In this document: piece by piece, positions 1 through 64,000 of the stretch
Position numbering within the stretch: the stretch's first letter is position 1
Layout of the letters: each line of letters starts with the position of its first letter
Assembly: GCA_040219255.1 (NCBI GenBank)
Contig: JAVJSW010000049.1
Location: 58,067-122,066, forward strand
From: Sumerlaeia bacterium
Lineage (GTDB): Bacteria; Sumerlaeota; Sumerlaeia; SLMS01; JAHLLQ01
Length of the DNA: 64,000 nt
Reading direction: 5' to 3'
Position numbers and translations under genes: made by a program
The notes under the pieces: generated by a model
Databases searched by the model: none
Seen by the model: the letters and a program-made list of their open reading frames with translations, nothing else
What the model was told of the DNA's origin: nothing

Positions 1-682
1 GATTCGGAATCAGCACCCGCGGGTCGCGGCCTGTGCTCAGGTAATAGTCGATCAGGCGCTCGTAGCGGAAATTCGTCTGCTGATTCAGGAAATCGATTTC
101 CCGGCGCGTCGGCGTGCGTTCTCCCTGGGCGGCGCGCTCCGCTTCAGCCCGCGACCGGTAGGGCGAGATTTGCGCGGGGTCCCTGGCGGGTTCGGCTTCG
201 CGCTCCGCCGCCGCCTCGCGCTCGGCCCGCTCCCTCGCCGCCAGGAAGGCCTCCAGAAGGTCGCGGCTCGGCGGCGCCGGAGCCTTGCGCGGCGCGGCGT
301 TCCCGCCCGACTCAGCCGCCTCTTCCAGCGATGCCGCCTCGCGGAACGCGTCCTGCCAATCGAGCCATAACTCCACGTAGGCGAACGTCTCCGCCTGCTC
401 CTTCCCCGCCAACGCCTCCAGCCGAGCGGCCAGACGTTCCAGCTTTTCCGCCAGGACATCGCGCCGGGTAAGCGCCTCGCCGCCCTCGCCGGGCCCCTCC
501 GCCCGAATGACCACCGGCCCGTCGCCCTCGGGCACCACGGGCGCGGCCTCGCTCTCCGTGGCAAACCGGACGATGTAGGACTCGGGCGCCTGGTCCTCGG
601 CGGCGGGCGCGGCGCTCGAAGAAACGGCGGCGCAGAACAGACACAGTCCAAGCAGCGGGCGGATTTTCCATCGGTCGGTCAT
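1..682 (-). CDS. Hypothetical secreted protein, 3'-truncated at window edge. N-terminal signal peptide (MTDRWKIRPLLGLCLFCAAVSSSAAPA), Ala/Glu-rich helical region.
   Basis: ATG near 682 on the minus strand. The frame stays open to position 1 and is not in the ORF track because it runs off the window. Codon usage (gcc/gag/gcg) matches neighbouring genes. The h-region plus AxA-like site fits a Sec signal. Confidence 0.55.
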   Translation of the reverse strand, partial: MTDRWKIRPLLGLCLFCAAVSSSAAPAAEDQAPESYIVRFATESEAAPVVPEGDGPVVIRAEGPGEGGEALTRRDVLAEKLERLAARLEALAGKEQAETFAYVELWLDWQDAFREAASLEEAAESGGNAAPRKAPAPPSRDLLEAFLAARERAEREAAAEREAEPARDPAQISPYRSRAEAERAAQGERTPTRREIDFLNQQTNFRYERLIDYYLSTGRDPRVLIPN

Positions 683-896
683 TTTCGGCATCGTCTCCTT
701 GCCCCGGGAATCCATGCGTGGGAACGATACAACTTCCCCCGAACATTTGCCAAGCAAGGATTGGCCAACTTCTACACATCGCCTTCTCCTTTACTCGCAA
801 CGTCGATCTTTTTTTTTGCCCTGGATTTTCCTCTTGCGTCCCCTGATTGGAACACCGCAGCGTCGCCCCCGCATCAAACCTTTTGGAGTTCCACCC

Positions 897-2768
897 ATGG
901 GAAATCCCCATCTCCCGCTTGGCCGCCTCCCGCTTGGCCTCTGTCTGCTCGCCGGGCTGGCTCTCGCGCCCGGCCTGCGCGCAGCCGAGCCACCGGCCGA
1001 CTACAAAGCCGCGCTGACGCTGCATCAGCAAAAAGACTACGCCGCCGCCCACGACGCCTTCGCCGCCTGGGCCAAAGCCAACCCGGCGAACCCGTGGCGC
1101 CCCAATGCCGAATTCCTCTCCATCAAATCGCTCTATGAAGCCGGCGACTACGACGCCTTTCTGGCCGCTGTCGAAGCGCTGAAGGCGAAAGCCCCCACCC
1201 ACCCTTCGCTCGACGATCTGACCTACCTGTCGGGCCGGGCGCTGGAGGAGAGCGGCCGCTGGCGCGAGGCCAAGTTCCTCTACCGCGATTTCGCCAGGGC
1301 CTATCCCGAATCGCCCTACAACGCCGAAATCGCCAAGCGCGAACCCTACACGAAGTTCCATACCTTCCTTCGCGTTTATGAGATTGAGAAGGATTGGGAG
1401 CGAGCCCGGATCAATTTCCAGGTCTATGCCATCGACCGGTCGAACCCGCCCCACCTGCGCGAAGCGGCCCAGTTCTATGCCGTCAAAGCGCTGGAAAGCA
1501 TGAAGGACTACAAAGCCTTCGAGCGAGAAGCCAAGGCCCTCTGCGCGGAAAACCCCGCCCATCCGTCCTGCGACGACCTCGCGCTGATGCTGGCCTACAT
1601 CAAGACCAAGGACTTTGATTACGAGGGCGCGGTGCTGGCCTATCAGGACTTCCTGGCCCAGTACCCCGATTCGCCGCTCGCCGCCAAGGCCCGCGAGCAC
1701 ATCGCCGAATTCGGCATCCTCACCGGCCCCGGCCTGCCTCCAACGGACCTGACCGAAGCCGAGCGCCGCGAGCGGATTTCGCTCAACGTCTGGTGGCTCA
1801 ACGATCTACGGGCCCAGGGCAAGGACCTGCCCTTCGCCGCCACGGCCCGGTCCTTCGCCAAGAAGCAACCCGGCCACGCCGACGCGCCCGAGCTGGCGCT
1901 GAAGGCCCTGCGCCGCGCCAAGGTGAAGCATAAGGACGACTTCGCCGACACCTTCGCCCTGGAACTCGCCGAATCCCCCCTCGCCAGCCGCGTCACTTGG
2001 CTCGGCGGCCGCACCGGTCAGACCGAAGCCCAAGCCAAAGAGACCTTCAACGCCGTCCGCGACCGCATGAAACGCACCGGCAACGCCCAGGAAGCGATGC
2101 TCGAATACAGCGACTTCCTGACTGCATACGGCAACAACTGGCGCGCCCCCATGGCCAAACTCGAAATGGCCAGCCTCTGCGTCGGCATGGGCGACCGCCA
2201 CGGGTTCAACCTCCTCAAAGCCGAACTCGAAGGCCACCTCGAACCCGAGCAAGCGGACCGCCTGCGGGTTTATGAAAGCTGCTTCCTCTTGGAAAGCGGG
2301 CAGAAGGGCAAGGCGAAGCGGATTCTCGAGGAAGTTTCCGCGCGCAATCCTAGCACAGCAATTTACGAGCATTTTGTCAGAGAAGTGTTTGAGGATTGGG
2401 TTGCTACAAAGAATGTCGGCGCGATTCGCCGATTCGCGCCCCATATGGACAAACTCTACACATCTAGTGAACTCGAGTGGGGTTTCGCTTCTCGGTATCT
2501 CGGCGTCGCTGCATACCAGTCTGGTAAATACGCAGAGGCAGCCCGTCAGTTGCAGGTGGTTTGGAACGAGGCGACGCTGAAAGGTGAGGAGGCAGATCGT
2601 CAAAAACTCTTCACCGCGTGGTGGCTTGCTGGCGTTTACCGAATGATCGGCGACGACGAAATGGTGAATTATTGGGTACGAAGGGTCGAGCGCGAAGTGC
2701 CGCCTTCACGCGTTCGGACGGATATGTTCAAAATGTTTGCCTATGAGGTTTCGCTCGATGAAATTTAG
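897..2768 (+). CDS. TPR-repeat protein with N-terminal signal peptide (MGNPHLPLGRLPLGLCLLAGLALAPGLRAAEP).
   Basis: ORF 699..2768; internal Met at residue 67 precedes a clear signal peptide. Repeated ~34-aa helical units with the W/Y/A/F-x-x-A-x-x-Y pattern. The last ~450 nt have markedly lower GC than the rest of the gene. Confidence 0.7.
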   Translation: MGNPHLPLGRLPLGLCLLAGLALAPGLRAAEPPADYKAALTLHQQKDYAAAHDAFAAWAKANPANPWRPNAEFLSIKSLYEAGDYDAFLAAVEALKAKAPTHPSLDDLTYLSGRALEESGRWREAKFLYRDFARAYPESPYNAEIAKREPYTKFHTFLRVYEIEKDWERARINFQVYAIDRSNPPHLREAAQFYAVKALESMKDYKAFEREAKALCAENPAHPSCDDLALMLAYIKTKDFDYEGAVLAYQDFLAQYPDSPLAAKAREHIAEFGILTGPGLPPTDLTEAERRERISLNVWWLNDLRAQGKDLPFAATARSFAKKQPGHADAPELALKALRRAKVKHKDDFADTFALELAESPLASRVTWLGGRTGQTEAQAKETFNAVRDRMKRTGNAQEAMLEYSDFLTAYGNNWRAPMAKLEMASLCVGMGDRHGFNLLKAELEGHLEPEQADRLRVYESCFLLESGQKGKAKRILEEVSARNPSTAIYEHFVREVFEDWVATKNVGAIRRFAPHMDKLYTSSELEWGFASRYLGVAAYQSGKYAEAARQLQVVWNEATLKGEEADRQKLFTAWWLAGVYRMIGDDEMVNYWVRRVEREVPPSRVRTDMFKMFAYEVSLDEI

Positions 2769-3864
2769 TGTTGTATTTCGTTATCTTTGCTTGGGTGTTG
2801 CCATTGCTGGGGTGGCCTCAGTCTTCGCCGGAGAAGGTAATCCGAGTATTCCTACGAGTTGCTTGCCCCAGGAAAGCATTTGCTATGGGGATCCGAACGA
2901 CCCGCAACCATGTCCGGCTAACTCGGGAAACCCAAATCCAGACGTATGTACGGGAACGTCAAATGGACTGACCGTCGACTGGCATTGGTACCAAATCTGT
3001 GTTGAACGTGAACTCTGTGTAGGTGACAAGATTGATGAATCCGTCATCCGTATCAACGGGTTGCAGCATCCAACAGTACTCCCGGTTCAGTACAGCCCGT
3101 CAGTGGTTACCGAGGCAGGAGTTATTGCTGTGAATGTCAGCTTTGCCTACCCTTGCTGTAGAAACTACGACTTCGGGTGTTGGGGTGACCCGGTCGGAGT
3201 GACCCGGACGGTGTTTATCAAGGTTCATGAATACGTCAGGAATGGTGATGTGGTTCCGCGTGGAGGTATGCGACGAATTGCGGCCGTCATGGGCATAGAT
3301 TCGAGTAATAATTTGCATAATCACGACTATCGCCATGCGCCCGCACCAAGAAAAGATGTTACTGGCTTCGATTATGGTAAGACCGCATCTACTATTGCTA
3401 ACGACCTATGCTTTGTAGACGTTACCGCGAACTATTATACCAATGCTTTTTGTCAATACACATTGACGGTAAGTAAGGGTGCTGTTGCTGGGAGTTACGC
3501 GATCGCGAGCGTTGGGGCGGAGTTGTCCTCGCCAAATGGAAGTAAAAACAAGGGGTACGGAGTAACTACGGAAAACGAAGCACTAAGCGTAACTTTTATT
3601 TTTGGGACACTTTTGGAAGTGTCTTGTAGTCCCGTAGGGAATACTCACACCGCGGATGGAAACTTCACATTGGCTATATCGGACGAAGAGCAGAAAAACC
3701 CGCACGAACCCAAGAAGACCCACGATATCACAGACCCAACCGACTTGACGGTCGAAGCACAGGCTAGGATTAATCTTAGCTTTTCCATGGCAGACGCCTA
3801 TATATTGGGTTCAATTAGCGAGAGCGCACCAGACTCAGGCAAAGTTTTTGATTGGGGGAACTAA
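2758..3864 (+). CDS. Hypothetical secreted cysteine-rich protein (13 Cys, 368 aa); low-GC island gene A.
   Basis: ORF 2737..3864. Met at residue 8 begins MKFSVVFRYLCLGVAIAGVASVFA (signal peptide). AT-richer codon usage than the flanks. No motif I recognise. Confidence 0.6.
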   Translation: MKFSVVFRYLCLGVAIAGVASVFAGEGNPSIPTSCLPQESICYGDPNDPQPCPANSGNPNPDVCTGTSNGLTVDWHWYQICVERELCVGDKIDESVIRINGLQHPTVLPVQYSPSVVTEAGVIAVNVSFAYPCCRNYDFGCWGDPVGVTRTVFIKVHEYVRNGDVVPRGGMRRIAAVMGIDSSNNLHNHDYRHAPAPRKDVTGFDYGKTASTIANDLCFVDVTANYYTNAFCQYTLTVSKGAVAGSYAIASVGAELSSPNGSKNKGYGVTTENEALSVTFIFGTLLEVSCSPVGNTHTADGNFTLAISDEEQKNPHEPKKTHDITDPTDLTVEAQARINLSFSMADAYILGSISESAPDSGKVFDWGN

Positions 3865-3867
3865 GTG

Positions 3868-4842
3868 ATGGGGAGCCTGTCTAGAATAATTCCTAGTCCA
3901 TGGATGGCAGCATTTCTTGCATTGGGATTGGTTTTTTGCTACAATTCCGCGGCTATTGCGTCCGATTCAACGGTTGTAGATTGGAAAATGGATGCCGCAT
4001 GTGAGAACGACTTTTCTTCTTTCTTGGCAGATGAGGATGTTAGAAACGCCCTCAATGAACGGTATTCGCAAATAGAAGAATTACTTCTTGAGTTTGAAGG
4101 CGACAAATTGCCGATCAAGGTGTGGTTTCAGAAGTCGGTCTGTATGGATTTGGAAAAGCTCAACATCAACTTTTCAAGAGTTGATCGGGAACAATTTCCC
4201 AGTTTTTCGGCCTTCATTAGATGGAGCAATGATGCATTCGTCGGCGAAGCTACGGAGAGTATCAATACCGTCATGAGAGAAGGTATTACCCTGCAGAGCG
4301 CAGAAACTGACATCGAGGACTTCACGGTGTTTGCCGCAGCAGTCAGGGACTTGCTCCGTAACCATTGGTGCAAGGGTGAGAATTTGTACATTTGGAGAGA
4401 GAGGTTGTCTCCGCAAGTTTCAGCTGCTGCGGACGAATATGGGAATGTTGTGTCAGGCGGTTTGGCTCATGAAGAGTACGACGCACTTGTCGGCCAATTG
4501 GTAGAGTTTGACCTAGGGATTCAACTAAAGGCCCAGGTACAATCACTAGTGAAAGTATATTCTGATGATAGGCTAAATATATTTACAACGGGGCTGTACT
4601 ACCGCCGTTCCTATGACGAAGATCCACTAGAAGTCTATAATTCGTACGTGAAAGGCTGTTTGGACTGTCGCATTTTTCATGCGGAAATCTCGAAGCACCT
4701 GAATGGGTTTTATCTTTACCCGGTTTTCGATGCATTCACATTTGGAAAAACTCGGAAAGTTCACAGAGTTTCTTCGGCGTCGCTGAATGACCCTGCGTCT
4801 GATAGTCTCATCCCCTTTGATGTCGATGAGTACTGCGATTAA
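3868..4842 (+). CDS. Hypothetical secreted protein (325 aa); low-GC island gene B.
   Basis: ORF 3865..4842 (GTG then ATG). Signal-like N-terminus MMGSLSRIIPSPWMAAFLALGLVFCYNSAAIA. Begins 1-4 nt after the gene A stop (coupled). Low GC. Confidence 0.6.
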   Translation: MGSLSRIIPSPWMAAFLALGLVFCYNSAAIASDSTVVDWKMDAACENDFSSFLADEDVRNALNERYSQIEELLLEFEGDKLPIKVWFQKSVCMDLEKLNINFSRVDREQFPSFSAFIRWSNDAFVGEATESINTVMREGITLQSAETDIEDFTVFAAAVRDLLRNHWCKGENLYIWRERLSPQVSAAADEYGNVVSGGLAHEEYDALVGQLVEFDLGIQLKAQVQSLVKVYSDDRLNIFTTGLYYRRSYDEDPLEVYNSYVKGCLDCRIFHAEISKHLNGFYLYPVFDAFTFGKTRKVHRVSSASLNDPASDSLIPFDVDEYCD

Positions 4843-5016
4843 GCAATTCTACTCGGCTGGCTCTTATGGAGGACAAATTGAACTGCCGCGAGGCATAGGA
4901 TTTTCCCCATTGCCCCCGCCCGCCCCTTCCCCTTCCCTGTCAGGCGCAATCCCTGACGGAGCGTTTGCCTCGTGCGATTTCCCAGTGAGTTGTGGGCCTG
5001 CGGCGAGCAGGCTCGC

Positions 5017-5370
5017 ATGGCGTCCAGCCTGGCCGAGTTGATGGCCGCCGAGCCGTTGATCCTGACGGATCGGCTGACGAATTCGATCTATTTCAATCCC
5101 CCGGCGGAAGCCCTCTTCGGCGCCACCGGCGAGGAGTTGGTGAACCGCGTGACGTTCTCGCTGCTGGGGATGGACGGCGGCGCGCAGCCGCCCCCGCCCG
5201 CCATGGTGGCGGCGCTGCTGGGCGAGGCGGGGCCGTGGAAGGCGCTGCTGCACCTGCCCGCCGAGGGGGGGGCGCGCACCGTCATCTGCGAAGCGTCGGC
5301 GGTCAAGGACCGCACCGGCGAGCTGATTTGCGGCGTGATCCGTCTGAGCCCAAAGGAGGTCGCGCGATGA
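5017..5370 (+). CDS. Stand-alone PAS (sensory box) domain protein, ~117 aa.
   Basis: ORF 4972..5370; Met at residue 16. The stretch PLILTDRLTNSIYFNPPAEALFGATGEELVNR matches the PAS core consensus (I-x-D-x-x-G-x-I-x-x-N-x-A-x-x-x-x-G-Y). Its end overlaps the purN start by 4 nt. Confidence 0.5.
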   Translation: MASSLAELMAAEPLILTDRLTNSIYFNPPAEALFGATGEELVNRVTFSLLGMDGGAQPPPPAMVAALLGEAGPWKALLHLPAEGGARTVICEASAVKDRTGELICGVIRLSPKEVAR

Positions 5371-6002
5371 AAATCGGCGTTCTGATTTCCGGCCGCGGAT
5401 CGAACCTTGAGGCGCTCCTCAAGGCCAAAAAGCGCGGGCAGCTCGAGGCGGCGGAGTTCGTCCTGGTCGTCAGCAACAACCCGGACGCGCCGGGTCTGGA
5501 ACGCGCCCGCGAGCGCGGCATCCCAACGCTGGTGCTGGATCATCGCAGCCACCGCACGCCCGATGACCGCCTGGATCGCGCAGGCCATGAAGCCGCCGTG
5601 GTCGATGCGCTGCGCGAGGCGGGCGCCGACGCCGTCGTCCTGGCCGGCTGGATGCGCATCGTGGGCGAGCGCCTGCTTGCCGCCTTTCCCGGCGCCATCA
5701 TCAACATTCACCCCTCCCTTCTGCCCAGCTTCCCCGGCCTCCACGCCCAGCGCCAGGCCCTCGACCACGGCGTCAAGGTCACCGGCTGCACTGTGCATTT
5801 CGTGGACGACGGCATGGATACGGGCCCGATCATCGTGCAGCGCGCGGTGCCGATTCTGGAGACGGACGACGAGGCGAGCCTCTCGACCCGTCTCCTGCGC
5901 GAGGAGCACGGCGCCATCGTCGAGGCGGTGGACCTGTGGTCTCAGGGGCGGCTGGCCATCGAAGGCCGCCGCGTGCGCGTGCGATCATTAAGAACCGGCT
6001 GA
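5367..6002 (+). CDS. purN: Phosphoribosylglycinamide formyltransferase (PurN).
   Basis: MKIGVLISGRGSNLEALL..., the catalytic HPSLLPSFPG, and the DxG (MDTGPII) folate-binding motifs. AAGGAGG Shine-Dalgarno 7 nt upstream of the ATG. Confidence 0.9.
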   Translation: MKIGVLISGRGSNLEALLKAKKRGQLEAAEFVLVVSNNPDAPGLERARERGIPTLVLDHRSHRTPDDRLDRAGHEAAVVDALREAGADAVVLAGWMRIVGERLLAAFPGAIINIHPSLLPSFPGLHAQRQALDHGVKVTGCTVHFVDDGMDTGPIIVQRAVPILETDDEASLSTRLLREEHGAIVEAVDLWSQGRLAIEGRRVRVRSLRTG

Positions 6003-7136
6003 TTCGACGCGCCGGTACACGGCGAGGGTGCCCTCGACCATGCGGCCGGTGCTGAAGCGCTCGCGAACGGTCGCCGGTCCGGCTTGGGCAAAGGCTTCGC
6101 GGCGGGCGGGATCTTGCCAGAGAGCCGCCAACGCCTCGGCCAGCGGCCCCGGAGCCCGCGGCGGCACCAGGACGCCATTCTCCCCGTCGCGCACGATGTC
6201 TGGAATGCCGCCGGTGCGCGCCGCTACGCACGGCAGGCCCACCGCCATGGCGTCCAGCAGCGCCGTCCCTAGGCCTTCCAGCTTGCTCGGCAACACGAAC
6301 AGGTCGAAGGCCGCGAGGTGCTCGGCCACGTCCTCGCGCCACCCTGTCAGCCGCACCCGCTCGCCGAGACCGAGGGCCGCGATGCGCGTCTCCATGTCGG
6401 GGCGCAGCTCGCCCTCACCGACAAAGACGACGCGCGCCCCCGGCAGGCGTTCGATCAGCGCGGGCACGGCTTCGATCAGGTTCAGCGGGTCCTTGTGATC
6501 GACATAGGCGCCGACGGTTCCGATCACCGGACCCGGCTCCTCGACGCCCCACGCGGCGCGCAGGCGCTCGCGGACGGCGGCTCGGGCGTCGCCCGCGAGC
6601 ACAAAACGCCCGGGATCGACTCCGCTGGGCACGAGGGTGATGCGTTCTGGCGCGACGCCCCCGGCGCGCAGCTCGGCCGCGATGGCTTCGCTGATGGCGA
6701 TGTAGTGCAGGTTTCCCGCCCCATATTTTCGCCGCGACGCCCAGTTGGTCTTGATCGGAAAATCCACCCGCCGCGTCACCACGACGTCCGATCGGCCGCG
6801 GGAAGCCTTCAGCGCCAGCGCATGCCCCGCGCCCGTGTGGGCGTGCAGGATATAGCCCTCATAATGCGCCAGACGATGCACCGCCCACTCGGCTCGCGGG
6901 TCCCAAAGCCGCCACGGCGGCACCTCCAGCACGTCGAATCCCTCGGCGCCTGCGCGCCGTGCCAGTTCACCGCCCCGGCGCGCGGCCAACAACTGGCGGA
7001 TCGGTTCGCCAGTCTCGGCCCGCGCGCGCAAGCCCCGCATCAACGCCATGACCTGACCCTCGCCACCGCGAAAACCCTTCTCGGTGTCGATGTGCAGGAT
7101 GCGCAGTTCGGGGCGGTTCAAAGCGGGAGGGGGCAC
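5988..7136 (-). CDS. Glycosyltransferase family 4 (GT-B, RfaB/WcaL-like).
   Basis: N-terminal ILHIDTEKGFRGGEGQV. C-terminal GT4 signature FVLPSKLEGLGTALLDAMAVGLPCVAARTGGIPDIV (E-x7-E motif). Its 3' end overlaps purN convergently by 15 nt. Confidence 0.85.
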   Translation of the reverse strand: MPPPALNRPELRILHIDTEKGFRGGEGQVMALMRGLRARAETGEPIRQLLAARRGGELARRAGAEGFDVLEVPPWRLWDPRAEWAVHRLAHYEGYILHAHTGAGHALALKASRGRSDVVVTRRVDFPIKTNWASRRKYGAGNLHYIAISEAIAAELRAGGVAPERITLVPSGVDPGRFVLAGDARAAVRERLRAAWGVEEPGPVIGTVGAYVDHKDPLNLIEAVPALIERLPGARVVFVGEGELRPDMETRIAALGLGERVRLTGWREDVAEHLAAFDLFVLPSKLEGLGTALLDAMAVGLPCVAARTGGIPDIVRDGENGVLVPPRAPGPLAEALAALWQDPARREAFAQAGPATVRERFSTGRMVEGTLAVYRRVESAGS

Positions 7137-7220
7137 AAGCGGAGTACTTAAGAGCGATGGCGCGGACAGAACGCCCGCGCCATCGAAGAATAGCCTCAGG
7201 TGCTTTCCGGGGGGAAAGGT

Positions 7221-9470
7221 TTAGTAGCGGGTTTCCGACGGCGGGGGCAGGACCGGCTGCGAAGGACGGGCGCCACCGCCTCCATCGGTCGGCGAAGGCC
7301 GGCGGGTTTCTTCCTCGCGGTCCCTTTCCGAACCGGGTTCGGCGGGGCGGTCCTGACCGCCACGGGTGCGGACGGGAGCCTCGCCGCCGCCGCCGCGATT
7401 GCCACCGCCACCGCCAATGGAGGCGCTGCCGCCGGTCGCCTGCGGCCGGAAGTTCGAATCGCGGCCCGCGCCGGCGGCCGGCTGGCGCACTTCGCGGGTC
7501 ACGCCCAACTGCTCGAGTTCGCCCGCCACCCCGGCGCCTTCCGCGCCAGACATCAAGTCCGACGGATCGAAATCGAAGTCCCCAGCCTCGATGTCCTCCA
7601 GGCTGATGTCTTCATCCGCGGCGGGCGCATAGCTCTCCGTGTTCTCCGCATAGTTCGTCACCATGCGGCCCCGTCGGCCGTCTTCGTTGATCTGGCGGGG
7701 GATGGTGTCTTCCACGATGGTCGGGGTGATGAAGATTTGGAGTTGAGTTCTATTGGTCGTGGTGGAGCGCGAACCGAAAACCGGCCCCACAACGGGCAGG
7801 CTCGAAAGGAATGGCAAGCCGCCGTTTGTCTCCGCGTCCGAGTTCGTGATCAAACCACCGATCACGCGCGTCTGTCCCGAGGGAATCGTCAAGATCGTTT
7901 CCAGCGTTTGCGTATCGCTTCGGATCAGAGTGAATTCCTCGCCGTCAGCCAACCGAGTGACCGGCTGGGCATCGTCGTTGTCGATCTGCAAGTCCAGCTC
8001 GATCAGATAGCTGTTGGAAATCGAGGGGGTCACTTCGAAAGTCAAACCGTCGCGCACCGTCTGCTGGGTTTGTGTGCGGAAATTGTTCACGTTGTTTGTA
8101 TCGGTGATCGTCGAAAGGAACGGTTCCTCCGAACCGACGCGAATTCGCGAGGCTTCCTGATTCTTCACCAGCAGGCGCGGCTGGAGAAGAGTCTTCGTGT
8201 TGGTGTCTTCAAAGGAGGCTTGATACTCGATGAAAGCTTCGTCGCCCAAGTAAGCGCCAGCAAGCTGGTTGCCGCTCAGCGCCAGGTAAGGAAAGGTCGA
8301 CGCCAATTCCCGGAATCCCATGCCGTCATCGTCATCATCGATGGTTCCGACGGGATTTCGGGGACCAACCCGCGTGCCAGCCGCGTCCGGTGGATTGATA
8401 AACGGATCGCCCGAGATCGCAGCCTGCTGAAGCCCGATGTTGAAGCCACGATTGAACGTCGTCTGCAAGATCTCGGCTTGGATCAGCACCTGCTTCACCG
8501 GACGGTCGAAACCAGCCAGGATCTGCTCCACGCGCTCGTGGACCTCGGGCACGTCTTCCAGGATGAAGACACCCTGCTTGTCATTGATTTCAAACAGCAG
8601 GTCCGGCGTGCGGATGGTCTCGATGATCTCCTGCAACTGCTCCAGGTCCTCGCCGTCGATGCCGATGTTGTTCACATCGTAGATGACGATTTCCGGACCC
8701 ACGTCCAGGATGTCGATCAGCAGCTCCATCTTCTTGATGTTGCTCAGCAGGTCCGTCACAATGATCTGGTGGGTTTTCGGGTCCACCTCGATGGTACCCG
8801 GGTCGCTCTTGTAGGTTTCGATTTTCTGGGCGATGTCCTCCACGTCGGCGTAGCGCAGGTAGAAGACGCGGGTAAAGAGCTGGACGTCGATTTCACGGAT
8901 CAGGCGCTCGATGCGCTCGATCACGTCGGGCAGATCGCTGACGATGATTTTGTTCGTGCGGTTGTCGCTCGTGATGCTGCCGATGTCGCGGGTCAGGGCG
9001 GGTCGGATCGCCTGCTCCAACTCCGCCGCGTTCACATGATCGGGGCGGAAAATCTTCGTGATGACTTTGTTCGGCAGGATATTCTGGCGGTACCATTGCT
9101 CATCGGCGATGCCGAATGTGCCGTCGTCCTGCTTGAACCACACCAGATTGTTCGGCGTGGCAAGACTCGTCAGTGCTTCCTCCAGGGTGGCGTCCGGTTT
9201 GAAAATCGAGACCCGCTGGCCAACCGCGCGGCCAAAGGCCGAGATGCTGGTGTCGGCCTGATTCCCGAGGACCTGCAGCACGATTTCGATCTTGGCGTCG
9301 TTGAACACCGCCTTCACTTTGCGGTCGCCGGGGTTTTCGGCCATTTCCTGGGCCCGGGCGGTGCCCGGCAGGCCGAGGGCCGCCGCCACCAGCAACGCCC
9401 ACAGCACCGGCCACAGGGCCGCGGCGGGGCGGGAGAGGATTGAACGAAGGGGGGTGATCAACGTGGTCAT
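7221..9470 (-). CDS. Secretin (GspD/PilQ family outer-membrane channel) with multiple N-domains and a Gly/Arg-rich C-terminal tail.
   Basis: ORF 7221..9632; Met55 begins a signal peptide (MTTLITPLRSILSRPAAALWPVLWALLVAAALGLPGTARAQE). Several NolW-like N-domains (RVFYLRYADVEDIAQKI...IIVTD). Secretin C-domain signature GGLPFLSSLPVVGPVFGSRSTTTNRTQLQIFITPTIVED. The last ~70 aa are GGGGNRGGGG / RD-rich. Confidence 0.85.
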   Translation of the reverse strand: MTTLITPLRSILSRPAAALWPVLWALLVAAALGLPGTARAQEMAENPGDRKVKAVFNDAKIEIVLQVLGNQADTSISAFGRAVGQRVSIFKPDATLEEALTSLATPNNLVWFKQDDGTFGIADEQWYRQNILPNKVITKIFRPDHVNAAELEQAIRPALTRDIGSITSDNRTNKIIVSDLPDVIERIERLIREIDVQLFTRVFYLRYADVEDIAQKIETYKSDPGTIEVDPKTHQIIVTDLLSNIKKMELLIDILDVGPEIVIYDVNNIGIDGEDLEQLQEIIETIRTPDLLFEINDKQGVFILEDVPEVHERVEQILAGFDRPVKQVLIQAEILQTTFNRGFNIGLQQAAISGDPFINPPDAAGTRVGPRNPVGTIDDDDDGMGFRELASTFPYLALSGNQLAGAYLGDEAFIEYQASFEDTNTKTLLQPRLLVKNQEASRIRVGSEEPFLSTITDTNNVNNFRTQTQQTVRDGLTFEVTPSISNSYLIELDLQIDNDDAQPVTRLADGEEFTLIRSDTQTLETILTIPSGQTRVIGGLITNSDAETNGGLPFLSSLPVVGPVFGSRSTTTNRTQLQIFITPTIVEDTIPRQINEDGRRGRMVTNYAENTESYAPAADEDISLEDIEAGDFDFDPSDLMSGAEGAGVAGELEQLGVTREVRQPAAGAGRDSNFRPQATGGSASIGGGGGNRGGGGEAPVRTRGGQDRPAEPGSERDREEETRRPSPTDGGGGARPSQPVLPPPSETRY

Positions 9471-9641
9471 GAGTCTCGGGGGCTCCATGGCTCCGGGTTC
9501 GGGTCGCGTCGCGTGGTTGGTTTCAACCGGTTCGCACCTGAGGCAGGGTTTCAGGCTTTCGCCGATCATGAGGCGAGGTGTCACGCGGAAAGTTCCAGCG
9601 GCAAAGGGAGAGTGCTCAGGCGGGGTCTTCAAAACGGGGGC

Positions 9642-10574
9642 TCAATTCACGGGGAGGGGTTGGTCGAGGGTTTGGATGAGGGCGGTGATGTTTTCCAACT
9701 CTTCGATAGAATAGGCATGAACGATCAATTTTCGTTTTTCATCCAGCGCGGTGGCATCCACACTGTCGGGAGCCGAGATAGACAAAATGGCTCGAGCCAG
9801 GTCCGAAGGTTTCTCATGTTCAAGGCGGAAGACGCGGATCGGTCCTCCATGGACGCAGAATTGATGTCGTTGAAACCACATGTTCGTGGAAACATGATAT
9901 CCACGCTCCTCGCAACCTAACCACCTCCAATCATGTGGAGCGCACAAGGTGTCGAGGGCTCCTTGCAAGGTTTCCGTGGTCAGAACCAAATTCACATGGA
10001 CGTCGGCTTTTGCCAAGTGACCTATAGGACGAATGTCCGTTGCATAACGATTGGAAAGTATCTCGAGTACATCCCTCAACGGAACCTTTCGAAGGATCGT
10101 CAATTTCGATGCGATCTCCGGCGTCAACACACGTCCAGGGCCAGAACTCTCGTAGAGTGATTTCAATTCTTCCGGTGACGGTAGGTCGGCTGCCCCACTT
10201 CGCCGTCTGCTCTCAATCCACGTTCGATCGGAATAGAAGTATCCGCCATAGAAGTTCTTCTCCCAACTCCCATCGGTCTGGTCGGCGAGAAGAGACAGCA
10301 CGCTTTCGAGCGCGGGGGTCGTGAGCTGGTCCTCGGACTCGAGCGAGAAACTAACCGGCAGCGTCAACTCGACCAGTCCCGAAGGGCAGACGCTGATCCC
10401 AGATGCTTTCGATAGAATCGCCAAAGCCTCACGAACCGGCACATCACGATACACCGTCCGCGAAGTCACGGCTTCCTCTCTGATTGGCGAAGAGATCGCC
10501 CGACCCGCAGGCGCCCCGGCTAAAGCCAATGGCGCCAACGAAAGACAAAGGTAAAGTAGAGCTGGTCGGAACAT
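9642..10574 (-). CDS. Periplasmic protein built of secretin-N-terminal-like modules (STN-like + NolW-like), no secretin pore domain; putative secretin partner.
   Basis: Signal peptide MFRPALLYLCLSLAPLALAG. VPVREALAILSKASGISV (STN-like). IRVFRLEHEKPSDLARAILSI...LIVHAYSIEELENITALIQTLD (NolW-like alpha/beta module). The 3' two-thirds of the gene is noticeably lower in GC than the 5' third. Confidence 0.6.
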   Translation of the reverse strand: MFRPALLYLCLSLAPLALAGAPAGRAISSPIREEAVTSRTVYRDVPVREALAILSKASGISVCPSGLVELTLPVSFSLESEDQLTTPALESVLSLLADQTDGSWEKNFYGGYFYSDRTWIESRRRSGAADLPSPEELKSLYESSGPGRVLTPEIASKLTILRKVPLRDVLEILSNRYATDIRPIGHLAKADVHVNLVLTTETLQGALDTLCAPHDWRWLGCEERGYHVSTNMWFQRHQFCVHGGPIRVFRLEHEKPSDLARAILSISAPDSVDATALDEKRKLIVHAYSIEELENITALIQTLDQPLPVN

Positions 10575-10644
10575 CGGTCACGCTCGCGAAGAGGAGGTAT
10601 GCGGGAGTCCGGGAGGGCCAAACGCGGGCCAACTCCACCGCCCC

Positions 10645-11208
10645 CTACGACGGCGCCGCGGCCGCTTCCCCCACGTCCTCCTCCACCGCCAGATCCAACG
10701 CCTCCACCACCGGCTTCAGCCGCTGCAAAACCCGCCGCTCATCGTAGATCAGCAGGCGGTTGCCCTCCTCGTCCACGACGATGCGGCCGTGGGCGCGCGA
10801 GAGGTGCGGGGCGATGAGCGGAATCAGTTCGCTGGCGGGGCGGTGCTCGAGCTGGAGCACCATCGGCCGGGGGCGGTCGCCCAGCATTTCGCGGTCGTAA
10901 AACGCATGGTCGCAGAGGACGAAATCGCCTCCGTCCCGCCGGAACCACACCCATTCGTTTTTCGCCGCGATTTCCGAGAGGGCGTTCTCCAGCGTCGAAC
11001 TCGTCGCCCGCAGGCTCACCCGCGCCGCCGTCACTTCACCCTCCGCCACGATCCGTTCGCGAAAACCATAGCCCAACGCCGTCAGCACCACCGTGGCGGG
11101 CGCGTCATGGAACGCCAGCGTGATCGGCCGGCTCGTGGCGATGTCCGCCGAACCCGCGCACGCGGGCGACACAAGGAGGCTGAGAAGAGCAAGCACCACA
11201 TACCGCAT
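10645..11208 (-). CDS. Small periplasmic protein with secretin-N-domain-like fold (STN/NolW-like), first gene of the secretin operon.
   Basis: Signal peptide MRYVVLALLSLLVSPACAGSA. ITLAFHDAPATVVLTALG (STN-like). MVLQLEHRPASELIPLIAPHLS..GRIVVDEEGNRLLIYDERRVLQRLKPVVEALD (NolW-like). 70-nt gap to the next gene on the same strand. Confidence 0.55.
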   Translation of the reverse strand: MRYVVLALLSLLVSPACAGSADIATSRPITLAFHDAPATVVLTALGYGFRERIVAEGEVTAARVSLRATSSTLENALSEIAAKNEWVWFRRDGGDFVLCDHAFYDREMLGDRPRPMVLQLEHRPASELIPLIAPHLSRAHGRIVVDEEGNRLLIYDERRVLQRLKPVVEALDLAVEEDVGEAAAAPS

Positions 11209-11418
11209 GATTTCGAAAACCCCAGGTGGCCTGACTGCGGAGGGTGGCAGAAGTAGGCGTCGTCTTCAAGGGAAATGACTGACAAAACGCATTGGGAGTT
11301 ACAAACACGAGTTGCGAAATCATTGCTTTAGGATTTTTTTGACCATTCGATAAATGGCGAAAGGGATTGTGATACTCGTCCAAACCTGGAATCCTCCGCG
11401 TTTAAGACGACTCCCTGG

Positions 11419-13257
11419 GTGAAGGCCACGAGAATGAAGGGCGCCACGCTCTTACTTTCAACCCTATTTTTGATTGTGGGACGGATGAGCCTTTTCGCCG
11501 CCACCCCGCTCTTCCACGATGCCACCACCTCCCTCGGCATCACCCACAGCCACCAGTCCGAATCCATCCCCGGCGACCCCACCGCCAACGTCCAGTGGAT
11601 GACCGGCGGCGTCGCCGCCGAGGACTTCGACGGCGACGGCTGGATCGACCTGTACGTGCTCCAGGCGGCCGAGGCAGGCAAGAACCTCTACTATCGCAAC
11701 CGGGGCGATGGCGCCTTTGTCGAGGAAGGCCGCGCCCGGGGCGTGGATGTCGCTGGCCGCTCCTTTGGCGTGGTGGCCGGCGATTACGACAGCGACGGCG
11801 ACATCGACCTGTTCGTCAGTTTCTGGACCGCCCCCCACATGTTGCTCATCAACGATGGCCTCGGTCAGTTCCGGCGCCGCACCCTTTCCGGCCCGCAAGG
11901 CATCGAGCACTTCAACGTGATGAGCCCATCGTGGGGCGACATCGACAACGACGGCGACCTGGACCTGGCGCTGGGCCAATGGACCAGCCGCGAAACCGGC
12001 AACTTCTGGATCTACCGCAACCTTGGCGGGGGAGCCCTCGCCCCGCCCGCACCCCTGCGCGACTGGCAGACCACCCCCCAGTTCTACGTCTTCACCCCCC
12101 GCTTCGCCGACGTGAACAGCGATGGGTTCCAGGATCTCCTGCTGGCCTGCGATTTCGAAAACTCCCAGCTCTGGCTCAACGACGGCACTGGCGAGTTCAC
12201 CTACGCGGGCAAGGCCGCTGGCGTCGGCATTGACCAGAACGGCATGGGCGCCGACGTGGCCGACCACGACAACGATGGCGACCTGGATTGGTTCGTAACC
12301 AGCATTTTCGTCCAGAACAGCCGGTTCGGAAACCGCCTTTACCGCAACCGGGGCAATGGCACCTTCCTCGATGTCACCGAACCGGCTGGCGCGGCGGATG
12401 GGTCATGGGGCTGGGGGGCCAGTTTCGGCGACCTCGACCTCGACGGCGACCTCGACCTCTTCCACGTCAACGGCTGGTCCACCGAACGATTCCTCGGCGA
12501 CACCTGCCGCCTCTTCGTAAACCAGGGCAACGGGCGCTTCATCGAAGCCGCCGCCGCCGCCGGAGCCGCCGACCCGGGCCAGGGCCGGGGCATGGCCATG
12601 GCCGATTTCGACAACGATGGCGACCTGGATATCTATGTGGCGAACAGCTTCATCATGACGCGCGAGCGAGGCATTATGCATCCCGCCCCGCCCGCCCTGC
12701 TGCGCAACGACTCACTGACCAGCGGCACCTGGCTCAAGGTGCACCTCGAAGGCCGCGCCCCAGTCCATCGCCAGGGCGTCGGTTCGCGCGTGCGGGTTCG
12801 CACCGGGGCCAGGACTCAACTGCGGGAACTCCACGCCTCGTCGAACTTCCTGTCCTCCGGCCCGGGACGCATCGCCCACTTCGGGCTCAACGGCGAGATC
12901 GAAGCCGACGAGGTCCGCGCCGATTGGGTGGGCGGCGACACATCGATTTTCTACCGCGTGGCGGCCAATCAGGATCTTCTCATCGAGCAACCGGGCGCCG
13001 CACTTACCAGCCGCACCGTCCACGCTGGCACGCCCTTCGAAGCCACGTCCGGCAAGGCGGGCGATGGCCTCCTGCGAATGTGGACGGCGGCCGGCGAGAG
13101 CAAATCCGATCCCGCAACCTTCGTCTTTTCAGTCACCGGACCGGCCACCCTGACCCTCGAAACGCGCAGCCCCGACGGCGCCACGCTCCTGAGCCGCGAG
13201 ACCCTGCGGCTCACCGTCCTGCCGCCGGGCGACGGCGTGAAGTGGGTGGTGCGCTAA
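11419..13257 (+). CDS. FG-GAP repeat / ASPIC-UnbV (CRTAC1-family) secreted protein.
   Basis: Signal peptide. Repeated DxDGDGxxDLxV / DNDGDLD calcium-binding FG-GAP motifs at least 6 times. C-terminal UnbV_ASPIC signature RELHASSNFLSSGPGRIAHFGLNG. Confidence 0.85.
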   Translation: MKATRMKGATLLLSTLFLIVGRMSLFAATPLFHDATTSLGITHSHQSESIPGDPTANVQWMTGGVAAEDFDGDGWIDLYVLQAAEAGKNLYYRNRGDGAFVEEGRARGVDVAGRSFGVVAGDYDSDGDIDLFVSFWTAPHMLLINDGLGQFRRRTLSGPQGIEHFNVMSPSWGDIDNDGDLDLALGQWTSRETGNFWIYRNLGGGALAPPAPLRDWQTTPQFYVFTPRFADVNSDGFQDLLLACDFENSQLWLNDGTGEFTYAGKAAGVGIDQNGMGADVADHDNDGDLDWFVTSIFVQNSRFGNRLYRNRGNGTFLDVTEPAGAADGSWGWGASFGDLDLDGDLDLFHVNGWSTERFLGDTCRLFVNQGNGRFIEAAAAAGAADPGQGRGMAMADFDNDGDLDIYVANSFIMTRERGIMHPAPPALLRNDSLTSGTWLKVHLEGRAPVHRQGVGSRVRVRTGARTQLRELHASSNFLSSGPGRIAHFGLNGEIEADEVRADWVGGDTSIFYRVAANQDLLIEQPGAALTSRTVHAGTPFEATSGKAGDGLLRMWTAAGESKSDPATFVFSVTGPATLTLETRSPDGATLLSRETLRLTVLPPGDGVKWVVR

Positions 13258-13415
13258 GGCGAAAAGATATTGCTTGCGCTCGAAAGGGATCACGGGAATA
13301 GATTTTTCCTGATCAGCAAATTTACCAGATGAATTCATCAGGCCGCCTTTCTTCCAAGGGACGACCCTCATCCGAATTGCTCCCGGGGACATTGATTTCG
13401 CTCGAGAATGGCTCA

Positions 13416-14822
13416 ATGATGAAACTCTCGGTTTTTCTTTTCTCGCTCCTAATCTGTTCCGTCAGCACGAGTGGTCAGTCGCAACAGACTGCGGATTCAC
13501 AGGAATACGTTTTGTCTGTATTTGAAGCCCATTTGAGGGCGATGCTCGACTTGAGTTCTGTTCAGGGCTTCGGCACCTTTGAGACAATTCAGTATGGAAG
13601 GCCTACCGAGGTTGATCAAGGCGTTCTTGCCAGCCGGATGCGGGAGTACAAAGCGTCATTCTCTCAAGGCGTTCCTAGTTCGCAAGGCATGACGGATGAG
13701 CAGGCATACGCGCTGGCTCTTCATTCTTTTGAGAAACCGACAGAACGGATTCAAGCCCCCTTTACTTTAGCCAGGTATCACGATCAGTTCACAGTAACAT
13801 TTCGAAACTTGATCGTTCAGACTTCGAGTTACGGGGATAATGGCAATGTCACAACTCATGCTCAGCCAAAGCTCCAAGCCTTTTCGAGTCGAGGAGATTT
13901 GACTGTTCGATTTTCTGAAGGGTGGGAGGCCACGCGAGGGAAGAACACTGCGGAAATCGAAGAGACTGCCAATATCCCTTACGTCATGTTTTGGGGATTG
14001 GGCTCATTTCTCGATTCGCGTTTCCATGACATCAATACTACTGGCTTCCTGATTCATATGTCAAGACAGAATCCCTCCATCATTTCGGAAAGCCAACAAG
14101 CAATTGAAATCAGAATCGAGAATCCCGCAACTAAAGTCCCTGACATCTTTGTTTTTGATAAGAACAAGGACTTTGCTTTACTGGAGAGGCGGACATATCG
14201 AATGGGTTCGTCTGGCGAACCTTACTTGCATTCACATGATGTATACAGTGAGTATGTTTCATCGAATGGCCGATGGTGGCCCCGCTTGACCGAGCGAATT
14301 CGTTATCGCGACCCACAGCCAAATACCGACTCCGAAATTGACAGGAAAGAGCGGATCGCTTTCGACGAGATCGCCGTTGATGGTATCGTCGAGAAGGAGA
14401 AGTACGATTTCCTGATCCCTGCCAATACTCATTTTCAGGCTGGCTATGGTTTGAAAAACCAGGCCATCCTTGCGAAGTTGCCATACTTGCAGGAGTTTCC
14501 CGTTCATTTGTCAAGTATCGAAGAGAGCTTTCTTGACGCACCCGTTCCAGGTGTCAACGTCCACGACGATTTCAACTTGTCCGAGTCCGAAGCTCAGGAA
14601 GACATTCCAAGTCGTCAGCAAACAGCGATTTCGAAAAACCTGAGTCCCCCAGACGGTGAATCAAGCGATGTTCGAGAAGCTGAGCCGCGTGCAAACACAG
14701 CCACCGGGCGGACCTCTCAGTTTCCCAGGAATCTAATATATTTTAGCCTGGCCTTGACTGGTATCCTTGCGGCTGTCGCTGGGCTGGTAGCCCTGACCCG
14801 GCTAATCGCTACGAAACGGTAA
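13416..14822 (+). CDS. Hypothetical protein with N-terminal signal peptide and C-terminal transmembrane anchor (469 aa); low-GC island 2.
   Basis: ORF 13329..14822; Met30 begins MMKLSVFLFSLLICSVSTSG. C-terminus NLIYFSLALTGILAAVAGLVALTRLIATKR is a TM helix with a basic stop-transfer. GC is much lower than the flanks. No recognisable catalytic motif. Confidence 0.6.
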   Translation: MMKLSVFLFSLLICSVSTSGQSQQTADSQEYVLSVFEAHLRAMLDLSSVQGFGTFETIQYGRPTEVDQGVLASRMREYKASFSQGVPSSQGMTDEQAYALALHSFEKPTERIQAPFTLARYHDQFTVTFRNLIVQTSSYGDNGNVTTHAQPKLQAFSSRGDLTVRFSEGWEATRGKNTAEIEETANIPYVMFWGLGSFLDSRFHDINTTGFLIHMSRQNPSIISESQQAIEIRIENPATKVPDIFVFDKNKDFALLERRTYRMGSSGEPYLHSHDVYSEYVSSNGRWWPRLTERIRYRDPQPNTDSEIDRKERIAFDEIAVDGIVEKEKYDFLIPANTHFQAGYGLKNQAILAKLPYLQEFPVHLSSIEESFLDAPVPGVNVHDDFNLSESEAQEDIPSRQQTAISKNLSPPDGESSDVREAEPRANTATGRTSQFPRNLIYFSLALTGILAAVAGLVALTRLIATKR

Positions 14823-15102
14823 TCGGCAAGAGAAAGTCAATCTGACCGCTCTTGATCGATTGCTGTGAATTCATGTCTGTCGAGTGGGCCCTGGGCGTCA
14901 AAGATAGGAAGTGTTTCGAAAGGTCGGGAGGCAACGGCCATGCGGATCGTGGATGAAGCTCCTAACTCGATATTTCGCCTGAGAAGTTAGAATTAGGCCG
15001 GTTTTCCGAAACCGTCGACATCTTCAGATGAAGGTGTTAACTACCTCAAAGCTCGTCTGGGCAATCGGCTAGATCACAAGCTTTCTCGCGTATCTAGGCA
15101 GC

Positions 15103-17109
15103 CTACGCCAGCGACGCCACCGCGTCTTCCAACTCCTCCGCCTCCACCTGCGCCGTGACCCATCGCTCCTCGGTCTTTTCCAGGTCGCTGCGGATCTGCT
15201 CCAACTCGGCGGTCAGCCCGGCCAGCTTGGGCGCGTCCGTCGCCACCGCCGGATCCGCCATTTCGGTTTCCAGGTCGCGGCGCCGCTGCTCCAGGCGGGT
15301 CTGATTCTCTTCCAACTCCTGAAGCTCTTTCGAGATTTTCTTGAGCTGCTTTTGCAGGTCGTTGCGCTCGTTCCGGCGGAGCCGTTTCTCCTCGGCGGAC
15401 AGCTCCCGTTTGGGAGCTTCCATCTGCGCTGCGGAGCCGTTTGAGTTGGGTACGGAAAGCGCCGGTCCGGAGGAGACTTTCTGCGCTTTGCCTTCTTCCT
15501 GCAAAGCCTTCAGCGACAGGTACGTCTCGAAATCGCCGGGGTAATCGTGAAGCTGCCCGTCGCGCACCTCCACCACCCGCGTCGCCACGTTGTCCAGGAA
15601 GTACCGGTCGTGGCTCACGATGACTACCGCGCCGTCGTACTGGCGCAGCGCGTTCTCCAATGTCAGGCGGCTGCCGATGTCGAGGTGGTTGGTCGGTTCG
15701 TCGAGCAGCAGCAGGTTCGAAGACCCGCACAGCATCTTCGCCAGGCGCAGACGCGTTTTCTCGCCGCCGGAAAGCATCGCGATGGACTTCTGGACGTCGT
15801 CGCCGCGAAAGAGAAACGCGCCTAGAATGTCGCGCGACCGGTCGCTCACCGACAGGGGAGCGCTGCTCTGGAACTCGCCGAGTACCGTATTCGCCGGGTG
15901 CAGGTCCTCGTAGTCGTACTGGGCGAAGTATTCGAGCGAGACGTTGCTGCCGAGCGCCAACTTACCCGAATCGGGCTTCAGCTTGCCCGCCAGGAGCTTC
16001 ATGAACGTGGACTTGCCCGCGCCGTTCACGCCCACCAGGGCGACTTTCTCGCCGCGATAGAGGGTGAAGTCCACATGGTCGAGAACGTGGTTCCGGCCAA
16101 ACGCCTTGTCCACCTTCTCGACGGCCACCACTTCCTTGCCGCAGCGCGGGGCGCTCGGGAACTTGAACGCGATGGTGCCCTCCGCGTCCTCCGGCGGTTC
16201 GATCATCTCCAGCTTCTCGAGCTGCTTGACGCGGCTCTGCACCAGCGCCGCCTTGCTCGCCTGATAGCGGAAGCGGTCGATGAAGGCCTGCACGTGGGAA
16301 ATCGCCTGCTGCTGATTCTCGTAGGCGCGGCGCTGCATTTCCCGCATTTCGTCGCGCTTCGCCAGCGACTCGCTATAATTGCCGCGATAAATCACGGCGC
16401 GGCCACGCTCCAGCGCGATGGTCTTGTTCACCAGCTTGTCCATAAAGGCGCGCTCGTGGCTCACCATCAGGATCGAACCCTCGTGCTGCAGCAGCCAGTC
16501 GCCGAGCCACTCGATCGTTTCGATGTCCAGGTGGTTCGTCGGTTCGTCCAGCAGCAGGATGTCCGGGTTGCGCAGCAACAGCTTGCCCAGGGCGATGCGC
16601 ATCTGCCAGCCGCCGGAGAAATCCCGGCAGCGCTTCTGCAAATCCGCCGGTCCAAAGCCCAGCCCCGCGAGCACTTTGGCGATGTGCGAGTCCATACTGT
16701 GCACATCGCGGCGCATCGTTTCGTGCAGCAGATAATCGTAGCGCTCGGCGATCTTTTCGTATTCCGGACCGTGGTGATCGGTGATTTCCGTCATCCGATG
16801 TTCCAGCTCGCGCATCTCCGCCTCATAGGCCAGCGCTTCCTTGAACACCGTGCGGCACTCTTCTTCGACTGTGTTGGGCGTATCCAGGGTCAGTTCCTGG
16901 GGCAGGTAGCCGATTTCGTTGCCCTTGCCGGTGGAGACGTTGCCCGTCTCCGGCTTCAGGATCCCGGCGACGATTTTGATCAGGGTGGATTTCCCGGCCC
17001 CGTTGGGGCCGACGATGGCGCAGCGCTCGCCGTCCTCGACGCGAAAGCTGGCGTCTCGGAGGATGTGGCGGGCGGCAAAGTGGAGGTTGACGTTAATGAC
17101 TTCGAACAT
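15103..17109 (-). CDS. ABC-F family ATPase (Uup/YheS-like, two ABC cassettes plus C-terminal coiled coil).
   Basis: Two Walker A motifs (GPNGAGKST, GVNGAGKST). Two ABC signatures (FSGGWQMR, LSGGEKTR). Two Walker B motifs (LLLDEPTNHLD twice). No TM domain. K/E/R-rich coiled-coil tail. Confidence 0.9.
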   Translation of the reverse strand: MFEVINVNLHFAARHILRDASFRVEDGERCAIVGPNGAGKSTLIKIVAGILKPETGNVSTGKGNEIGYLPQELTLDTPNTVEEECRTVFKEALAYEAEMRELEHRMTEITDHHGPEYEKIAERYDYLLHETMRRDVHSMDSHIAKVLAGLGFGPADLQKRCRDFSGGWQMRIALGKLLLRNPDILLLDEPTNHLDIETIEWLGDWLLQHEGSILMVSHERAFMDKLVNKTIALERGRAVIYRGNYSESLAKRDEMREMQRRAYENQQQAISHVQAFIDRFRYQASKAALVQSRVKQLEKLEMIEPPEDAEGTIAFKFPSAPRCGKEVVAVEKVDKAFGRNHVLDHVDFTLYRGEKVALVGVNGAGKSTFMKLLAGKLKPDSGKLALGSNVSLEYFAQYDYEDLHPANTVLGEFQSSAPLSVSDRSRDILGAFLFRGDDVQKSIAMLSGGEKTRLRLAKMLCGSSNLLLLDEPTNHLDIGSRLTLENALRQYDGAVVIVSHDRYFLDNVATRVVEVRDGQLHDYPGDFETYLSLKALQEEGKAQKVSSGPALSVPNSNGSAAQMEAPKRELSAEEKRLRRNERNDLQKQLKKISKELQELEENQTRLEQRRRDLETEMADPAVATDAPKLAGLTAELEQIRSDLEKTEERWVTAQVEAEELEDAVASLA

Positions 17110-17335
17110 AGCGGCGGGACACTAGGCAGAGGGGGGCTGTCCAGGCAACGGGCAAAGTGGAGTCTTTCTGTGGTTTTTCTCGGTCGCCGCGAAAGCGTTC
17201 TCAGCGCCTTTGAATACCGCCCCCACCAGGGCGGTAGGGGCTGCGGCTTTGCCAAGCCCGACTGAAGGATTGCGCCCCGCTTCGCCGCGTGCCAATTCCT
17301 TGTCCCATCCCGCCGAGGAAGGAGCCCGCCGCGCC

Positions 17336-17902
17336 GTGGCTGATTCCGCTAAAGTCTTCGCGATCGAACGACCGCACGTGAACCTCATCAAGCTCTACAT
17401 TCTGCGGTCCTGCATCCTGCCGCCGTTGAGTTTCATCGGCTTGCCGCTGCTCTATTTCCGCTACCACACCATGCGCTATCGTTTCGACGACGAGGGCATC
17501 GGCATGAAGTGGGGCATCCTGTTCCGCCGCGAGGTCAACCTGACCTACGCCCGTATCCAGGACATCCACATCACCGCCGGGCCCGTGCAGCGCTGGCTCG
17601 GCCTCGCCGACATCCACATCCAGACCGCCTCCGGCAGCGCGGCGGCGGAAATGACCATCGAGGGCCTGCAGGAGTTCGAGGAAATCCGCGACTTCCTCTA
17701 TGAGAAAATGCGCGGCGTGAAGGACGAGAAGAAAGCCCGCGCCGCCGGGGAGCTGCCCGGGGCGGCGGCAGGAGCGGCCGCGGCGCCGGGGATGTCTCCG
17801 GCCGAGAGTACCCAGCTCGTCACGGCACTCGCTGAAGTCCGCGACGAACTGCGCGGAGCCCGCGCGGCGCTCGAGCGCCTCGCCCCTGGCGGGGAGGGAT
17901 AA
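17336..17902 (+). CDS. bPH_2 (YdbS/YdbT-like bacterial PH domain) membrane protein.
   Basis: ORF 17210..17902. The N-terminal 42 aa of the ATG-initiated frame are low-complexity, so a GTG start at 17336 (VADSAKVFAIERPHVNLIKLYILRS...) is more plausible; the true start is uncertain. TM hairpin then PH-like YFRYHTMRYRFDDEGIGMKWGILFRREVNLTYARIQDIHITAGPVQRWLGLADIHIQTAS. Confidence 0.6.
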   Translation: MADSAKVFAIERPHVNLIKLYILRSCILPPLSFIGLPLLYFRYHTMRYRFDDEGIGMKWGILFRREVNLTYARIQDIHITAGPVQRWLGLADIHIQTASGSAAAEMTIEGLQEFEEIRDFLYEKMRGVKDEKKARAAGELPGAAAGAAAAPGMSPAESTQLVTALAEVRDELRGARAALERLAPGGEG

Positions 17903-17905
17903 GCC

Positions 17906-18739
17906 ATGTACAGTCTCCTCAAAGCCCCCATCCTGAAAATCCTCAAGGTTCCGCCCGAGCCCGAGGACCCCTTTGGCAACAGCCGCAGCCTGAAAGTCTT
18001 TCGCGCCGCGGAAGGCTATTTCCACTACAAACTCATCACCTTCCTCATCGGACAGCTTTTCGCCTTCATCGGCCTCGTGGTCGGTGTCGTGATTTTCTTC
18101 ATCGCGGTGTCCTCGGAAATCCAGGACCCGACTCTGCGCACGATCGTTCTCGTGATCGAGGTCGGCGCCGTCCTGTTCTTTTTCCTCCAGTTGCTCTTGA
18201 ATCTGGCGTTGCTTCGGCTCGAATACGAACTGCGCTGGTATAAGATCACGGACCGCAGTTTGCGTATCCGCGAGGGCGTCTGGAGCGTGCGGGAAATGAC
18301 CATGTCCTTCGCCAACATCCAAAACATCTCGATCAGCCAGGGGCCGCTCCAGCGGCTCTTCAAGATCGCCGACCTCAAGGTCCAAAGCGCCGGCGGCGGC
18401 GGCGTGGTGGAAGCCCAGCAGGCCCAGCAGTCGGGCGCCGTGAACATGCACCTCGGCTATTTCCGCGGCGTGGACAACGCCGAGGAAATCCGCGACCTGA
18501 TGCGCGAGCGCCTGCGCCGCCTGCGCGACTCCGGCCTGGGCGATCATGACGAATCGGCCGACGAAGTCCCCGCGGATGTGACGCCCCCCACGCAGCCATC
18601 GCTCCAGATGCTCGACGGCACGGATTGGCAGGGACTCCTGGCGGACCTGCGCGGCGAGGCCAAAGCCTTCCGCGCCGCCGCCGAGCGCCTCTCCTCCGCA
18701 CCGCGACAATCCAACGGCGGGACAACCGAAACCTCTTGA
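17906..18739 (+). CDS. bPH_2 (YdbT-like) membrane protein, second of the pair.
   Basis: Starts 4 nt after the previous stop. TM segments (LITFLIGQLFAFIGLVVGVVIFFIAV), then YKITDRSLRIREGVWSVREMTMSFANIQNISISQGPLQRLFKIADLKVQSAGG (bPH_2 pattern). Confidence 0.7.
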   Translation: MYSLLKAPILKILKVPPEPEDPFGNSRSLKVFRAAEGYFHYKLITFLIGQLFAFIGLVVGVVIFFIAVSSEIQDPTLRTIVLVIEVGAVLFFFLQLLLNLALLRLEYELRWYKITDRSLRIREGVWSVREMTMSFANIQNISISQGPLQRLFKIADLKVQSAGGGGVVEAQQAQQSGAVNMHLGYFRGVDNAEEIRDLMRERLRRLRDSGLGDHDESADEVPADVTPPTQPSLQMLDGTDWQGLLADLRGEAKAFRAAAERLSSAPRQSNGGTTETS

Positions 18740-19473
18740 ACGAAACCGTCTCTCTCTACTCCCACATCGCCACCACCCACGGCCTCACCGGCCTCTTCGC
18801 CAAGGTCACGCTGCTGGCGGTTCTCGGCGCCGTCGCCGGAGGCAATAGAAAACCTGGCCAACAACTCCTGACGCTCACCTTCGCGGCGATGTTTTTCGTC
18901 AGCTTTTTCAGCCTCACCGCGTGGCTGCCTCCGGGGACGCAGACGCCTCTCATCCCGAGCGCGCTGATGCTGACGCTGGCGCTGACCTTTGGCATCGCGG
19001 CCTTCAAGCCCGAGGGCGAGTGGGCCGTCAAGTCGCCGGTGGGTTGGAAGAACGCGCTGGCCTACTTGGCGCTGGCGTTCGCATTCTACTACCCGGTCTT
19101 CCGGCCCGAACGATGGATCGCCAACTTGTTCCTCTCCCCCACCGGCGCCCTCCCCCAACCCGCGCTGCTGGTGGCGGCCGTGGTCACCTGGCAGAGCGCC
19201 CCCAACGCCCCCCGGCTGGCCGGCTGGGCGGCCAGCGTCGGCGCCCTGATCCTCGGCGCGGTCGACGTCTTTCTCTTTGGCCTCATGTCCTCCACGGTCC
19301 TGATCGCCGCGGGCGGGCTGGCGATTTTCAGCCTGATCCGCGGCACGGTGAAAGCCGGCGGCATCCTGGAAGACGACATCCCGCCAAAAGACATCGCCCG
19401 CGCCCAAACCCGCAAAGCGGTCGTGAAGAAAAAGTCCAAGGAACTCGAAGAGAGGCGCTGGAACCTGAAGTAG
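18736..19473 (+). CDS. Polytopic membrane protein, hypothetical (start uncertain: TTG overlapping the upstream stop, or ATG at ~18889).
   Basis: ORF 18625..19473. The hydrophobic helix LTGLFAKVTLLAVLGAVAGG lies upstream of the first ATG, implying a non-ATG start coupled to the preceding gene. At least 6 predicted TM helices. Confidence 0.5.
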   Translation: MNETVSLYSHIATTHGLTGLFAKVTLLAVLGAVAGGNRKPGQQLLTLTFAAMFFVSFFSLTAWLPPGTQTPLIPSALMLTLALTFGIAAFKPEGEWAVKSPVGWKNALAYLALAFAFYYPVFRPERWIANLFLSPTGALPQPALLVAAVVTWQSAPNAPRLAGWAASVGALILGAVDVFLFGLMSSTVLIAAGGLAIFSLIRGTVKAGGILEDDIPPKDIARAQTRKAVVKKKSKELEERRWNLK

Positions 19474-19608
19474 CGGTACCGCTCCAAGACGTGTCGTAGG
19501 CGTTTTCCATCGTTCGGACGTGCTTGACAAAGTCCAAACCTCAACGCAACTTTTTGGAGGTGCTAAAGGAGCACGACCGAGGAATAAGTCAGGAGGTTGC
19601 ATTCGGAA

Positions 19609-20001
19609 ATGGGTTTGCTGCCGAGTCAAGAAGCGGAACTGCACGCGTCGGCCGTCATCGGGGCCGCCAACGAAGTCCACAATGTCCTGGGTCCGGGCTA
19701 CAAGAAGCCGGTCTATCGGGAAGCCTTTCGCGATGAATTGGCGAGCCGGGGCGTCCCTTTTCTCCTCAATCCGGTTCTTTCCGTCTGCTACAAGGGGCGC
19801 GTCGTCGGCGAAGAAAAGCTCGATTTCCTCGTCGGCCACGACGTCCTGATCGACGTCTTCGACGACGAATACGAGCCGATGCAGGCCTTTAAGATGCGCT
19901 CGCGTCTGGTGGCGACCAAGATGTGCATGGGGATGCTGATCAACTTCAACGTGCCCGAGATGGTGTTCGGCATCCGCCGCATCTGGCCCAAGGCGGCTTG
20001 A
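19609..20001 (+). CDS. GxxExxY-family protein (PDDEXK-like, typically multi-copy in Verrucomicrobia/Planctomycetes).
   Basis: HASAVIGAANEVHNVLGPGYKKPVYREAFRDELASRGVPF matches the N-terminal GxxExxY-family block (here G-Y-K-K-P-V-Y). About 130 aa. Confidence 0.7.
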   Translation: MGLLPSQEAELHASAVIGAANEVHNVLGPGYKKPVYREAFRDELASRGVPFLLNPVLSVCYKGRVVGEEKLDFLVGHDVLIDVFDDEYEPMQAFKMRSRLVATKMCMGMLINFNVPEMVFGIRRIWPKAA

Positions 20002-20071
20002 CGCCGGCGCGGCCCCTTTCCATGGGTGGGGCAGCCCCTGTGGACGCACCCGCCCGCGCGAAAGCCCGCCG

Positions 20072-21283
20072 ATGACAACTTCTGAAAATTCAACGCCCCC
20101 CGCCTTCGATTGGCGGGGCCGCAATGTCGTCTGCTTTTCCACCGCCGACTGGGACACGCTCTTGCCCACGAACAAGCACCACCTGATGCGGCGGCTGGCG
20201 GCGCGCGGGGCGAGGGTGCTGTTCCTGGAAACGCTCGGGACCCGGGCGCCGAGACTTGCCTCCGGCGTGGATCTGGCCCGCATCGGCCGACGCCTGGGCC
20301 GCGCCGCCAAGGGCCCGCAGAAGCGCGAAAACCGCCTCTACAGCCTCTCGCCCCTCGTGCGGCCCCGCTGGGCCAATCCGGTGGACCGGGCGTTGAACCG
20401 CGCCGCCTTCCTGGCCCAGGCCGGGCCGTCGCTCCGCCGGATGCCCGATGCCATTGCCTGGATCTATTCGCCTTACGCGATCTATCTCCTGGACCAGGTC
20501 AAGCCCGCCAAGGTTGTCTATCACATGGTGGACGACTTGACGGCGGTGCCCGGCGCGGATCGCGACGCGATGGCCGAGGCCGAGCGGGCGCTGCTGCGAC
20601 GGGCGGATTGTGTGTTCTGTACCGAGCGCTCGCTCCACGCGCGGGCTCTGCGCGAAAACCCGCGGGCGCTCTATATGCCCAACGTCGCGGATTTTGCCCA
20701 TTTTTCCGAACCCCGCACCATGAGCCCGAACGATGAGCGCCTGCGCCGCCTCCGCGAGATGGACGGCCCAAAGCTCGTCTTCAGCGGCCACATCACGCCC
20801 CATAAGACCGACCTGGAGTTGTTGGAGGTTCTCGCCCGCGAGCGCCCCGCCTGGCACTTCGTCCTCATCGGCCCCGTCTGGGAAGGCGCCGAACGCCCCG
20901 CCGCGCTCCAGGCCCTGGAGGGCCTGCCCAACGTCCAGTTCTTCGGCCATGTGGACTACGCGGACCTGCCCGCCTACCTGCACGAGGCCGGCGTGCTGAT
21001 GATTCCCTACTCCGACACGCCCGCCACCCGCGCCGTTTTTCCGCTCAAGTTCTTCGAATACCTCGCCACGGGCCGACCGGTCGTCGTTTCGCCCCTGCCG
21101 TCGCTCAGCGAATACGCCGCCCTCGTCCCCATGGCGCACGCCCCGACGGCGTGGCTGGAGACACTGGAGCGGGTGCTCTCCGAGCCTGGCGAGGGCGCGC
21201 CGCAACGCATCGCCCTCGCGTGCGAGAACACCTGGGACACCCGTCTGCTCCAAATGGAGCGGGCGCTCACCCAGATTTCTTAG
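20072..21283 (+). CDS. Glycosyltransferase, GT-B fold (GT1/GT4-like).
   Basis: C-terminal nucleotide-sugar binding block LVFSGHITPHKTDLELL....VQFFGHVDYADLPAYLHEAGVLMIPYS....FPLKFFEYLATGRPVV (E-x7-E-like). Confidence 0.8.
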   Translation: MTTSENSTPPAFDWRGRNVVCFSTADWDTLLPTNKHHLMRRLAARGARVLFLETLGTRAPRLASGVDLARIGRRLGRAAKGPQKRENRLYSLSPLVRPRWANPVDRALNRAAFLAQAGPSLRRMPDAIAWIYSPYAIYLLDQVKPAKVVYHMVDDLTAVPGADRDAMAEAERALLRRADCVFCTERSLHARALRENPRALYMPNVADFAHFSEPRTMSPNDERLRRLREMDGPKLVFSGHITPHKTDLELLEVLARERPAWHFVLIGPVWEGAERPAALQALEGLPNVQFFGHVDYADLPAYLHEAGVLMIPYSDTPATRAVFPLKFFEYLATGRPVVVSPLPSLSEYAALVPMAHAPTAWLETLERVLSEPGEGAPQRIALACENTWDTRLLQMERALTQIS

Positions 21284-21293
21284 GCGGCTTCGC

Positions 21294-23099
21294 TCAGTCC
21301 AACTCGTCCAGATCCAAATCCTCCAGCGGCCGTTTCGGCGGCCTCGCTGGCGGAGGCGGCGGAGGCGGCGGCGGCTGAGCCGAAGGGTTCGTTTCGCCCT
21401 TCGTCGTCCCCGGAGGCGCGCCCCCCGGTGTGTCGAAGATGCGGTACTTGATTTCCGTGGAAGGCCGTTGCTGAGGCCCCTGCGGCGCGGCCGGCGGCGG
21501 CGCGGGACCCGACCCGCCGGTCGGTTTCGGCGGCATCGCGGGCCGGGGCTGAGCACCCGGATCGTTGCGGGGCGCCTGCGGACGCGGAGGCAGGGGCACG
21601 TTCTCAGCGCCATGGGGCGGCGGCGGCGCGCCCAGCGACACTGCGAATTGCTGCACCGGCGTGTTGACCGGTGCGCGCGGGGGCTGGGCGGGACGTCCAG
21701 AAACCGGCGGAGCCCCCTCTCCCGGCGAGGTGTCGCCCCCGCCGTGGGAGGCCGCGTCCATCATCGCCTGCAGATTGCGTTGCGAACGTTGCGCCGGCGG
21801 ACGCGGTGCCCGGTCCGTATCCCGCTCCTTGCGGCCCCGGGGGCGAGCCAGGGGAACCTTCAACCTCTCCGGATCGATGCTCAGCGGCGGCACGCCTTCG
21901 TTCGAATAGGTGATTTCCAGACCGCTCCCGAACTTGCTGGCGAGACTGATGCGTTGCGGAACCTCGAAATCGCCCTCGATCGTTTCCCACGGATCGTCCA
22001 GGTTGGTCCATTCCGACCCCGTGGTGACACCGATGCCGCGAAACTTCATCTGCAAATCGTCCGCGCTGTCCGCCGCGTTCAACGCGTCGTCGAGCGTGAT
22101 CTGGCCCTGCTTCACCAGGCGGTACAGCGCCAGGTCGAAGCTCTGGATTCCATAGCTGTTCTCCGCCTGAAGGGCTTCCTTGAGTTCCGACATGTCTCCC
22201 TTGCGGATCATCGCGGAGATGTGAGGCGCGTTCACCAGCACCTCGACCGCCGCCACACGGCCGCCGTTGGTGCGGGGCACCAGGCGCTGGCAAATGATCG
22301 CCCTCAGGTTCAGCGACATCTGAAGGTAAATCTGCTCCTTCGCGCTTCCCGGATAGAACCCCGGAATGCGCTCCACCGCCAACAGCGCGTTCGTCGAGTG
22401 CAGCGTCGCCATCACCAGGTGGCCCGTCTCCGCCGCGTGCATGGCGAAACGCACCGACTCCTCGTCGCGCATTTCACCGATACAGATGACCTCCGGCGCC
22501 TGACGCAGACTGCTCCGCATCGCCTGATGAAAGGAATCGGTGTCGATGCCCACCTCCCGCTGCGTGATGATGCAGCGCCGGTGCTGGAATACGTACTCGA
22601 CCGGATCCTCGATGGTGACGATGTGCCCGGGCAGGATGTGGTTGCGGTAGTCGATCAGCGACGCCATCGTCGTCGATTTGCCCGACCCCGTGGACCCAGT
22701 GACGATCACGATGCCCCGGTCGCCGAGGGAAATCTCGCGCAACACCGGCGGCAGCCCGAGCTGGCGCATCGTCGGCACGCTCATGGAAACCCGCCGCATC
22801 ACGATGCCGATCGAACCGCGCTGCCAGTAAACGCTCACCCGGAAGCGTCCGATCTTCGGGTCCATGTACGACAGGTTCGCTTCGCGCTCGCGCTCGAAAT
22901 CCTCCCATTGATCCACCGACATCAATTGCCGCGCGAAATCCTCCAGCGTGAACGGATCGATCCGCAGGCCCTTCGAGGTCTGCATCGGGTAGTAGCCGCC
23001 GTCGCAGGAAATGCAGGGAACCGCCCCAGCCACGAAGTAAATGTCGGACGCGCCCGCCTCGGTCGCTTCGCTCAGAAAGTCTTCCAGTTTTGCCGTCAC
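21294..23099 (-). CDS. pilT: Type IV pilus retraction ATPase PilT/PilU family, with ~230-aa proline-rich C-terminal extension.
   Basis: Walker A GSTGSGKST. Asp box and Walker B VICIGEMRDEESV. His box AAETGHLVMATLHSTNA. The N-terminal 370 aa are collinear with PilT. The remaining residues are Pro/Gly/Gln-rich low complexity ending PPPPPPPPPARPPKRPLEDLDLDELD. Confidence 0.9.
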   Translation of the reverse strand: MTAKLEDFLSEATEAGASDIYFVAGAVPCISCDGGYYPMQTSKGLRIDPFTLEDFARQLMSVDQWEDFEREREANLSYMDPKIGRFRVSVYWQRGSIGIVMRRVSMSVPTMRQLGLPPVLREISLGDRGIVIVTGSTGSGKSTTMASLIDYRNHILPGHIVTIEDPVEYVFQHRRCIITQREVGIDTDSFHQAMRSSLRQAPEVICIGEMRDEESVRFAMHAAETGHLVMATLHSTNALLAVERIPGFYPGSAKEQIYLQMSLNLRAIICQRLVPRTNGGRVAAVEVLVNAPHISAMIRKGDMSELKEALQAENSYGIQSFDLALYRLVKQGQITLDDALNAADSADDLQMKFRGIGVTTGSEWTNLDDPWETIEGDFEVPQRISLASKFGSGLEITYSNEGVPPLSIDPERLKVPLARPRGRKERDTDRAPRPPAQRSQRNLQAMMDAASHGGGDTSPGEGAPPVSGRPAQPPRAPVNTPVQQFAVSLGAPPPPHGAENVPLPPRPQAPRNDPGAQPRPAMPPKPTGGSGPAPPPAAPQGPQQRPSTEIKYRIFDTPGGAPPGTTKGETNPSAQPPPPPPPPPARPPKRPLEDLDLDELD

Positions 23100-23222
23100 A
23101 AATGCGATTTCCCAATGAGTCTTGGATTTCGATCACTACGGACTAATAGAAATAGGCACCCGAAGACCGCGTTGCAAGGACAGAAAGGGAGCCCATCCAT
23201 CCAAAATCTCCGGCCACCCGCC

Positions 23223-24374
23223 TCACAGCACCCGCAGCTCTTTCGGCGACTTCGAAAGCACCCGGCAGCCCCCCTCTTCCACCACCACCAGATCCTCGAT
23301 GCGCACGCCGCCGAATCCCGGGACGTAGATCCCCGGCTCGATCGTCATCACATTCCCCGGCACCAGCTTCACATCCTCATTCGTATCAGCGCTGAAGCGC
23401 GGAGACTCATGAATCTCCATCCCCACCGCATGGCCCAGCCCGTGGTTGAAATCCGGGAACCCGTGGCTCTTTACGATCTCGCGCGCCATGGCGTCCAATT
23501 CGCGGCAAATCGCCCCGGCGCGGCAGGCCTTGATCACGGCCTCGTTGGCGTCCAGACACGCCGCGTACATCTTCTCGTAGTCCCTGCTGGCCTTGCCGAT
23601 CACCGGGTTGCGCGTCAGATCCGAGCAATACCCATCCACCACCGCCCCCAAGTCCACCGTCACCATATCGCCCTTCTTCATCTTGCGCTTGCCCGGCGAG
23701 TGATGCGGCCGCGAGGCGTTCGGCCCGCTCGCCACGATGTTGGTAAAGGACTCGCCCCGCACGCCCAAATCCTCGGCGGCGCGCCGAATGGCCAGGCTGA
23801 CTTCCCACTCGCGCACGCCCGAGCGGATGTTTTGAAAAGCCACCTCCATCATCTGGTCCGCGACTTTGGCCGCTTTGCGGATGGCCTTGATTTCCCCCGC
23901 GTCCTTGACCTGGCGCAATTCCTCCACCTGCCCGCTGACCTTCGCCAGCTTCGTCTTGGCGCCGGTGGTGCGCTCCTTCAGCTTATCGAAAGCATCGACG
24001 GACAGCGAACCCTCAAAGCCCAACTTCCCGTATCCCAGGTCTTTGAACAGGTCCTTGAAGAATTCGTCCTTGCCGCCCTTCGGTTCGGCCACGATCCGGG
24101 CGCTCGAACCACTCTCGGCCAGCAAACCCTCCGCGATTTCCCAGTACCGCCCATCGGTCACCAGCCGCGCCGCCTCGCCATCCACGATCAGCAGGCCGTG
24201 GCTCCCCGCGAAGCCCGTCAGGTAATTGATATTGACGAGGTTCTGGATCAGCAGAGCGTCCACCTCGGCGGCGCGGATGCGCTCGCGCAGGCGCTCGAGC
24301 CGCTGCTCGACGACCGGCTTCCCGGCAGCGGTGGGGTCGGTCTTGGCGGTTTTCTTCGACGATTTCTTAGCCAT
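23223..24374 (-). CDS. Xaa-Pro aminopeptidase / M24B family metallopeptidase (creatinase N-domain + pita-bread fold).
   Basis: ORF 23223..25535. The true start MAKKSSKK at 24374 is frame-consistent; the upstream extension is Arg/Gly-rich junk. Metal ligands appear in context: DMVTVDLGAVVDGYCSDLTR, HGLGHAVGMEIHE, MTIEPGIY, GVRIEDLVVV. Confidence 0.85.
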   Translation of the reverse strand: MAKKSSKKTAKTDPTAAGKPVVEQRLERLRERIRAAEVDALLIQNLVNINYLTGFAGSHGLLIVDGEAARLVTDGRYWEIAEGLLAESGSSARIVAEPKGGKDEFFKDLFKDLGYGKLGFEGSLSVDAFDKLKERTTGAKTKLAKVSGQVEELRQVKDAGEIKAIRKAAKVADQMMEVAFQNIRSGVREWEVSLAIRRAAEDLGVRGESFTNIVASGPNASRPHHSPGKRKMKKGDMVTVDLGAVVDGYCSDLTRNPVIGKASRDYEKMYAACLDANEAVIKACRAGAICRELDAMAREIVKSHGFPDFNHGLGHAVGMEIHESPRFSADTNEDVKLVPGNVMTIEPGIYVPGFGGVRIEDLVVVEEGGCRVLSKSPKELRVL

Positions 24375-24536
24375 CGGTTCCTTGCTCCCGGAAAAAGCTG
24401 GGGCCGCATTGAACAGGATTTTCCGCCGCCCGGCACAAGTTGAATCGCGGCGCGCGATTGACCGCTTGCCATCGCTCCGGCAGCCCCCGCACTCTGCCCC
24501 GTCCCTTCGCGCCCTAGGAAAGGCCCCCCCACCGCC

Positions 24537-25868
24537 ATGACGAATCCCGCATCCGCCAGCGTGCCCCTCGACCGCCGCAAAGTCTGGTCCTGGGCCCTTT
24601 ACGATTGGGCCAACAGCGCCTTCGCCACGACGGTGATGGTCGCTTTCTTTCCCGTTTTCTATAAGAGCTATCTGCGCGGCGGGGTCGAGGACGCCGTGTC
24701 CTCCAAGGAACTGCTCATCGCCATCTCGATCTCCGGCATCCTCATCGCCCTCAGCGCCCCCTTCCTGGGCGCCATCGCGGACCGCGGCGGGGCCAAGAAG
24801 CGCCTCCTCGCCGTCTTCGCTTCCCTGGGCGTCCTGACCACGGCGCTGCTCGGCTTCTCCTCGCCGGCCTTCGGGCTGGTGGCATTGGTGGTCTTTGTGC
24901 TGGCCAACATCGGATTCAGCGGCGCCAACATTTTCTACGACTCCCTCCTGCCAGCCGTCGCCCCCGACGAAAAAAGCGACTCCGTCTCCGCCTTCGGTTT
25001 CGCCCTCGGCTACCTCGGCGGGGGCGTGCTCTTCGCCGTCAACGTCGTCATGCTGTCCATGCACGAGAAGCTCGGCATCGAACAAGAAACCGCGACAAAA
25101 CTCTCCTTCCTCAGCGTCGCCGCATGGTGGGCGTTGTTCTCGATTCCGCTCTTCAAGGGAGTTCCCGAGCCGGAAGTTTCCGGCGGGAAAGTGCCGATGC
25201 GCGACGCCGCGCGTGCGGGCTGGCTTCAGTTGAAGCAGACCCTCGCTCATATCATGCGGGTCAAGAACGTGTTCCTGTTCCTGATTGCTTATTTGCTTTA
25301 TATCGATGGCGTGAATACGGTCATGAAGACCGCCACGACCATCGGAACCTCCATCGGCATTGGGGCGCCGGATATGATGAAGGCGATCCTGATGATCCAG
25401 TTCATCGGCTTTCCTGCCGCCATCGCCTTTGGCTATCTCGGCGAGAAGATCGGCACCCGCAAAGGCATCCTGATCGCCATCGGAGTGTACGGCCTCATTG
25501 TGATCGGGGCGTCTCAACTGCGCGAGAACTGGCACTTCTACGCCCTCGCCGCGGGGGTTGGCCTCGTGCAGGGCGGCGTCCAGTCGCTCTCTCGGTCCTA
25601 CTTCTCGCGCATCATTCCGGCGGGCAAGGCGGGCGAGTTCTTCGGCTTCTACAATATGCTCGGCAAGTTCGCCACCGTCTTCGGCCCCATCCTGATCAGC
25701 CTCGGTCTGGTGATCGCGGGCAGAGCGGGGCTCGAAGGCCCCGACGCCACCCGCGCCGCTATGCCGTCACTGCTGATTCTGTTCGTGGCCGGCGGCGTCC
25801 TGCTGTGGAAAGTCCGCGATCCGGACGCCAAGCCCTCCCCCGCCGAGGACGGCGAGGCCGTTGCCTGA
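24537..25868 (+). CDS. MFS transporter, UMF1/Atg22-like family.
   Basis: Hallmark N-terminus WSWALYDWANSAFATTV. About 12 predicted TM helices. C-terminal hydrophilic tail. Confidence 0.8.
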   Translation: MTNPASASVPLDRRKVWSWALYDWANSAFATTVMVAFFPVFYKSYLRGGVEDAVSSKELLIAISISGILIALSAPFLGAIADRGGAKKRLLAVFASLGVLTTALLGFSSPAFGLVALVVFVLANIGFSGANIFYDSLLPAVAPDEKSDSVSAFGFALGYLGGGVLFAVNVVMLSMHEKLGIEQETATKLSFLSVAAWWALFSIPLFKGVPEPEVSGGKVPMRDAARAGWLQLKQTLAHIMRVKNVFLFLIAYLLYIDGVNTVMKTATTIGTSIGIGAPDMMKAILMIQFIGFPAAIAFGYLGEKIGTRKGILIAIGVYGLIVIGASQLRENWHFYALAAGVGLVQGGVQSLSRSYFSRIIPAGKAGEFFGFYNMLGKFATVFGPILISLGLVIAGRAGLEGPDATRAAMPSLLILFVAGGVLLWKVRDPDAKPSPAEDGEAVA

Positions 25869-27396
25869 GGCGCGGCGCAAGGCAACGCGGGCGCGGCGCC
25901 GCTGGCCGCCGCTGGGGCTGGCGGTGGCGGGCGCTCTCGTGCTGGCCTACGCCCTGTGGATCGCCGCGACGGTGCTGGAGTGCTGGCCCATCTGGCCCGC
26001 CGAGGCCTCGCCCTACGACTGGGGCACCATGTGGCCGCCGGACCCGTCGCAGCCTTACTATTTCGCCAAGAACCCGAACCTGAGCTGGGGCTGGGAGCAG
26101 TTCCTCATGTTCCCGGCGGGGGTTCGCTGGGCCTCGGTGGTGGCCTTGGCCCTCGCGGCCGGGGGCTTGCTGGCGGCGGGGCGCAGGCCGGTGGCGTGGC
26201 TGAGGAGGCTGGAGGGCGCCTCGCGAGAGATTGGCGCCCACCGCTTGGGCCCGGCTCTGATGGCGACGATTTTCGTGGCTGTGGCGGTGCTTTTTCGCCA
26301 GAGGCGATTCTGGGGAGACTGGGCGCTGTTTTCGTTGAAGCCGCTCGTGGACCCCTTCTGGACCATCGACACGCCGCTGCCCTTCTGGCGGTCGCCCATG
26401 GCTTATGGGACGCAAGAAGCGCTCATCGCCACGCTGCACGGCGCGCTCGGGCTCCCCGCGTCCATGGCGCTGCGCGTGGGGCCGCTGGCGGCGGGGCTGG
26501 TGTGGGTCTTCGGGTTGTGGGAGGCCGCGCGCCAACTCTTCCCCGGGGCCCGCTGGCGGGGACTGCTGTTCTTCGCGGTGGTGCTCAGCTACGGCCTCAC
26601 CGTGCTGGCGTTCGGCTACTTCGAGGCCTATCCCTTCTCGAACGCCATCCTGTTGTGGTATGTGGCGAGTTCGCTGCGGGCCCTGCGCGAGCGCCGCATG
26701 CCCTACGCCGCCGGGTTCTGGATGGGCGTGGCCTGTCTTTATCACCCTCAGAACCTGCTCTACGCACCGGGACTGGCGCTGCCGTGGGCGTTGGCGGCGG
26801 GCGGGGGCCTGGCATGGAACCGTGCCGCCGGCTGGCTGAGGCGCATCGCCGGGGGGCTGGGCGTTTGGGCGCTGATGCTGGTCCCGGTGGGACTGTTCCT
26901 GCTGGTGCAGGAAGCCCGCGGCATGGGGCTGGAGACCATCGCCATCGGCTTCGAAGGCACCGTCTTCGTGCCCGGCGAGGCAGCGGTCGCGGTGGAGCGT
27001 TGGCGGGCCCTGCTCCAGGTCTCGCTCCGGGTCCTGCCCCTCTTTCCGATCCTGGCGGTCTGCGCGGTTTTGCTCGCCGGGCGCTTGCCCTGGCGCAACG
27101 CGCGGTTCGTCTGGCTGGCCCTGCAGGTGCCCTTCGCCGCCTGGATTCTTCTGGTGATCGAAAACCGGCTGCCGCTCTGGTACGATTGGGACCTGATGTC
27201 TCCGCACTTGACGATGCTGGGGTTGTGGTGCGCGGCGGGGCTGGCGGGGTTGAGATACCGGGTGCGATGGGTGGTTTTGGCGGCTATCCTGGTGGTCGTT
27301 TTCCAGGTCTGGGTCCTAGGCTTCTGGCTGGGGCGAAACGCCGTCGCCGACCCGCAGCAGCGCGCCGCCATGGAATTTTATGGGCTTGCGTATTGA
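25861..27396 (+). CDS. Polytopic integral membrane protein, hypothetical (possibly glycosyltransferase-C-like).
   Basis: Trp/Leu-rich with at least 10 TM helices. Overlaps the MFS gene end by 8 nt. No catalytic motif recognised. Confidence 0.55.
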   Translation: MPEARRKATRARRRWPPLGLAVAGALVLAYALWIAATVLECWPIWPAEASPYDWGTMWPPDPSQPYYFAKNPNLSWGWEQFLMFPAGVRWASVVALALAAGGLLAAGRRPVAWLRRLEGASREIGAHRLGPALMATIFVAVAVLFRQRRFWGDWALFSLKPLVDPFWTIDTPLPFWRSPMAYGTQEALIATLHGALGLPASMALRVGPLAAGLVWVFGLWEAARQLFPGARWRGLLFFAVVLSYGLTVLAFGYFEAYPFSNAILLWYVASSLRALRERRMPYAAGFWMGVACLYHPQNLLYAPGLALPWALAAGGGLAWNRAAGWLRRIAGGLGVWALMLVPVGLFLLVQEARGMGLETIAIGFEGTVFVPGEAAVAVERWRALLQVSLRVLPLFPILAVCAVLLAGRLPWRNARFVWLALQVPFAAWILLVIENRLPLWYDWDLMSPHLTMLGLWCAAGLAGLRYRVRWVVLAAILVVVFQVWVLGFWLGRNAVADPQQRAAMEFYGLAY

Positions 27397-27491
27397 AAAG
27401 GGTCTGAATCATAGATGCGCCACAATTTTCCCTCGCTAAACTATTTTCCTTCCACTCATTGCTTGGATTTCGAACAGGACCGCTCAAAAGT

Positions 27492-29402
27492 ATGACCACT
27501 TCATTCACTCGACTTGTGGCGTGTTGCGCGGCGCTGGCGCTGGCGGGCACGGCACTGGCCCAAGTTCCCGCTTCCCCCCGGCGCCAGAAGCCCGATCCCG
27601 CAGCCAAGCGCGCGACCTCCATTCCCCTCTGCGGAATGCACTTGGTGAAGCCGAAAATGCGCCCGCTCTTCGCCGACACCACGGCTTTCAAGGGCACCCC
27701 CATCGCCGAGGCCGAACCCAACAATATCCCCGCCAACGCCACACCCACCCCCCTGGGCCGCGGCGTCAGTCAGACCCTTACCGTCAGCGTCTCCGGCGTC
27801 ATGACGGTGACTCCCAGTTCGAACACGCCGATCACCACCTCGGAAGAAAACGGCTCGATCCCGACCGCCACGAACACCGGGCTGTCCAGCAGCAACGAAG
27901 GCCAGGTGACCGTGACCTCCGACATCGGCGTGCTGCCCGCCACCGGCGATTTCGACCACTACCGGGTCAGCGCCGTCGCCGGCCAAACCATCACCGCGGA
28001 AACGACGACTCCGGCCTCGGGTCTCGATACCATCATCGACCTCTACGACAGTTCGGGCAACCTCCTGGCCTCGAACGACGACAGGGGGATCGGCGATACC
28101 GACTCGATCGTCACATGGCCGGTTACAGCCGACGGGGACTACTACATTTCCGTCACCGGCTATCCGACCCTTCAACTGGATCCATTCGATCCCAATTCCG
28201 GCGACGGCCCCCCGGATACCACCGGCACCTACAACCTCGTGATCGATCTGAGCACCTCCGATCTGGACCTGTTCGCCGTCGACGTCGCGGCCGGCGATTT
28301 GCTCAGCGTGCGCATCAACAATGGCTCGGCGGCCGGTCAGATTTCGGTCTTCGACTCCGCCGGCACACTGCGCGCCAGCACCACCGAGAACGTCGTCTCC
28401 TTCAGTCCCCCGCCGCTCACCGCCCCCGTGCTTCAGGGCGGCACCGTCACCTTCTCGCAGATCATCGAGACGGCGGGCACCTACTACGTCGGCTTCTCCG
28501 TCGGCGAAGGCGCCTACACCGCCGACATCCAGGTCGGCTATCCCGGCGCCATCGACGCCCCCCTCGGCACCGAGCAGATTCTCTTCCTCGACTTCGATGG
28601 CGCCACCATCAACGCCGCGGCGCTGTTTGGCTCCGGCAGTTCCAACGCGGTCATGTCGCCCCTCTCGTCCTTCCTCACCGGCTGGGGCCTCGCTCCCTCC
28701 GAGGAGAGCGACCTGATCGACGCCATCATCGCCGTGGTGGAAGAAAACCTCATCGACGACCTGCGCGACAGCGGACTCAATGGCGATTACGCCACCACTG
28801 GCATCCCCGGCGAATTCGCCCTCACTATCCTCAACAGCCGGGATGACCCGGACCCCTTCGGCCAGCCCAACGTCAGCCGCGTGATCGTCGGCGGCACCAT
28901 CGCCGAAACCGGCGTCCCCACCGTCGGCATCGCCGAGTCCATCGACGTCGGCAACTTCTATCGCGCCGAAACCGCCATCGTCCTCCTGGACAACCTCTCG
29001 GATCCGGACACCGACAACCCCAACAGCGCCAACGCCTACGGCGTGCAAGCCCCCTACACCAAAATCCAAGCGGTGGCCCAGGTCGTCGGCAACATCGTCG
29101 CCCACGAAGCCGGCCACTACTTCGGCTGCTGGCACACCGATCAGTTCAACGTCCAGCCTGAACTCATGGACCAGGGCGGCAATCCGGTGAATACCTTCGG
29201 CCCCGGACCCGACCAGACCTTCGGCACCCCCGACGATGTGGACGTCGATTTCGGCATCGACGTCTTCAATGGGGATGAGGGCGTTTACTTCGGGAACGAA
29301 AATAACCTCAGCGCCATCATCTTCGGCCTCTCCACTGGTGCCGACGGCAACCCCGGTGTCATTCCCAGCACGGCCGACAGCTCCTTCTGGCAGCTTTACT
29401 AA
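27492..29402 (+). CDS. Secreted metzincin-type zinc metalloprotease with PPC (pre-peptidase C-terminal-like) domains.
   Basis: ORF 27459..29402; Met12 begins signal peptide MTTSFTRLVACCAALALAGTALAQ. AEPNN..AT..G plus DxDyY (PPC pattern) twice. HEAGHYFGCWH equals the HExxHxxGxxH metzincin zinc site. Confidence 0.75.
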   Translation: MTTSFTRLVACCAALALAGTALAQVPASPRRQKPDPAAKRATSIPLCGMHLVKPKMRPLFADTTAFKGTPIAEAEPNNIPANATPTPLGRGVSQTLTVSVSGVMTVTPSSNTPITTSEENGSIPTATNTGLSSSNEGQVTVTSDIGVLPATGDFDHYRVSAVAGQTITAETTTPASGLDTIIDLYDSSGNLLASNDDRGIGDTDSIVTWPVTADGDYYISVTGYPTLQLDPFDPNSGDGPPDTTGTYNLVIDLSTSDLDLFAVDVAAGDLLSVRINNGSAAGQISVFDSAGTLRASTTENVVSFSPPPLTAPVLQGGTVTFSQIIETAGTYYVGFSVGEGAYTADIQVGYPGAIDAPLGTEQILFLDFDGATINAAALFGSGSSNAVMSPLSSFLTGWGLAPSEESDLIDAIIAVVEENLIDDLRDSGLNGDYATTGIPGEFALTILNSRDDPDPFGQPNVSRVIVGGTIAETGVPTVGIAESIDVGNFYRAETAIVLLDNLSDPDTDNPNSANAYGVQAPYTKIQAVAQVVGNIVAHEAGHYFGCWHTDQFNVQPELMDQGGNPVNTFGPGPDQTFGTPDDVDVDFGIDVFNGDEGVYFGNENNLSAIIFGLSTGADGNPGVIPSTADSSFWQLY

Positions 29403-29442
29403 GACCCGGCCGCTCCCCTTTGGGCGGCGTCCAGGCCACACC

Positions 29443-29979
29443 TCAGGGCTGACTTCTCGAAGGCTCCTCCTCGCGGGGAGCCTTTGTTTTGTCATCGCTT
29501 TCGTTCTTGAACGCCTTCCTCTCGAACACGTTCACCCCCCAGTTGATCAGGACGCCGAGAAACGCGAGCCCCACCGCGGTGATGTATTGTTCGAGCGCCG
29601 TGACCACGCCCACGCCGGTGACGAAGAAAATCGACGCGGCGGTCGTCAGGTTCTGGACCTTGCCCTCGTCGTGGAGTTGAATGATCGTTCCCGCCCCGAT
29701 AAAGCTGACGCCGATGATGATGGCCTGCAGCACGCGAATCGGATCCACTTCGATCTTGTCGCCGAGGCTTTCCATGAACTTGAGCGATGCGATGCGGGCG
29801 GCGTACACGAACAGCGCCGCCCCCGCGGACACGAACATGTGCGTGCGCAGCCCCGCAGCCTTGTGGTGCCATTCGCGCTCCATGCCGACGATCCCGCCCA
29901 GAAGCGCCGCCAGGCCGATGTGAAGTAACGTGCCGAGTTCCGAATTCCAGTCCATCGTGCCGCCTGCTCCGTTCTCCAA
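29443..29979 (-). CDS. mgtC: MgtC/SapB family membrane protein.
   Basis: [32 protein letters not shown] is the MgtC N-terminal signature. The start is either 29979 or the Met at 29955. Confidence 0.8.
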
Positions 29980-30130
29980 ATCATGGTGGAATTCCGTTAG
30001 GATACGTTCAGCAAGTCCCTCGCCAACGGGGACTTATCGCTTGAAGGCCGGCGCCCCTTGGCGGAATGCTTCCTCGCGGCGCGCGACCCGCGCCCCATCT
30101 TTGGAAAGGGCCCTGCCCCCCCACCCGATC

Positions 30131-30547
30131 ATGTCTTCCTCCACCGCCGATTACACCGCTTTGCTCGAACGGGTCAAATTCGACGACAAGGGCCTGCTGT
30201 CCTGTATCTGCCAGGACGCCGCCACGGGCGAGGTGCTGATGTTCGCCTTCATGAACCGCGAATCCCTCGCCATCACGCTCGAGCGCGGGCAGGCCTGCTA
30301 CTGGAGCCGCTCGCGCCAGAAACTCTGGCTCAAGGGCGAATCGAGCGGCCACACGCAGAAAATCGTCGAAATGCGGCTCGATTGCGATGGCGACTGCTTG
30401 CTCATCAAGGTCGAGCAGCAGGGCGCCGCCTGCCACACCGGCTATCGTTCGTGCTTCTACCGCCGCGTGGACGGCGGCTCGTGGGTCGAGGACGGCGAAC
30501 GGGAACTCTCGCAGGACGAGATGGACAAGAAGTACGGGAAGAAATAG
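30131..30547 (+). CDS. hisI: Phosphoribosyl-AMP cyclohydrolase (HisI).
   Basis: ORF 29930..30547; Met68. [31 protein letters not shown]...[20 protein letters not shown]...[27 protein letters not shown], with conserved Cys/Asp metal ligands. Confidence 0.9.
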
Positions 30548-30623
30548 GGTAAGGGATCACCTGTTCGTCTTCGCGCCTCCAGGCGCGTGAGGCTCCGAAG
30601 ACCGAGCGGCACCCGGCCTGTCC

Positions 30624-31250
30624 TCACAGCCCCCGGTGCGGTTCCGGCAGGGGCCGTTGGGCCTCGTAGATGTCGGCCGGCGGGTACCAGCCTTCCTCGT
30701 CCTGGATGCGGGCGATTTCCGCCAAAGCGAGGCGGAGCCACTCAGGGGGGTTCGGGACGGTGCAGCCGCGATGGTGCTCGAAAACGATAATCCGGATCGG
30801 CCCGGCGCCCTCGAACCCGTCGGCGATCCAGGATTGGCCGTAGCGGTCGTAGCTCAGACAAAGCGGATCGCGCAGCGATTGCGTGATGTGAAGGCATTCG
30901 TGGGTGAGGCGAATGCGGCGGGCGAGGACGAAGTGGCTGATTGCCAGAATGGCAAGGGCCACGCAAGAAATCAGGATGAGCAGCAATCCCCCCACAACCC
31001 ATTCCAGCTCCGTTGAGGCGCTGCCCTCCCGAACGGCCTCGAAGCCAACGGCCAGGCCAAGGAGGGCCAGGGGCGGAACCACGCAGGTCCATCGATTGTA
31101 GTGCGCGGGCCAGTTCCAAATCTGAATGCGATTCGCCATCGCATCCGCCAGCCGGTCGGCGACAGGCGGTTGGACGAAGGGTTCGGTGCGGGTGGAGATT
31201 CCGATTTTCATGGGGTCGATCGAGAAGCCGCCGGACGCGGAGGCGGCCAT
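30624..31250 (-). CDS. Hypothetical membrane protein with HExxH motif (HECLH) directly after a TM helix; last gene of the terminase module. Start at 31250 or 31211.
   Basis: ORF 30624..32255. Only the C-terminal ~200 aa are non-degenerate; upstream is Arg/Pro junk antisense to the terminase. Two TM helices (VVPPLALLGLAVGF; WVVGGLLLILISCVALAILAISHFVLA), then RLTHECLHITQSL. Confidence 0.5.
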   Translation of the reverse strand: MAASASGGFSIDPMKIGISTRTEPFVQPPVADRLADAMANRIQIWNWPAHYNRWTCVVPPLALLGLAVGFEAVREGSASTELEWVVGGLLLILISCVALAILAISHFVLARRIRLTHECLHITQSLRDPLCLSYDRYGQSWIADGFEGAGPIRIIVFEHHRGCTVPNPPEWLRLALAEIARIQDEEGWYPPADIYEAQRPLPEPHRGL

Positions 31251-31315
31251 TCCATCCAGGGCGAGGTGTGGCCCCGTAGCTTTGCAAGAGTCGGGCTCGT
31301 TTTGACAAGGGCGAA

Positions 31316-33070
31316 TCAGCCATGGCACAAGTCTCTCCTTTTCAAAGGTTTTTGGCCGGGGCGAGGAGCGTGATGGAGGCTTTCGGCTTCGAAATCGGAC
31401 CCGCTCCCTCGGCGCTGTGCCGAACGTTGGGCGAGGGCGGCGGCCCCGGCGGCGGCGTCGAGCGCGTCGTCGTGGGCGGTGCGGGGAAAGCGCGCCAGTT
31501 CCTCCCAGAACTCTTCCGGCAGGGTCTCGCCCAGCACCAGGCGGCCATTCGCCAGCAGCGGCTCCAGGGCGGCGATGCGGGCTTCTTTGCGGCGCGTGGG
31601 TTTGACGACTTCGATGACGAGATCGGCTCCAGGAAGGCCCTCGGCGCCGCGGCGCCGGCGCTCCTCTTCGATGGGCAGGGTCAGCAGTTCCTGGAACCCG
31701 GTGCCTTCCACGGCGAGGCGCTCGAAGGGCAGCTCCTCGTGCATGGCGAAGAGGGCGGCGACCTGCTCGCTCGGTTTGGCGCGTTTGACCCAGAGGTCGA
31801 GGAGGATGAGGAGGCCGCCCTCGGCCACCGCGACGCGGGCGAGGGCGGCGAAGTCGCCTGTGCCTTGGGCGCGGCTCTTCCCAAGGGCCGAGTCGAGGAA
31901 GCCGAAGACGCGCAGGGGTCCCTCGACGCGGCGGGGAGGCTGGGCCGGGGCGCCGTGGCTGGCGGGCGGCAGGAGGTCGACGGCGCCGCCGGTGGCGGGG
32001 CGGGCGCGCCAGTAGCGCTCGGGTTCGAAGAGGGCGTCTTCGGGGCCGAGGGGCTGGTTCTGTTTCTCCTGATAGAAGGCGCGGCGGCCGTTGGCGATCA
32101 TCTGGGCCATGAGGTGCTCGATGTCTTCGTGCTCGGGCCAGAGGACGGCGGTTCCGGCCTCCATGGCGCGGCGGTGCTCGAGGAAGTATCCCCGGGCGGC
32201 GGCGCGGCGGCCGGGGGTGGCCGGGTCCGAGAGCAGGCGGCGCCATTCCTCCCACGCGGGCGAGGGCGGCGGGAAGGCCTGGACGGATGGCAGGACGAGG
32301 CCTTCGAAGTCCGGGCGCCCGATGAGCGCGGGCAGTAGTCCGGCGGGATGGAGGATCGTGCCGACGGCCAGCATATGGGTAGCTCCGTCGCCGAGGTGCT
32401 CGATGACCTCGGCGAACCAGTCGTGGGTCTTGGCGCGGCGCCGGGGCGAATCGGCGGCGGCGGTGGATTCGGCGTCGTCGAGGATGATTTTCGTGGGGCG
32501 CCAGCCGTCGTGGCTGATGCCGCGCATTTCGGCGCCACAGCCAAAGGCTTCGACGCGGACGCCGCCCACAACGAGGGCGCGTTCGGTGCTCTCGACGTTG
32601 GCACGGCCGCAGAGTTCGGGATAGAAGCGGGTGATGGCCCCCCGGCCCAGGAGTTCGGCGCGCAGGGCGGCGAGGCGCTGCTGGGCCTGGCGCTGGGTGG
32701 CGGAGACGAGGACGATGTAGCGCTCGCGGCGGTAGGCGAGGTCGTGGAGGACGAGGGCGAAGCTGGCGAGGGTGCTCTTGGCCGAACCGCGCGGAGCGGC
32801 CACGGCGAAGCGCAGCCCGGCGCGATCGGGAAAGGGGGGCTCGCCCATGCGCCGGTGCCAGGCGAAGAGCTGGCGGTGGAACGGCGCGAAGGGCAGGCGG
32901 GCGAAATCCGGCAGCGCCAGGCGGACGAAGAGCGGCAGGTCGGCGGCGGCGCGCTCGCGCAGGAGCGCCGGGTGCCGCCGCGGGTTAATCGTCTTCAGAA
33001 GCTGATGAAAGGTGGCCGGCGAGCAGGTCCGGACCCAGTTTTTCGAGGTGGGCGAGGAAGTCGTCATCAT
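31316..33070 (-). CDS. Phage terminase large subunit-like protein (ATPase + RNase-H-like nuclease).
   Basis: Walker A AAPRGSAKST. Walker B-like KIILDDAES. C-terminal nuclease-fold Asp residues in FGFLDSALGKS...GDFAALARV and ARFPRTAHDDALDAAAG, matching the TerL terminal-nuclease (terminase_6C / TIGR01630-like) pattern. Confidence 0.75.
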   Translation of the reverse strand: MMTTSSPTSKNWVRTCSPATFHQLLKTINPRRHPALLRERAAADLPLFVRLALPDFARLPFAPFHRQLFAWHRRMGEPPFPDRAGLRFAVAAPRGSAKSTLASFALVLHDLAYRRERYIVLVSATQRQAQQRLAALRAELLGRGAITRFYPELCGRANVESTERALVVGGVRVEAFGCGAEMRGISHDGWRPTKIILDDAESTAAADSPRRRAKTHDWFAEVIEHLGDGATHMLAVGTILHPAGLLPALIGRPDFEGLVLPSVQAFPPPSPAWEEWRRLLSDPATPGRRAAARGYFLEHRRAMEAGTAVLWPEHEDIEHLMAQMIANGRRAFYQEKQNQPLGPEDALFEPERYWRARPATGGAVDLLPPASHGAPAQPPRRVEGPLRVFGFLDSALGKSRAQGTGDFAALARVAVAEGGLLILLDLWVKRAKPSEQVAALFAMHEELPFERLAVEGTGFQELLTLPIEEERRRRGAEGLPGADLVIEVVKPTRRKEARIAALEPLLANGRLVLGETLPEEFWEELARFPRTAHDDALDAAAGAAALAQRSAQRRGSGSDFEAESLHHAPRPGQKPLKRRDLCHG

Positions 33071-33356
33071 CGGGGGTGGTCTCCGTGAGGGTGTTGAGGC
33101 GATGGGCGAGGAGTTCGATTTCGAGGAGGGTCTTGGTCATGGCGAAGGCATTCTTGAGTTCCGCCAGACGGTCCGGCGCCGGCAGGCGCGCGTGGGAGTT
33201 TTCGGCCTCGGAGAGGGAGGCGTCGAAGAGGGCGAGCCAGCGCTTGAGGAGCCCGTGGGCGAGATCGAGGGTGGGGCGCCATTGGGGCTCTTGGGGTGGA
33301 GGGGTTGGCTTGGACATGGGTGAGGGGGGCCTTTCGGTGGCGAGTTGGAAAGGCAT
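32985..33356 (-). CDS. Small acidic helical protein upstream of and overlapping the terminase gene (candidate small terminase/DNA-recognition subunit or regulator). Start uncertain (33356 or 33317).
   Basis: ORF 32985..33422. Overlaps the terminase start by ~85 nt, a common small/large terminase arrangement. No motif recognised. Confidence 0.4.
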   Translation of the reverse strand: MPFQLATERPPSPMSKPTPPPQEPQWRPTLDLAHGLLKRWLALFDASLSEAENSHARLPAPDRLAELKNAFAMTKTLLEIELLAHRLNTLTETTPDDDDFLAHLEKLGPDLLAGHLSSASEDD

Positions 33357-33416
33357 GGAAACACAGACGGTTTCGTTTGTCCCCTCATGTGGAGCTTCGG
33401 GAGAAAGAAAGACAAA

Positions 33417-33488
33417 ATACACTTATCAGACAAGATTCACCTGTCAGACAAAACGCACCTATCAGACAAGACAGACCTGTCAGACAAG
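33417..33488. repeat. Four tandem 18-bp direct repeats (iteron-like): ATACACTTATCAGACAAG / ATTCACCTGTCAGACAAA / ACGCACCTATCAGACAAG / ACAGACCTGTCAGACAAG. Consensus A-N-N-C/G-A-C-(C/T)-T-R-TCAGACAAR.
   Basis: Read directly from the sequence. Unit length is exactly 18 with no spacers. The array lies ~60-130 nt 5' of the small ORF/terminase operon on the minus strand and ~280 nt 5' of the Fe-S carrier gene on the plus strand. Confidence 0.8.
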
Positions 33489-33769
33489 TGGGCGAAAAGA
33501 TCCGGTGCGGAGGAAAGCCCCCACGGCTGGACGGGGAGGCGGGCGGTGAAGAGGCCCGATTGTCCAGGTTTCCGAAAAGAAGCCTGGACACTGGGAAAGA
33601 CGGCGCGGCGTTGGAAGGCAATAACTGGACACCATGCCGGGAATTGTGAGCGGGAGGGAGTTGGCAAGAAGTCTGCTACTCAGAGACGTGACGCGCCTTT
33701 TTGGCGCTTGGAATCACAGAACCCCCGAATTATCAACACTTTGCGAAGAGGCACAGGAGAGGTGGAGAG

Positions 33770-34093
33770 ATGATTGAGATCACTCCGAAAGCAGCGGATG
33801 AAGTGAAACGGCTTCTGAAGACGGAAGGCAAAGAGGACTGGGCGCTGCGGGTCGGCGTCGTGGGCGGTGGCTGTTCCGGGCTGAACTACACGCTGGCCTT
33901 CGACAAGGATCCGGGCAAGGCGGACACGGTTTTCGTGATCGATGGCATCCGGGTTCTGGTCGATCCAAAGGCCTACCTGTTTCTGAACGGCATGACCGTG
34001 GACTATTCCTCGGACCTTCTGAACGGCGGGTTCCGCTTCGTGAACCCGAACGCCAAGCGCACGTGCTCCTGCGGGACGTCGTTCGCGGTCTAA
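33770..34093 (+). CDS. Iron-sulfur cluster insertion/carrier protein, HesB/IscA/ErpA family.
   Basis: ORF 33701..34093; Met24 is preceded by AGGAGAGGTGGAGAG. MIEITPKAADEVKRLL...GGGCSGLNY...FVNPNAKRTCSCGTSF, with the three conserved Cys. Confidence 0.9.
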   Translation: MIEITPKAADEVKRLLKTEGKEDWALRVGVVGGGCSGLNYTLAFDKDPGKADTVFVIDGIRVLVDPKAYLFLNGMTVDYSSDLLNGGFRFVNPNAKRTCSCGTSFAV

Positions 34094-34121
34094 CGCACCG
34101 AAGCCAAACGAGAAGACCGGA

Positions 34122-34154
34122 AGCCGCTTGCTGAGAGCGGCTGTTTGGTTTTTA
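34122..34154 (+). terminator. Putative rho-independent terminator (stem AGCCGC/GCGGCT, loop TTGCTGAGA, followed by GTTTGGTTTTT) between convergent Fe-S carrier gene and proB.
   Basis: Inverted repeat plus T-rich tail seen in sequence. Modest stem. Confidence 0.35.
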
Positions 34155-34222
34155 AGCCGATGGGTGAAAGAGAGACAGGGGTGGAAGCCGAGGCGCGGGC
34201 CCTGGGATGAAGGCCCCGGCGC

Positions 34223-35464
34223 CTACACCGGCACGCCGTCGTCCGGGCCGGGCACACGGCCGCTGCGCTCCAGCGCCGTGACGTGCAGGTTGTTGCGGTG
34301 GATCGCTTCGTCGTACTCGGGGCGTTTGCCGAGCGCTTCGGGAAGATCGTGGACGCGGCAGCCCTTGATGCGGTCGAGGATTTCGCGCGAGTAATTGGTG
34401 ACGCCGCGGGCGATTTCTTCCCCGCCGGGGCCCAGGACGGTGACGACATCGCCGCGGGTGAAGCGGCCCTCGACGGCGGTGATGCCGACGGGCAGGAGGC
34501 TGCGGCCGCCTTCGACGAGGGCGGCGCGGGCGCCATCGTCCACGACGATGCGGCCTTTGGGGCGGCGCTGGGCAATCCAGTGGGTGCGGGCGCGGCCACG
34601 GGCGCGCAGGGCGCGGCTGCCACTGGGCAGGAAATGGGTGCCCCGGAACTCGCCAGCGAAGATATCCCCTAGAATCGTGTCGCAACGCCCATTGGCCACG
34701 ACAGCGTGCAGCCCAAAGCGGTTGGCGTGGCGGGCCGCTTCGACCTTGCTGGCCATGCCGCCGCGGCCGACACCGCTGATGGAGCCACCGGCGACGGCGA
34801 GCAATTCGGGCGTGATGCGGTCGACCTGCTCGATCAGTTGGGCCTGTGGGTCATTCTGCGGATTGGCGGTGTAGAGCCCGTCGAGGTCCGTCAGGATGAC
34901 CAGCATCTCAGCGTTGGTCTTCGCGGCAATGATGGCGGAGAGCATGTCGTTGTCGCCAAAGGTCAGTTCCTCGGTGGCGACCGTGTCGTTCTCGTTGATG
35001 ATGGGAACGACGCCCTGGGTGGCGAGGAGGGCTTCGAGGGTGTGGCCGGCGTTGAGGTAGCGACGGCGGTCTTCCAGGTCCTCGCGCGTGAGAAGGATTT
35101 GGGCGGTGGCGAGCCCGTGGGGGTGGAAAGCGGCTTCCCAGGTGGCCATGAGGCGGCTCTGGCCAACGGCGGCGAGGGCCTGGAGTTGGGGCAGATGGGT
35201 GGGCCGGGCGGCCATCCCCAGGGCCCCTAAACCGGCGGCGACGGCGCCCGAAGACACGAGCAGGACCTGGCTGCCTCGGGTGGTGACTTCGGCAATCTGC
35301 GCGGCGATGGACTGGAGCCGCGCGCGGTTGAGTCCGGGCCCGGGATGGCTCAGGACGTTGCTTCCGACCTTGACGACGACGCGCAGCGGAGGGCGGCCCT
35401 GATCGAAGGGGAAACGGGTGCGGACGGTGGTGGCAAAGGGGGGTGGGGACGCGCTCTCGGTCAT
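34223..35464 (-). CDS. proB: Glutamate 5-kinase (ProB) with C-terminal PUA domain.
   Basis: VVVKVGSNVL...IINENDTVATEELTFGDNDMLSAIIAAK...ILTDLDGLYT...GRGGMASKVEAA...PUA (GRIVVDDGARAALVEGGRSLLPVGI). Confidence 0.9.
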   Translation of the reverse strand: MTESASPPPFATTVRTRFPFDQGRPPLRVVVKVGSNVLSHPGPGLNRARLQSIAAQIAEVTTRGSQVLLVSSGAVAAGLGALGMAARPTHLPQLQALAAVGQSRLMATWEAAFHPHGLATAQILLTREDLEDRRRYLNAGHTLEALLATQGVVPIINENDTVATEELTFGDNDMLSAIIAAKTNAEMLVILTDLDGLYTANPQNDPQAQLIEQVDRITPELLAVAGGSISGVGRGGMASKVEAARHANRFGLHAVVANGRCDTILGDIFAGEFRGTHFLPSGSRALRARGRARTHWIAQRRPKGRIVVDDGARAALVEGGRSLLPVGITAVEGRFTRGDVVTVLGPGGEEIARGVTNYSREILDRIKGCRVHDLPEALGKRPEYDEAIHRNNLHVTALERSGRVPGPDDGVPV

Positions 35465-35760
35465 AGGTGCAAAAAGGGCCGAGACGGCCGGAAAGGCAAG
35501 GGAAACAGAGAGGACGAGCGCTTGGCGGTTTTTTTTCGCCTGGGGTCTGGAGTGGCCAAAAACGAGCGGTAAGCTCTTGAATGATTCCTTAAATTTCCAG
35601 GTGATCCCGCCGGGATCGGTGTAGATTGCGTTTTTTGTACCGCTGGACTTGGTGATGTGAGTCTTTTCGACTTGCCGGTTCGTCCGTGAGTCCCTACATT
35701 TTCCTGTTCATTTTGAGAGAGTCGCCTCTCCAGAAGACCTGCTGCCAGGAAGGTTCCGAT

Positions 35761-38700
35761 ATGACATTGGGCAAACATCGAAACTCGGATTCCCACGCGC
35801 CAGGCGGGCCCGCATGGGCTGGGCTCTTGTTGACAGGTGCGCTGTTGATGGCGGCGGGAAGCGCCTGGGCGGCTCCACCGGCGAATTACTACGACACCGC
35901 CGACACCACTAACGGCACAACGCTGCGGTCGTCCCTGCACAATATCATCGATGGGCACACCGTCTATAGCTACACGGCGGCCTACGATATTATCGCCGAC
36001 GCGAACGAAGATCCGAACAATTCGAACAACACCATTTTATTTTATACTGGCCGCTCGACACCGAAAACCAACCAGGGCGGCAACGACAGCGACCCAGCCA
36101 CCGGCGGCTACAACCGCGAGCACATCTGGCCCCAGAGCGCCTTCAACGAAAACAGCCCGATGAAGTCCGACATGCACGCGCTGTTGCCCGCCGACGCGGA
36201 CGCCAATGGCCGCCGCAGCAACTATCCCTTCCACACGGTGACGACCTCGACCTACGAGTTCTTCGGCAACAAGGTCGACACGGACAACTTCGCCGCGGGC
36301 AACATCTTCGAACCCCGCGACGCCGTGAAGGGCGATGTGGCCCGCGCGCTGTTCTACATGGACGTGCGGTACGAGGGCGACAGCGGCGAGCCGAACCTGG
36401 CGCTGAGCAGCAGCGGCTATCCCACCGGCACCGGCAGCGCCCTGATGGGGTACCTGGACGAACTGCTGGCCTGGCATGCGGCGGATCCCGTCGATCAGTT
36501 CGAAATCGACCGCCACGAGTACATCTACGGTTTCCAGAACAACCGCAACCCGTTCATCGATCATCCGGAATGGGTGGATTGCGTTTACAACAACAATTGC
36601 AGCAACGACACGACCCCGCCCGATCCGCCCATGGGGCTGGCGGCGAATGGGGGCGATGGGTCGGTGTCGCTGACGTGGAATGCCAACAGCGAGGGCGACC
36701 TCGACGGCTACAACGTCTATCGCTCGACGACGATGGGCGGGCCCTATTCGCAGATCAACGGCGCCTTGGTTCCAGCGCCTTCCTACGTGGACAACACGGT
36801 CACCAACGGCGTGACGTATTACTATGTGGTGACGGCGGTCGATACGGCGAACAACGAGTCGAACGACAGCACGCCCGCCTCGGCGACGCCGGAAACCGGG
36901 CCGGGCCTGATCGTGGCGGGGCCGATGGCGGAACCGGCGACGATTTCGTCGCTGCGGACGACGGCCTTCGACGCGCCCTGGAATTTCGATGTAACCATCA
37001 TCGACGATCAGGCCAACCCCGGCGCCGACAGCGATCCGACGCTGATTTCGCAGATTGTCTTCACCCCCGGCACGGGCAACGACTTCGCGAATTGGACGAG
37101 CGTTCTGGCGGGGGCGCGGCTGACCGATGGCACCCACTCGGTTAATGGCACGGTCGGCGCGGCGGGGCTCACCTTCGCGCTGACGAACGGGCTCAACGAA
37201 ATCGGCCACATCGCGGACAACGGTACGAAGACCTATCAGTTGAAGGTCTGGCTGAAGGAAAGCGCCACCGGCGTGGACAACGGCAACCTGGTGTTCGCCC
37301 TGGCGAGTTCGGGCATCGCGACGGAAGCGGCCGGTTCCTCGACCGTTGGCAGCAGCTCGGCGGACAGCGGCTCGACGAACAACGCGATCGAGGTGGTGGC
37401 GACGGAGCTGCGCTTCGCCAGTCAACCGCCGGACACGATCGTCGCCACGGATTTCGCCGCCTCGGTCCACGCCACCGACAAGTACGGTCGCCGCGATACG
37501 GACGCTTCGGGAAACGTAACGCTGTCGCTGGACACGGTGAACGCGGGGATTCTCTCGGCGGCAGGCGGTCTGACAAAGGCCCTCGCAGCGGGCCTGGCGA
37601 GCTGGAGCGACCTGGAAATCGACACCGGCGAAGCCGGCGTGGGACTGCTGGCGAACGCTACGGGCTTTGCGGAGAAGCGCAGCGAGAGCTTTGACGTGCT
37701 GCCCTCGGGCGGCGGCTCCGGCACCCCGGTTTTCGTGAACGAGATTCACTATGACAACGATGGCGGCGACACTGGCGAGTTCATCGAAGTCGCCGGCCCG
37801 GCGGGAACCGATCTGAGCGGCTGGACCATCGTGCTCTACAATGGCTCGAGCAGCCTGAGGAGCCCTTACTCGCCCACCATGAATCTGTCGGGTACGATCC
37901 CGGACTCGACCGGCAACGGTTTCGGCTTCCTGAGCTTCTTCCAGGCCGGCATCCAGAACGGCGACCCGGACGGGCTGGCGCTGGTGGACGACTCGAACAC
38001 CCTCATCCAGTTCCTCAGCTACGATGGGTCCTTCGTCGCCGCCAGCGGCATCGCGGCGGGCCTGACCTCGGAAAACATCGGCGGCGAGCCCACCACTACG
38101 CCCATCGGCGAGAGCCTGCAACTGACCGGCACGGGCTCGGTGTACGAGGACTTCACCTGGGCCGCAAGCACCGCCACGAACACGGCGGGCGCGCTCAACG
38201 GCAGCCAAACGTTCCAGCCCGCGGGCGGAACACTGAACGCCAACGGCGTGCTGGAATTCGCCTCGGCCAGCCGCGCCGGGTCCGAGGACGGCGGCGCCAT
38301 CGTGGTGTCGGTGCTGCGGCTGGCGGGCACGGCGGGGGCCATTGCGGTGCCGTTCTCGGTCGGCGGCGCCAGTACCGCCTCGGGCGCGGACTACACGATC
38401 GCCACGGCCAGCCCGCTCAACTTCGCCGACAGCGACGACGTCCAATCCATCACCATCAACCCGGTGGTCGATTCGGATCACCTGGAGGGGGACGAGACGA
38501 TTGTCCTTCAGTTGGGCGCGCCCACTGGCGGAGCGGCGCTGGGCGCTCAGAGCGAAGTCGTGGTGACGCTGCTGGCCAGCGACCGCACCCTGATCCCCAG
38601 CGGCACGAACCCGCCGCCGCTGGAATTCGCCGAGGGTGTGCGGGCGACGGTGGACTTCAACGACGTGTCGGCCGCGGGCGCTGGCTTCGCCGCCAATCTC

Positions 38701-39333
38701 GTCAAGGACAACGCGGCCATCGTGGGTCTGTCGTCGAGCCTCGGCGTGTACTGGGATTTCACCGTCGAAACCGGATTCGCCTTCGGTGGCGAGGTGCTGG
38801 TGACGCTCGAATACCGCGACGGCGAGCTGAACGGCGTGGATGAGAACACGATGACGCTGGTGAAGGCCAACTCGCCGGCCGGACCCTGGCAGCCCGTACA
38901 GATCGTCGAACGCGACACCGTCAACAACACTATCTCCGCCATCGTCACCGGGTTTTCGACCTTTACGGCGACCAACGATACGGTGCTGTGGGTGGACCTG
39001 GTGGCTTTCGAGGCGGAGGATCTGGGTTCGGGCGGCGTGCGTGTGACCTGGGAAACGGCGGCGGAGGTCGATTCCCTCGGCTTCCACATCCACCGCGTGG
39101 CCCCCGATGGCGGGCTGGGCGGGCAAGTCACCTCTGGCCTCGTGCCGGCCACGGGCAGCCCCCTCGGCGGTGCGTTCTACGAAGTCCTGGACAGCGAAGC
39201 GTTGGCCACCGGAGAGAGCCGCGGGTACTTCCTGGTGGAGACGGAGACCTCTGGAAAGACAACCACTTACGGACCCATCACGGTATCCGCCGAAGCGCGC
39301 GAGAGCGCCGTGGAGGATTGGACGATCTTCTGA
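35761..39333 (+). CDS. Secreted multidomain nuclease: Endonuclease I (EndA/Dns family) + fibronectin-III + lamin-tail domain (LTD), 1191 aa.
   Basis: ORF 35686..39333; Met26 begins signal peptide (GPAWAGLLLTGALLMAAGSAWAAP). Endonuclease_1 motifs REHIWPQS and NRNPFIDHPEW. FN3 (SVSLTWNANSEGDLDGYNVYRS...YYYVVTAVD). LTD (FVNEIHYDNDGGDTGEFIEVAGPAGTDLSGWTIVLYNGSS). Confidence 0.85.
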   Translation: MTLGKHRNSDSHAPGGPAWAGLLLTGALLMAAGSAWAAPPANYYDTADTTNGTTLRSSLHNIIDGHTVYSYTAAYDIIADANEDPNNSNNTILFYTGRSTPKTNQGGNDSDPATGGYNREHIWPQSAFNENSPMKSDMHALLPADADANGRRSNYPFHTVTTSTYEFFGNKVDTDNFAAGNIFEPRDAVKGDVARALFYMDVRYEGDSGEPNLALSSSGYPTGTGSALMGYLDELLAWHAADPVDQFEIDRHEYIYGFQNNRNPFIDHPEWVDCVYNNNCSNDTTPPDPPMGLAANGGDGSVSLTWNANSEGDLDGYNVYRSTTMGGPYSQINGALVPAPSYVDNTVTNGVTYYYVVTAVDTANNESNDSTPASATPETGPGLIVAGPMAEPATISSLRTTAFDAPWNFDVTIIDDQANPGADSDPTLISQIVFTPGTGNDFANWTSVLAGARLTDGTHSVNGTVGAAGLTFALTNGLNEIGHIADNGTKTYQLKVWLKESATGVDNGNLVFALASSGIATEAAGSSTVGSSSADSGSTNNAIEVVATELRFASQPPDTIVATDFAASVHATDKYGRRDTDASGNVTLSLDTVNAGILSAAGGLTKALAAGLASWSDLEIDTGEAGVGLLANATGFAEKRSESFDVLPSGGGSGTPVFVNEIHYDNDGGDTGEFIEVAGPAGTDLSGWTIVLYNGSSSLRSPYSPTMNLSGTIPDSTGNGFGFLSFFQAGIQNGDPDGLALVDDSNTLIQFLSYDGSFVAASGIAAGLTSENIGGEPTTTPIGESLQLTGTGSVYEDFTWAASTATNTAGALNGSQTFQPAGGTLNANGVLEFASASRAGSEDGGAIVVSVLRLAGTAGAIAVPFSVGGASTASGADYTIATASPLNFADSDDVQSITINPVVDSDHLEGDETIVLQLGAPTGGAALGAQSEVVVTLLASDRTLIPSGTNPPPLEFAEGVRATVDFNDVSAAGAGFAANLVKDNAAIVGLSSSLGVYWDFTVETGFAFGGEVLVTLEYRDGELNGVDENTMTLVKANSPAGPWQPVQIVERDTVNNTISAIVTGFSTFTATNDTVLWVDLVAFEAEDLGSGGVRVTWETAAEVDSLGFHIHRVAPDGGLGGQVTSGLVPATGSPLGGAFYEVLDSEALATGESRGYFLVETETSGKTTTYGPITVSAEARESAVEDWTIF

Positions 39334-39366
39334 TCGGAAGCCGGAGGCAACGGATTGACAGGAAAA

Positions 39367-39406
39367 CCTCCCCCGCGCTCGACCGAGACGGGGGAGGTTA
39401 TTTTTT
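39367..39406 (+). terminator. Rho-independent terminator: CCTCCCCCG-loop-CGGGGGAGG then TTATTTTTT.
   Basis: 9-bp GC-rich perfect stem, 13-nt loop, T-tract, ~35 nt after the nuclease stop. Followed by an AT-rich ~150-nt intergenic region. Confidence 0.7.
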
Positions 39407-39679
39407 GTCTGGGAACGAAGGGCATCAATAATTCCCCAACTTATGCGTTGTCAGAAAGCCGTTCCAAAGAAGGGAATTGCAACTCATTGCCTGCAAGATT
39501 AACCGGCACGGAACATGCCACTTTTCCTTCTTCTGTCATAAAATAAGAGGGAAAGTTCTCATAGGCACTTGACTTTGCCTCTTCCACATGATTTTCTAAC
39601 GTATCTTGTCATTCCCGGTTTTGCCTTGGCTCATCACGCTCGAGCCCGCTTCTCCGGCCTTATCCTGGAGGTTCCCACC

Positions 39680-40900
39680 ATGTCGCCGAAGCCCCTGTCG
39701 TTTGCCAGGAAGTTACTCCTCTGCGCTCTTCTCTGCGCCGCCGCCGTTCCCGCTTCGGCGGGTTACAACGTCTGGACGGACACGACGGTGGCGCCTGGGG
39801 TCGTCTGGAAGAACAAGGTTTACCCCAGCCTCTTTGGCGGCAAACAGACCGTCAACGTCCTGGAGGTGGACCTGACGCATCCGCAGGTGAAGGTCCAGCC
39901 GTTGAAGACCTCCTCGGGCTGCGCCACCACGTCGGCCATCAGCAATGGCTATGGGGCCATCGCGTCGGTGAACGGCGGGTTCTTCGGCGGCTGCTCGTCC
40001 GTTTCCATGATCAAGATCAACAACACGGTCCACGCGACGAATCCGGGCTACAAGCCGGCCCGCGCCACGGTGGGGATCAACCAGGGCGGCGACAGCGCTT
40101 CCATCGCCCGCATCTCGTCGACCGACTCCTGGTCGGCGGTGAACGACGCGCTGGGGGCGGGGCCGAATCTGGTGACGAACGGCAGCCTGGACGTGTCCTG
40201 GTCCGCGGAGGGGTTCGATGCCTCCTATACTTATCGCAACCCGCGCACCGCGGTAGGCCTGAAGAACAACGGCCAGACCATGGTCATGGTGACGGTCGAC
40301 GGCCGCACGTCGGCGGGCGTGGGCATGACGCTCGACGAGTTGGCGACGTACATGACGTGGCTCGGTTGCCAAAGCGCCATGAACCTGGACGGCGGCGGCT
40401 CGACCACCATGTGGGCCTCGGGCAGCGGCGTCGTGAACACGCCGAGCGACGGCTACGAGCGCAGCGTGGTCAGCATCCTGGCGGTCTTCAGCCTGCCCGC
40501 CCCGCTGATCGTGGACAATACCTCTTCGGATTTCACGGCGTCGGCCAATTGGTGGGCCTCGTCTTCGAGCCCAGGCTACTACGGCAGCAACTACCACGTG
40601 CGCGCGACGGCGTCTTCGGGCGACGCGGCGACCTGGAAGGCCAACTTCACCGGCGGCACCTATAAAGTGTATGCGCGCTGGGCGGCGGGGAGCAACCGGG
40701 CCTCGGCGGCTCCCTACGTGATTTACCACGCCAATGGGTCCTCGACCGTTTACAAGAACCAGCAGATCGACGGCGGCACGTGGCAGTTGCTCGGCACGTA
40801 CGATTTCAATGGCGGACTGGGGACTCGGGTGGCATTATCGTGCTGGACCTCCTCGGGTTCGTATGTGGTCGCGGACGCGATCATGTTCGAGAAGCAATAG
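39680..40900 (+). CDS. Secreted phosphodiester glycosidase family protein (NAGPA-like) with golvesin-like C-terminal domain.
   Basis: ORF 39569..40900; Met38 begins signal peptide MSPKPLSFARKLLLCALLCAAAVPASA. AINGGFF...GAGPNLV...MVMVTVDGR...AMNLDGGGSTTMW (phosphodiester-glycosidase pattern). C-terminal SSPGYYGSNY...TYKVYARWAAGSNRASAAPY.IYHANG...GTWQLLGTYDF (golvesin C-terminal-like). Confidence 0.7.
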   Translation: MSPKPLSFARKLLLCALLCAAAVPASAGYNVWTDTTVAPGVVWKNKVYPSLFGGKQTVNVLEVDLTHPQVKVQPLKTSSGCATTSAISNGYGAIASVNGGFFGGCSSVSMIKINNTVHATNPGYKPARATVGINQGGDSASIARISSTDSWSAVNDALGAGPNLVTNGSLDVSWSAEGFDASYTYRNPRTAVGLKNNGQTMVMVTVDGRTSAGVGMTLDELATYMTWLGCQSAMNLDGGGSTTMWASGSGVVNTPSDGYERSVVSILAVFSLPAPLIVDNTSSDFTASANWWASSSSPGYYGSNYHVRATASSGDAATWKANFTGGTYKVYARWAAGSNRASAAPYVIYHANGSSTVYKNQQIDGGTWQLLGTYDFNGGLGTRVALSCWTSSGSYVVADAIMFEKQ

Positions 40901-40956
40901 CCCACCGAGGCATTCCGCAAAGTTCGGTCATGGCGCCCGCCCCCACCGGCCCGCCA

Positions 40957-40995
40957 TCGCATCCATCCGGCCCGCGTTCTTGCCGCGCGGGCCGG
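40957..40995 (+). terminator. Putative rho-independent terminator: CCGGCCCGCG-loop-CGCGGGCCGG then ACGTTATTTTGG.
   Basis: 10-bp perfect GC stem followed by a T-rich run, ~55 nt after the preceding stop. Confidence 0.45.
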
Positions 40996-41246
40996 ACGTT
41001 ATTTTGGTCCGGGCCCCTCCGCCCGCTCTCCCGATGGATCCCCCAATTCAGTCAACGGCTTTACCCGCCAACTGGAAAGATTCGCCGCCTTTGGGCTGGA
41101 CACGGAGGGGGCGGGCGGCGCTTGTAAGCCACTAAACTCAGCCAGCTTGTGTTGGGTGCAACCGGTTGCGTGTCCTGTCAGCACCAGACCGGCCCCAACA
41201 CCACGACGAAACCGCTGGCGATTACTCCGAGGGAGACTCGACGACC

Positions 41247-42602
41247 ATGAATGTTTGCGTGATCGGAACGGGCTATGTGGGCCTGGTTACGGGGGCGGTA
41301 TTCGCCGATTTGGGCAATGATGTGATCTGTGTGGATATGGACGAGCGCAAGGTCGCCCTGCTCCAGAACAACGTGATGCCCATCTACGAGCCCGGCCTGG
41401 AAGAAATCGTTCGCAAGAGCCAGGAAGACGGCCGGATCAGCTTTACCACCAACACCGCGGAAGCCGTTCGCAAATCCAAGGTGGTCTTCATCGCCGTGGG
41501 TACGCCGCCGGCCGCCGACGGTTCGACGAACCTGTCCTTTGTGGAGGGCGCCGCCCGCGACATCGCCCGCGCCATGGTCGACTACACGATCGTGGTCAAC
41601 AAGTCCACGGTGCCCGTGGGCACCGGCGACTTTGTCCGCCGCACCATCTCCCAGGAACTCGAAAAGCAGGGCCGCAGCCTCGAGTTCGACGTCGTGTCGA
41701 ACCCCGAATTCCTCCGCGAAGGCTCCGCCATCAAGGACTCCCTCGAACCCGACCGCATCGTGATCGGCGCGCCGACGCAGAATGTGGCGATGGCGCTCCT
41801 CGAGCTTTACGCCCCCCTCGAACGCCCCATGCTGATCACCGACGTGTACAGCGCCGAACTGATCAAGTACGCTTCGAACGCTTTCCTGGCCACCAAGATC
41901 AGCTTCATCAACATGGTCGCCAACGTGTGCGAGCAGGTCGGCGCCGACGTGACCTTGGTTTCCAAGGGCATGGGCTTCGACAAGCGCATCGGCCGCGAGT
42001 TCCTCAACGCCGGCCTCGGCTACGGCGGCTCCTGCTTCCCCAAGGACGTGGACTCGCTGAACCACAAGATCAAGGATCTGAAGGAAGACTCGGGGATCCT
42101 GGACGCCGTGACGCGGATCAACGCCGACCGCACACCGCGCTTCATCCGCCGCATCAAGGAAATCGCCGGCGGCGTGTCCGGCAAGCGCATCGCCCTCTGG
42201 GGCCTGGCTTTCAAGCCTGACACCGACGACATGCGGGAAGCCAAGAGCGTGGAAGTGATCCGCGCGTTGGTGAACGACGGCGCGGAAATCGTGGCCTACG
42301 ATCCCATCGCCATCGAAAAGTCGAAGGAAGTGCAGCCCCCGCTGCCCAAGATCGAGTACGTGGACAATGCCTATGACGCCGCCAAGGGCGCCGACGCTCT
42401 GGTGATCATGACCGAGTGGAACGAATTCAAACTCGTCAACCTCGAGCGCCTGCACGACCTGATGAAGACGCCGTTGATTTTCGACGGCCGCAACATCTAC
42501 CCGGTCGAGCGCATGGCCCGCATGGGCTTCGACTACGTCAGCATCGGCCGCGCCGCGACGCTGGAAAACAGCGAAGCCGCCAAGCAGCCGGCGGCAGTCT
42601 AA
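41247..42602 (+). CDS. ugd: UDP-glucose 6-dehydrogenase.
   Basis: ORF 41166..42602; Met28. MNVCVIGTGYVGLVTG (Rossmann). Catalytic GYGGSCFPKD. C-terminal UDP-binding domain. Confidence 0.9.
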   Translation: MNVCVIGTGYVGLVTGAVFADLGNDVICVDMDERKVALLQNNVMPIYEPGLEEIVRKSQEDGRISFTTNTAEAVRKSKVVFIAVGTPPAADGSTNLSFVEGAARDIARAMVDYTIVVNKSTVPVGTGDFVRRTISQELEKQGRSLEFDVVSNPEFLREGSAIKDSLEPDRIVIGAPTQNVAMALLELYAPLERPMLITDVYSAELIKYASNAFLATKISFINMVANVCEQVGADVTLVSKGMGFDKRIGREFLNAGLGYGGSCFPKDVDSLNHKIKDLKEDSGILDAVTRINADRTPRFIRRIKEIAGGVSGKRIALWGLAFKPDTDDMREAKSVEVIRALVNDGAEIVAYDPIAIEKSKEVQPPLPKIEYVDNAYDAAKGADALVIMTEWNEFKLVNLERLHDLMKTPLIFDGRNIYPVERMARMGFDYVSIGRAATLENSEAAKQPAAV

Positions 42603-42637
42603 GAGGCGGTGGACAGCAAGTCATCCTGGATCGCAGA

Positions 42638-43432
42638 ATGCTGAGAACACTTGTCGAGCGAGCCACTCGCAGCAGCGTATTCCGCAGGCGATTGCCTTCG
42701 GCGCTCGGGGGGGCTCGCTTTTTCGTTTCCGCCTCCGCTGGCCTCGGCTACCTGTTCCGCCCCGTTGAAAGGATCGATCCCGCACTCTGTGCTCTGGCCA
42801 GGGAATTCGTCCACACCGATTACGTCGTTTGGGACGTCGGCGCCAACGTAGGGCTGTTCTCCTTCGCGGCGGCTCACCTTGCCGGACCCAATGGCCGTGT
42901 TTGCTCAATCGAACCCGACCTCTGGCTCGTGCAACTGCTCAGGCGTTCGGCGTCTCAACAGCCCTCCACGTCCGCACCGGTGCAGGTCGTTCCATCCGCT
43001 GTAGCGGGGGCCTGTACCCTGAGGACGCTCAACATAGCAACCCGTTCACGAGCCACAAACTGTCTCTCGGGATACGGTTCAACGCAGATGGGAGGGGTCG
43101 CTGAGCAGCAAACCGTGGTGACCGTAACTCTCGACTGGCTTGCGGAATTCCTGCCCCCGCCGGATCTGGTCAAGATCGATGTGGAAGGGGCTGAACTCGA
43201 AGTTCTCCGAGGCGCGGTCAATCTGCTCAGCAGCAATCGACCCATCTTCCTGTGCGAGGTCTGCTCAGAGAATTTTGTCCCTCTGACGTCGCTCTTCCGA
43301 GAATGCGGCTACCGAGTCTTTGATGGCGAAGAACCCGCTGAGCAACGGCAAGAGCTTGACGTGGCCCGCTGGAGTACCATCGCGATTCCCAACTCATCAA
43401 CGCCACCTGCGGACAGCGCCACCGAAGCGTAG
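42638..43432 (+). CDS. FkbM-family SAM-dependent methyltransferase.
   Basis: ORF 42416..43432; Met75. VWDVGANVGLFSF...KIDVEGAELEVLRG...IFLCEV (the FkbM pattern V-D-(I/V)-G-A-N-x-G plus KIDVEG-E-x-VL). Confidence 0.75.
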   Translation: MLRTLVERATRSSVFRRRLPSALGGARFFVSASAGLGYLFRPVERIDPALCALAREFVHTDYVVWDVGANVGLFSFAAAHLAGPNGRVCSIEPDLWLVQLLRRSASQQPSTSAPVQVVPSAVAGACTLRTLNIATRSRATNCLSGYGSTQMGGVAEQQTVVTVTLDWLAEFLPPPDLVKIDVEGAELEVLRGAVNLLSSNRPIFLCEVCSENFVPLTSLFRECGYRVFDGEEPAEQRQELDVARWSTIAIPNSSTPPADSATEA

Positions 43433-43482
43433 GCATCGGAGTCGCCAGCCCCACCGCACTTCTGTGTGGCAAGTGTTCGGAG

Positions 43483-44781
43483 CTACGCCGGCTTGGCCGC
43501 CTGCTCGTCCAAGCCCTCTTCCACTTCCTCCATCTTTTCCGCAGCCGCGCCCGGCGTGATGCTGAGCTTCGCCGCGTACCAGAGGCCGATCACCGTGACC
43601 AGAATCCATTGCAGGAAGTGGATCACGAGGGTGAAGCCGAGGCCGAGAGCCTGCTCTTCGGGGGAGTCGCCGATGGCACCGACCATGATGAGGGCCAGCA
43701 GGCCGCCGACCTCGTAGAGCCCCCAGTAGCCCGGCGCCGCCGGAATGGCGATGGCGATGCAGGTGATGATCAGGAACGCCATGGATTGAACGAAGGTCAG
43801 TTCCAGTTCGGGAAAACCGAAGGCCATGATCCAGATGGTCGCGCCGGTGGCGATCCACACGCCGACGCTGTGGAAGATGAGAATCGCCAGCATCCTGGGG
43901 CTCTTGAGGGCGTCGAAGCCTTCGGCGAAATGGCGGAAGAGTTCGCCGATCTTTTCTTTGAACTTGTGGGGCAGGAGCGGAATCGCCATCACAATCCGCA
44001 GCACCAGGTTGCGCACCGGGTCGAAGAGCATGGCGATGACGCCCACGATCAGGACGATGACGAAGGGCACGAGCTTCATCGCCCCGCTCTGGATACCGGC
44101 GGGGCTGATGGTGCCAGAGCTGCCGAGGGTGAAGTCGCGCCCGCCGGGGATGAAAAGGGCGGCGGCCACACCCGCCAGCGCCAGCGCCCCCGCGGCCACG
44201 TAGCAGGGCGCCGGGGCTTTGTCGTTGCCCTTCGCGCCGAGGGTGCGCCCCAGCAGGAAGAGCCCGCCGGCCGCCAGAACCCCCAGCCCCAGCAGCAACC
44301 ACCGCAGCGGCAGCGTCATGGTGGCGTCGTAGTCCTTGGAAAAGTCGGAGTCGAATTGCAGTAGCAAGGGTGCCAGCGCGAACAACCCGAGCAGCGTGAG
44401 CGAGTCGAGGACGCGTTCGACGAACACGGTGGACAATCCAGCGGGGAAGGGCACGCCGGCCGAGCGCCGCAGGGCCAGGGGGCGGGCGGCCTCGCCCGCG
44501 CGGCCGGGGACGACGCTGTTCAACCCAAAGCCGACCATCAAGGACTGATAGGCCGGGTAGAAGGGAACTTTTTGCTTGGGCGCGAGGAGCAATTGCCAAC
44601 GCCACACACGCCAGACAAAGGTCAACCAGGTGACCACCACGAACGGGATCGCCCACCACCAATTGGCTGTCTTGAGCGTGTCCCAGAGCATGGCGAATTC
44701 GATCTGGCGAAAGGCCAGCCAGAGGAAAAAGCCGCTGAGGAGCAGCGCGATCGCCAGAGAGATGATTTTCTTTGCAGGCAT
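43483..44781 (-). CDS. Flippase-like domain / lysylphosphatidylglycerol-synthase-TM-like (UPF0104) membrane protein.
   Basis: ORF 43483..44865; Met29 begins MPAKKIISLAIALLLSGFFLWLAF. About 8 TM helices. FVWRVWRWQLLLAPK...SLMVGFGLNSVVPGRAGE matches the UPF0104 N-terminal block. Confidence 0.7.
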   Translation of the reverse strand: MPAKKIISLAIALLLSGFFLWLAFRQIEFAMLWDTLKTANWWWAIPFVVVTWLTFVWRVWRWQLLLAPKQKVPFYPAYQSLMVGFGLNSVVPGRAGEAARPLALRRSAGVPFPAGLSTVFVERVLDSLTLLGLFALAPLLLQFDSDFSKDYDATMTLPLRWLLLGLGVLAAGGLFLLGRTLGAKGNDKAPAPCYVAAGALALAGVAAALFIPGGRDFTLGSSGTISPAGIQSGAMKLVPFVIVLIVGVIAMLFDPVRNLVLRIVMAIPLLPHKFKEKIGELFRHFAEGFDALKSPRMLAILIFHSVGVWIATGATIWIMAFGFPELELTFVQSMAFLIITCIAIAIPAAPGYWGLYEVGGLLALIMVGAIGDSPEEQALGLGFTLVIHFLQWILVTVIGLWYAAKLSITPGAAAEKMEEVEEGLDEQAAKPA

Positions 44782-44932
44782 GAGAAGGGCGTTTCGCTCC
44801 GAGCGAAGAGAATAATCCGCGGCTAATGGCGGGTTCCGTTCTGCTTGGCAATCTCCGCGCCGCAACGGGAATCCCGGCCGGGCCCGATGGGTTTACCCAA
44901 TTTTCACCACGGAGACTCGGAGGCACGGAGCA

Positions 44933-45574
44933 ATGAGAGAAAACCCCCAGATTGTTCTGACCGCCATGGGCGATGGCCTGGCGGGGGCGTGGAACCGATG
45001 GTGCGGGGATTTGCCCGGCGTCGAGGTTTGGCGCCGTTCGATCCTCGATTGCGCCTGCGACGCCGTCGTCAGCCCGGCGAACAGCTTTGGCTTTATGGAC
45101 GGCGGGATCGACGGGATTTACCTCGATCACTTTGGCCGGGGGGTGCAGGATCGCCTGAGGGCCGCCATCCTGACGCGGCACGACGGTGAGCTTCTCGTCG
45201 GTCAGGCGGAGATTGTCCCCAGCGGCGACGAGGCGATTCCCTGGCTGATCGCCGCGCCGACGATGCGCGTGCCGATGGCGCTGCGCGAGAGCGTCGCGCC
45301 CTACCTGGCGGCGCGGGCGGTACTGCTGCTTTGGAAGAATGGCACCAACCCCGCCACGGGCCGCCTCGTGCGCGAAGACATCCGCACCATCGCCTTCCCC
45401 GGCCTCGGCACCGGGGTCGGCCGCATCGGCCCCCAGACCTGCGCGCGCCAGGTCCGCCAAGCGATCGAGGACGTCCTCCACCGACCCGCCCAGCTCCCGC
45501 GTTCCTGGGCCGAAGCCAGCGAACGCCACCAACTCCTCTATACCGACCGCCCCCGGAACCTGCAGCGGGATTGA
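44933..45574 (+). CDS. Macro-domain protein (ADP-ribose binding / O-acetyl-ADP-ribose or mono-ADP-ribosyl hydrolase type).
   Basis: CDAVVSPANSFGFMDGGIDG...(I/V)AFPGLGTGVGRI. Gly-rich phosphate-binding loops characteristic of macro domains. Confidence 0.7.
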   Translation: MRENPQIVLTAMGDGLAGAWNRWCGDLPGVEVWRRSILDCACDAVVSPANSFGFMDGGIDGIYLDHFGRGVQDRLRAAILTRHDGELLVGQAEIVPSGDEAIPWLIAAPTMRVPMALRESVAPYLAARAVLLLWKNGTNPATGRLVREDIRTIAFPGLGTGVGRIGPQTCARQVRQAIEDVLHRPAQLPRSWAEASERHQLLYTDRPRNLQRD

Positions 45575-45698
45575 GCGCGCCCGGGCCGAGCGAAAAAGTG
45601 AAAACGAACACGCACCACCCGCCCCGCCCCGGCGTCCTTGGAGGGTGACGGGGGTCACATACGCCCCCGCAGCCGACATCCCACAGAAGGCAAAGACA

Positions 45699-47090
45699 AT
45701 GTCCGTTCTCGACGATGCCGAACTGGTCCAGCGCACCCGCCGGGGCGACCGCCGCGCGATGGAGAAGCTGATCGAGCTTCACTACGCGGGGGTTCTCGCC
45801 GAGGGGCGCAAGATCCTCAAGGACGAGGACGCGGCGGAAAACCTGGCACAGGAGGTTTTCCTCCGCGCCGCTCTGAATCTGGAGACCTTACGCGAGGACC
45901 AGAAATTCGGGGGCTGGGTGCGGACCATCGCCCGCAACCTGGCCCGCACCTGGAAACGCTCGGAAACCCGCACCTCGCGCCTCGCCCGCCAAATCTTGCT
46001 GGAGGACTCCGCCATGGAAAACATCGCCGACACCACCCCCTCGGCCCCGGAACGGCTGGAGGAAGTCGACCGGCTGAGTCAGCTTCGCCAAGCCCTCGAA
46101 GGCCTGGAGCCGGACGAACGCGACGTGATCCTGCGGCATTTCTTTCAGAACGAAAGCCAGCGCGACATCGGGCGCGAGCTGGGCGTCCACCACACCACGA
46201 TCTCGAGGCGGATTCAGGGGGCCCTCGGCAAACTGAAAACCTTCCTCACGCCCGGAGAGCCCGCGTTCTCCGGCCCCCAGAAGGCCAAGGTCCTCTGCGC
46301 CGCCGCGCTGGCGCTGCCCGCCGCGAAGAAAAGCGCCGTCGCCGGCGAGATCGCCCGGGAAACCGCCACCCTGTCCCTGCCCCCCTGGATGTCGGCCATC
46401 CACCCCCATTTCGCGGCCACCGCCGCCGGAGTTATCGCTATGAACACCACCCAGAAAATCGTCGTCGCAGCCATCGCCGCCGCCCTCCTCGTCGGAGGCA
46501 CCGTCGCCACAAAAGCCACCACCGGTTCCCCAGGCTCCGCCCTCTTCGCCTCCGCCGCCGCCCCGTCGGAAACCATAGACATCGCCATGGGCGGGGAAGT
46601 CACCGTGGACATCGCCTTTGGCGAGACCAAACGCCTCGCCCTCGATTCCATCGCCGGATTGCCGGCCTTCGCCCAGGAACACATCGCGGATTTCCAGACT
46701 ATCGACCTGACGGCCCGGGAGAACGGCACCATCGAAGCTCGCCTGGTCAAAGCCGATGGCAGCGTCCTGGAACAGACGCTGTACACGTCGGCGCGCGACA
46801 CCGCCCAGGCCACCAACGTCCACGTCTGGGAGGAAATGGGCCTGCTCCTGATCGTCAGCGCCGCCATCCGCCAAACGCCGACTGGTATGCAGGTGAATTA
46901 CTTCAAGGTCAACCGGCCGGACCTGTTGCCCGCGGTGAAGAACCTGGAGCGGCTGGCGGAGGAGGGCCGCCTGTCGCCCTACGAAGCCCGCATGCGCACC
47001 GAGAAGCTGATGGCGGACAACGGCCTTTTCCCGCAGGACGCGGAGAACCGCGAGTTGGTTCGGCGGCTGGTGAGCGGGTTCTTCGATTGA
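45699..47090 (+). CDS. ECF sigma-70 family factor (sigma2 + sigma4) fused to a single-pass TM segment and ~270-aa C-terminal extracytoplasmic domain.
   Basis: ORF 45339..47090; Met121 MSVLDDAELVQRTRRGDRRAMEKLIELHY (region 2.1/2.2), AQEVFLRA, ...DERDVILRHFFQNESQRDIGRELGVHHTTISRRIQ (region 4 HTH). Then KIVVAAIAAALLVGGTVA (TM) and a non-repetitive C-terminal domain with no stop in between. Confidence 0.75.
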   Translation: MSVLDDAELVQRTRRGDRRAMEKLIELHYAGVLAEGRKILKDEDAAENLAQEVFLRAALNLETLREDQKFGGWVRTIARNLARTWKRSETRTSRLARQILLEDSAMENIADTTPSAPERLEEVDRLSQLRQALEGLEPDERDVILRHFFQNESQRDIGRELGVHHTTISRRIQGALGKLKTFLTPGEPAFSGPQKAKVLCAAALALPAAKKSAVAGEIARETATLSLPPWMSAIHPHFAATAAGVIAMNTTQKIVVAAIAAALLVGGTVATKATTGSPGSALFASAAAPSETIDIAMGGEVTVDIAFGETKRLALDSIAGLPAFAQEHIADFQTIDLTARENGTIEARLVKADGSVLEQTLYTSARDTAQATNVHVWEEMGLLLIVSAAIRQTPTGMQVNYFKVNRPDLLPAVKNLERLAEEGRLSPYEARMRTEKLMADNGLFPQDAENRELVRRLVSGFFD

Positions 47091-47163
47091 GCCAATTGGG
47101 GTGAGAATCGGGAACGTCTCCCGGCAGCGATGCCGGGAGCGGGTCTTTGGAAAGGCGTGCGAA

Positions 47164-48375
47164 TTAGCGTTCGCCGAGGCCGACGAGGGCGTAGATGCTG
47201 GGCGCCAGGGCGAGTTGGACTTCCTGCTGAACGGACGGGAGTTGATTTTCCAGGGCGCGGGGGTCGTCGGTCACCATGGCGGCCTCCGGTTCGGCGAAGA
47301 CCATCCAGTCGCGCTCGACCTCGGTTCGCGGATCGCCCATGAAGAACTGGGTGAGGATGTTGCGCTCGGTCAGGTTCTGGGCCAGGTAGGGATCGCGCCG
47401 CATGCGGATGTAGACCTCGCGGGCGGCCTGCGTGTCGCCCGAGGAAACCAGGGCGTCGATCAGCTTGGAATAGGCGGTATAGGCCAGGGGGTGGCTGGGG
47501 TAATCGAAGGTGAACCGGCGAAGCTGCTCGACGGCGGAGGCGACGTAGCTCTTCACTTCTTCTTCACTGGCGCGGACGGCGGCGGCGAGATCGCCCATCG
47601 CGAGTGTGAGCAGGGCGTAGGGCCTGAGGGCGGCAGCGGGAGTTTCCTGGGCGATGCGCTCGAGCGGGCCCCGATGGCTGGGATCGAGGAGCGCGAGATT
47701 TTGAAGCGACAGAAAAACTTCCGGGTCCTCGATCCATTCGAGAGCTTTCTTGTCATCGCCGCTGGCGGGCGTCACGTCATACGAAAAGACACCGAGGTCC
47801 TGATAGGTGGCGGTGGCGCCATCGGCGTCTTCGAAGCAGTAGAGGGCGGTGGCCATGCGATAGGCGCCGGCGGTATCGGAGAGAGCGCCCGACAGGCTGT
47901 CGTGATCGTAGGCGAGGATCTGGACGCGGCTGACCCGCTGGTCGTACTCCAGGCTGGTGCCGACGCGTTGGTTGCGGCGGATCAGGGGGTCTTTCACTTC
48001 GAAGGGAGCGATGCCGAGGCTTTGGTCGGGAACGACGACGGCGCGAAAATCCGACCCCAAAGTCAAGGCGCCGGTGAACTCGGCGGGGCGGCCTTTCGCA
48101 TCGCCTTCGACTTGCAACTCGATGAGGAGCGGTTCGCCCTGGGACGCCGAGGGCGTCAAGAGGCGGGCGCGGCGCAGGACACCGTTGCACCGGACGGCGT
48201 CGAGGTATTGGGGCGCGGAGGCGGGGTTGGCGTAGGCGGGCGGAACGGCGGACTGTGCCTGGGCGAGTGCCGGAGCCGCGGAAAGAAGGCCCGCCAGCGC
48301 CAGACCACAAGCGGTCCAGCGGTTGCTAAAGGTGGGATTTGGGGAGATGAAAATCCGCGAAAGTCGCCGCATCAT
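47164..48375 (-). CDS. Hypothetical secreted protein (~400 aa).
   Basis: ORF 47164..48435; Met21 begins MMRRLSRIFISPNPTFSNRWTACGLALAGLLSAAPALAQAQ (signal). No motif recognised. Confidence 0.55.
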   Translation of the reverse strand: MMRRLSRIFISPNPTFSNRWTACGLALAGLLSAAPALAQAQSAVPPAYANPASAPQYLDAVRCNGVLRRARLLTPSASQGEPLLIELQVEGDAKGRPAEFTGALTLGSDFRAVVVPDQSLGIAPFEVKDPLIRRNQRVGTSLEYDQRVSRVQILAYDHDSLSGALSDTAGAYRMATALYCFEDADGATATYQDLGVFSYDVTPASGDDKKALEWIEDPEVFLSLQNLALLDPSHRGPLERIAQETPAAALRPYALLTLAMGDLAAAVRASEEEVKSYVASAVEQLRRFTFDYPSHPLAYTAYSKLIDALVSSGDTQAAREVYIRMRRDPYLAQNLTERNILTQFFMGDPRTEVERDWMVFAEPEAAMVTDDPRALENQLPSVQQEVQLALAPSIYALVGLGER

Positions 48376-48473
48376 AAGTTGGCCGTCAGTTTCCGTGAAA
48401 GAGTCGGGCGCGATGGCAAAAGGTTGCCGCGCCATGCACCCTCACCGGACTCGAATCGCCCCGGCGGGGTTTG

Positions 48474-49121
48474 CTAGGGGCGATTGGGCTCGAGGATCAA
48501 CTGCCCCGACAGATCCCGGCGCGCTTTGCGGGCCAGGTCCTCGAGCACTCCCAGTTGGGACGTGAACCAGTCCGTGTCCTGGCCGGACCAGCGCCACACT
48601 TCGTCGCCGCTTTGGACTTCGACGAGGGAGAGTTCCAGATCCGCTTCGCTCTTCCAGGTGTGGAGAGTTTTGTCATGGACCGTGCGCGATTCGCCGACTT
48701 GGCTGCTGAGGACGTAATCGACGTTGAGCGCGCGGCCGTAGTCGAGGGGGTCCTGCATTTGGAGGACGACGAGTCGTTCCTCCGGGGTCAGGCCCGGGTA
48801 GATTTGATTCAGGACGCGCTCCTTGGAAGCCATGAAGGCGGTCAGGTCGGTGCGGGAATAGACCTGGACGCCGGGGATGCGGCCGAATTCGCGGGCGAGG
48901 GCTTCGCCGGCCAGGACGCCGGCGTTGCCACTGTCGTAGCGGTCGCGGGCGGAAAGCCACCATCCGGCGGTGGACTTGCGGGTTTCGCCGTTTTCGACGC
49001 GGGCATCGAGCACCGCCATGGTAACCAGGCCATCGGTGGCTGGCATTTTGCGCGCGCAGCCGGACGTCAGGGCCACCGCCATCAGACAGAACGCGAGAAA
49101 AAGAAATCCACTGGGCCGCAT
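48474..49121 (-). CDS. Hypothetical lipoprotein (lipobox LTSGC).
   Basis: MRPSGFLFLAFCLMAVALTSGCARK: type II signal peptide with an invariant Cys. 215 aa. Confidence 0.6.
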   Translation of the reverse strand: MRPSGFLFLAFCLMAVALTSGCARKMPATDGLVTMAVLDARVENGETRKSTAGWWLSARDRYDSGNAGVLAGEALAREFGRIPGVQVYSRTDLTAFMASKERVLNQIYPGLTPEERLVVLQMQDPLDYGRALNVDYVLSSQVGESRTVHDKTLHTWKSEADLELSLVEVQSGDEVWRWSGQDTDWFTSQLGVLEDLARKARRDLSGQLILEPNRP

Positions 49122-49235
49122 CTCGGACGATATTCCTCATCGCTGGAAATGATGGGGCGGATCGGGTCCACCATCCGGGCCCATAGGGAACCAGGGGCCC
49201 CGCAAGCGTCAAGCGCGGTCGCGGCGCCAGGGGGA

Positions 49236-49268
49236 TACAGAAAACCGCCCCGGAGGATTCCGGGGCGG
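49236..49268 (-). terminator. Putative rho-independent terminator on minus strand (CCGCCCCGG-AATCCTC-CGGGGCGG then TTTTCTGTAT).
   Basis: GC-rich 8-9-bp stem plus T-tract, ~70 nt downstream of the 49334 gene stop on the minus strand. Confidence 0.5.
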
Positions 49269-49333
49269 GGGTCCATGCTCTCAAGCGGGCTCGCGCTGGG
49301 GAGGTGTGGTTCCCATCACCGTCTCACGACGGT

Positions 49334-51019
49334 TTACTGCATGACGACGGAGAAGGAGCTGTGTTGACCGTCTTCCGTGACAGTCTTGCTGGTCACGATG
49401 TTGCCCATGCCGCGGACAATATCGAGGCCCTTGAACATCGCTTCCATGTCGTCGGGCTGCATGCCGGCGCCCACGAACTGGGCAAGGAGGGGCGAGGCGA
49501 TGTCGACGATGCGCTTGAGGTTGACCTGGCTGTACTGGTGGGCTTCGCCAGGGATGTTGCCGCTGGCGGAGGACCAGGCGGCGCCTTCGAAGAGCCCGCC
49601 GTCACCGGCCTTGGCCGCCTTCAGCGCCCCGCGCAGGCTTTCAACGTTCGGCCCGATGACGACGGTGCCGTCTTCAGTCATGGCGTGGAAGAGGCCGAGC
49701 GGCATGCCCATGGCGCCGGGAGCGATAATCGAGCGCACTTCAACGCCCTCGATGGTCTGCACCTGCGGCGTGACGGCGACACCGCCGCCCTGCTGCGCGA
49801 AGACTTGAGCGACGTTGCTCTCCAGCTTCGACATGACGGCCTTGGCCTGGTCCTTGTTCTTGGATTGGGCGACGATGGTCAGGTCGATCTGGGGCATGAA
49901 GCCCATCAGGGCAAAGTCGTTGAAGAAAATGCCGGTGTCGGGGCCAAAGGCGGAGAGCACCTCGTCGGCCTTCATGCCGAGCATGGCTTCGATCTGCTGG
50001 ACGCCCTGCTTCACTTCCGGAGTGGTGGTGGGCGAATTGAGGGACTTTTTCACGGTTTCGCCGTCGAAGAGGTTCGTGACGGTGGCGAAGAGGGCGTCGT
50101 TGGCGGCGAACTCCGCCAGTTTGTCGAAGTTCGAGGTTTCCTGGGCGGCGTAGTTGTCGATGAGGGACTTCATCTGCGAGCCCTCCTCGACGCCGACGAA
50201 GGACTTGCCGTCGATGCGGGACTCGCCGAAGTTCATGACGGCGGCGATGTCGTCGGGGATCATGGACTTGGCTTCGGCCAGTTCGGGGCGCGCGGCCATG
50301 AGAGTTTCGATCAGCGCTTTGCTGGCGAACATGGAGAAATGACCATCCATGCCGACGTTTTCGAAGGCCTTTTTGATGCGTTCGTTTTCCGCCAGGGTGT
50401 TGCCGGTGGAGGTGATGGAGCTGGACAGGGCGCCCATGGAGGAGGAAGCGATGAGAATTTCGCCCATGCGGGTGGCGTGAACGCCGTCGCCGCTGAGGCT
50501 GTAGGTCTTGGTGCCGCTCACTTCGTTTTCGGCGACCATCTCCGCTTCGGCGACGCCTTGACCGGCCATGGCGGCTTTGGATTGCTTGAGGAGGTGCTGG
50601 AGCATCGCTTCAGCGTGCTCCTCGGAGTCGAAGTCGGCGACGATGACCATGGCTTGGTTGTCGGTCATGTAAAGGTCGACGCCCTGGAGGACTTCGCCGA
50701 GGAACTGATCGGGCTTGAGGCTGTACCCCAACTCGAGTTCGGCTTTGTCCATGTTGAGGAGGAAGTCCTGGAACTCGGGGGAATTCTTGACGGCGTTGAG
50801 GGCGAGGAGTTCGCCGAGGCGGGCGGCGACGGGGGACTTGCCGAAGCCTTGCCACATTTCGTTCGTGTCATTGATGCTGACGAAGGCCTCGACACCAGAG
50901 GGAACGCGGTCCGGAACGGCGACTTCCTGGGCCGCGGCGGTCAGGGGCAGAGTGAGAGCGAAAACCGTCGCGACGGCGAAACGCCGGGTGTGGCGCGAAA
51001 AGCGGGATCTGAGAGTCAT
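49334..51019 (-). CDS. Hypothetical secreted protein (~560 aa).
   Basis: ORF 49334..51103; Met29 begins MTLRSRFSRHTRRFAVATVFALTLPLTAAAQE (signal). Uniform codon usage. No catalytic motif recognised. Confidence 0.6.
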   Translation of the reverse strand: MTLRSRFSRHTRRFAVATVFALTLPLTAAAQEVAVPDRVPSGVEAFVSINDTNEMWQGFGKSPVAARLGELLALNAVKNSPEFQDFLLNMDKAELELGYSLKPDQFLGEVLQGVDLYMTDNQAMVIVADFDSEEHAEAMLQHLLKQSKAAMAGQGVAEAEMVAENEVSGTKTYSLSGDGVHATRMGEILIASSSMGALSSSITSTGNTLAENERIKKAFENVGMDGHFSMFASKALIETLMAARPELAEAKSMIPDDIAAVMNFGESRIDGKSFVGVEEGSQMKSLIDNYAAQETSNFDKLAEFAANDALFATVTNLFDGETVKKSLNSPTTTPEVKQGVQQIEAMLGMKADEVLSAFGPDTGIFFNDFALMGFMPQIDLTIVAQSKNKDQAKAVMSKLESNVAQVFAQQGGGVAVTPQVQTIEGVEVRSIIAPGAMGMPLGLFHAMTEDGTVVIGPNVESLRGALKAAKAGDGGLFEGAAWSSASGNIPGEAHQYSQVNLKRIVDIASPLLAQFVGAGMQPDDMEAMFKGLDIVRGMGNIVTSKTVTEDGQHSSFSVVMQ

Positions 51020-51148
51020 GAAGGGATCCTTTAGCGGAAAGTTTGGGGAATACGGGGCAAAAACTTCGGTGGACCTGCCGGTCCGGTCCTCGTTAGGGAA
51101 CACTACGCCCCGGGGAGGGACAATATTTATGAAAGAAGTGTTCCGAAC

Positions 51149-52327
51149 GTGCGCGCACTGACGATTCTAGGCTCAACAGGCAGCATCGGGACCCAGGCGC
51201 TCGATGTCGTTCGGGCGTTTCCTTCACAGTTTCAGGTTCTCGCGCTGGCGGCGGGGAGCAATCTGGAACTGTTCCGGCGGCAAATCGCCGAGTTCCAGCC
51301 GGCCTTCGTGACTCTGGCGAATCGCCAGGGGGCCGAAATTCTGGCATCGGAATTGGCGGGAACAGGGACGAAATTGCTCAGTGGCCCGGACGCTCTCACG
51401 CGGCTGGCGGCGGAGGTCCCGGCCACCATGGTGCTGGCCGCCACGGTGGGATGGACGGGGGTGGAGCCGGTTCTGGCGGCCATCGCCGCGGGGCGCGACA
51501 TCGCCCTGGCGAACAAGGAAGTGCTGGTGTGCGCGGGGGATCTGGTGATGGCCGCGGCAAAAGCCCACGGCGTGGCCATCTATCCGGTGGACAGCGAGCA
51601 CAACGCCATCATGCAGTGCCTGGCGGCGAGCGGCCCAGGGGCGGCGCCTCTGAGGCGCTTGATCCTGACGTGCAGCGGCGGAGCGTACCGCAACGCCTCG
51701 GCGGAGGAAATCGCCCTCGCCGGTTGGGAGCGCACACTGGACCACCCGACCTGGGACATGGGGCGCAAGATCACCGTGGACAGCGCGACGCTGATGAACA
51801 AGGGCTTCGAGGTGATCGAGGCGCACCATCTTTTTGGTGTGCCAATGGAAAAAATCCAGGTGGTCATCCACCCGCAAAGCATCGTCCACAGTCTGGTGGA
51901 ATTCGCCGACGGCAGCATGATGGCTCAGATGGGCCGCACGGACATGCGGCTGCCGATCCAGCACATTCTGACCTATCCGGACCGGCGGCCGACGACGCTT
52001 GAGCCGTTGGACTTGACGGAGGTGGGGTGCCTGGACTTCTTGAAACCCGACCTTGGGCGCTTTCCGTGCCTGGCCATGGCGTACGAAGCGGCTCAGCGGG
52101 GCGGGACTCTGCCCTGTGTCCTGAACGCCGCCAACGAGATCGCCGTTGCCGCGCACCTGGGCGGCCAGATTCCGTGCGGAGGGATTCCGGAGTTGATTCG
52201 CCAAGTCCTGGACGCCCACGAAATCCAGCCCGCCGCAAGCCTCGACACACTGCGGGAGGCCGACCGCTGGGGCCGCGAGGCAGCCCGGGCCGTTCTGGCC
52301 GGGATGAACGCGGCGCCTCGCGTCTGA
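51149..52327 (+). CDS. dxr: 1-deoxy-D-xylulose 5-phosphate reductoisomerase (Dxr/IspC).
   Basis: GTG start. LTILGSTGSIGTQALDV (NADPH Rossmann). LANKE. Metal and substrate residues HPQSIVHSLVEF.DGS..AQMG. Confidence 0.9.
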   Translation: MRALTILGSTGSIGTQALDVVRAFPSQFQVLALAAGSNLELFRRQIAEFQPAFVTLANRQGAEILASELAGTGTKLLSGPDALTRLAAEVPATMVLAATVGWTGVEPVLAAIAAGRDIALANKEVLVCAGDLVMAAAKAHGVAIYPVDSEHNAIMQCLAASGPGAAPLRRLILTCSGGAYRNASAEEIALAGWERTLDHPTWDMGRKITVDSATLMNKGFEVIEAHHLFGVPMEKIQVVIHPQSIVHSLVEFADGSMMAQMGRTDMRLPIQHILTYPDRRPTTLEPLDLTEVGCLDFLKPDLGRFPCLAMAYEAAQRGGTLPCVLNAANEIAVAAHLGGQIPCGGIPELIRQVLDAHEIQPAASLDTLREADRWGREAARAVLAGMNAAPRV

Positions 52328-52527
52328 AGGGCGGCTTTTCTTTTTGTGCGTGACGAATGGGATTTTCACTTTCTGCTTAGGTCGGGGGTCCCGCCCGGTC
52401 TACCATCTTTCGACCGCGCCCAACCGAACGCTTTTTTTTCCAGTCCACCTTATTCCACCCTCTCGCGTCCTGGTGCCCGAGCGCCGTTAGCGTTAGGAAA
52501 AAGCCCCCGAAAGGCCCCGACCACCTC

Positions 52528-54162
52528 GTGTTTCTCGACCTCTTAGCTCAGGCTGCCGCGGAAGCCCCCGCCGCCGAACCGTTTCTGTCCCGTGTGGGCA
52601 GCTTTCTTGTGGGACTGCTCGGCTTCGTGACAGCCTTTGGCCTTGCCGTTTTCATCCACGAACTGGGGCATTTCCTGGCCGCCAAGGCTTTCAAAGTCCC
52701 CGTCGAGCGCTTCGTCATCGGTTTCGACCGCGAGGCCATGCCGTTCATGCCCAAGTGCATTTGGGAACGGACTTATGGCGAGACGACCTATGGGCTGTCG
52801 CTGATGCCGCTGGGCGGGTACGTCAAGATGGCCGGCACGATCCACCCCGACATCGAACGCTATATCGACGGCGACGCCCCGAAAGAAGGCGAGCTGACGG
52901 AAACGGACGCGGCGGGTCTGGAAGTGCTGACCCACGCCACGCCCTCGAAGCAGCAGCCGGCCGAGGCGGACACCGATACGGACAAGCCGGCTTCGCTCTC
53001 AGAGCAGGCGCTCCAGGATCAGGCGGCGCTTTACAAGAAGCCGTTCTGGCAGAAAACGATCGTTTATGGCGCGGGCGTCACGATGAACATGCTCCTGGCT
53101 ATGGTCATCGTGACGATCATGCTGGTGAAGGGCGAAAAAATCGACAAGCCGCTGCCGGCCGTCGTGGCCTGGCAGAGTCCCAACAGCGCCTTGGTACAGC
53201 AGGGTCTCGAGCCCGGCGACCGCATCGTCTCGATTCACGGCACCCCGGTTTCGACGGACCGGGAGGTCTACGAAGTCTTGGGGAAACTGGCCAACCCGAC
53301 GGTGATCGAGGCCCCCGGGTCGGACGTCAACGAAGGGACCACGATCACGGTGACGATTGGCCTGGACCGCGGCGGCGAGCAGTTGACGAGAACGGTGGAC
53401 TATCACACGGCGGAATTCTTCGGTGAGGACGCGTTGATTTCCCGCCCCGCCAGCGTCGAATACGTGGTGCTCTACGAACCGGCGAGCAAGGGCGGCGTGA
53501 AGGAAGGGGACTTGATCCTGGAGGTGGAAGGAACGCCGGTCCAGGACTGGTTCCACCTGGTGCACCTGATCAGCCAGTCGGCGAACGAAGATATGTCGTG
53601 GATCGTGCGGCGCAAGGATCAGGACGCACCGATTCAACTGACGGTGACGCCTCGCGAGGAAGAGATCGAACGCCCCGGCCTGGACCCCGTCGTGGTGGGC
53701 CGCGTGGGGATTCAGTATGGCGCGCTGGAAAAGGAAGTGGCGAAAGTCGGTCTGGGCGAGGCGATCCTGATCGCGCCGGGCCAGATCGTCCGCATGACGA
53801 AGGGCTATTTGTCGAACCTGGGGCGGCTGGGCAAGAACCTGGCCCAGGGCGACGTGCAGACCGTGCGGCGCGAGTTGGGCGGCCCGGTGGCTATCGGCCA
53901 CATGGCGGGGCACCACGCCAACCTGGGGCTCGACCGTTTTCTGCAATTCATGGTGATGCTGAACATCGCGCTGGCGGTGATGAACCTGCTGCCGCTGCCG
54001 GTGCTCGATGGCGGGCACATTGTGCTGGCGGGCTACGAGGCAGTGGTGGGCAAGCCGGTGCCGCCGAAGATCCTGGTGCCGATTTTGAATGGGGCGGTGA
54101 TTTTCCTGCTGGGTTTCGTGCTGCTGGTTTCCTTCAGCGATTTGCTGAAGATTTTCAGTTAG
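52528..54162 (+). CDS. rseP: RseP-type site-2 protease (M50 zinc metalloprotease with PDZ domains).
   Basis: HELGHFLAAK (HExxH within TM1). Two PDZ-like segments. C-terminal LDGGH motif (NLLPLPVLDGGHIV). The start is GTG at 52528 or possibly ~52594. Confidence 0.85.
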   Translation: MFLDLLAQAAAEAPAAEPFLSRVGSFLVGLLGFVTAFGLAVFIHELGHFLAAKAFKVPVERFVIGFDREAMPFMPKCIWERTYGETTYGLSLMPLGGYVKMAGTIHPDIERYIDGDAPKEGELTETDAAGLEVLTHATPSKQQPAEADTDTDKPASLSEQALQDQAALYKKPFWQKTIVYGAGVTMNMLLAMVIVTIMLVKGEKIDKPLPAVVAWQSPNSALVQQGLEPGDRIVSIHGTPVSTDREVYEVLGKLANPTVIEAPGSDVNEGTTITVTIGLDRGGEQLTRTVDYHTAEFFGEDALISRPASVEYVVLYEPASKGGVKEGDLILEVEGTPVQDWFHLVHLISQSANEDMSWIVRRKDQDAPIQLTVTPREEEIERPGLDPVVVGRVGIQYGALEKEVAKVGLGEAILIAPGQIVRMTKGYLSNLGRLGKNLAQGDVQTVRRELGGPVAIGHMAGHHANLGLDRFLQFMVMLNIALAVMNLLPLPVLDGGHIVLAGYEAVVGKPVPPKILVPILNGAVIFLLGFVLLVSFSDLLKIFS

Positions 54163-54165
54163 GCC

Positions 54166-55158
54166 TCAGCGCCGCACCTTCAGGTATCGCCGGGCGGCGG
54201 CTTCGTAGGCCAGCGGGCTGAGCCAGCGAATCGGCGCGATGGTGGAGAGCACGCCGGCGGTGTTTGTGAGGGAGGGATTGACGGCCTGGGCCTTGCGGAA
54301 TTGCTCGCGGGCGAGGGACCAGTTGGACTCGAGCCCGGCGTAGAAGGCGGCCATCTGATGGCAGCGGGCATAGCGGGACTGGACGCGCCGTTCGCCAAGA
54401 CGCTCGGCCAGTACGGGATGGCGTTCGAGGAGTTGTTCGAGCCCGCGGCGGGTTTCCTCGTATTGCTCGGCCCGGCGCGGAGCGGCGGCCATGGAGGTGT
54501 TGTTGCCATGCCGGCGCCAGCGGCCCAGCTCGCGGTCGCGCAGGCAAATGGCCGGGCCGACAAGGCCCAGTTCGATCCACTTGAGATAGTCGGTGTTCGG
54601 CCCCGGCCCCCAGAACGGGCCGCTTCGCCGCCAGGCTTCCTTGCGGAACATGACCGAGATGGCGGGGACGAAGCAGTAGTTGGCGAAGAGTTCGGAGGCG
54701 AAATCGCCCTCGACCGGGGGGTAATTGTCGAAGTGGGTGCCGAGGCGCCGCTCATCGTCGTCGATGGCTTCGGCGTTTCCATAGACCATGCTGGCTTCTG
54801 GATTGGCGTCGAGGGCCTCGACTTGCCATTCGGTGCGTTGGCGCGGGAGGAGATCGTCGGAGTCGACGATGCTGACATAGGGGGCGCGGGTCATTTCCGT
54901 GCCGCGATTGCGGGCGGCGACGACGCCGCGGTTTTCTTGACCAAAGGCGCGAATGCGGGGGTCGCGGCGGGCGTAGTCTTCTGCCACCGAGAGGGTGCCA
55001 TCGCGCGATCCATCGTCGACGACGACGATCTCGAAGTCCTGGATCGTCTGATCGAGAATCGAGTCGAGCGTCGCGCCGATATAGCGCTCGTGATTGTAGG
55101 AGGCGATGACGAAGCTGACGCGGGGGACCGGGGGCAATTCATCGCTGGGGAGCGCCAT
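54166..55158 (-). CDS. Glycosyltransferase family 2.
   Basis: ORF 54166..55218; Met21. VSFVIASYNHERYIGATLDSILDQT...IVVVDDGSRDGT...VSIVDSDDLL (DxD). Confidence 0.8.
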   Translation of the reverse strand: MALPSDELPPVPRVSFVIASYNHERYIGATLDSILDQTIQDFEIVVVDDGSRDGTLSVAEDYARRDPRIRAFGQENRGVVAARNRGTEMTRAPYVSIVDSDDLLPRQRTEWQVEALDANPEASMVYGNAEAIDDDERRLGTHFDNYPPVEGDFASELFANYCFVPAISVMFRKEAWRRSGPFWGPGPNTDYLKWIELGLVGPAICLRDRELGRWRRHGNNTSMAAAPRRAEQYEETRRGLEQLLERHPVLAERLGERRVQSRYARCHQMAAFYAGLESNWSLAREQFRKAQAVNPSLTNTAGVLSTIAPIRWLSPLAYEAAARRYLKVRR

Positions 55159-55407
55159 GGTATAGAAGTCCGCGTGGGGGATGGCTTTCGTGAAGATCGG
55201 GCGCGAAAGCTGAGGCAACGAAAGGGAAGGGGGCGGGATGGCTCAACCGGAAAGCCGGGCTCCAGAGGCGGTCCTGTGGCCGAAGGCGCGCCAAATGGGG
55301 GCAGAGCGTCCGGCATTGGCGTTGACCTGAGGAGGCGCCCTAAGTACTCGTCACCATTCCGGGGAGGGCAAGGCGCCACTTACCCAACTTTCGCTAGATC
55401 GTCTCTT

Positions 55408-56286
55408 GTGTCCACTCAAGTTAGCCCCGGCCTGACCATAACTACCATCAGCTCTGACCCACGGGTGCGAGTGATTCAGGCGATTCGCGACCTGGTGGAG
55501 TACCGCGAGTTGTTCATGGCGTTCGTGATGCGCGATCTGCGGGTCCGCTATAAGCAGACGGCCCTGGGCGTGGTCTGGGTGGTGCTTCAGCCGCTGATTA
55601 CGGGTGTGGTCTTCGCAGCGATTTTCGGTCTGATCCGGGGACAGTTCTCCGGGGCCGACGCGCTGCTGTTCTTCATGGCGGGCCTGGTTCCCTGGACCAG
55701 TTTTCAGAAGGGCGTGCAGACGGCGGCGATGAGCCTGGAGCAGAACGCGAATCTGGTGGCGAAGGTGTACTTTCCCCGCATGACGGTGCCGTCGGCCTAT
55801 GTGATCGCGTCGATGGTGGATTTTCTGTTCGCGTTTATCACGCTGGTGGCGATCGCGGTGCTGGCGGGAGCCTTCGATTGGCGATTGGTGGCGCTGGCGC
55901 CGATGCTGATGCTGATTCAGATGGTGGCCGGTTTGGGGATGGGTCTGCTGACGGCGCCGCTCAACGCGCAATACCGGGACGTGAAGTACATCATCCCGTT
56001 CGTGTTGCAGTTGGGGATGTTCCTGACGGTTTGGATTCCGTTGGAGCAATGGCGGCAAGGTGAGGTGGGTTTCGGGGCCGAGATCGCTTGGATCGAGCCC
56101 TACATCTACCAGATTCTGTCCTTGAACCCGATGGCGGCGGTCGTCGAGACTTTCCGGGCTGTCCTGCAGGGGAGCGCTCTGAACTGGGTTCTGATCGGCA
56201 AGGGTGCCGGCGTCGCGGCCGTTCTCCTGATCGTGGGAGTTCGATTCTTCACCAGCCGCGAACGGCGGCTCGTCGATATTCTGTAG
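55408..56286 (+). CDS. wzm: ABC-2 type polysaccharide export permease (Wzm/KpsM/TagG-like). Start uncertain: GTG at 55408 or 55465, or ATG at 55516.
   Basis: IRDLVEYRELFMAFVMRDLRVRYKQTALGVVWVVLQP is the canonical Wzm N-terminus. 6 TM helices. Confidence 0.75.
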   Translation: MSTQVSPGLTITTISSDPRVRVIQAIRDLVEYRELFMAFVMRDLRVRYKQTALGVVWVVLQPLITGVVFAAIFGLIRGQFSGADALLFFMAGLVPWTSFQKGVQTAAMSLEQNANLVAKVYFPRMTVPSAYVIASMVDFLFAFITLVAIAVLAGAFDWRLVALAPMLMLIQMVAGLGMGLLTAPLNAQYRDVKYIIPFVLQLGMFLTVWIPLEQWRQGEVGFGAEIAWIEPYIYQILSLNPMAAVVETFRAVLQGSALNWVLIGKGAGVAAVLLIVGVRFFTSRERRLVDIL

Positions 56287-56288
56287 AG

Positions 56289-57620
56289 GTGTCTGTGTCC
56301 GGACCGGAGGTTCAAAGCCCCCCCGCCATCGTCAAGTCGGCGGATACAACGCCGGGCACGGCGGCGTCTTCTCGCTCGGCGATTCAGATGAATGGGATCG
56401 GCAAGCGTTATCGGCTGGGCGATTCGCGGCGGATGAACGACTCGCTGGGCGACGAAATGGCGGGCTGGTTCTCGCGCTGGCGCCGGCGGGGCCAAGACAA
56501 GGATGGCGACAGTCTGTTTTGGGCGCTGCGGGGCATCGATCTGGAAGTGATGCGCGGAGACACGGTGGGCATTATCGGGCGCAACGGCGCGGGAAAGTCC
56601 ACCCTGCTCAAGATCCTCAGCCGCATCACGACCCCCACGACGGGAACGATGCGATACATGGGGCGTCTGGCCAGTCTGCTGGAAGTGGGCACCGGTTTCC
56701 ACCGCGAACTGACGGGCCGAGAGAACATCTTCCTGAACGGTTCCATCCTGGGCATGCGCCGCCGTGAAATCGAACAACAGTTCGACGCCATCGTGGAATT
56801 CGCCGGTACGGAAAAGTTCCTCGACACCCCGGTCAAATTCTACTCCAGCGGCATGTACGTGCGCCTGGCCTTCGCCGTGGCGGCCCATCTGCGCACCGAC
56901 ATCCTGGTGGTGGACGAAGTGCTGGCTGTGGGGGACGCGCAGTTTCAGAAGAAATGCCTCGGCAAAATGCAGGACGTGGCGGGCGACGGGCGAACGGTGC
57001 TGTTTGTGAGCCACAACATGGCGACCGTTCAAAGGCTTTGCGCGTCGTGCATTTACCTGCGCGATGGTCAATTGGTCACATCCGGAGAGACGGTGCAGGT
57101 GATTCAGGAGTACCTGAAGAGCGGCATCAACCTGGGAGCGTGTGCGGATCGCGGTCCTGATCCTTCGTTCCCGATGCGGCTGCGGACGGCTGCGGTGGTG
57201 GACGAGGAGGGAGAGATTCTGCACCAGGTCGAGCGCTCGCAGAAGGCTTTCCTCTCCGTGCGTTACGACATCAACGAACCGGTGAAGGATGTCCACGTGG
57301 TCTGTCACATCACGGATATGCAAAACAACATTATCGTAAGCACGGGCGATTGCGACATGGGTCGGGACGTTTCCGCGGTCCGGTCTCCCGGAGCGTACGA
57401 AGGACGATTTCAAATTCCTTCCCACACGCTGAACGATGGGAGCTACTCTGTCACGGTTGCACTGGGGATCCCCTACCGGACGGTTTACGACCGGGAGGCC
57501 TCCTGCGCAGATTTTCAAGTCGTGGATTTGCGGCGCGAAGAAGGCCCGACGTACGCCCAGCGGCGTCCGGGCTTCTTGGCCATCGATATTCCGTGGGAAG
57601 TGGTAAGGGTCGAAGAATGA
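56289..57620 (+). CDS. wzt: ABC transporter ATP-binding protein Wzt/KpsT-like with C-terminal carbohydrate-binding-type extension.
   Basis: Walker A GRNGAGKST. LSGG-like YSSGMYVRLAFA. Walker B ILVVDEVLAVGD. ~170-aa beta-rich C-terminal domain beyond the NBD (Wzt_C-like). GTG start 3 nt after the wzm stop; alternative ATG at 56388. Confidence 0.8.
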   Translation: MSVSGPEVQSPPAIVKSADTTPGTAASSRSAIQMNGIGKRYRLGDSRRMNDSLGDEMAGWFSRWRRRGQDKDGDSLFWALRGIDLEVMRGDTVGIIGRNGAGKSTLLKILSRITTPTTGTMRYMGRLASLLEVGTGFHRELTGRENIFLNGSILGMRRREIEQQFDAIVEFAGTEKFLDTPVKFYSSGMYVRLAFAVAAHLRTDILVVDEVLAVGDAQFQKKCLGKMQDVAGDGRTVLFVSHNMATVQRLCASCIYLRDGQLVTSGETVQVIQEYLKSGINLGACADRGPDPSFPMRLRTAAVVDEEGEILHQVERSQKAFLSVRYDINEPVKDVHVVCHITDMQNNIIVSTGDCDMGRDVSAVRSPGAYEGRFQIPSHTLNDGSYSVTVALGIPYRTVYDREASCADFQVVDLRREEGPTYAQRRPGFLAIDIPWEVVRVEE

Positions 57621-58525
57621 GAGACGGCGAAATGAATCCCGCACCCAAAGCGGAGCCCCGGATCGATCAACTCCCGGTCATAGACGTGACCAGCGAGTTC
57701 CCCAAGCCCAAGAAGGAGAAGCCGAAGAGCTTCTGGGGCCGCGTTTCGAAGAGCGTGCGCTACCACCTGTTCGGCCCGGCGCCGGCGGATTCGAACCCCT
57801 TCACGCCCTACATGGCGCGGCTGAATCTGTTGGATCGGACGGCGGACTTTCCGGTGATTTTTCCGAAGCACCGTTGGTGCTTCGTGCGCTTCTCCGACGA
57901 AGGGGATTTCCTGACGGCGATGATGAAGGACATTCGTCCGGCGGACGTTGTCTGGGATGTCGGTTCTTTCCTCGGCATGGTGACGGTCTTCGCCGGAAAG
58001 TTCGCGAGCGAGGGCCGCGTTATCGCCATCGAACCGGACCCGGCACTGGCGGCGCGGACGCGCAAGAATCTGGTGCTCAACGGCGTGAAGAACGCTGAGG
58101 TGATCGAGGTGGGACTGGGCGAGGAGGAAGGCACGGTTCGGCTGAACACGAGCGGCGAGTCGGGCGCCGCGCCGGCGATCATGGACAAGGGCCTGGAGAC
58201 CTACATCGAAATCGCCATCAAGACCGTGGATCAATTGGTCGCCGAAGAGCCGGCCCGCTTCCCGAACATTCTGAAAATCGATGTCGAAGGGTTTGAAACG
58301 CATGTCCTGCGGGGAATGAAGGCGACGCTGGAGGACGAGCGTTTGCGGAGCATCTACCTGGAACTGCATCCCGTCTATCTGTTCAAGAAGGGGGAAGCGA
58401 TCGAGGAACCGCTGGTCTTGCTGCGCGAGGCGGGATTCGAGATGACGTATTGCCTGGTCAAGCGCCAGGAGATGGTCTTCGCGTTTCAGCGAAAGTCGAA
58501 GAAGGCGGCGGCGTCCGGTTCCTGA
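57617..58525 (+). CDS. FkbM-family methyltransferase (second copy).
   Basis: ORF 57350..58525; Met90. The ATG overlaps the wzt stop (ATGA). VWDVGSFLGMVTVFA...KIDVEGFETHVLRG. Confidence 0.75.
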   Translation: MRDGEMNPAPKAEPRIDQLPVIDVTSEFPKPKKEKPKSFWGRVSKSVRYHLFGPAPADSNPFTPYMARLNLLDRTADFPVIFPKHRWCFVRFSDEGDFLTAMMKDIRPADVVWDVGSFLGMVTVFAGKFASEGRVIAIEPDPALAARTRKNLVLNGVKNAEVIEVGLGEEEGTVRLNTSGESGAAPAIMDKGLETYIEIAIKTVDQLVAEEPARFPNILKIDVEGFETHVLRGMKATLEDERLRSIYLELHPVYLFKKGEAIEEPLVLLREAGFEMTYCLVKRQEMVFAFQRKSKKAAASGS

Positions 58526-58682
58526 CGGATCGGCACCGCGCTCCCACCGCCTCGCCAGGGGCCAAAACGTCTTGCATCCCGCGCGTCAATCGACGGTTTA
58601 TTCCCCCTCCCGCTCAAGAGGGCGGAAGAATCCTGGGAGCGAGCACGCCCTCCCAACCGTTTTGAAGAGGCCCATCGGACTC

Positions 58683-59681
58683 GTGAGCAAGAATGCAGTC
58701 ATATTGGGAGGCGGCGCCATCGCCATCAATTTCCATCTGCCGCGGGTGAAAACGATGCTCGGGGCGGAGAGGGTTGTCGTGGTGGAGGTGAGCGCTCCGC
58801 GGAGGGAAGAACTCGCCCGCGAGTTCGGAAGCGACCGGTCGGTGGAGATCGTGGAGTCGCTTCCGGCGACCGGCCAGTTCGATTTCGCCGTGATCGCCAC
58901 ACCACCCAAGTTCCACTTTGAATACTTCGAGCAACTCAAGGGCCGGGCGCGGGACATCCTGATCGAGAAACCCATGACGTTGAACGCGGAGGAAGCTCGC
59001 CGCGTGGCAGAGATCTGTGCCGGCGGTGGTCCCCGGGTTTACGTGGCGTTGATCCGGAGGACGCTGGGCGGGTTCGCCCTGATCCGGGAGATGATCCGGG
59101 CCAATCAGTTCGGCGCGCTGAAGAAGGTCACTCTGACGGAGGGTGGCATTTTCGGTTGGATGGCCGTTTCCATGGGGTCCTTTTCGCGGACCCTGAACGG
59201 CGGCGGCGTCCTGATGGACACGGGGCCCCATACCATCGACCTGCTGTTTCAGGTGTTCGACACCGTCGAATTCCAAGCCAGTTGGATGGATGCGGACCTG
59301 AGCGAAGGCGGCGAAACGATCGAGGCCAATTGCACGCTGGACCTCTTGGCGGACGGCGCGGTGCCGGTGCGCCTGAGCCTGAGCCGCAATCGCAACTTCT
59401 CAAACCTGGCGGTCTTCGAATTCGAAGCGGCGGTCTGCAAAGTCGGCGTCCGCGACGACGAGGTCACGGTGGACATGGCCTCGGGGGTGCCGCTGAAGGC
59501 GATGCCGACCGACGAATTCGCCGAGATGGGCAAAGACTTCAAAGCTCTCTTCGACAGGTATTACGCTCGGTTCTTGCTCCGCCAGGACAACACCGGCGTG
59601 GCTCCGGAAGACTCGGAGAAGATCGCTCGGATCATCGACGCCGCTTACCAGAACGCCCAACCGATCAAGGGAGGATTCTGA
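58683..59681 (+). CDS. Gfo/Idh/MocA-family NAD(P)-dependent oxidoreductase.
   Basis: GTG start (VSKNAVILGGGAIAINFHLP...). The rest follows the Gfo/Idh/MocA layout: FAVIATPPKFHFEYFE..L..G..ILIEKPMTLNAEEA. Confidence 0.75.
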   Translation: MSKNAVILGGGAIAINFHLPRVKTMLGAERVVVVEVSAPRREELAREFGSDRSVEIVESLPATGQFDFAVIATPPKFHFEYFEQLKGRARDILIEKPMTLNAEEARRVAEICAGGGPRVYVALIRRTLGGFALIREMIRANQFGALKKVTLTEGGIFGWMAVSMGSFSRTLNGGGVLMDTGPHTIDLLFQVFDTVEFQASWMDADLSEGGETIEANCTLDLLADGAVPVRLSLSRNRNFSNLAVFEFEAAVCKVGVRDDEVTVDMASGVPLKAMPTDEFAEMGKDFKALFDRYYARFLLRQDNTGVAPEDSEKIARIIDAAYQNAQPIKGGF

Positions 59682-60826
59682 TGCGCGTCGCGATCTTTGG
59701 CGGAACGGGGTTCATGGGTTACGATTTCGTGCGTCTGCTTCTTGACGAAGGGACCCACGAACCGGTGGTGTACTGCACGAGCCCAAAAAACCTGACGAAT
59801 TTGCGGCGCCATCCGGTCGCGGTCCGTTTCGTTCCTCCGCACCTGATGGCCAATGAAAACCTGGACGAAGACATCGACCTGATCGTCAACTTCGCCCATC
59901 CTTTCCAACAACGCGACCAGATGACGCCGAATCAGCAGACCGATCTGTTCGTCCGGTTCCTGGAAAAAGCGCGCGCCAGGAACCCGAAACTCCGGATGGT
60001 GCATATCAGCACCTTGTCGGTGTACGAGCCTTTCTCCGAGGACAAAGAATATGCCGAGACCGATCCGCTCGACCCTCCCGGATCGGATCTCTATGCGACG
60101 ACGAAACTTTACGCCGAGAAGGCGATCCGCGGAATCGCGGGTGCGGAGGAGTGGCAGGTGGTCTTGCGGCCGACGATCGTTTACGGGTCATTTTGCCGCC
60201 CGTGGACCGATGGGTTGCTGAAGGCTTTCGCCGAGGGCGACGTGGGCTATTGCGATCTGGGCGGCATGATTCAGCCGATCACGGGCCGCGACATCTCGCG
60301 CTTCATCCGTCGTGTGATGGACGATTTCAAGCCCGGCGTCTACAACATGGCGGGCCAGGAGAAGGTCTCCTGGAAGGAATTCTTCACGCTGTTCCAGGAA
60401 GTGGTCGGCGAGGGCCGGTTGGTGCAGGTCGAACCGCCTCCGCCGGGCGCGGTGCCGGTGCAGCTCGACGGGCTGGCGTTCTATCGCTTCCACGCCAAGG
60501 AATTGCAGAGAGTCATCGTGGCGAATCGGTCTTTTAACGCCATCGCGACGCGTATGGCGAAACCGGTGCCTCGGACGCTGGTGATGAAGGTGCGCCGTTC
60601 GCTGGGCCTGGACAAGCCTCCGGCTCCAAGACGCGCGGGCGCGGCGGCCGCCGGAACGGACGTGCAATTGCAGTTCACGAAGCCCTTCTTCGGGGAAGAC
60701 CGGCTGGTGTCGCGGGCGCATTTCGAGGATACCTTTCCCGATTTCGCGACCACGCCGCTCGGCCAAATGAAAGAGACTTTACGCGAGTATTACGAATATC
60801 GGTTCACCGATAAGATTTATACGTAA
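59681..60826 (+). CDS. NAD-dependent epimerase/dehydratase (extended SDR).
   Basis: The ATG shares 1 nt with the upstream TGA. MRVAIFGGTGFMGYDFVRLL (TGxxGxxG). YATTK (YxxxK catalytic pair). Confidence 0.75.
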   Translation: MRVAIFGGTGFMGYDFVRLLLDEGTHEPVVYCTSPKNLTNLRRHPVAVRFVPPHLMANENLDEDIDLIVNFAHPFQQRDQMTPNQQTDLFVRFLEKARARNPKLRMVHISTLSVYEPFSEDKEYAETDPLDPPGSDLYATTKLYAEKAIRGIAGAEEWQVVLRPTIVYGSFCRPWTDGLLKAFAEGDVGYCDLGGMIQPITGRDISRFIRRVMDDFKPGVYNMAGQEKVSWKEFFTLFQEVVGEGRLVQVEPPPPGAVPVQLDGLAFYRFHAKELQRVIVANRSFNAIATRMAKPVPRTLVMKVRRSLGLDKPPAPRRAGAAAAGTDVQLQFTKPFFGEDRLVSRAHFEDTFPDFATTPLGQMKETLREYYEYRFTDKIYT

Positions 60827-60847
60827 AGGCTCGAATGGAGATTCACG

Positions 60848-61585
60848 GTGGAAAAGACAGAAATCTACGACAGCCTGAACAAGACCTACTTCTCGGAGGA
60901 TTGCGACGAGCGCCGGACGCTGGACGCCCTGCCACCGCTGCTTCGCAACGCCAAGCGATTTGTGGACATCGGCGCGAGTCTTGGCCAATATACCCGGTAT
61001 TGCAACAAGCACTTGAATGGCGCGAAGATGTGGGCGATCGAAGCCGATCCGGTCCGCTATGAAGAATTGGCGCGCAATTGTGCACAATGGCAGGGCGAAA
61101 GCTCGAACACCATCGATGTCATTCATGGCGCGGTCTCGGATCAAGTCGGGGAGATCGTCTTCTATACGAGCAACAGCACCGTCAGCGGCGGTCTCTTTCA
61201 GCATGCAGTCAAGAGTGGGGATGTGGAATGGCAGGAGGTGCGAGTTCCTGCCTGCACGCTCGATTCCCTCTTTTCAAATGAGCCTCCGGATTTTATCAAG
61301 ATCGATGTCGAAGGCGTGGAACTGCGTGTCCTCAAAGGCAGCGTGGAAATTTTGAAGAAGAAGAAGACGTTTCTCCTGGTCGAGGTTCATAGTTGGGCCG
61401 ATCCCCAAGGACAAAAGAATCCCCGGGAAGTGTTGGACTTCATGAAGTCTCATGGTTACTATGCCCTGCCCTTCCACGGCAAGTACCTCTTTATGCCGAT
61501 GTCCGCGGAGTACCTGAGGCGGCGCTGGCGCTCGCTGTTCAACAAAGCCAAGCAGCGCCTCTTGCCCCGCCGGAAAGCCAGTTGA
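60848..61585 (+). CDS. FkbM-family methyltransferase (third copy), in lower-GC segment.
   Basis: FVDIGASLGQYT...FIKIDVEGVELRVLKG...FLLVEVH. Confidence 0.75.
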   Translation: MEKTEIYDSLNKTYFSEDCDERRTLDALPPLLRNAKRFVDIGASLGQYTRYCNKHLNGAKMWAIEADPVRYEELARNCAQWQGESSNTIDVIHGAVSDQVGEIVFYTSNSTVSGGLFQHAVKSGDVEWQEVRVPACTLDSLFSNEPPDFIKIDVEGVELRVLKGSVEILKKKKTFLLVEVHSWADPQGQKNPREVLDFMKSHGYYALPFHGKYLFMPMSAEYLRRRWRSLFNKAKQRLLPRRKAS

Positions 61586-61592
61586 GGACGGC

Positions 61593-62447
61593 ATGGTGAC
61601 CCCCGCGCAAGAAACCGTTCCAACCCCACGGTTCGACTCCGTCTACAACCCCTTGGAGCGGGGCATACTGCGACTGATGACGCGGAGAAAGCGAAAGCGG
61701 ACGTTTTTTGATCTCTATGAACGGCTGAAGTCGTCACGCGGTGATGTGACCCCTTTTCGTAACCGTCATGAAGGCGAGCGCTGCTTCATTATGGGCGGCG
61801 GGCCCTCGCTCAAGAAAATCGACCCCACGTTTCTCAAATCCGAGATAACGTTTGGGGTCAATGGCGTCTTCCTGATTTTCGATTGGCTCGGATTTCAACC
61901 GGATTATTATGCCGTGGAAGATCGATTGGTGTTCGAGGATCGATGGAATGACATTCGAAAATTCGTCACGAAGCCAGAGTGCTTCTTCTCCATTCAATTT
62001 GCGTGCCCCCAGTTCGACCGCCCCAATCACCACTATCTTCGGTCGATTTACGATTTTGACCCTGCCGCCGGTTTCCCGCGCTTTAGCGAAGACGTCAGCA
62101 AGGTTGTCTGGATCGGTGGCACAGTGACCTACGTCTGCATGCAGCTTGCCTTCTACATGGGATTCCAGGAAGTTTATCTGATTGGGATGGATCACAATTA
62201 TGCCAGGCCCGATCACGTTCAGGCGGAGGGCAATGTGTGGACGAGTCATGGCGAGGACCCAAACCATTTCCATCCGGATTATTTCGGCAAGGGATACCGG
62301 TGGCACGATCCCAAGGTGGACCGGATGGAGACGGCTTATCGCAAAGCGAAAGACGTTTTCGAAGCGCACGGCCGCAAGATCTACAACGCGACCGCCGGCG
62401 GTCAGCTCGAGGTTTTCGAGAGAGTGAACTACAATGACCTCTTCTGA
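61593..62447 (+). CDS. 6-hydroxymethylpterin diphosphokinase MptE-like / DUF115 (Maf-type) protein, commonly a glycan-modifying transferase.
   Basis: CFIMGGGPSL......ITFGVNG.........YYAVEDRLVFEDRW pattern (G-x-G-P-S...N) typical of the MptE-like / motility-accessory-factor family. Confidence 0.65.
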   Translation: MVTPAQETVPTPRFDSVYNPLERGILRLMTRRKRKRTFFDLYERLKSSRGDVTPFRNRHEGERCFIMGGGPSLKKIDPTFLKSEITFGVNGVFLIFDWLGFQPDYYAVEDRLVFEDRWNDIRKFVTKPECFFSIQFACPQFDRPNHHYLRSIYDFDPAAGFPRFSEDVSKVVWIGGTVTYVCMQLAFYMGFQEVYLIGMDHNYARPDHVQAEGNVWTSHGEDPNHFHPDYFGKGYRWHDPKVDRMETAYRKAKDVFEAHGRKIYNATAGGQLEVFERVNYNDLF

Positions 62448-63402
62448 GACAACGCCCTCGACTCCATCGGTGAGCGTCGTGGTCTGCACGCGCAACTCGA
62501 AGCATCGCGTGGAGGAAACGCTTCGAAGCTTACGGACTCAGTCCATGGCTCGCGAGCGGTACGAGGTTCTCGTCGTCGACAACGCCTCCGACGACGGCAC
62601 CGATGAGATTTTGCAGGCTTTGTGCGCCGAGCTTGAACTGACCTACATCGAAGAACCGGAGCTTGGACTCTCCGCCGCCCGCAACCGCGGGATTCTCGAT
62701 TCGGCCGGTGAACTGATTTACTTTATCGACGATGACGCCGTCGCGCCGCCGTTCTTGCTCGATGTGCTCTGGGCGGATTTCGTTCGCGAAAACGCCGACG
62801 CCGTTGGCGGGGCGGTGCATGGTCTGTGGGAAGAAACTCCGCCCGCCTGGTTGAACTCGAACCTGTGGCGCGGACTCAGCCTTTTGTCTTACGGGAACGA
62901 AGCCCGGCCGCTCGTCTATCCGGAGATTTTGATCGGAACCAACGTGGGTTTCCGGCGAAATGTGTTTGAGCGCTATGGCTACTTCGATCCCGATCTGGGC
63001 CGGAAAGGCGACAATTTGATGGGCAACGAGGAACGGGCGCTGGAAAAGCGTATTCTCGAAGACGGCGGGTTGGTTTTCTACAATCCTTCGGCTTTCGTGT
63101 TCCACAAGGTTCCCATCGCGCGCATGACGCATGGCTATATGTTCGAACGCATTCGCCAGGCGAGCCTGAGCGTTGGCCGGATGCGGGATTCGGACCTTAC
63201 CCGCCGGCGAATCGTCGAACCTCTCTGGAAGGCAAGCTTGCGTGTCGTCTACGATTCGGCCAACCGGCGTGTGGTCCCCATCTGCCGGGGTCTGTATCGC
63301 GCGTGGATCACCGGATTCGAAACCTTCCGGGTCGAAATGGTGATGCTCCAGGCGGCCCTCAGGGCGAGAAAGGAACTCCAAAAGGCGAACCATCATGACT
63401 GA
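62434..63402 (+). CDS. Glycosyltransferase family 2.
   Basis: VSVVVCTRNSKHRVEETLRSL.TQ...YEVLVVDNASDDGT....IYFIDDDAV (DxD). Confidence 0.8.
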   Translation: MTSSETTPSTPSVSVVVCTRNSKHRVEETLRSLRTQSMARERYEVLVVDNASDDGTDEILQALCAELELTYIEEPELGLSAARNRGILDSAGELIYFIDDDAVAPPFLLDVLWADFVRENADAVGGAVHGLWEETPPAWLNSNLWRGLSLLSYGNEARPLVYPEILIGTNVGFRRNVFERYGYFDPDLGRKGDNLMGNEERALEKRILEDGGLVFYNPSAFVFHKVPIARMTHGYMFERIRQASLSVGRMRDSDLTRRRIVEPLWKASLRVVYDSANRRVVPICRGLYRAWITGFETFRVEMVMLQAALRARKELQKANHHD

Positions 63403-64000
63403 CAAAGACGCTATCCACCTCCTGACCCCTGCGCTGGTCGAACAGAACCCATTCCTCGCCATTCGCGTACTGGGTCAAAGTTCCCGGCTGGCCAAGCCTC
63501 TTGGCTGGCACTATCTGTTCGATCTCGTGTGGATCCTGCGCGAACTCGAAAGCCTGAAGCCCGGTTCCACCGTCCTCGAAGTTGGCGCCGGAATGGGGCT
63601 ACTCCAGTTCCTGCTAGCCGACAGCGGCTACAAAGTCATTTCCGCCGACATGGGGCTCCGCCGCCCCTTCGCCGCCACAGAGCACCTTTACCGCTTTGGC
63701 GAGATGGGGACCTCGGGCGAAATCGATCACGATTATTTGAAGCACCACGAACGCGCGACAAAGCCCGGCGTGGGTCTGCCCACCCTCAATGGAATTCTCG
63801 ACGCATCGCCGCGCAAGGCCCTGCGCGCGGTTCGCAAGTTGCTCAAACAGGACCCGGTTCGAAAGCAAAAACCCGCCACCAAGGAAGACCGCCCCGAGAT
63901 CACGCTGTACCGATGCGACGCCAGCAACATGGCCGAACTCAAAGACAACTCCGTCGACGCGGCGGTCTCGGTCTCGGCCCTCGAGCACAATCCCGCGGAG
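63395..64000 (+). CDS. Class I SAM-dependent methyltransferase (Methyltransf_11-like), 3'-truncated at window end.
   Basis: The ATG overlaps the upstream stop (ATGACTGA). VLEVGAGMGLLQFLLADSGYKVISADM is SAM-binding motif I. Not in the ORF track because the frame runs off the window. Confidence 0.6.
   Translation, partial: MTDKDAIHLLTPALVEQNPFLAIRVLGQSSRLAKPLGWHYLFDLVWILRELESLKPGSTVLEVGAGMGLLQFLLADSGYKVISADMGLRRPFAATEHLYRFGEMGTSGEIDHDYLKHHERATKPGVGLPTLNGILDASPRKALRAVRKLLKQDPVRKQKPATKEDRPEITLYRCDASNMAELKDNSVDAAVSVSALEHNPAE

Follow-up and report, generated by a model that had tools for sequence, protein, structure and literature searches.

A Wzm/Wzt glycan cluster of an uncultured Sumerlaeia bacterium carries a predicted CMP-sugar-dependent 'mini-Maf' glycosyltransferase and a putative CMP-sugar cassette

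Introduction

The E. coli O8/O9a O-antigen system comprises the WbdA-C polymerases, the terminator WbdD and a Wzm/Wzt transporter with a carbohydrate-binding C-domain. In Klebsiella pneumoniae O12 and Raoultella terrigena, WbbB contains a GT99 beta-Kdo-transferase, and the resulting cap is read by Wzt; in the Wzm/Wzt O-antigen pathway of Vibrio cholerae O1, the FkbM-like protein RfbT/WbeT methylates terminal perosamine (serotype Ogawa). Maf enzymes use CMP-Neu5Ac and CMP-Kdo as donors (bioRxiv 10.1101/2020.06.03.131540), while EpaA/EpaB of Acinetobacter baumannii prophages, in which a CTP_transf_3-aldo-keto-reductase fusion is paired with an adh_short SDR, turn Pse into 8-epi-Pse (PMC12053666).

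Here we describe a gene cluster, located at the end of a 64,000-nucleotide stretch of DNA (the window) of an uncultured Sumerlaeia bacterium, that is predicted to assemble, methylate and export a sugar polymer of the cell surface. Its overall design is familiar. Pfam gene content supports the assignment, made earlier in a sequence-only reading, to the Wzm/Wzt (ABC-transporter-dependent) glycan systems: as in E. coli O8/O9a, there is an ABC-2 permease, a Wzt with a Wzt_C domain, cytoplasmic glycosyltransferases and a transporter-linked methyltransferase that could act in capping, and Wzx/Wzy were not found in the cluster. It differs from O8/O9a in lacking a WbdD-like kinase domain and an identifiable coiled-coil ruler, in having a candidate capping enzyme of the FkbM family rather than a WbdD-type class-I methyltransferase, and in the addition of a CMP-sugar cassette and a predicted transferase of sialyltransferase fold.

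Results and Discussion

Extent and organization of the cluster

The cluster extends from window position 54166 to position 17131 of L001 (window-equivalent 70779), i.e. over about 16.6-17 kb. L001 represents the same contig as the window (0 mismatches over 10352 bases). The upstream two-thirds lie in the window, where all ten genes named in the sequence-only reading were found, with Pfam matches above the gathering thresholds (Table 1); wzm matches to the NCBIfam Wzm/RfbD and KpsM models were below the cut-offs of those models. The remaining ~6.8 kb beyond the window end contains, in order, the rest of the class-I methyltransferase (313 aa in full, L001 9747-10688), a 441-aa GT-B-like protein, CTP_transf_3, GT2, Cyclase, 2-Hacid_dh, adh_short and another GT2. 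Genes for a priming transferase, a ligase or outer-membrane export were not found within the cluster. The JGI contig L002 is syntenic with the cluster along nearly its full length.

Table 1. Features of the glycan cluster and its upstream surroundings (window coordinates)
Feature	Position	Strand	Support or remark
ugd and third FkbM (FkbM3)	41166-43432		11 kb upstream of cluster
GT2, divergent (330 aa)	54166-55158	-	Glycos_transf_2, 8e-31
GT2/wzm divergent intergenic region	55159-55470	.	presumed promoter region
wzm, ABC-2 permease (271 aa)	55471-56286	+	ABC2_membrane, 1.5e-12; GTG start as called on L001
wzt, ABC ATPase with C-terminal carbohydrate-binding-type domain (441 aa)	56295-57620	+	ABC_tran, 4.6e-19; Wzt_C, 1.9e-13
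Wzt C-domain (residues about 294-441)	57174-57617	+	Wzt_C, 1.9e-13; all-beta AlphaFold model
FkbM1 methyltransferase (302 aa)	57617-58525	+	Methyltransf_21, 2.4e-19; TIGR01444, 105 bits (cut-off 37.7)
Gfo/Idh/MocA oxidoreductase (332 aa)	58683-59681	+	GFO_IDH_MocA, 2.9e-16
Extended SDR, epimerase/reductase type (381 aa)	59681-60826	+	Epimerase, 3.9e-16; RmlD_sub_bind, 4.4e-13
FkbM2 methyltransferase (245 aa)	60848-61585	+	Methyltransf_21, 1.8e-21
MptE-like/DUF115 'mini-Maf' protein (284 aa)	61593-62447	+	Pfam, 51 bits (cut-off 34.6)
GT2b glycosyltransferase (322 aa)	62434-63402	+	Glycos_transf_2, 4.2e-27
Class-I SAM methyltransferase (cut by window end)	63395-64000	+	Methyltransf_11, 2.9e-6

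Start/stop overlaps had been claimed throughout this gene set. Those named are real, i.e. (i) ATGA, in which the FkbM1 start lies over the wzt stop, (ii) the single base common to the Gfo stop and the SDR start at 59681 (TGATG), and (iii) ATGACTGA at 63395-63402, shared by GT2b and the class-I methyltransferase; the MptE-like gene and GT2b also overlap, by 14 nt. The remaining junctions are gaps of 8, 46-157, 21 and 7 nt, and the overlaps are therefore not continuous. Two gene starts deserve comment: the Gfo/Idh/MocA gene has an alternative TTG start at 58572 (369 aa), and GT2b has to start at the ATG at 62434 if its domain is to be complete, since position 1 of the Glycos_transf_2 profile falls on residue 14. 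The intergenic region upstream of wzm contains no sigma-70 or terminator pattern and no Rfam family. The lower GC content noticed in the FkbM2/MptE-like segment was confirmed (0.554 and 0.538, respectively, whereas the other cluster genes have ~0.61 and the whole window 0.63).

The ugd gene and FkbM3, described earlier as lying just upstream, are present but separated from the cluster by 11 kb of DNA encoding an LPG-synthase-like membrane protein, an ECF-type sigma factor, three unknown minus-strand ORFs, dxr and rseP; the latter converges with the divergent GT2, their stops being 3 nt apart. Because of this distance and the unrelated intervening genes, both lie outside the cluster operon, and the count of three FkbM genes does not hold for the cluster itself.

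The MptE-like protein is a predicted glycosyltransferase

The model of the MptE-like protein (pLDDT 96) has the Maf/Cst-II sialyltransferase fold together with the Cst-II GxGPSL motif, and its best fold matches are Maf glycosyltransferase, archaeal HPPK, Cst-I and GT29 sialyltransferases. At the sequence level, a family profile recovers HPPK, Cst-II and Maf, which share the motifs GnGPSLk and Y.C..lA..mGy.EvyL.G.D..Y with it, although the matches to Cst-II and Maf are marginal (E 0.01-0.06; 0.01-0.02 for Campylobacter jejuni Cst-I/Cst-II, CAZy GT42). We therefore predict a CMP-sugar-dependent glycosyltransferase, whose putative donor is unlikely to be Neu5Ac, since a NeuB-type synthase is absent. 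Compared with the flagellin nonulosonic-acid glycosyltransferases of the Maf type (PDB 5mu5; DUF115/MptE-like), which have about 600-670 aa, the protein is much shorter (284 aa), lacks the flanking Maf domains and is encoded in a polysaccharide export cluster rather than a flagellar locus.

The neighbourhood of the gene is partly conserved: the adjoining Gfo-SDR pair is kept in L002-L006, L036 and L043, and the adjacency to FkbM2 in L003-L005 and L019. One could also picture a kinase or pyrophosphokinase that, together with the adjacent FkbM2, caps the chain with phosphate or methyl phosphate, in the manner of the kinase-methyltransferase WbdD of E. coli O9a; we consider such an activity improbable.

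Relatives of the MptE-like protein were identified in at least 574 species genomes. Fusions of the domain with GT2, GT1/GT4, TPR and epimerase domains are known from proteins of 600-2500 aa, with up to four copies of it in each, and MptE-GT2 fusion proteins are among them. The frequent fusion to polymerising GT2/GT4 domains favours a role in chain building over capping, and suggests that the acceptor is probably a glycan and not flagellin.

A widespread cassette points to an acidic 2-keto sugar

The most distinctive content of the cluster is a CMP-sugar-synthetase cassette, which the sequence-only reading missed because the downstream third of the cluster lies outside the window. About 70% of MptE-like relatives are found within 10 kb of this cassette (GT2, CMP-sugar-synthetase-like protein, 2-hydroxyacid dehydrogenase and SDR), usually in the fixed order GT2c-CTP3-2Hacid-SDR. 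Among 45 MptE-related loci flanked by at least 8 kb on each side, a CTP_transf_3 homologue was present within 10 kb in 33, 2-Hacid_dh in 31 (both together in 30), GT2c in 29 and adh_short in 26; about 30% of these loci thus have no nearby CTP_transf_3.

The closest solved relatives of the CTP_transf_3 cytidylyltransferase are CMP-sialic acid and CMP-Kdo synthetases. The cassette SDR and 2-Hacid_dh match many unrelated dehydrogenases about equally well. Combined with the fold of the MptE-like protein, the cassette suggests that the polymer contains an acidic 2-keto sugar. In this respect the cluster resembles that of K. pneumoniae O12, i.e. an inferred CMP-activated 2-keto sugar acid in an ABC-transporter-dependent pathway with a C-domain-bearing Wzt, but the predicted transferase is of Maf/GT42-like fold and not GT99, and a dedicated, divergent cytidylyltransferase with oxidoreductases implies a sugar other than housekeeping Kdo. 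The cassette is also present in Chloroflexota and Actinomycetota MAGs, i.e. in phyla generally considered to be devoid of LPS and hence of an obvious Kdo pool.

A lactonase-type hydrolase (Cyclase, metallo-beta-lactamase-fold or SMP-30 gluconolactonase, the last adjoining the SDR in 4 of its 5 loci) recurs in cassette loci, with an HpcH aldolase plus HAD phosphatase as the alternative. The occurrence of the cassette in Chloroflexota and Actinomycetota, together with its frequent lactonase or HpcH aldolase, suggests de novo synthesis of the sugar acid; its origin is conjectural here, since L001 lacks a NeuB/KdsA-type synthase or aldolase. EpaA/EpaB, in which a cytidylyltransferase and two oxidoreductases modify a 2-keto sugar acid and activate it anew, provide a parallel to CTP_transf_3, 2-Hacid_dh and adh_short, the difference being that the second oxidoreductase of the cassette is a 2-hydroxyacid dehydrogenase instead of an aldo-keto reductase. 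The 441-aa GT-B-like protein shows weak similarity to the T. forsythia Pse/Leg-transferase family and contains QEG and HP motifs (PMC5420450).

The Wzt C-domain and the chain end

The window Wzt, which shares 100% identity with P0121 from a Sumerlaeia MAG, carries a genuine Wzt_C domain, as proposed earlier, and not a linker. The domain scores 51 bits (Pfam cut-off 30.4), the AlphaFold model shows residues 294-440 as all-beta (pLDDT mostly >90), and the best Foldseek matches are to full-length Aquifex aeolicus Wzt with its carbohydrate-binding domain (E ~1e-36, ~400 columns). A phmmer search of PDB sequences gave 2e-61 over residues 75-391 (8dku). A. aeolicus WzmWzt (PDB 7k2t, 8dku, 8dl0) is the best solved relative across both domains, although identity is only about 31-32%.

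This C-domain subtype (34-45% identity) was found only in Wzt proteins from clusters with the MptE/CTP_transf_3 cassette. All four homologues picked solely on C-domain identity of at least 34% come with the cassette, with an MptE-like gene and with a methyltransferase immediately 3' of wzt, while none of three homologues whose ATPase domains are as similar but whose C-domains are of another type has the MptE-like gene (one-sided Fisher p = 1/35, calculated by hand from seven look-ups); this linkage could stem from common descent of whole clusters instead of ligand recognition. All examined clusters of the subtype that were reached via Wzt have a methyltransferase gene immediately after wzt, and such a gene occupies this position in L002, L062, L083, L085, L086 and the P0127 contig. 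FkbM1 is therefore a plausible candidate for the chain-capping enzyme.

The earlier suggestion of a methyl cap read by Wzt is thus plausible, whereas its novel terminator chemistry is not supported. Spelled out in full, such a version would be centred on the operon: three FkbM proteins, the class-I methyltransferase and ugd would yield a heavily methylated polymer with a new methyl-type terminator recognised by Wzt_C, the MptE-like protein being incidental. Every gene named does exist, a methyltransferase is coupled to wzt, and RfbT of V. cholerae sets a precedent for terminal methylation of the FkbM type; FkbM2 matches V_cholerae_RfbT (PF05575) only weakly, below the Pfam cut-off (2.3e-4, 21 bits against 27.9). 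We nevertheless give this version little credence: ugd and FkbM3 are remote, the three FkbM proteins share a mutual identity of only 27-33%, there is no sign of new cap chemistry, and the conserved cassette and its cross-phylum linkage with the MptE-like gene are left out.

It is also conceivable, though rather unlikely, that the acid sugar is itself the cap, with the MptE-like enzyme adding one terminal 2-keto sugar acid that stops elongation and serves as the Wzt_C ligand, and the methyltransferases decorating internal residues only. The co-variation of the C-domain subtype with the acid-sugar genes (4/4 against 0/3), the single MptE-like copy in the window and the beta-Kdo cap precedent of WbbB would fit such a role, for which the protein is only a candidate. 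A repeat-unit role is better suited to relatives so often fused to polymerising GT2/GT4 domains, with 2-4 copies per protein or locus. Moreover, L036 and L070 combine the cassette with a Wzt C-domain of another type, and the methyltransferase after wzt is equally well linked to the subtype.

Proposed pathway and its significance

The genes and folds observed, together with synteny, co-occurrence and domain fusions, make it probable in our view that the product of the cluster is an O-methylated, ABC-transporter-dependent polymer with a CMP-activated 2-keto sugar acid among its components and a methyl cap read by Wzt_C. The GT2 enzymes and the MptE-like protein, acting as a minimal Maf/Cst-II-type transferase, would assemble the lipid-carrier-bound chain on the cytoplasmic side of the membrane. 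The putative donor would be supplied by the downstream CTP_transf_3, 2-hydroxyacid dehydrogenase, SDR and lactonase-like hydrolase, and the GT-B-like protein with the HP motif may be a second CMP-sugar transferase. The FkbM and class-I methyltransferases would O-methylate the chain, FkbM1 (translationally coupled to wzt) probably adding the terminal methyl group. The finished end would then be recognised by the Wzt C-domain, and the chain exported by Wzm/Wzt. The distinctive content of this otherwise familiar system is a widespread and unstudied gene set, which probably serves to produce and transfer an unusual acidic sugar.

Extent and organization of the cluster

Six-frame ORF listing and Pfam scans located all the genes named in the sequence-only reading. 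The overlaps from which that reading had deduced a single coupled operon are also real, i.e. the ATGA shared by wzt and FkbM1, the single base at position 59681 and ATGACTGA at 63395-63402, and there is a further overlap of 14 nt between the MptE-like gene and GT2b. Coupling throughout is, however, too strong a description, since the other junctions are gaps of 8, 46-157, 21 and 7 nt (the range being set by the choice of the Gfo start). A search for promoter and terminator patterns and Rfam families found nothing in the regulatory region or across 40-64 kb.

The cluster runs beyond the end of the window. Along 10352 bases the Logan contig L001 shows 0 mismatches to the window; downstream of these it runs on through eight further genes or gene parts, followed by convergent, unrelated genes. 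The cytidylyltransferase, Cyclase-type hydrolase, 2-hydroxyacid dehydrogenase and SDR genes of this part lie within L001 12119-16133. The whole cluster is therefore approximately 16.6 kb long, and the window contains its first two-thirds. Proteins 100% identical to the MptE-like protein and Wzt are encoded by a Sumerlaeia MAG; exact-sequence look-ups of the 443-aa Wzt and the 322-aa GT2b returned no match among public proteins, because the public gene calls start at other codons.

Features of the glycan cluster and of the upstream region (window coordinates unless L001 is given)
Feature	Position	Strand	Pfam family or remark
Large protein, 1215 aa	35686-39333	+	Endonuclease I and Calx-beta domains
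Two-domain protein	39569-40900	+	NAGPA phosphodiester-glycosidase and Golvesin_C
ugd and FkbM3	41166-43432	
Sigma-70 r2/r4 protein, 583 aa	45339-47090		long extensions
Three ORFs (423, 215, 589 aa)	47164-51103	-	zero Pfam matches; high GC3
Divergent GT2	54166-55158	-	Glycos_transf_2
wzm	55471-56286	+	ABC2_membrane
wzt	56295-57620	+	ABC_tran, Wzt_C
FkbM1	57617-58525	+	Methyltransf_21
Gfo/Idh/MocA oxidoreductase	58683-59681	+	GFO_IDH_MocA
Extended SDR	59681-60826	+	Epimerase
FkbM2	60848-61585	+	Methyltransf_21
MptE-like	61593-62447	+	MptE-like
GT2b	62434-63402	+	Glycos_transf_2
Class-I methyltransferase	63395 to past window end (cut)	+	Methyltransf_11
Methyltransferase, remainder	L001 downstream		full length 313 aa
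441-aa protein	L001 downstream		no significant Pfam family
Cytidylyltransferase	L001 downstream		CTP_transf_3
GT2c	L001 12843-13751		GT2
"Cyclase"-family hydrolase	L001 downstream		PF04199
D-2-hydroxyacid dehydrogenase	L001 downstream		2-Hacid_dh
SDR	L001 downstream		adh_short
Last GT2 of cluster	L001 downstream		GT2

The ugd gene and a third FkbM gene (FkbM3), which had been counted with the cluster, are indeed present, but they are separated from it by 11 kb of other genes, comprising an LPG-synthase-type membrane protein, an ECF-like sigma factor, three unknown minus-strand ORFs, dxr and rseP. The intervening dxr, rseP and unrelated genes rule out both as cluster members. All three FkbM proteins belong to the TIGR01444/PF05050 family (FkbM1 105, FkbM2 97 and FkbM3 86.8 bits, with a cut-off of 37.7). 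Their pairwise identity is only 27-33%.

Several other genes were observed in the upstream region. The 1215-aa protein is likely to be a large nuclease, either secreted or located at the surface. The gene of the NAGPA/Golvesin_C protein lies shortly before ugd and FkbM3 and could be a member of a small, distinct set of glycan-modification genes. The three consecutive ORFs at 47164-51103 adjoin the sigma-70 protein. Plus-strand ORFs considered at 45.6-51 kb have no Pfam matches and were rejected, GC3 placing the coding strand of 47.2-51.1 kb on the minus strand.

The transporter and its C-terminal domain

The genes wzm (ABC2_membrane) and wzt (ABC_tran) are neighbours, 8 nt apart, and the PDB chains most closely related to Wzt are those of Wzt, TarH and TagH. 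Pfam matches to Wzx or Wzy are absent from all genes of window 54166-64000 and of L001. The known and candidate glycosyltransferase genes of the cluster are five GT2, one MptE-like and one GT-B-like. Neither a priming phosphoglycosyltransferase nor a ligase nor an outer-membrane export partner was found among the called cluster genes, and therefore an O-antigen, a capsule-like polymer and another glycoconjugate are indistinguishable. The missing genes may sit elsewhere in the genome, as do wecA and waaL of E. coli.

The C-terminal binding domain ascribed to Wzt, which might have been just a linker, proved to be genuine. Residues 298-413 match Wzt_C (PF14524) with 51.1 bits (gathering cut-off 30.4, E 1.9e-13), the AlphaFold model (67 homologues) is all-beta at residues 294-440 with pLDDT mostly >90, in line with a beta-sandwich appended to the nucleotide-binding domain, and the best PDB match by both sequence and structure is the full-length Aquifex aeolicus Wzt, including its carbohydrate-binding domain. 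The cluster departs from the E. coli O9a system, in which WbdD unites a kinase, a methyltransferase and a coiled-coil ruler in one protein: FkbM1 is a single-domain FkbM protein of 302 aa, and no cluster protein matches a kinase family.

Many Wzt homologues share 63-72% identity with the window protein in the ATPase domain, and from 45% down to 24% in the C-domain. Similarity restricted to the ATPase part (59-76% identity) was also observed for the Sumerlaeota proteins P0139, P0143, P0146, P0147 and P0213, and at L084 10001-11350. In P0132, from another Sumerlaeota genome, the ATPase domain is 76% identical and C-domain similarity is undetectable. Such ATPase-only matches with sequence-unrelated C-domains make it appear that C-domains have been swapped between otherwise close transporters.

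Gene content around seven Wzt homologues, selected by C-domain identity and contig size only, with gene context not known beforehand
Wzt	C-domain identity	MptE-like, CTP_transf_3 and 2-Hacid_dh	After wzt
P0124	>=34%	yes	methyltransferase
P0125	>=34%	yes	methyltransferase
P0127	>=34%	yes	methyltransferase
P0129	>=34%	yes	155-aa ORF and 99-aa FkbM-domain ORF
P0132	none detectable	no; pyruvyl transferase present	PS_pyruv_trans
P0164	<=26%	no; NeuB and CTP_transf_3 route	methyltransferase
P0201	<=26%	no; pyruvyl transferase present	GT4

The cassette accompanies the C-domain subtype of the window Wzt in 4/4 cases, as against 0/3 for the others (one-sided Fisher p = 1/35, calculated by hand on a small sample). 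The two short ORFs that follow wzt at P0129 are apparently one split FkbM gene. This distribution of C-domains fits a modular exchange matched to the glycan. Descent of entire clusters from a common ancestor is a confounder here; the cassette-bearing loci L036 and L070 have different C-domains.

The MptE-like protein

The model of the 284-aa MptE-like protein (70 homologues) has a pLDDT of 96. A single-sequence PDB search gave spurious mitoribosomal matches only; the family profile recovers HPPK, the sialyltransferase Cst-II and Maf by sequence, with marginal E-values. Residues G68, G70, P71, S72 and L73 are invariant across the family, whose alignment with Cst-II has GnGPSLk and Y.C..A..lGy.E.yL.G.D..Y in common. 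GT42 enzymes (Cst-I and Cst-II) combine a modified GT-A fold of sialyltransferase type with an N-terminal G-N-G-P-S CMP-binding motif, and the sequence match to Cst-II is marginal.

Maf enzymes, which transfer nonulosonic acids and Kdo from their CMP-activated forms (bioRxiv 10.1101/2020.06.03.131540), possess the same central MptE-like/DUF115 catalytic domain. They are, however, approximately 600 aa long with additional N- and C-terminal domains (186 residues of the window protein align to a 632-residue chain), and their genes lie in flagellar glycosylation loci, whereas the window gene is placed amid polysaccharide genes. The protein also matches the 6-hydroxymethylpterin pyrophosphokinase MptE in fold and family; a pterin, folate or methanopterin gene context is absent, the neighbours being glycan genes both in the window and at 80 related loci. 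That the protein is a kinase is a rival view which we consider unlikely.

At E <=1e-3 the family includes 7498 representative clusters (50% identity, public data), and 1150 at <=1e-30. Many members are 600-2500 aa long and carry 1-4 MptE-like domains fused to GT2, GT1/GT4, TPR, epimerase or radical-SAM domains, as would be expected of enzymes that polymerise the glycan in pathways dependent on a transporter. MptE-GT2 fusions such as P0258 and P0246 are single-protein counterparts of the MptE-like and GT2b genes, which overlap in the window. P0255 joins a radical-SAM/SPASM domain to its MptE-like domain, and so does P0074 (precomputed Pfam listing); a radical-SAM/SPASM enzyme is also encoded after the post-wzt FkbM gene at L086 6344-7393 and on the P0127 contig at 8334-9356. 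The precomputed Pfam domains of P0066, P0085, P0092, P0097 and P0107 give PF27901 beside PF01973; a local Pfam scan did not reproduce PF27901 on P0066.

A conserved, putative acid-sugar cassette

Counting one genome per species, relatives of the MptE-like protein are present in at least 574 species-level genomes of more than a dozen phyla. Cultured bacteria with the module include Nitrococcus mobilis Nb-231, Larkinella rosea KCTC 52004, Mucilaginibacter kameinonensis, Stappia albiluteola and Thalassovita mangrovi. We retrieved 80 loci from many phyla and identified recurring genes by tblastn with the cluster proteins. At the 45 loci whose flanks reach 8 kb or more in both directions, the genes within 10 kb included a CTP_transf_3 homologue (33 loci, median 44% identity), 2-Hacid_dh (31; together with CTP_transf_3 in 30), GT2c (29), the adh_short SDR (26) and wzm/wzt (12). 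GT2c, CTP_transf_3, 2-Hacid_dh, SDR is the commonest cassette order. GT2c homologues were observed in 45/81 loci, with a median identity of 44% across phyla and mostly directly upstream of the cytidylyltransferase gene; the place of a glycosyltransferase inside an otherwise precursor-synthesis-like cassette is puzzling.

In a JGI metagenome contig (L002), an almost identical cluster keeps the order wzm, wzt, FkbM, Gfo, SDR, methyltransferase, MptE-like, GT2, GT2, Cyclase, CTP_transf_3, 2-Hacid_dh, SDR, GT2. The Gfo-SDR-FkbM2-MptE-GT2b block is also found in gammaproteobacterial MAGs (L003-L005, 43-64% identity). This shared block, taken together with the low GC content of FkbM2 (0.554) and the MptE-like gene (0.538) relative to the cluster (~0.61) and the window (0.63), supports the lateral exchange of modules proposed earlier from the GC dip.

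Clustering of all neighbouring ORFs distinguished two cassette variants, both with CTP_transf_3, 2-Hacid_dh and an MptE-like gene. The first has an added lactonase-type hydrolase, i.e. a Cyclase, a metallo-beta-lactamase-fold protein or an SMP-30 gluconolactonase (the last adjoining the SDR in 4/5 of its loci), and the second an HpcH/HpaI pyruvate aldolase, an extended SDR and a HAD phosphatase. The cytidylyltransferase carries PF02348, and among PDB chains it is closest to synthetases of CMP-Neu5Ac and CMP-Kdo (E 1.7e-10 to 4e-3). It fits none of the NCBIfam equivalogs, the best being PseF (54.6 bits, cut-off 205.7), and is therefore placed at superfamily level only. These findings lead us to propose that the product of the cassette is a CMP-activated 2-keto sugar acid. 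The MptE-like protein may use a CMP-linked donor, given the co-occurrence of its gene with CTP_transf_3 in 33/45 loci.

The acid could originate in two ways. An aldose may be oxidised by the SDR and then processed by the lactonase and the 2-hydroxyacid dehydrogenase, or an existing ulosonic acid may be remodelled. A precedent for the latter is provided by EpaA/EpaB of A. baumannii, a cytidylyltransferase-reductase fusion plus an SDR (PMC12053666). An EpaAB-like Kdo-derivative origin is weakened by the presence of the cassette in Chloroflexota and Actinomycetota MAGs and by the associated lactonase and aldolase genes. The 4-deoxy-hexulosonic acid of E. coli K3 was considered as a lead, and no gene set could be linked to it.

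The 441-aa protein is a candidate second CMP-sugar transferase, judging from a weak match to the T. forsythia Pse/Leg-transferase family and from QEG and HP motifs, of a kind described for bacterial sialyltransferases (PMC5420450). Tblastn against related loci showed no conservation of this protein, and a PDB search with the single sequence gave no match. At L087 10001-17520 of Geomonas azotofigens, we observed a cluster of wzm, wzt, a methyltransferase gene, NeuB, a CTP_transf_3-HAD fusion, a pyruvyl transferase gene and FkbM, which is parallel in logic to that of the window and different in its acid-sugar route.

Proposed function and significance

The best-supported reading of the cluster is an ABC-transporter-dependent surface polymer that contains an acid sugar, is O-methylated and has a methyl end read by Wzt_C. 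Its chain would be built by the GT2 enzymes and the sialyltransferase-fold MptE-like transferase, the latter inserting the CMP-derived 2-keto sugar acid. FkbM and class-I methyltransferases would O-methylate the chain, and a terminal methyl group, probably added by FkbM1 (whose gene is coupled to wzt), would be read by Wzt_C before export. The analysis establishes the families, folds, synteny, co-occurrence and domain fusions; the enzyme activities, the donor, the cap and the acceptor of this scheme are deduced. The co-variation of C-domain subtype with cluster content gives indirect support to recognition of a modified non-reducing end of the cognate glycan. It would also suit a rival, less likely explanation in which the acid sugar itself is the cap; a methyltransferase or FkbM-domain gene follows wzt at all four loci with this subtype, and a methyltransferase gene also does so at P0164. 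The sequence-only reading, a further rival that we consider unlikely, was centred on methylation, proposing a heavily methylated or capped polysaccharide. The methyltransferase genes of the cluster accord with it, FkbM3 is no longer among them, and it leaves aside the cassette that accompanies the subtype. We prefer the polymer with both acid sugar and methyl end.

Rather doubtfully, we extend this to a glycan system shared across phyla, consisting of NeuB/KdsA-free synthesis of a CMP-2-keto acid, an as yet undescribed "mini-Maf" family of minimal sialyltransferase-fold glycosyltransferases building it into polymer, and Wzm/Wzt with a co-evolved C-domain subtype. The synthesis would proceed through the aldose dehydrogenase-type SDR, lactonase and 2-hydroxyacid dehydrogenase, or in the sister variant through the HpcH pyruvate aldolase.

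Wzm/Wzt clusters in which Wzt has a carbohydrate-binding domain and which encode several methyltransferases are of a known overall design, and the present one is unremarkable in this respect, although its phylum has been little studied. The searchable literature yielded no paper on the MptE-like/CMP-sugar cassette, and both the cassette and its association with one subtype of Wzt C-domain appear to be uncharacterised. The added value lies in the conserved module, in which the genes of a family of small Maf/Cst-II-fold transferases are tightly linked to those of a divergent CMP-sugar synthetase and two oxidoreductases. If the proposed chemistry is true, the module would represent a new way of making CMP-activated keto sugar acids and a new glycosyltransferase family using them, and it would offer a set of naturally swapped Wzt C-domains with which to determine what such domains recognise. 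Since several cultured bacteria carry the module, this question is directly testable.
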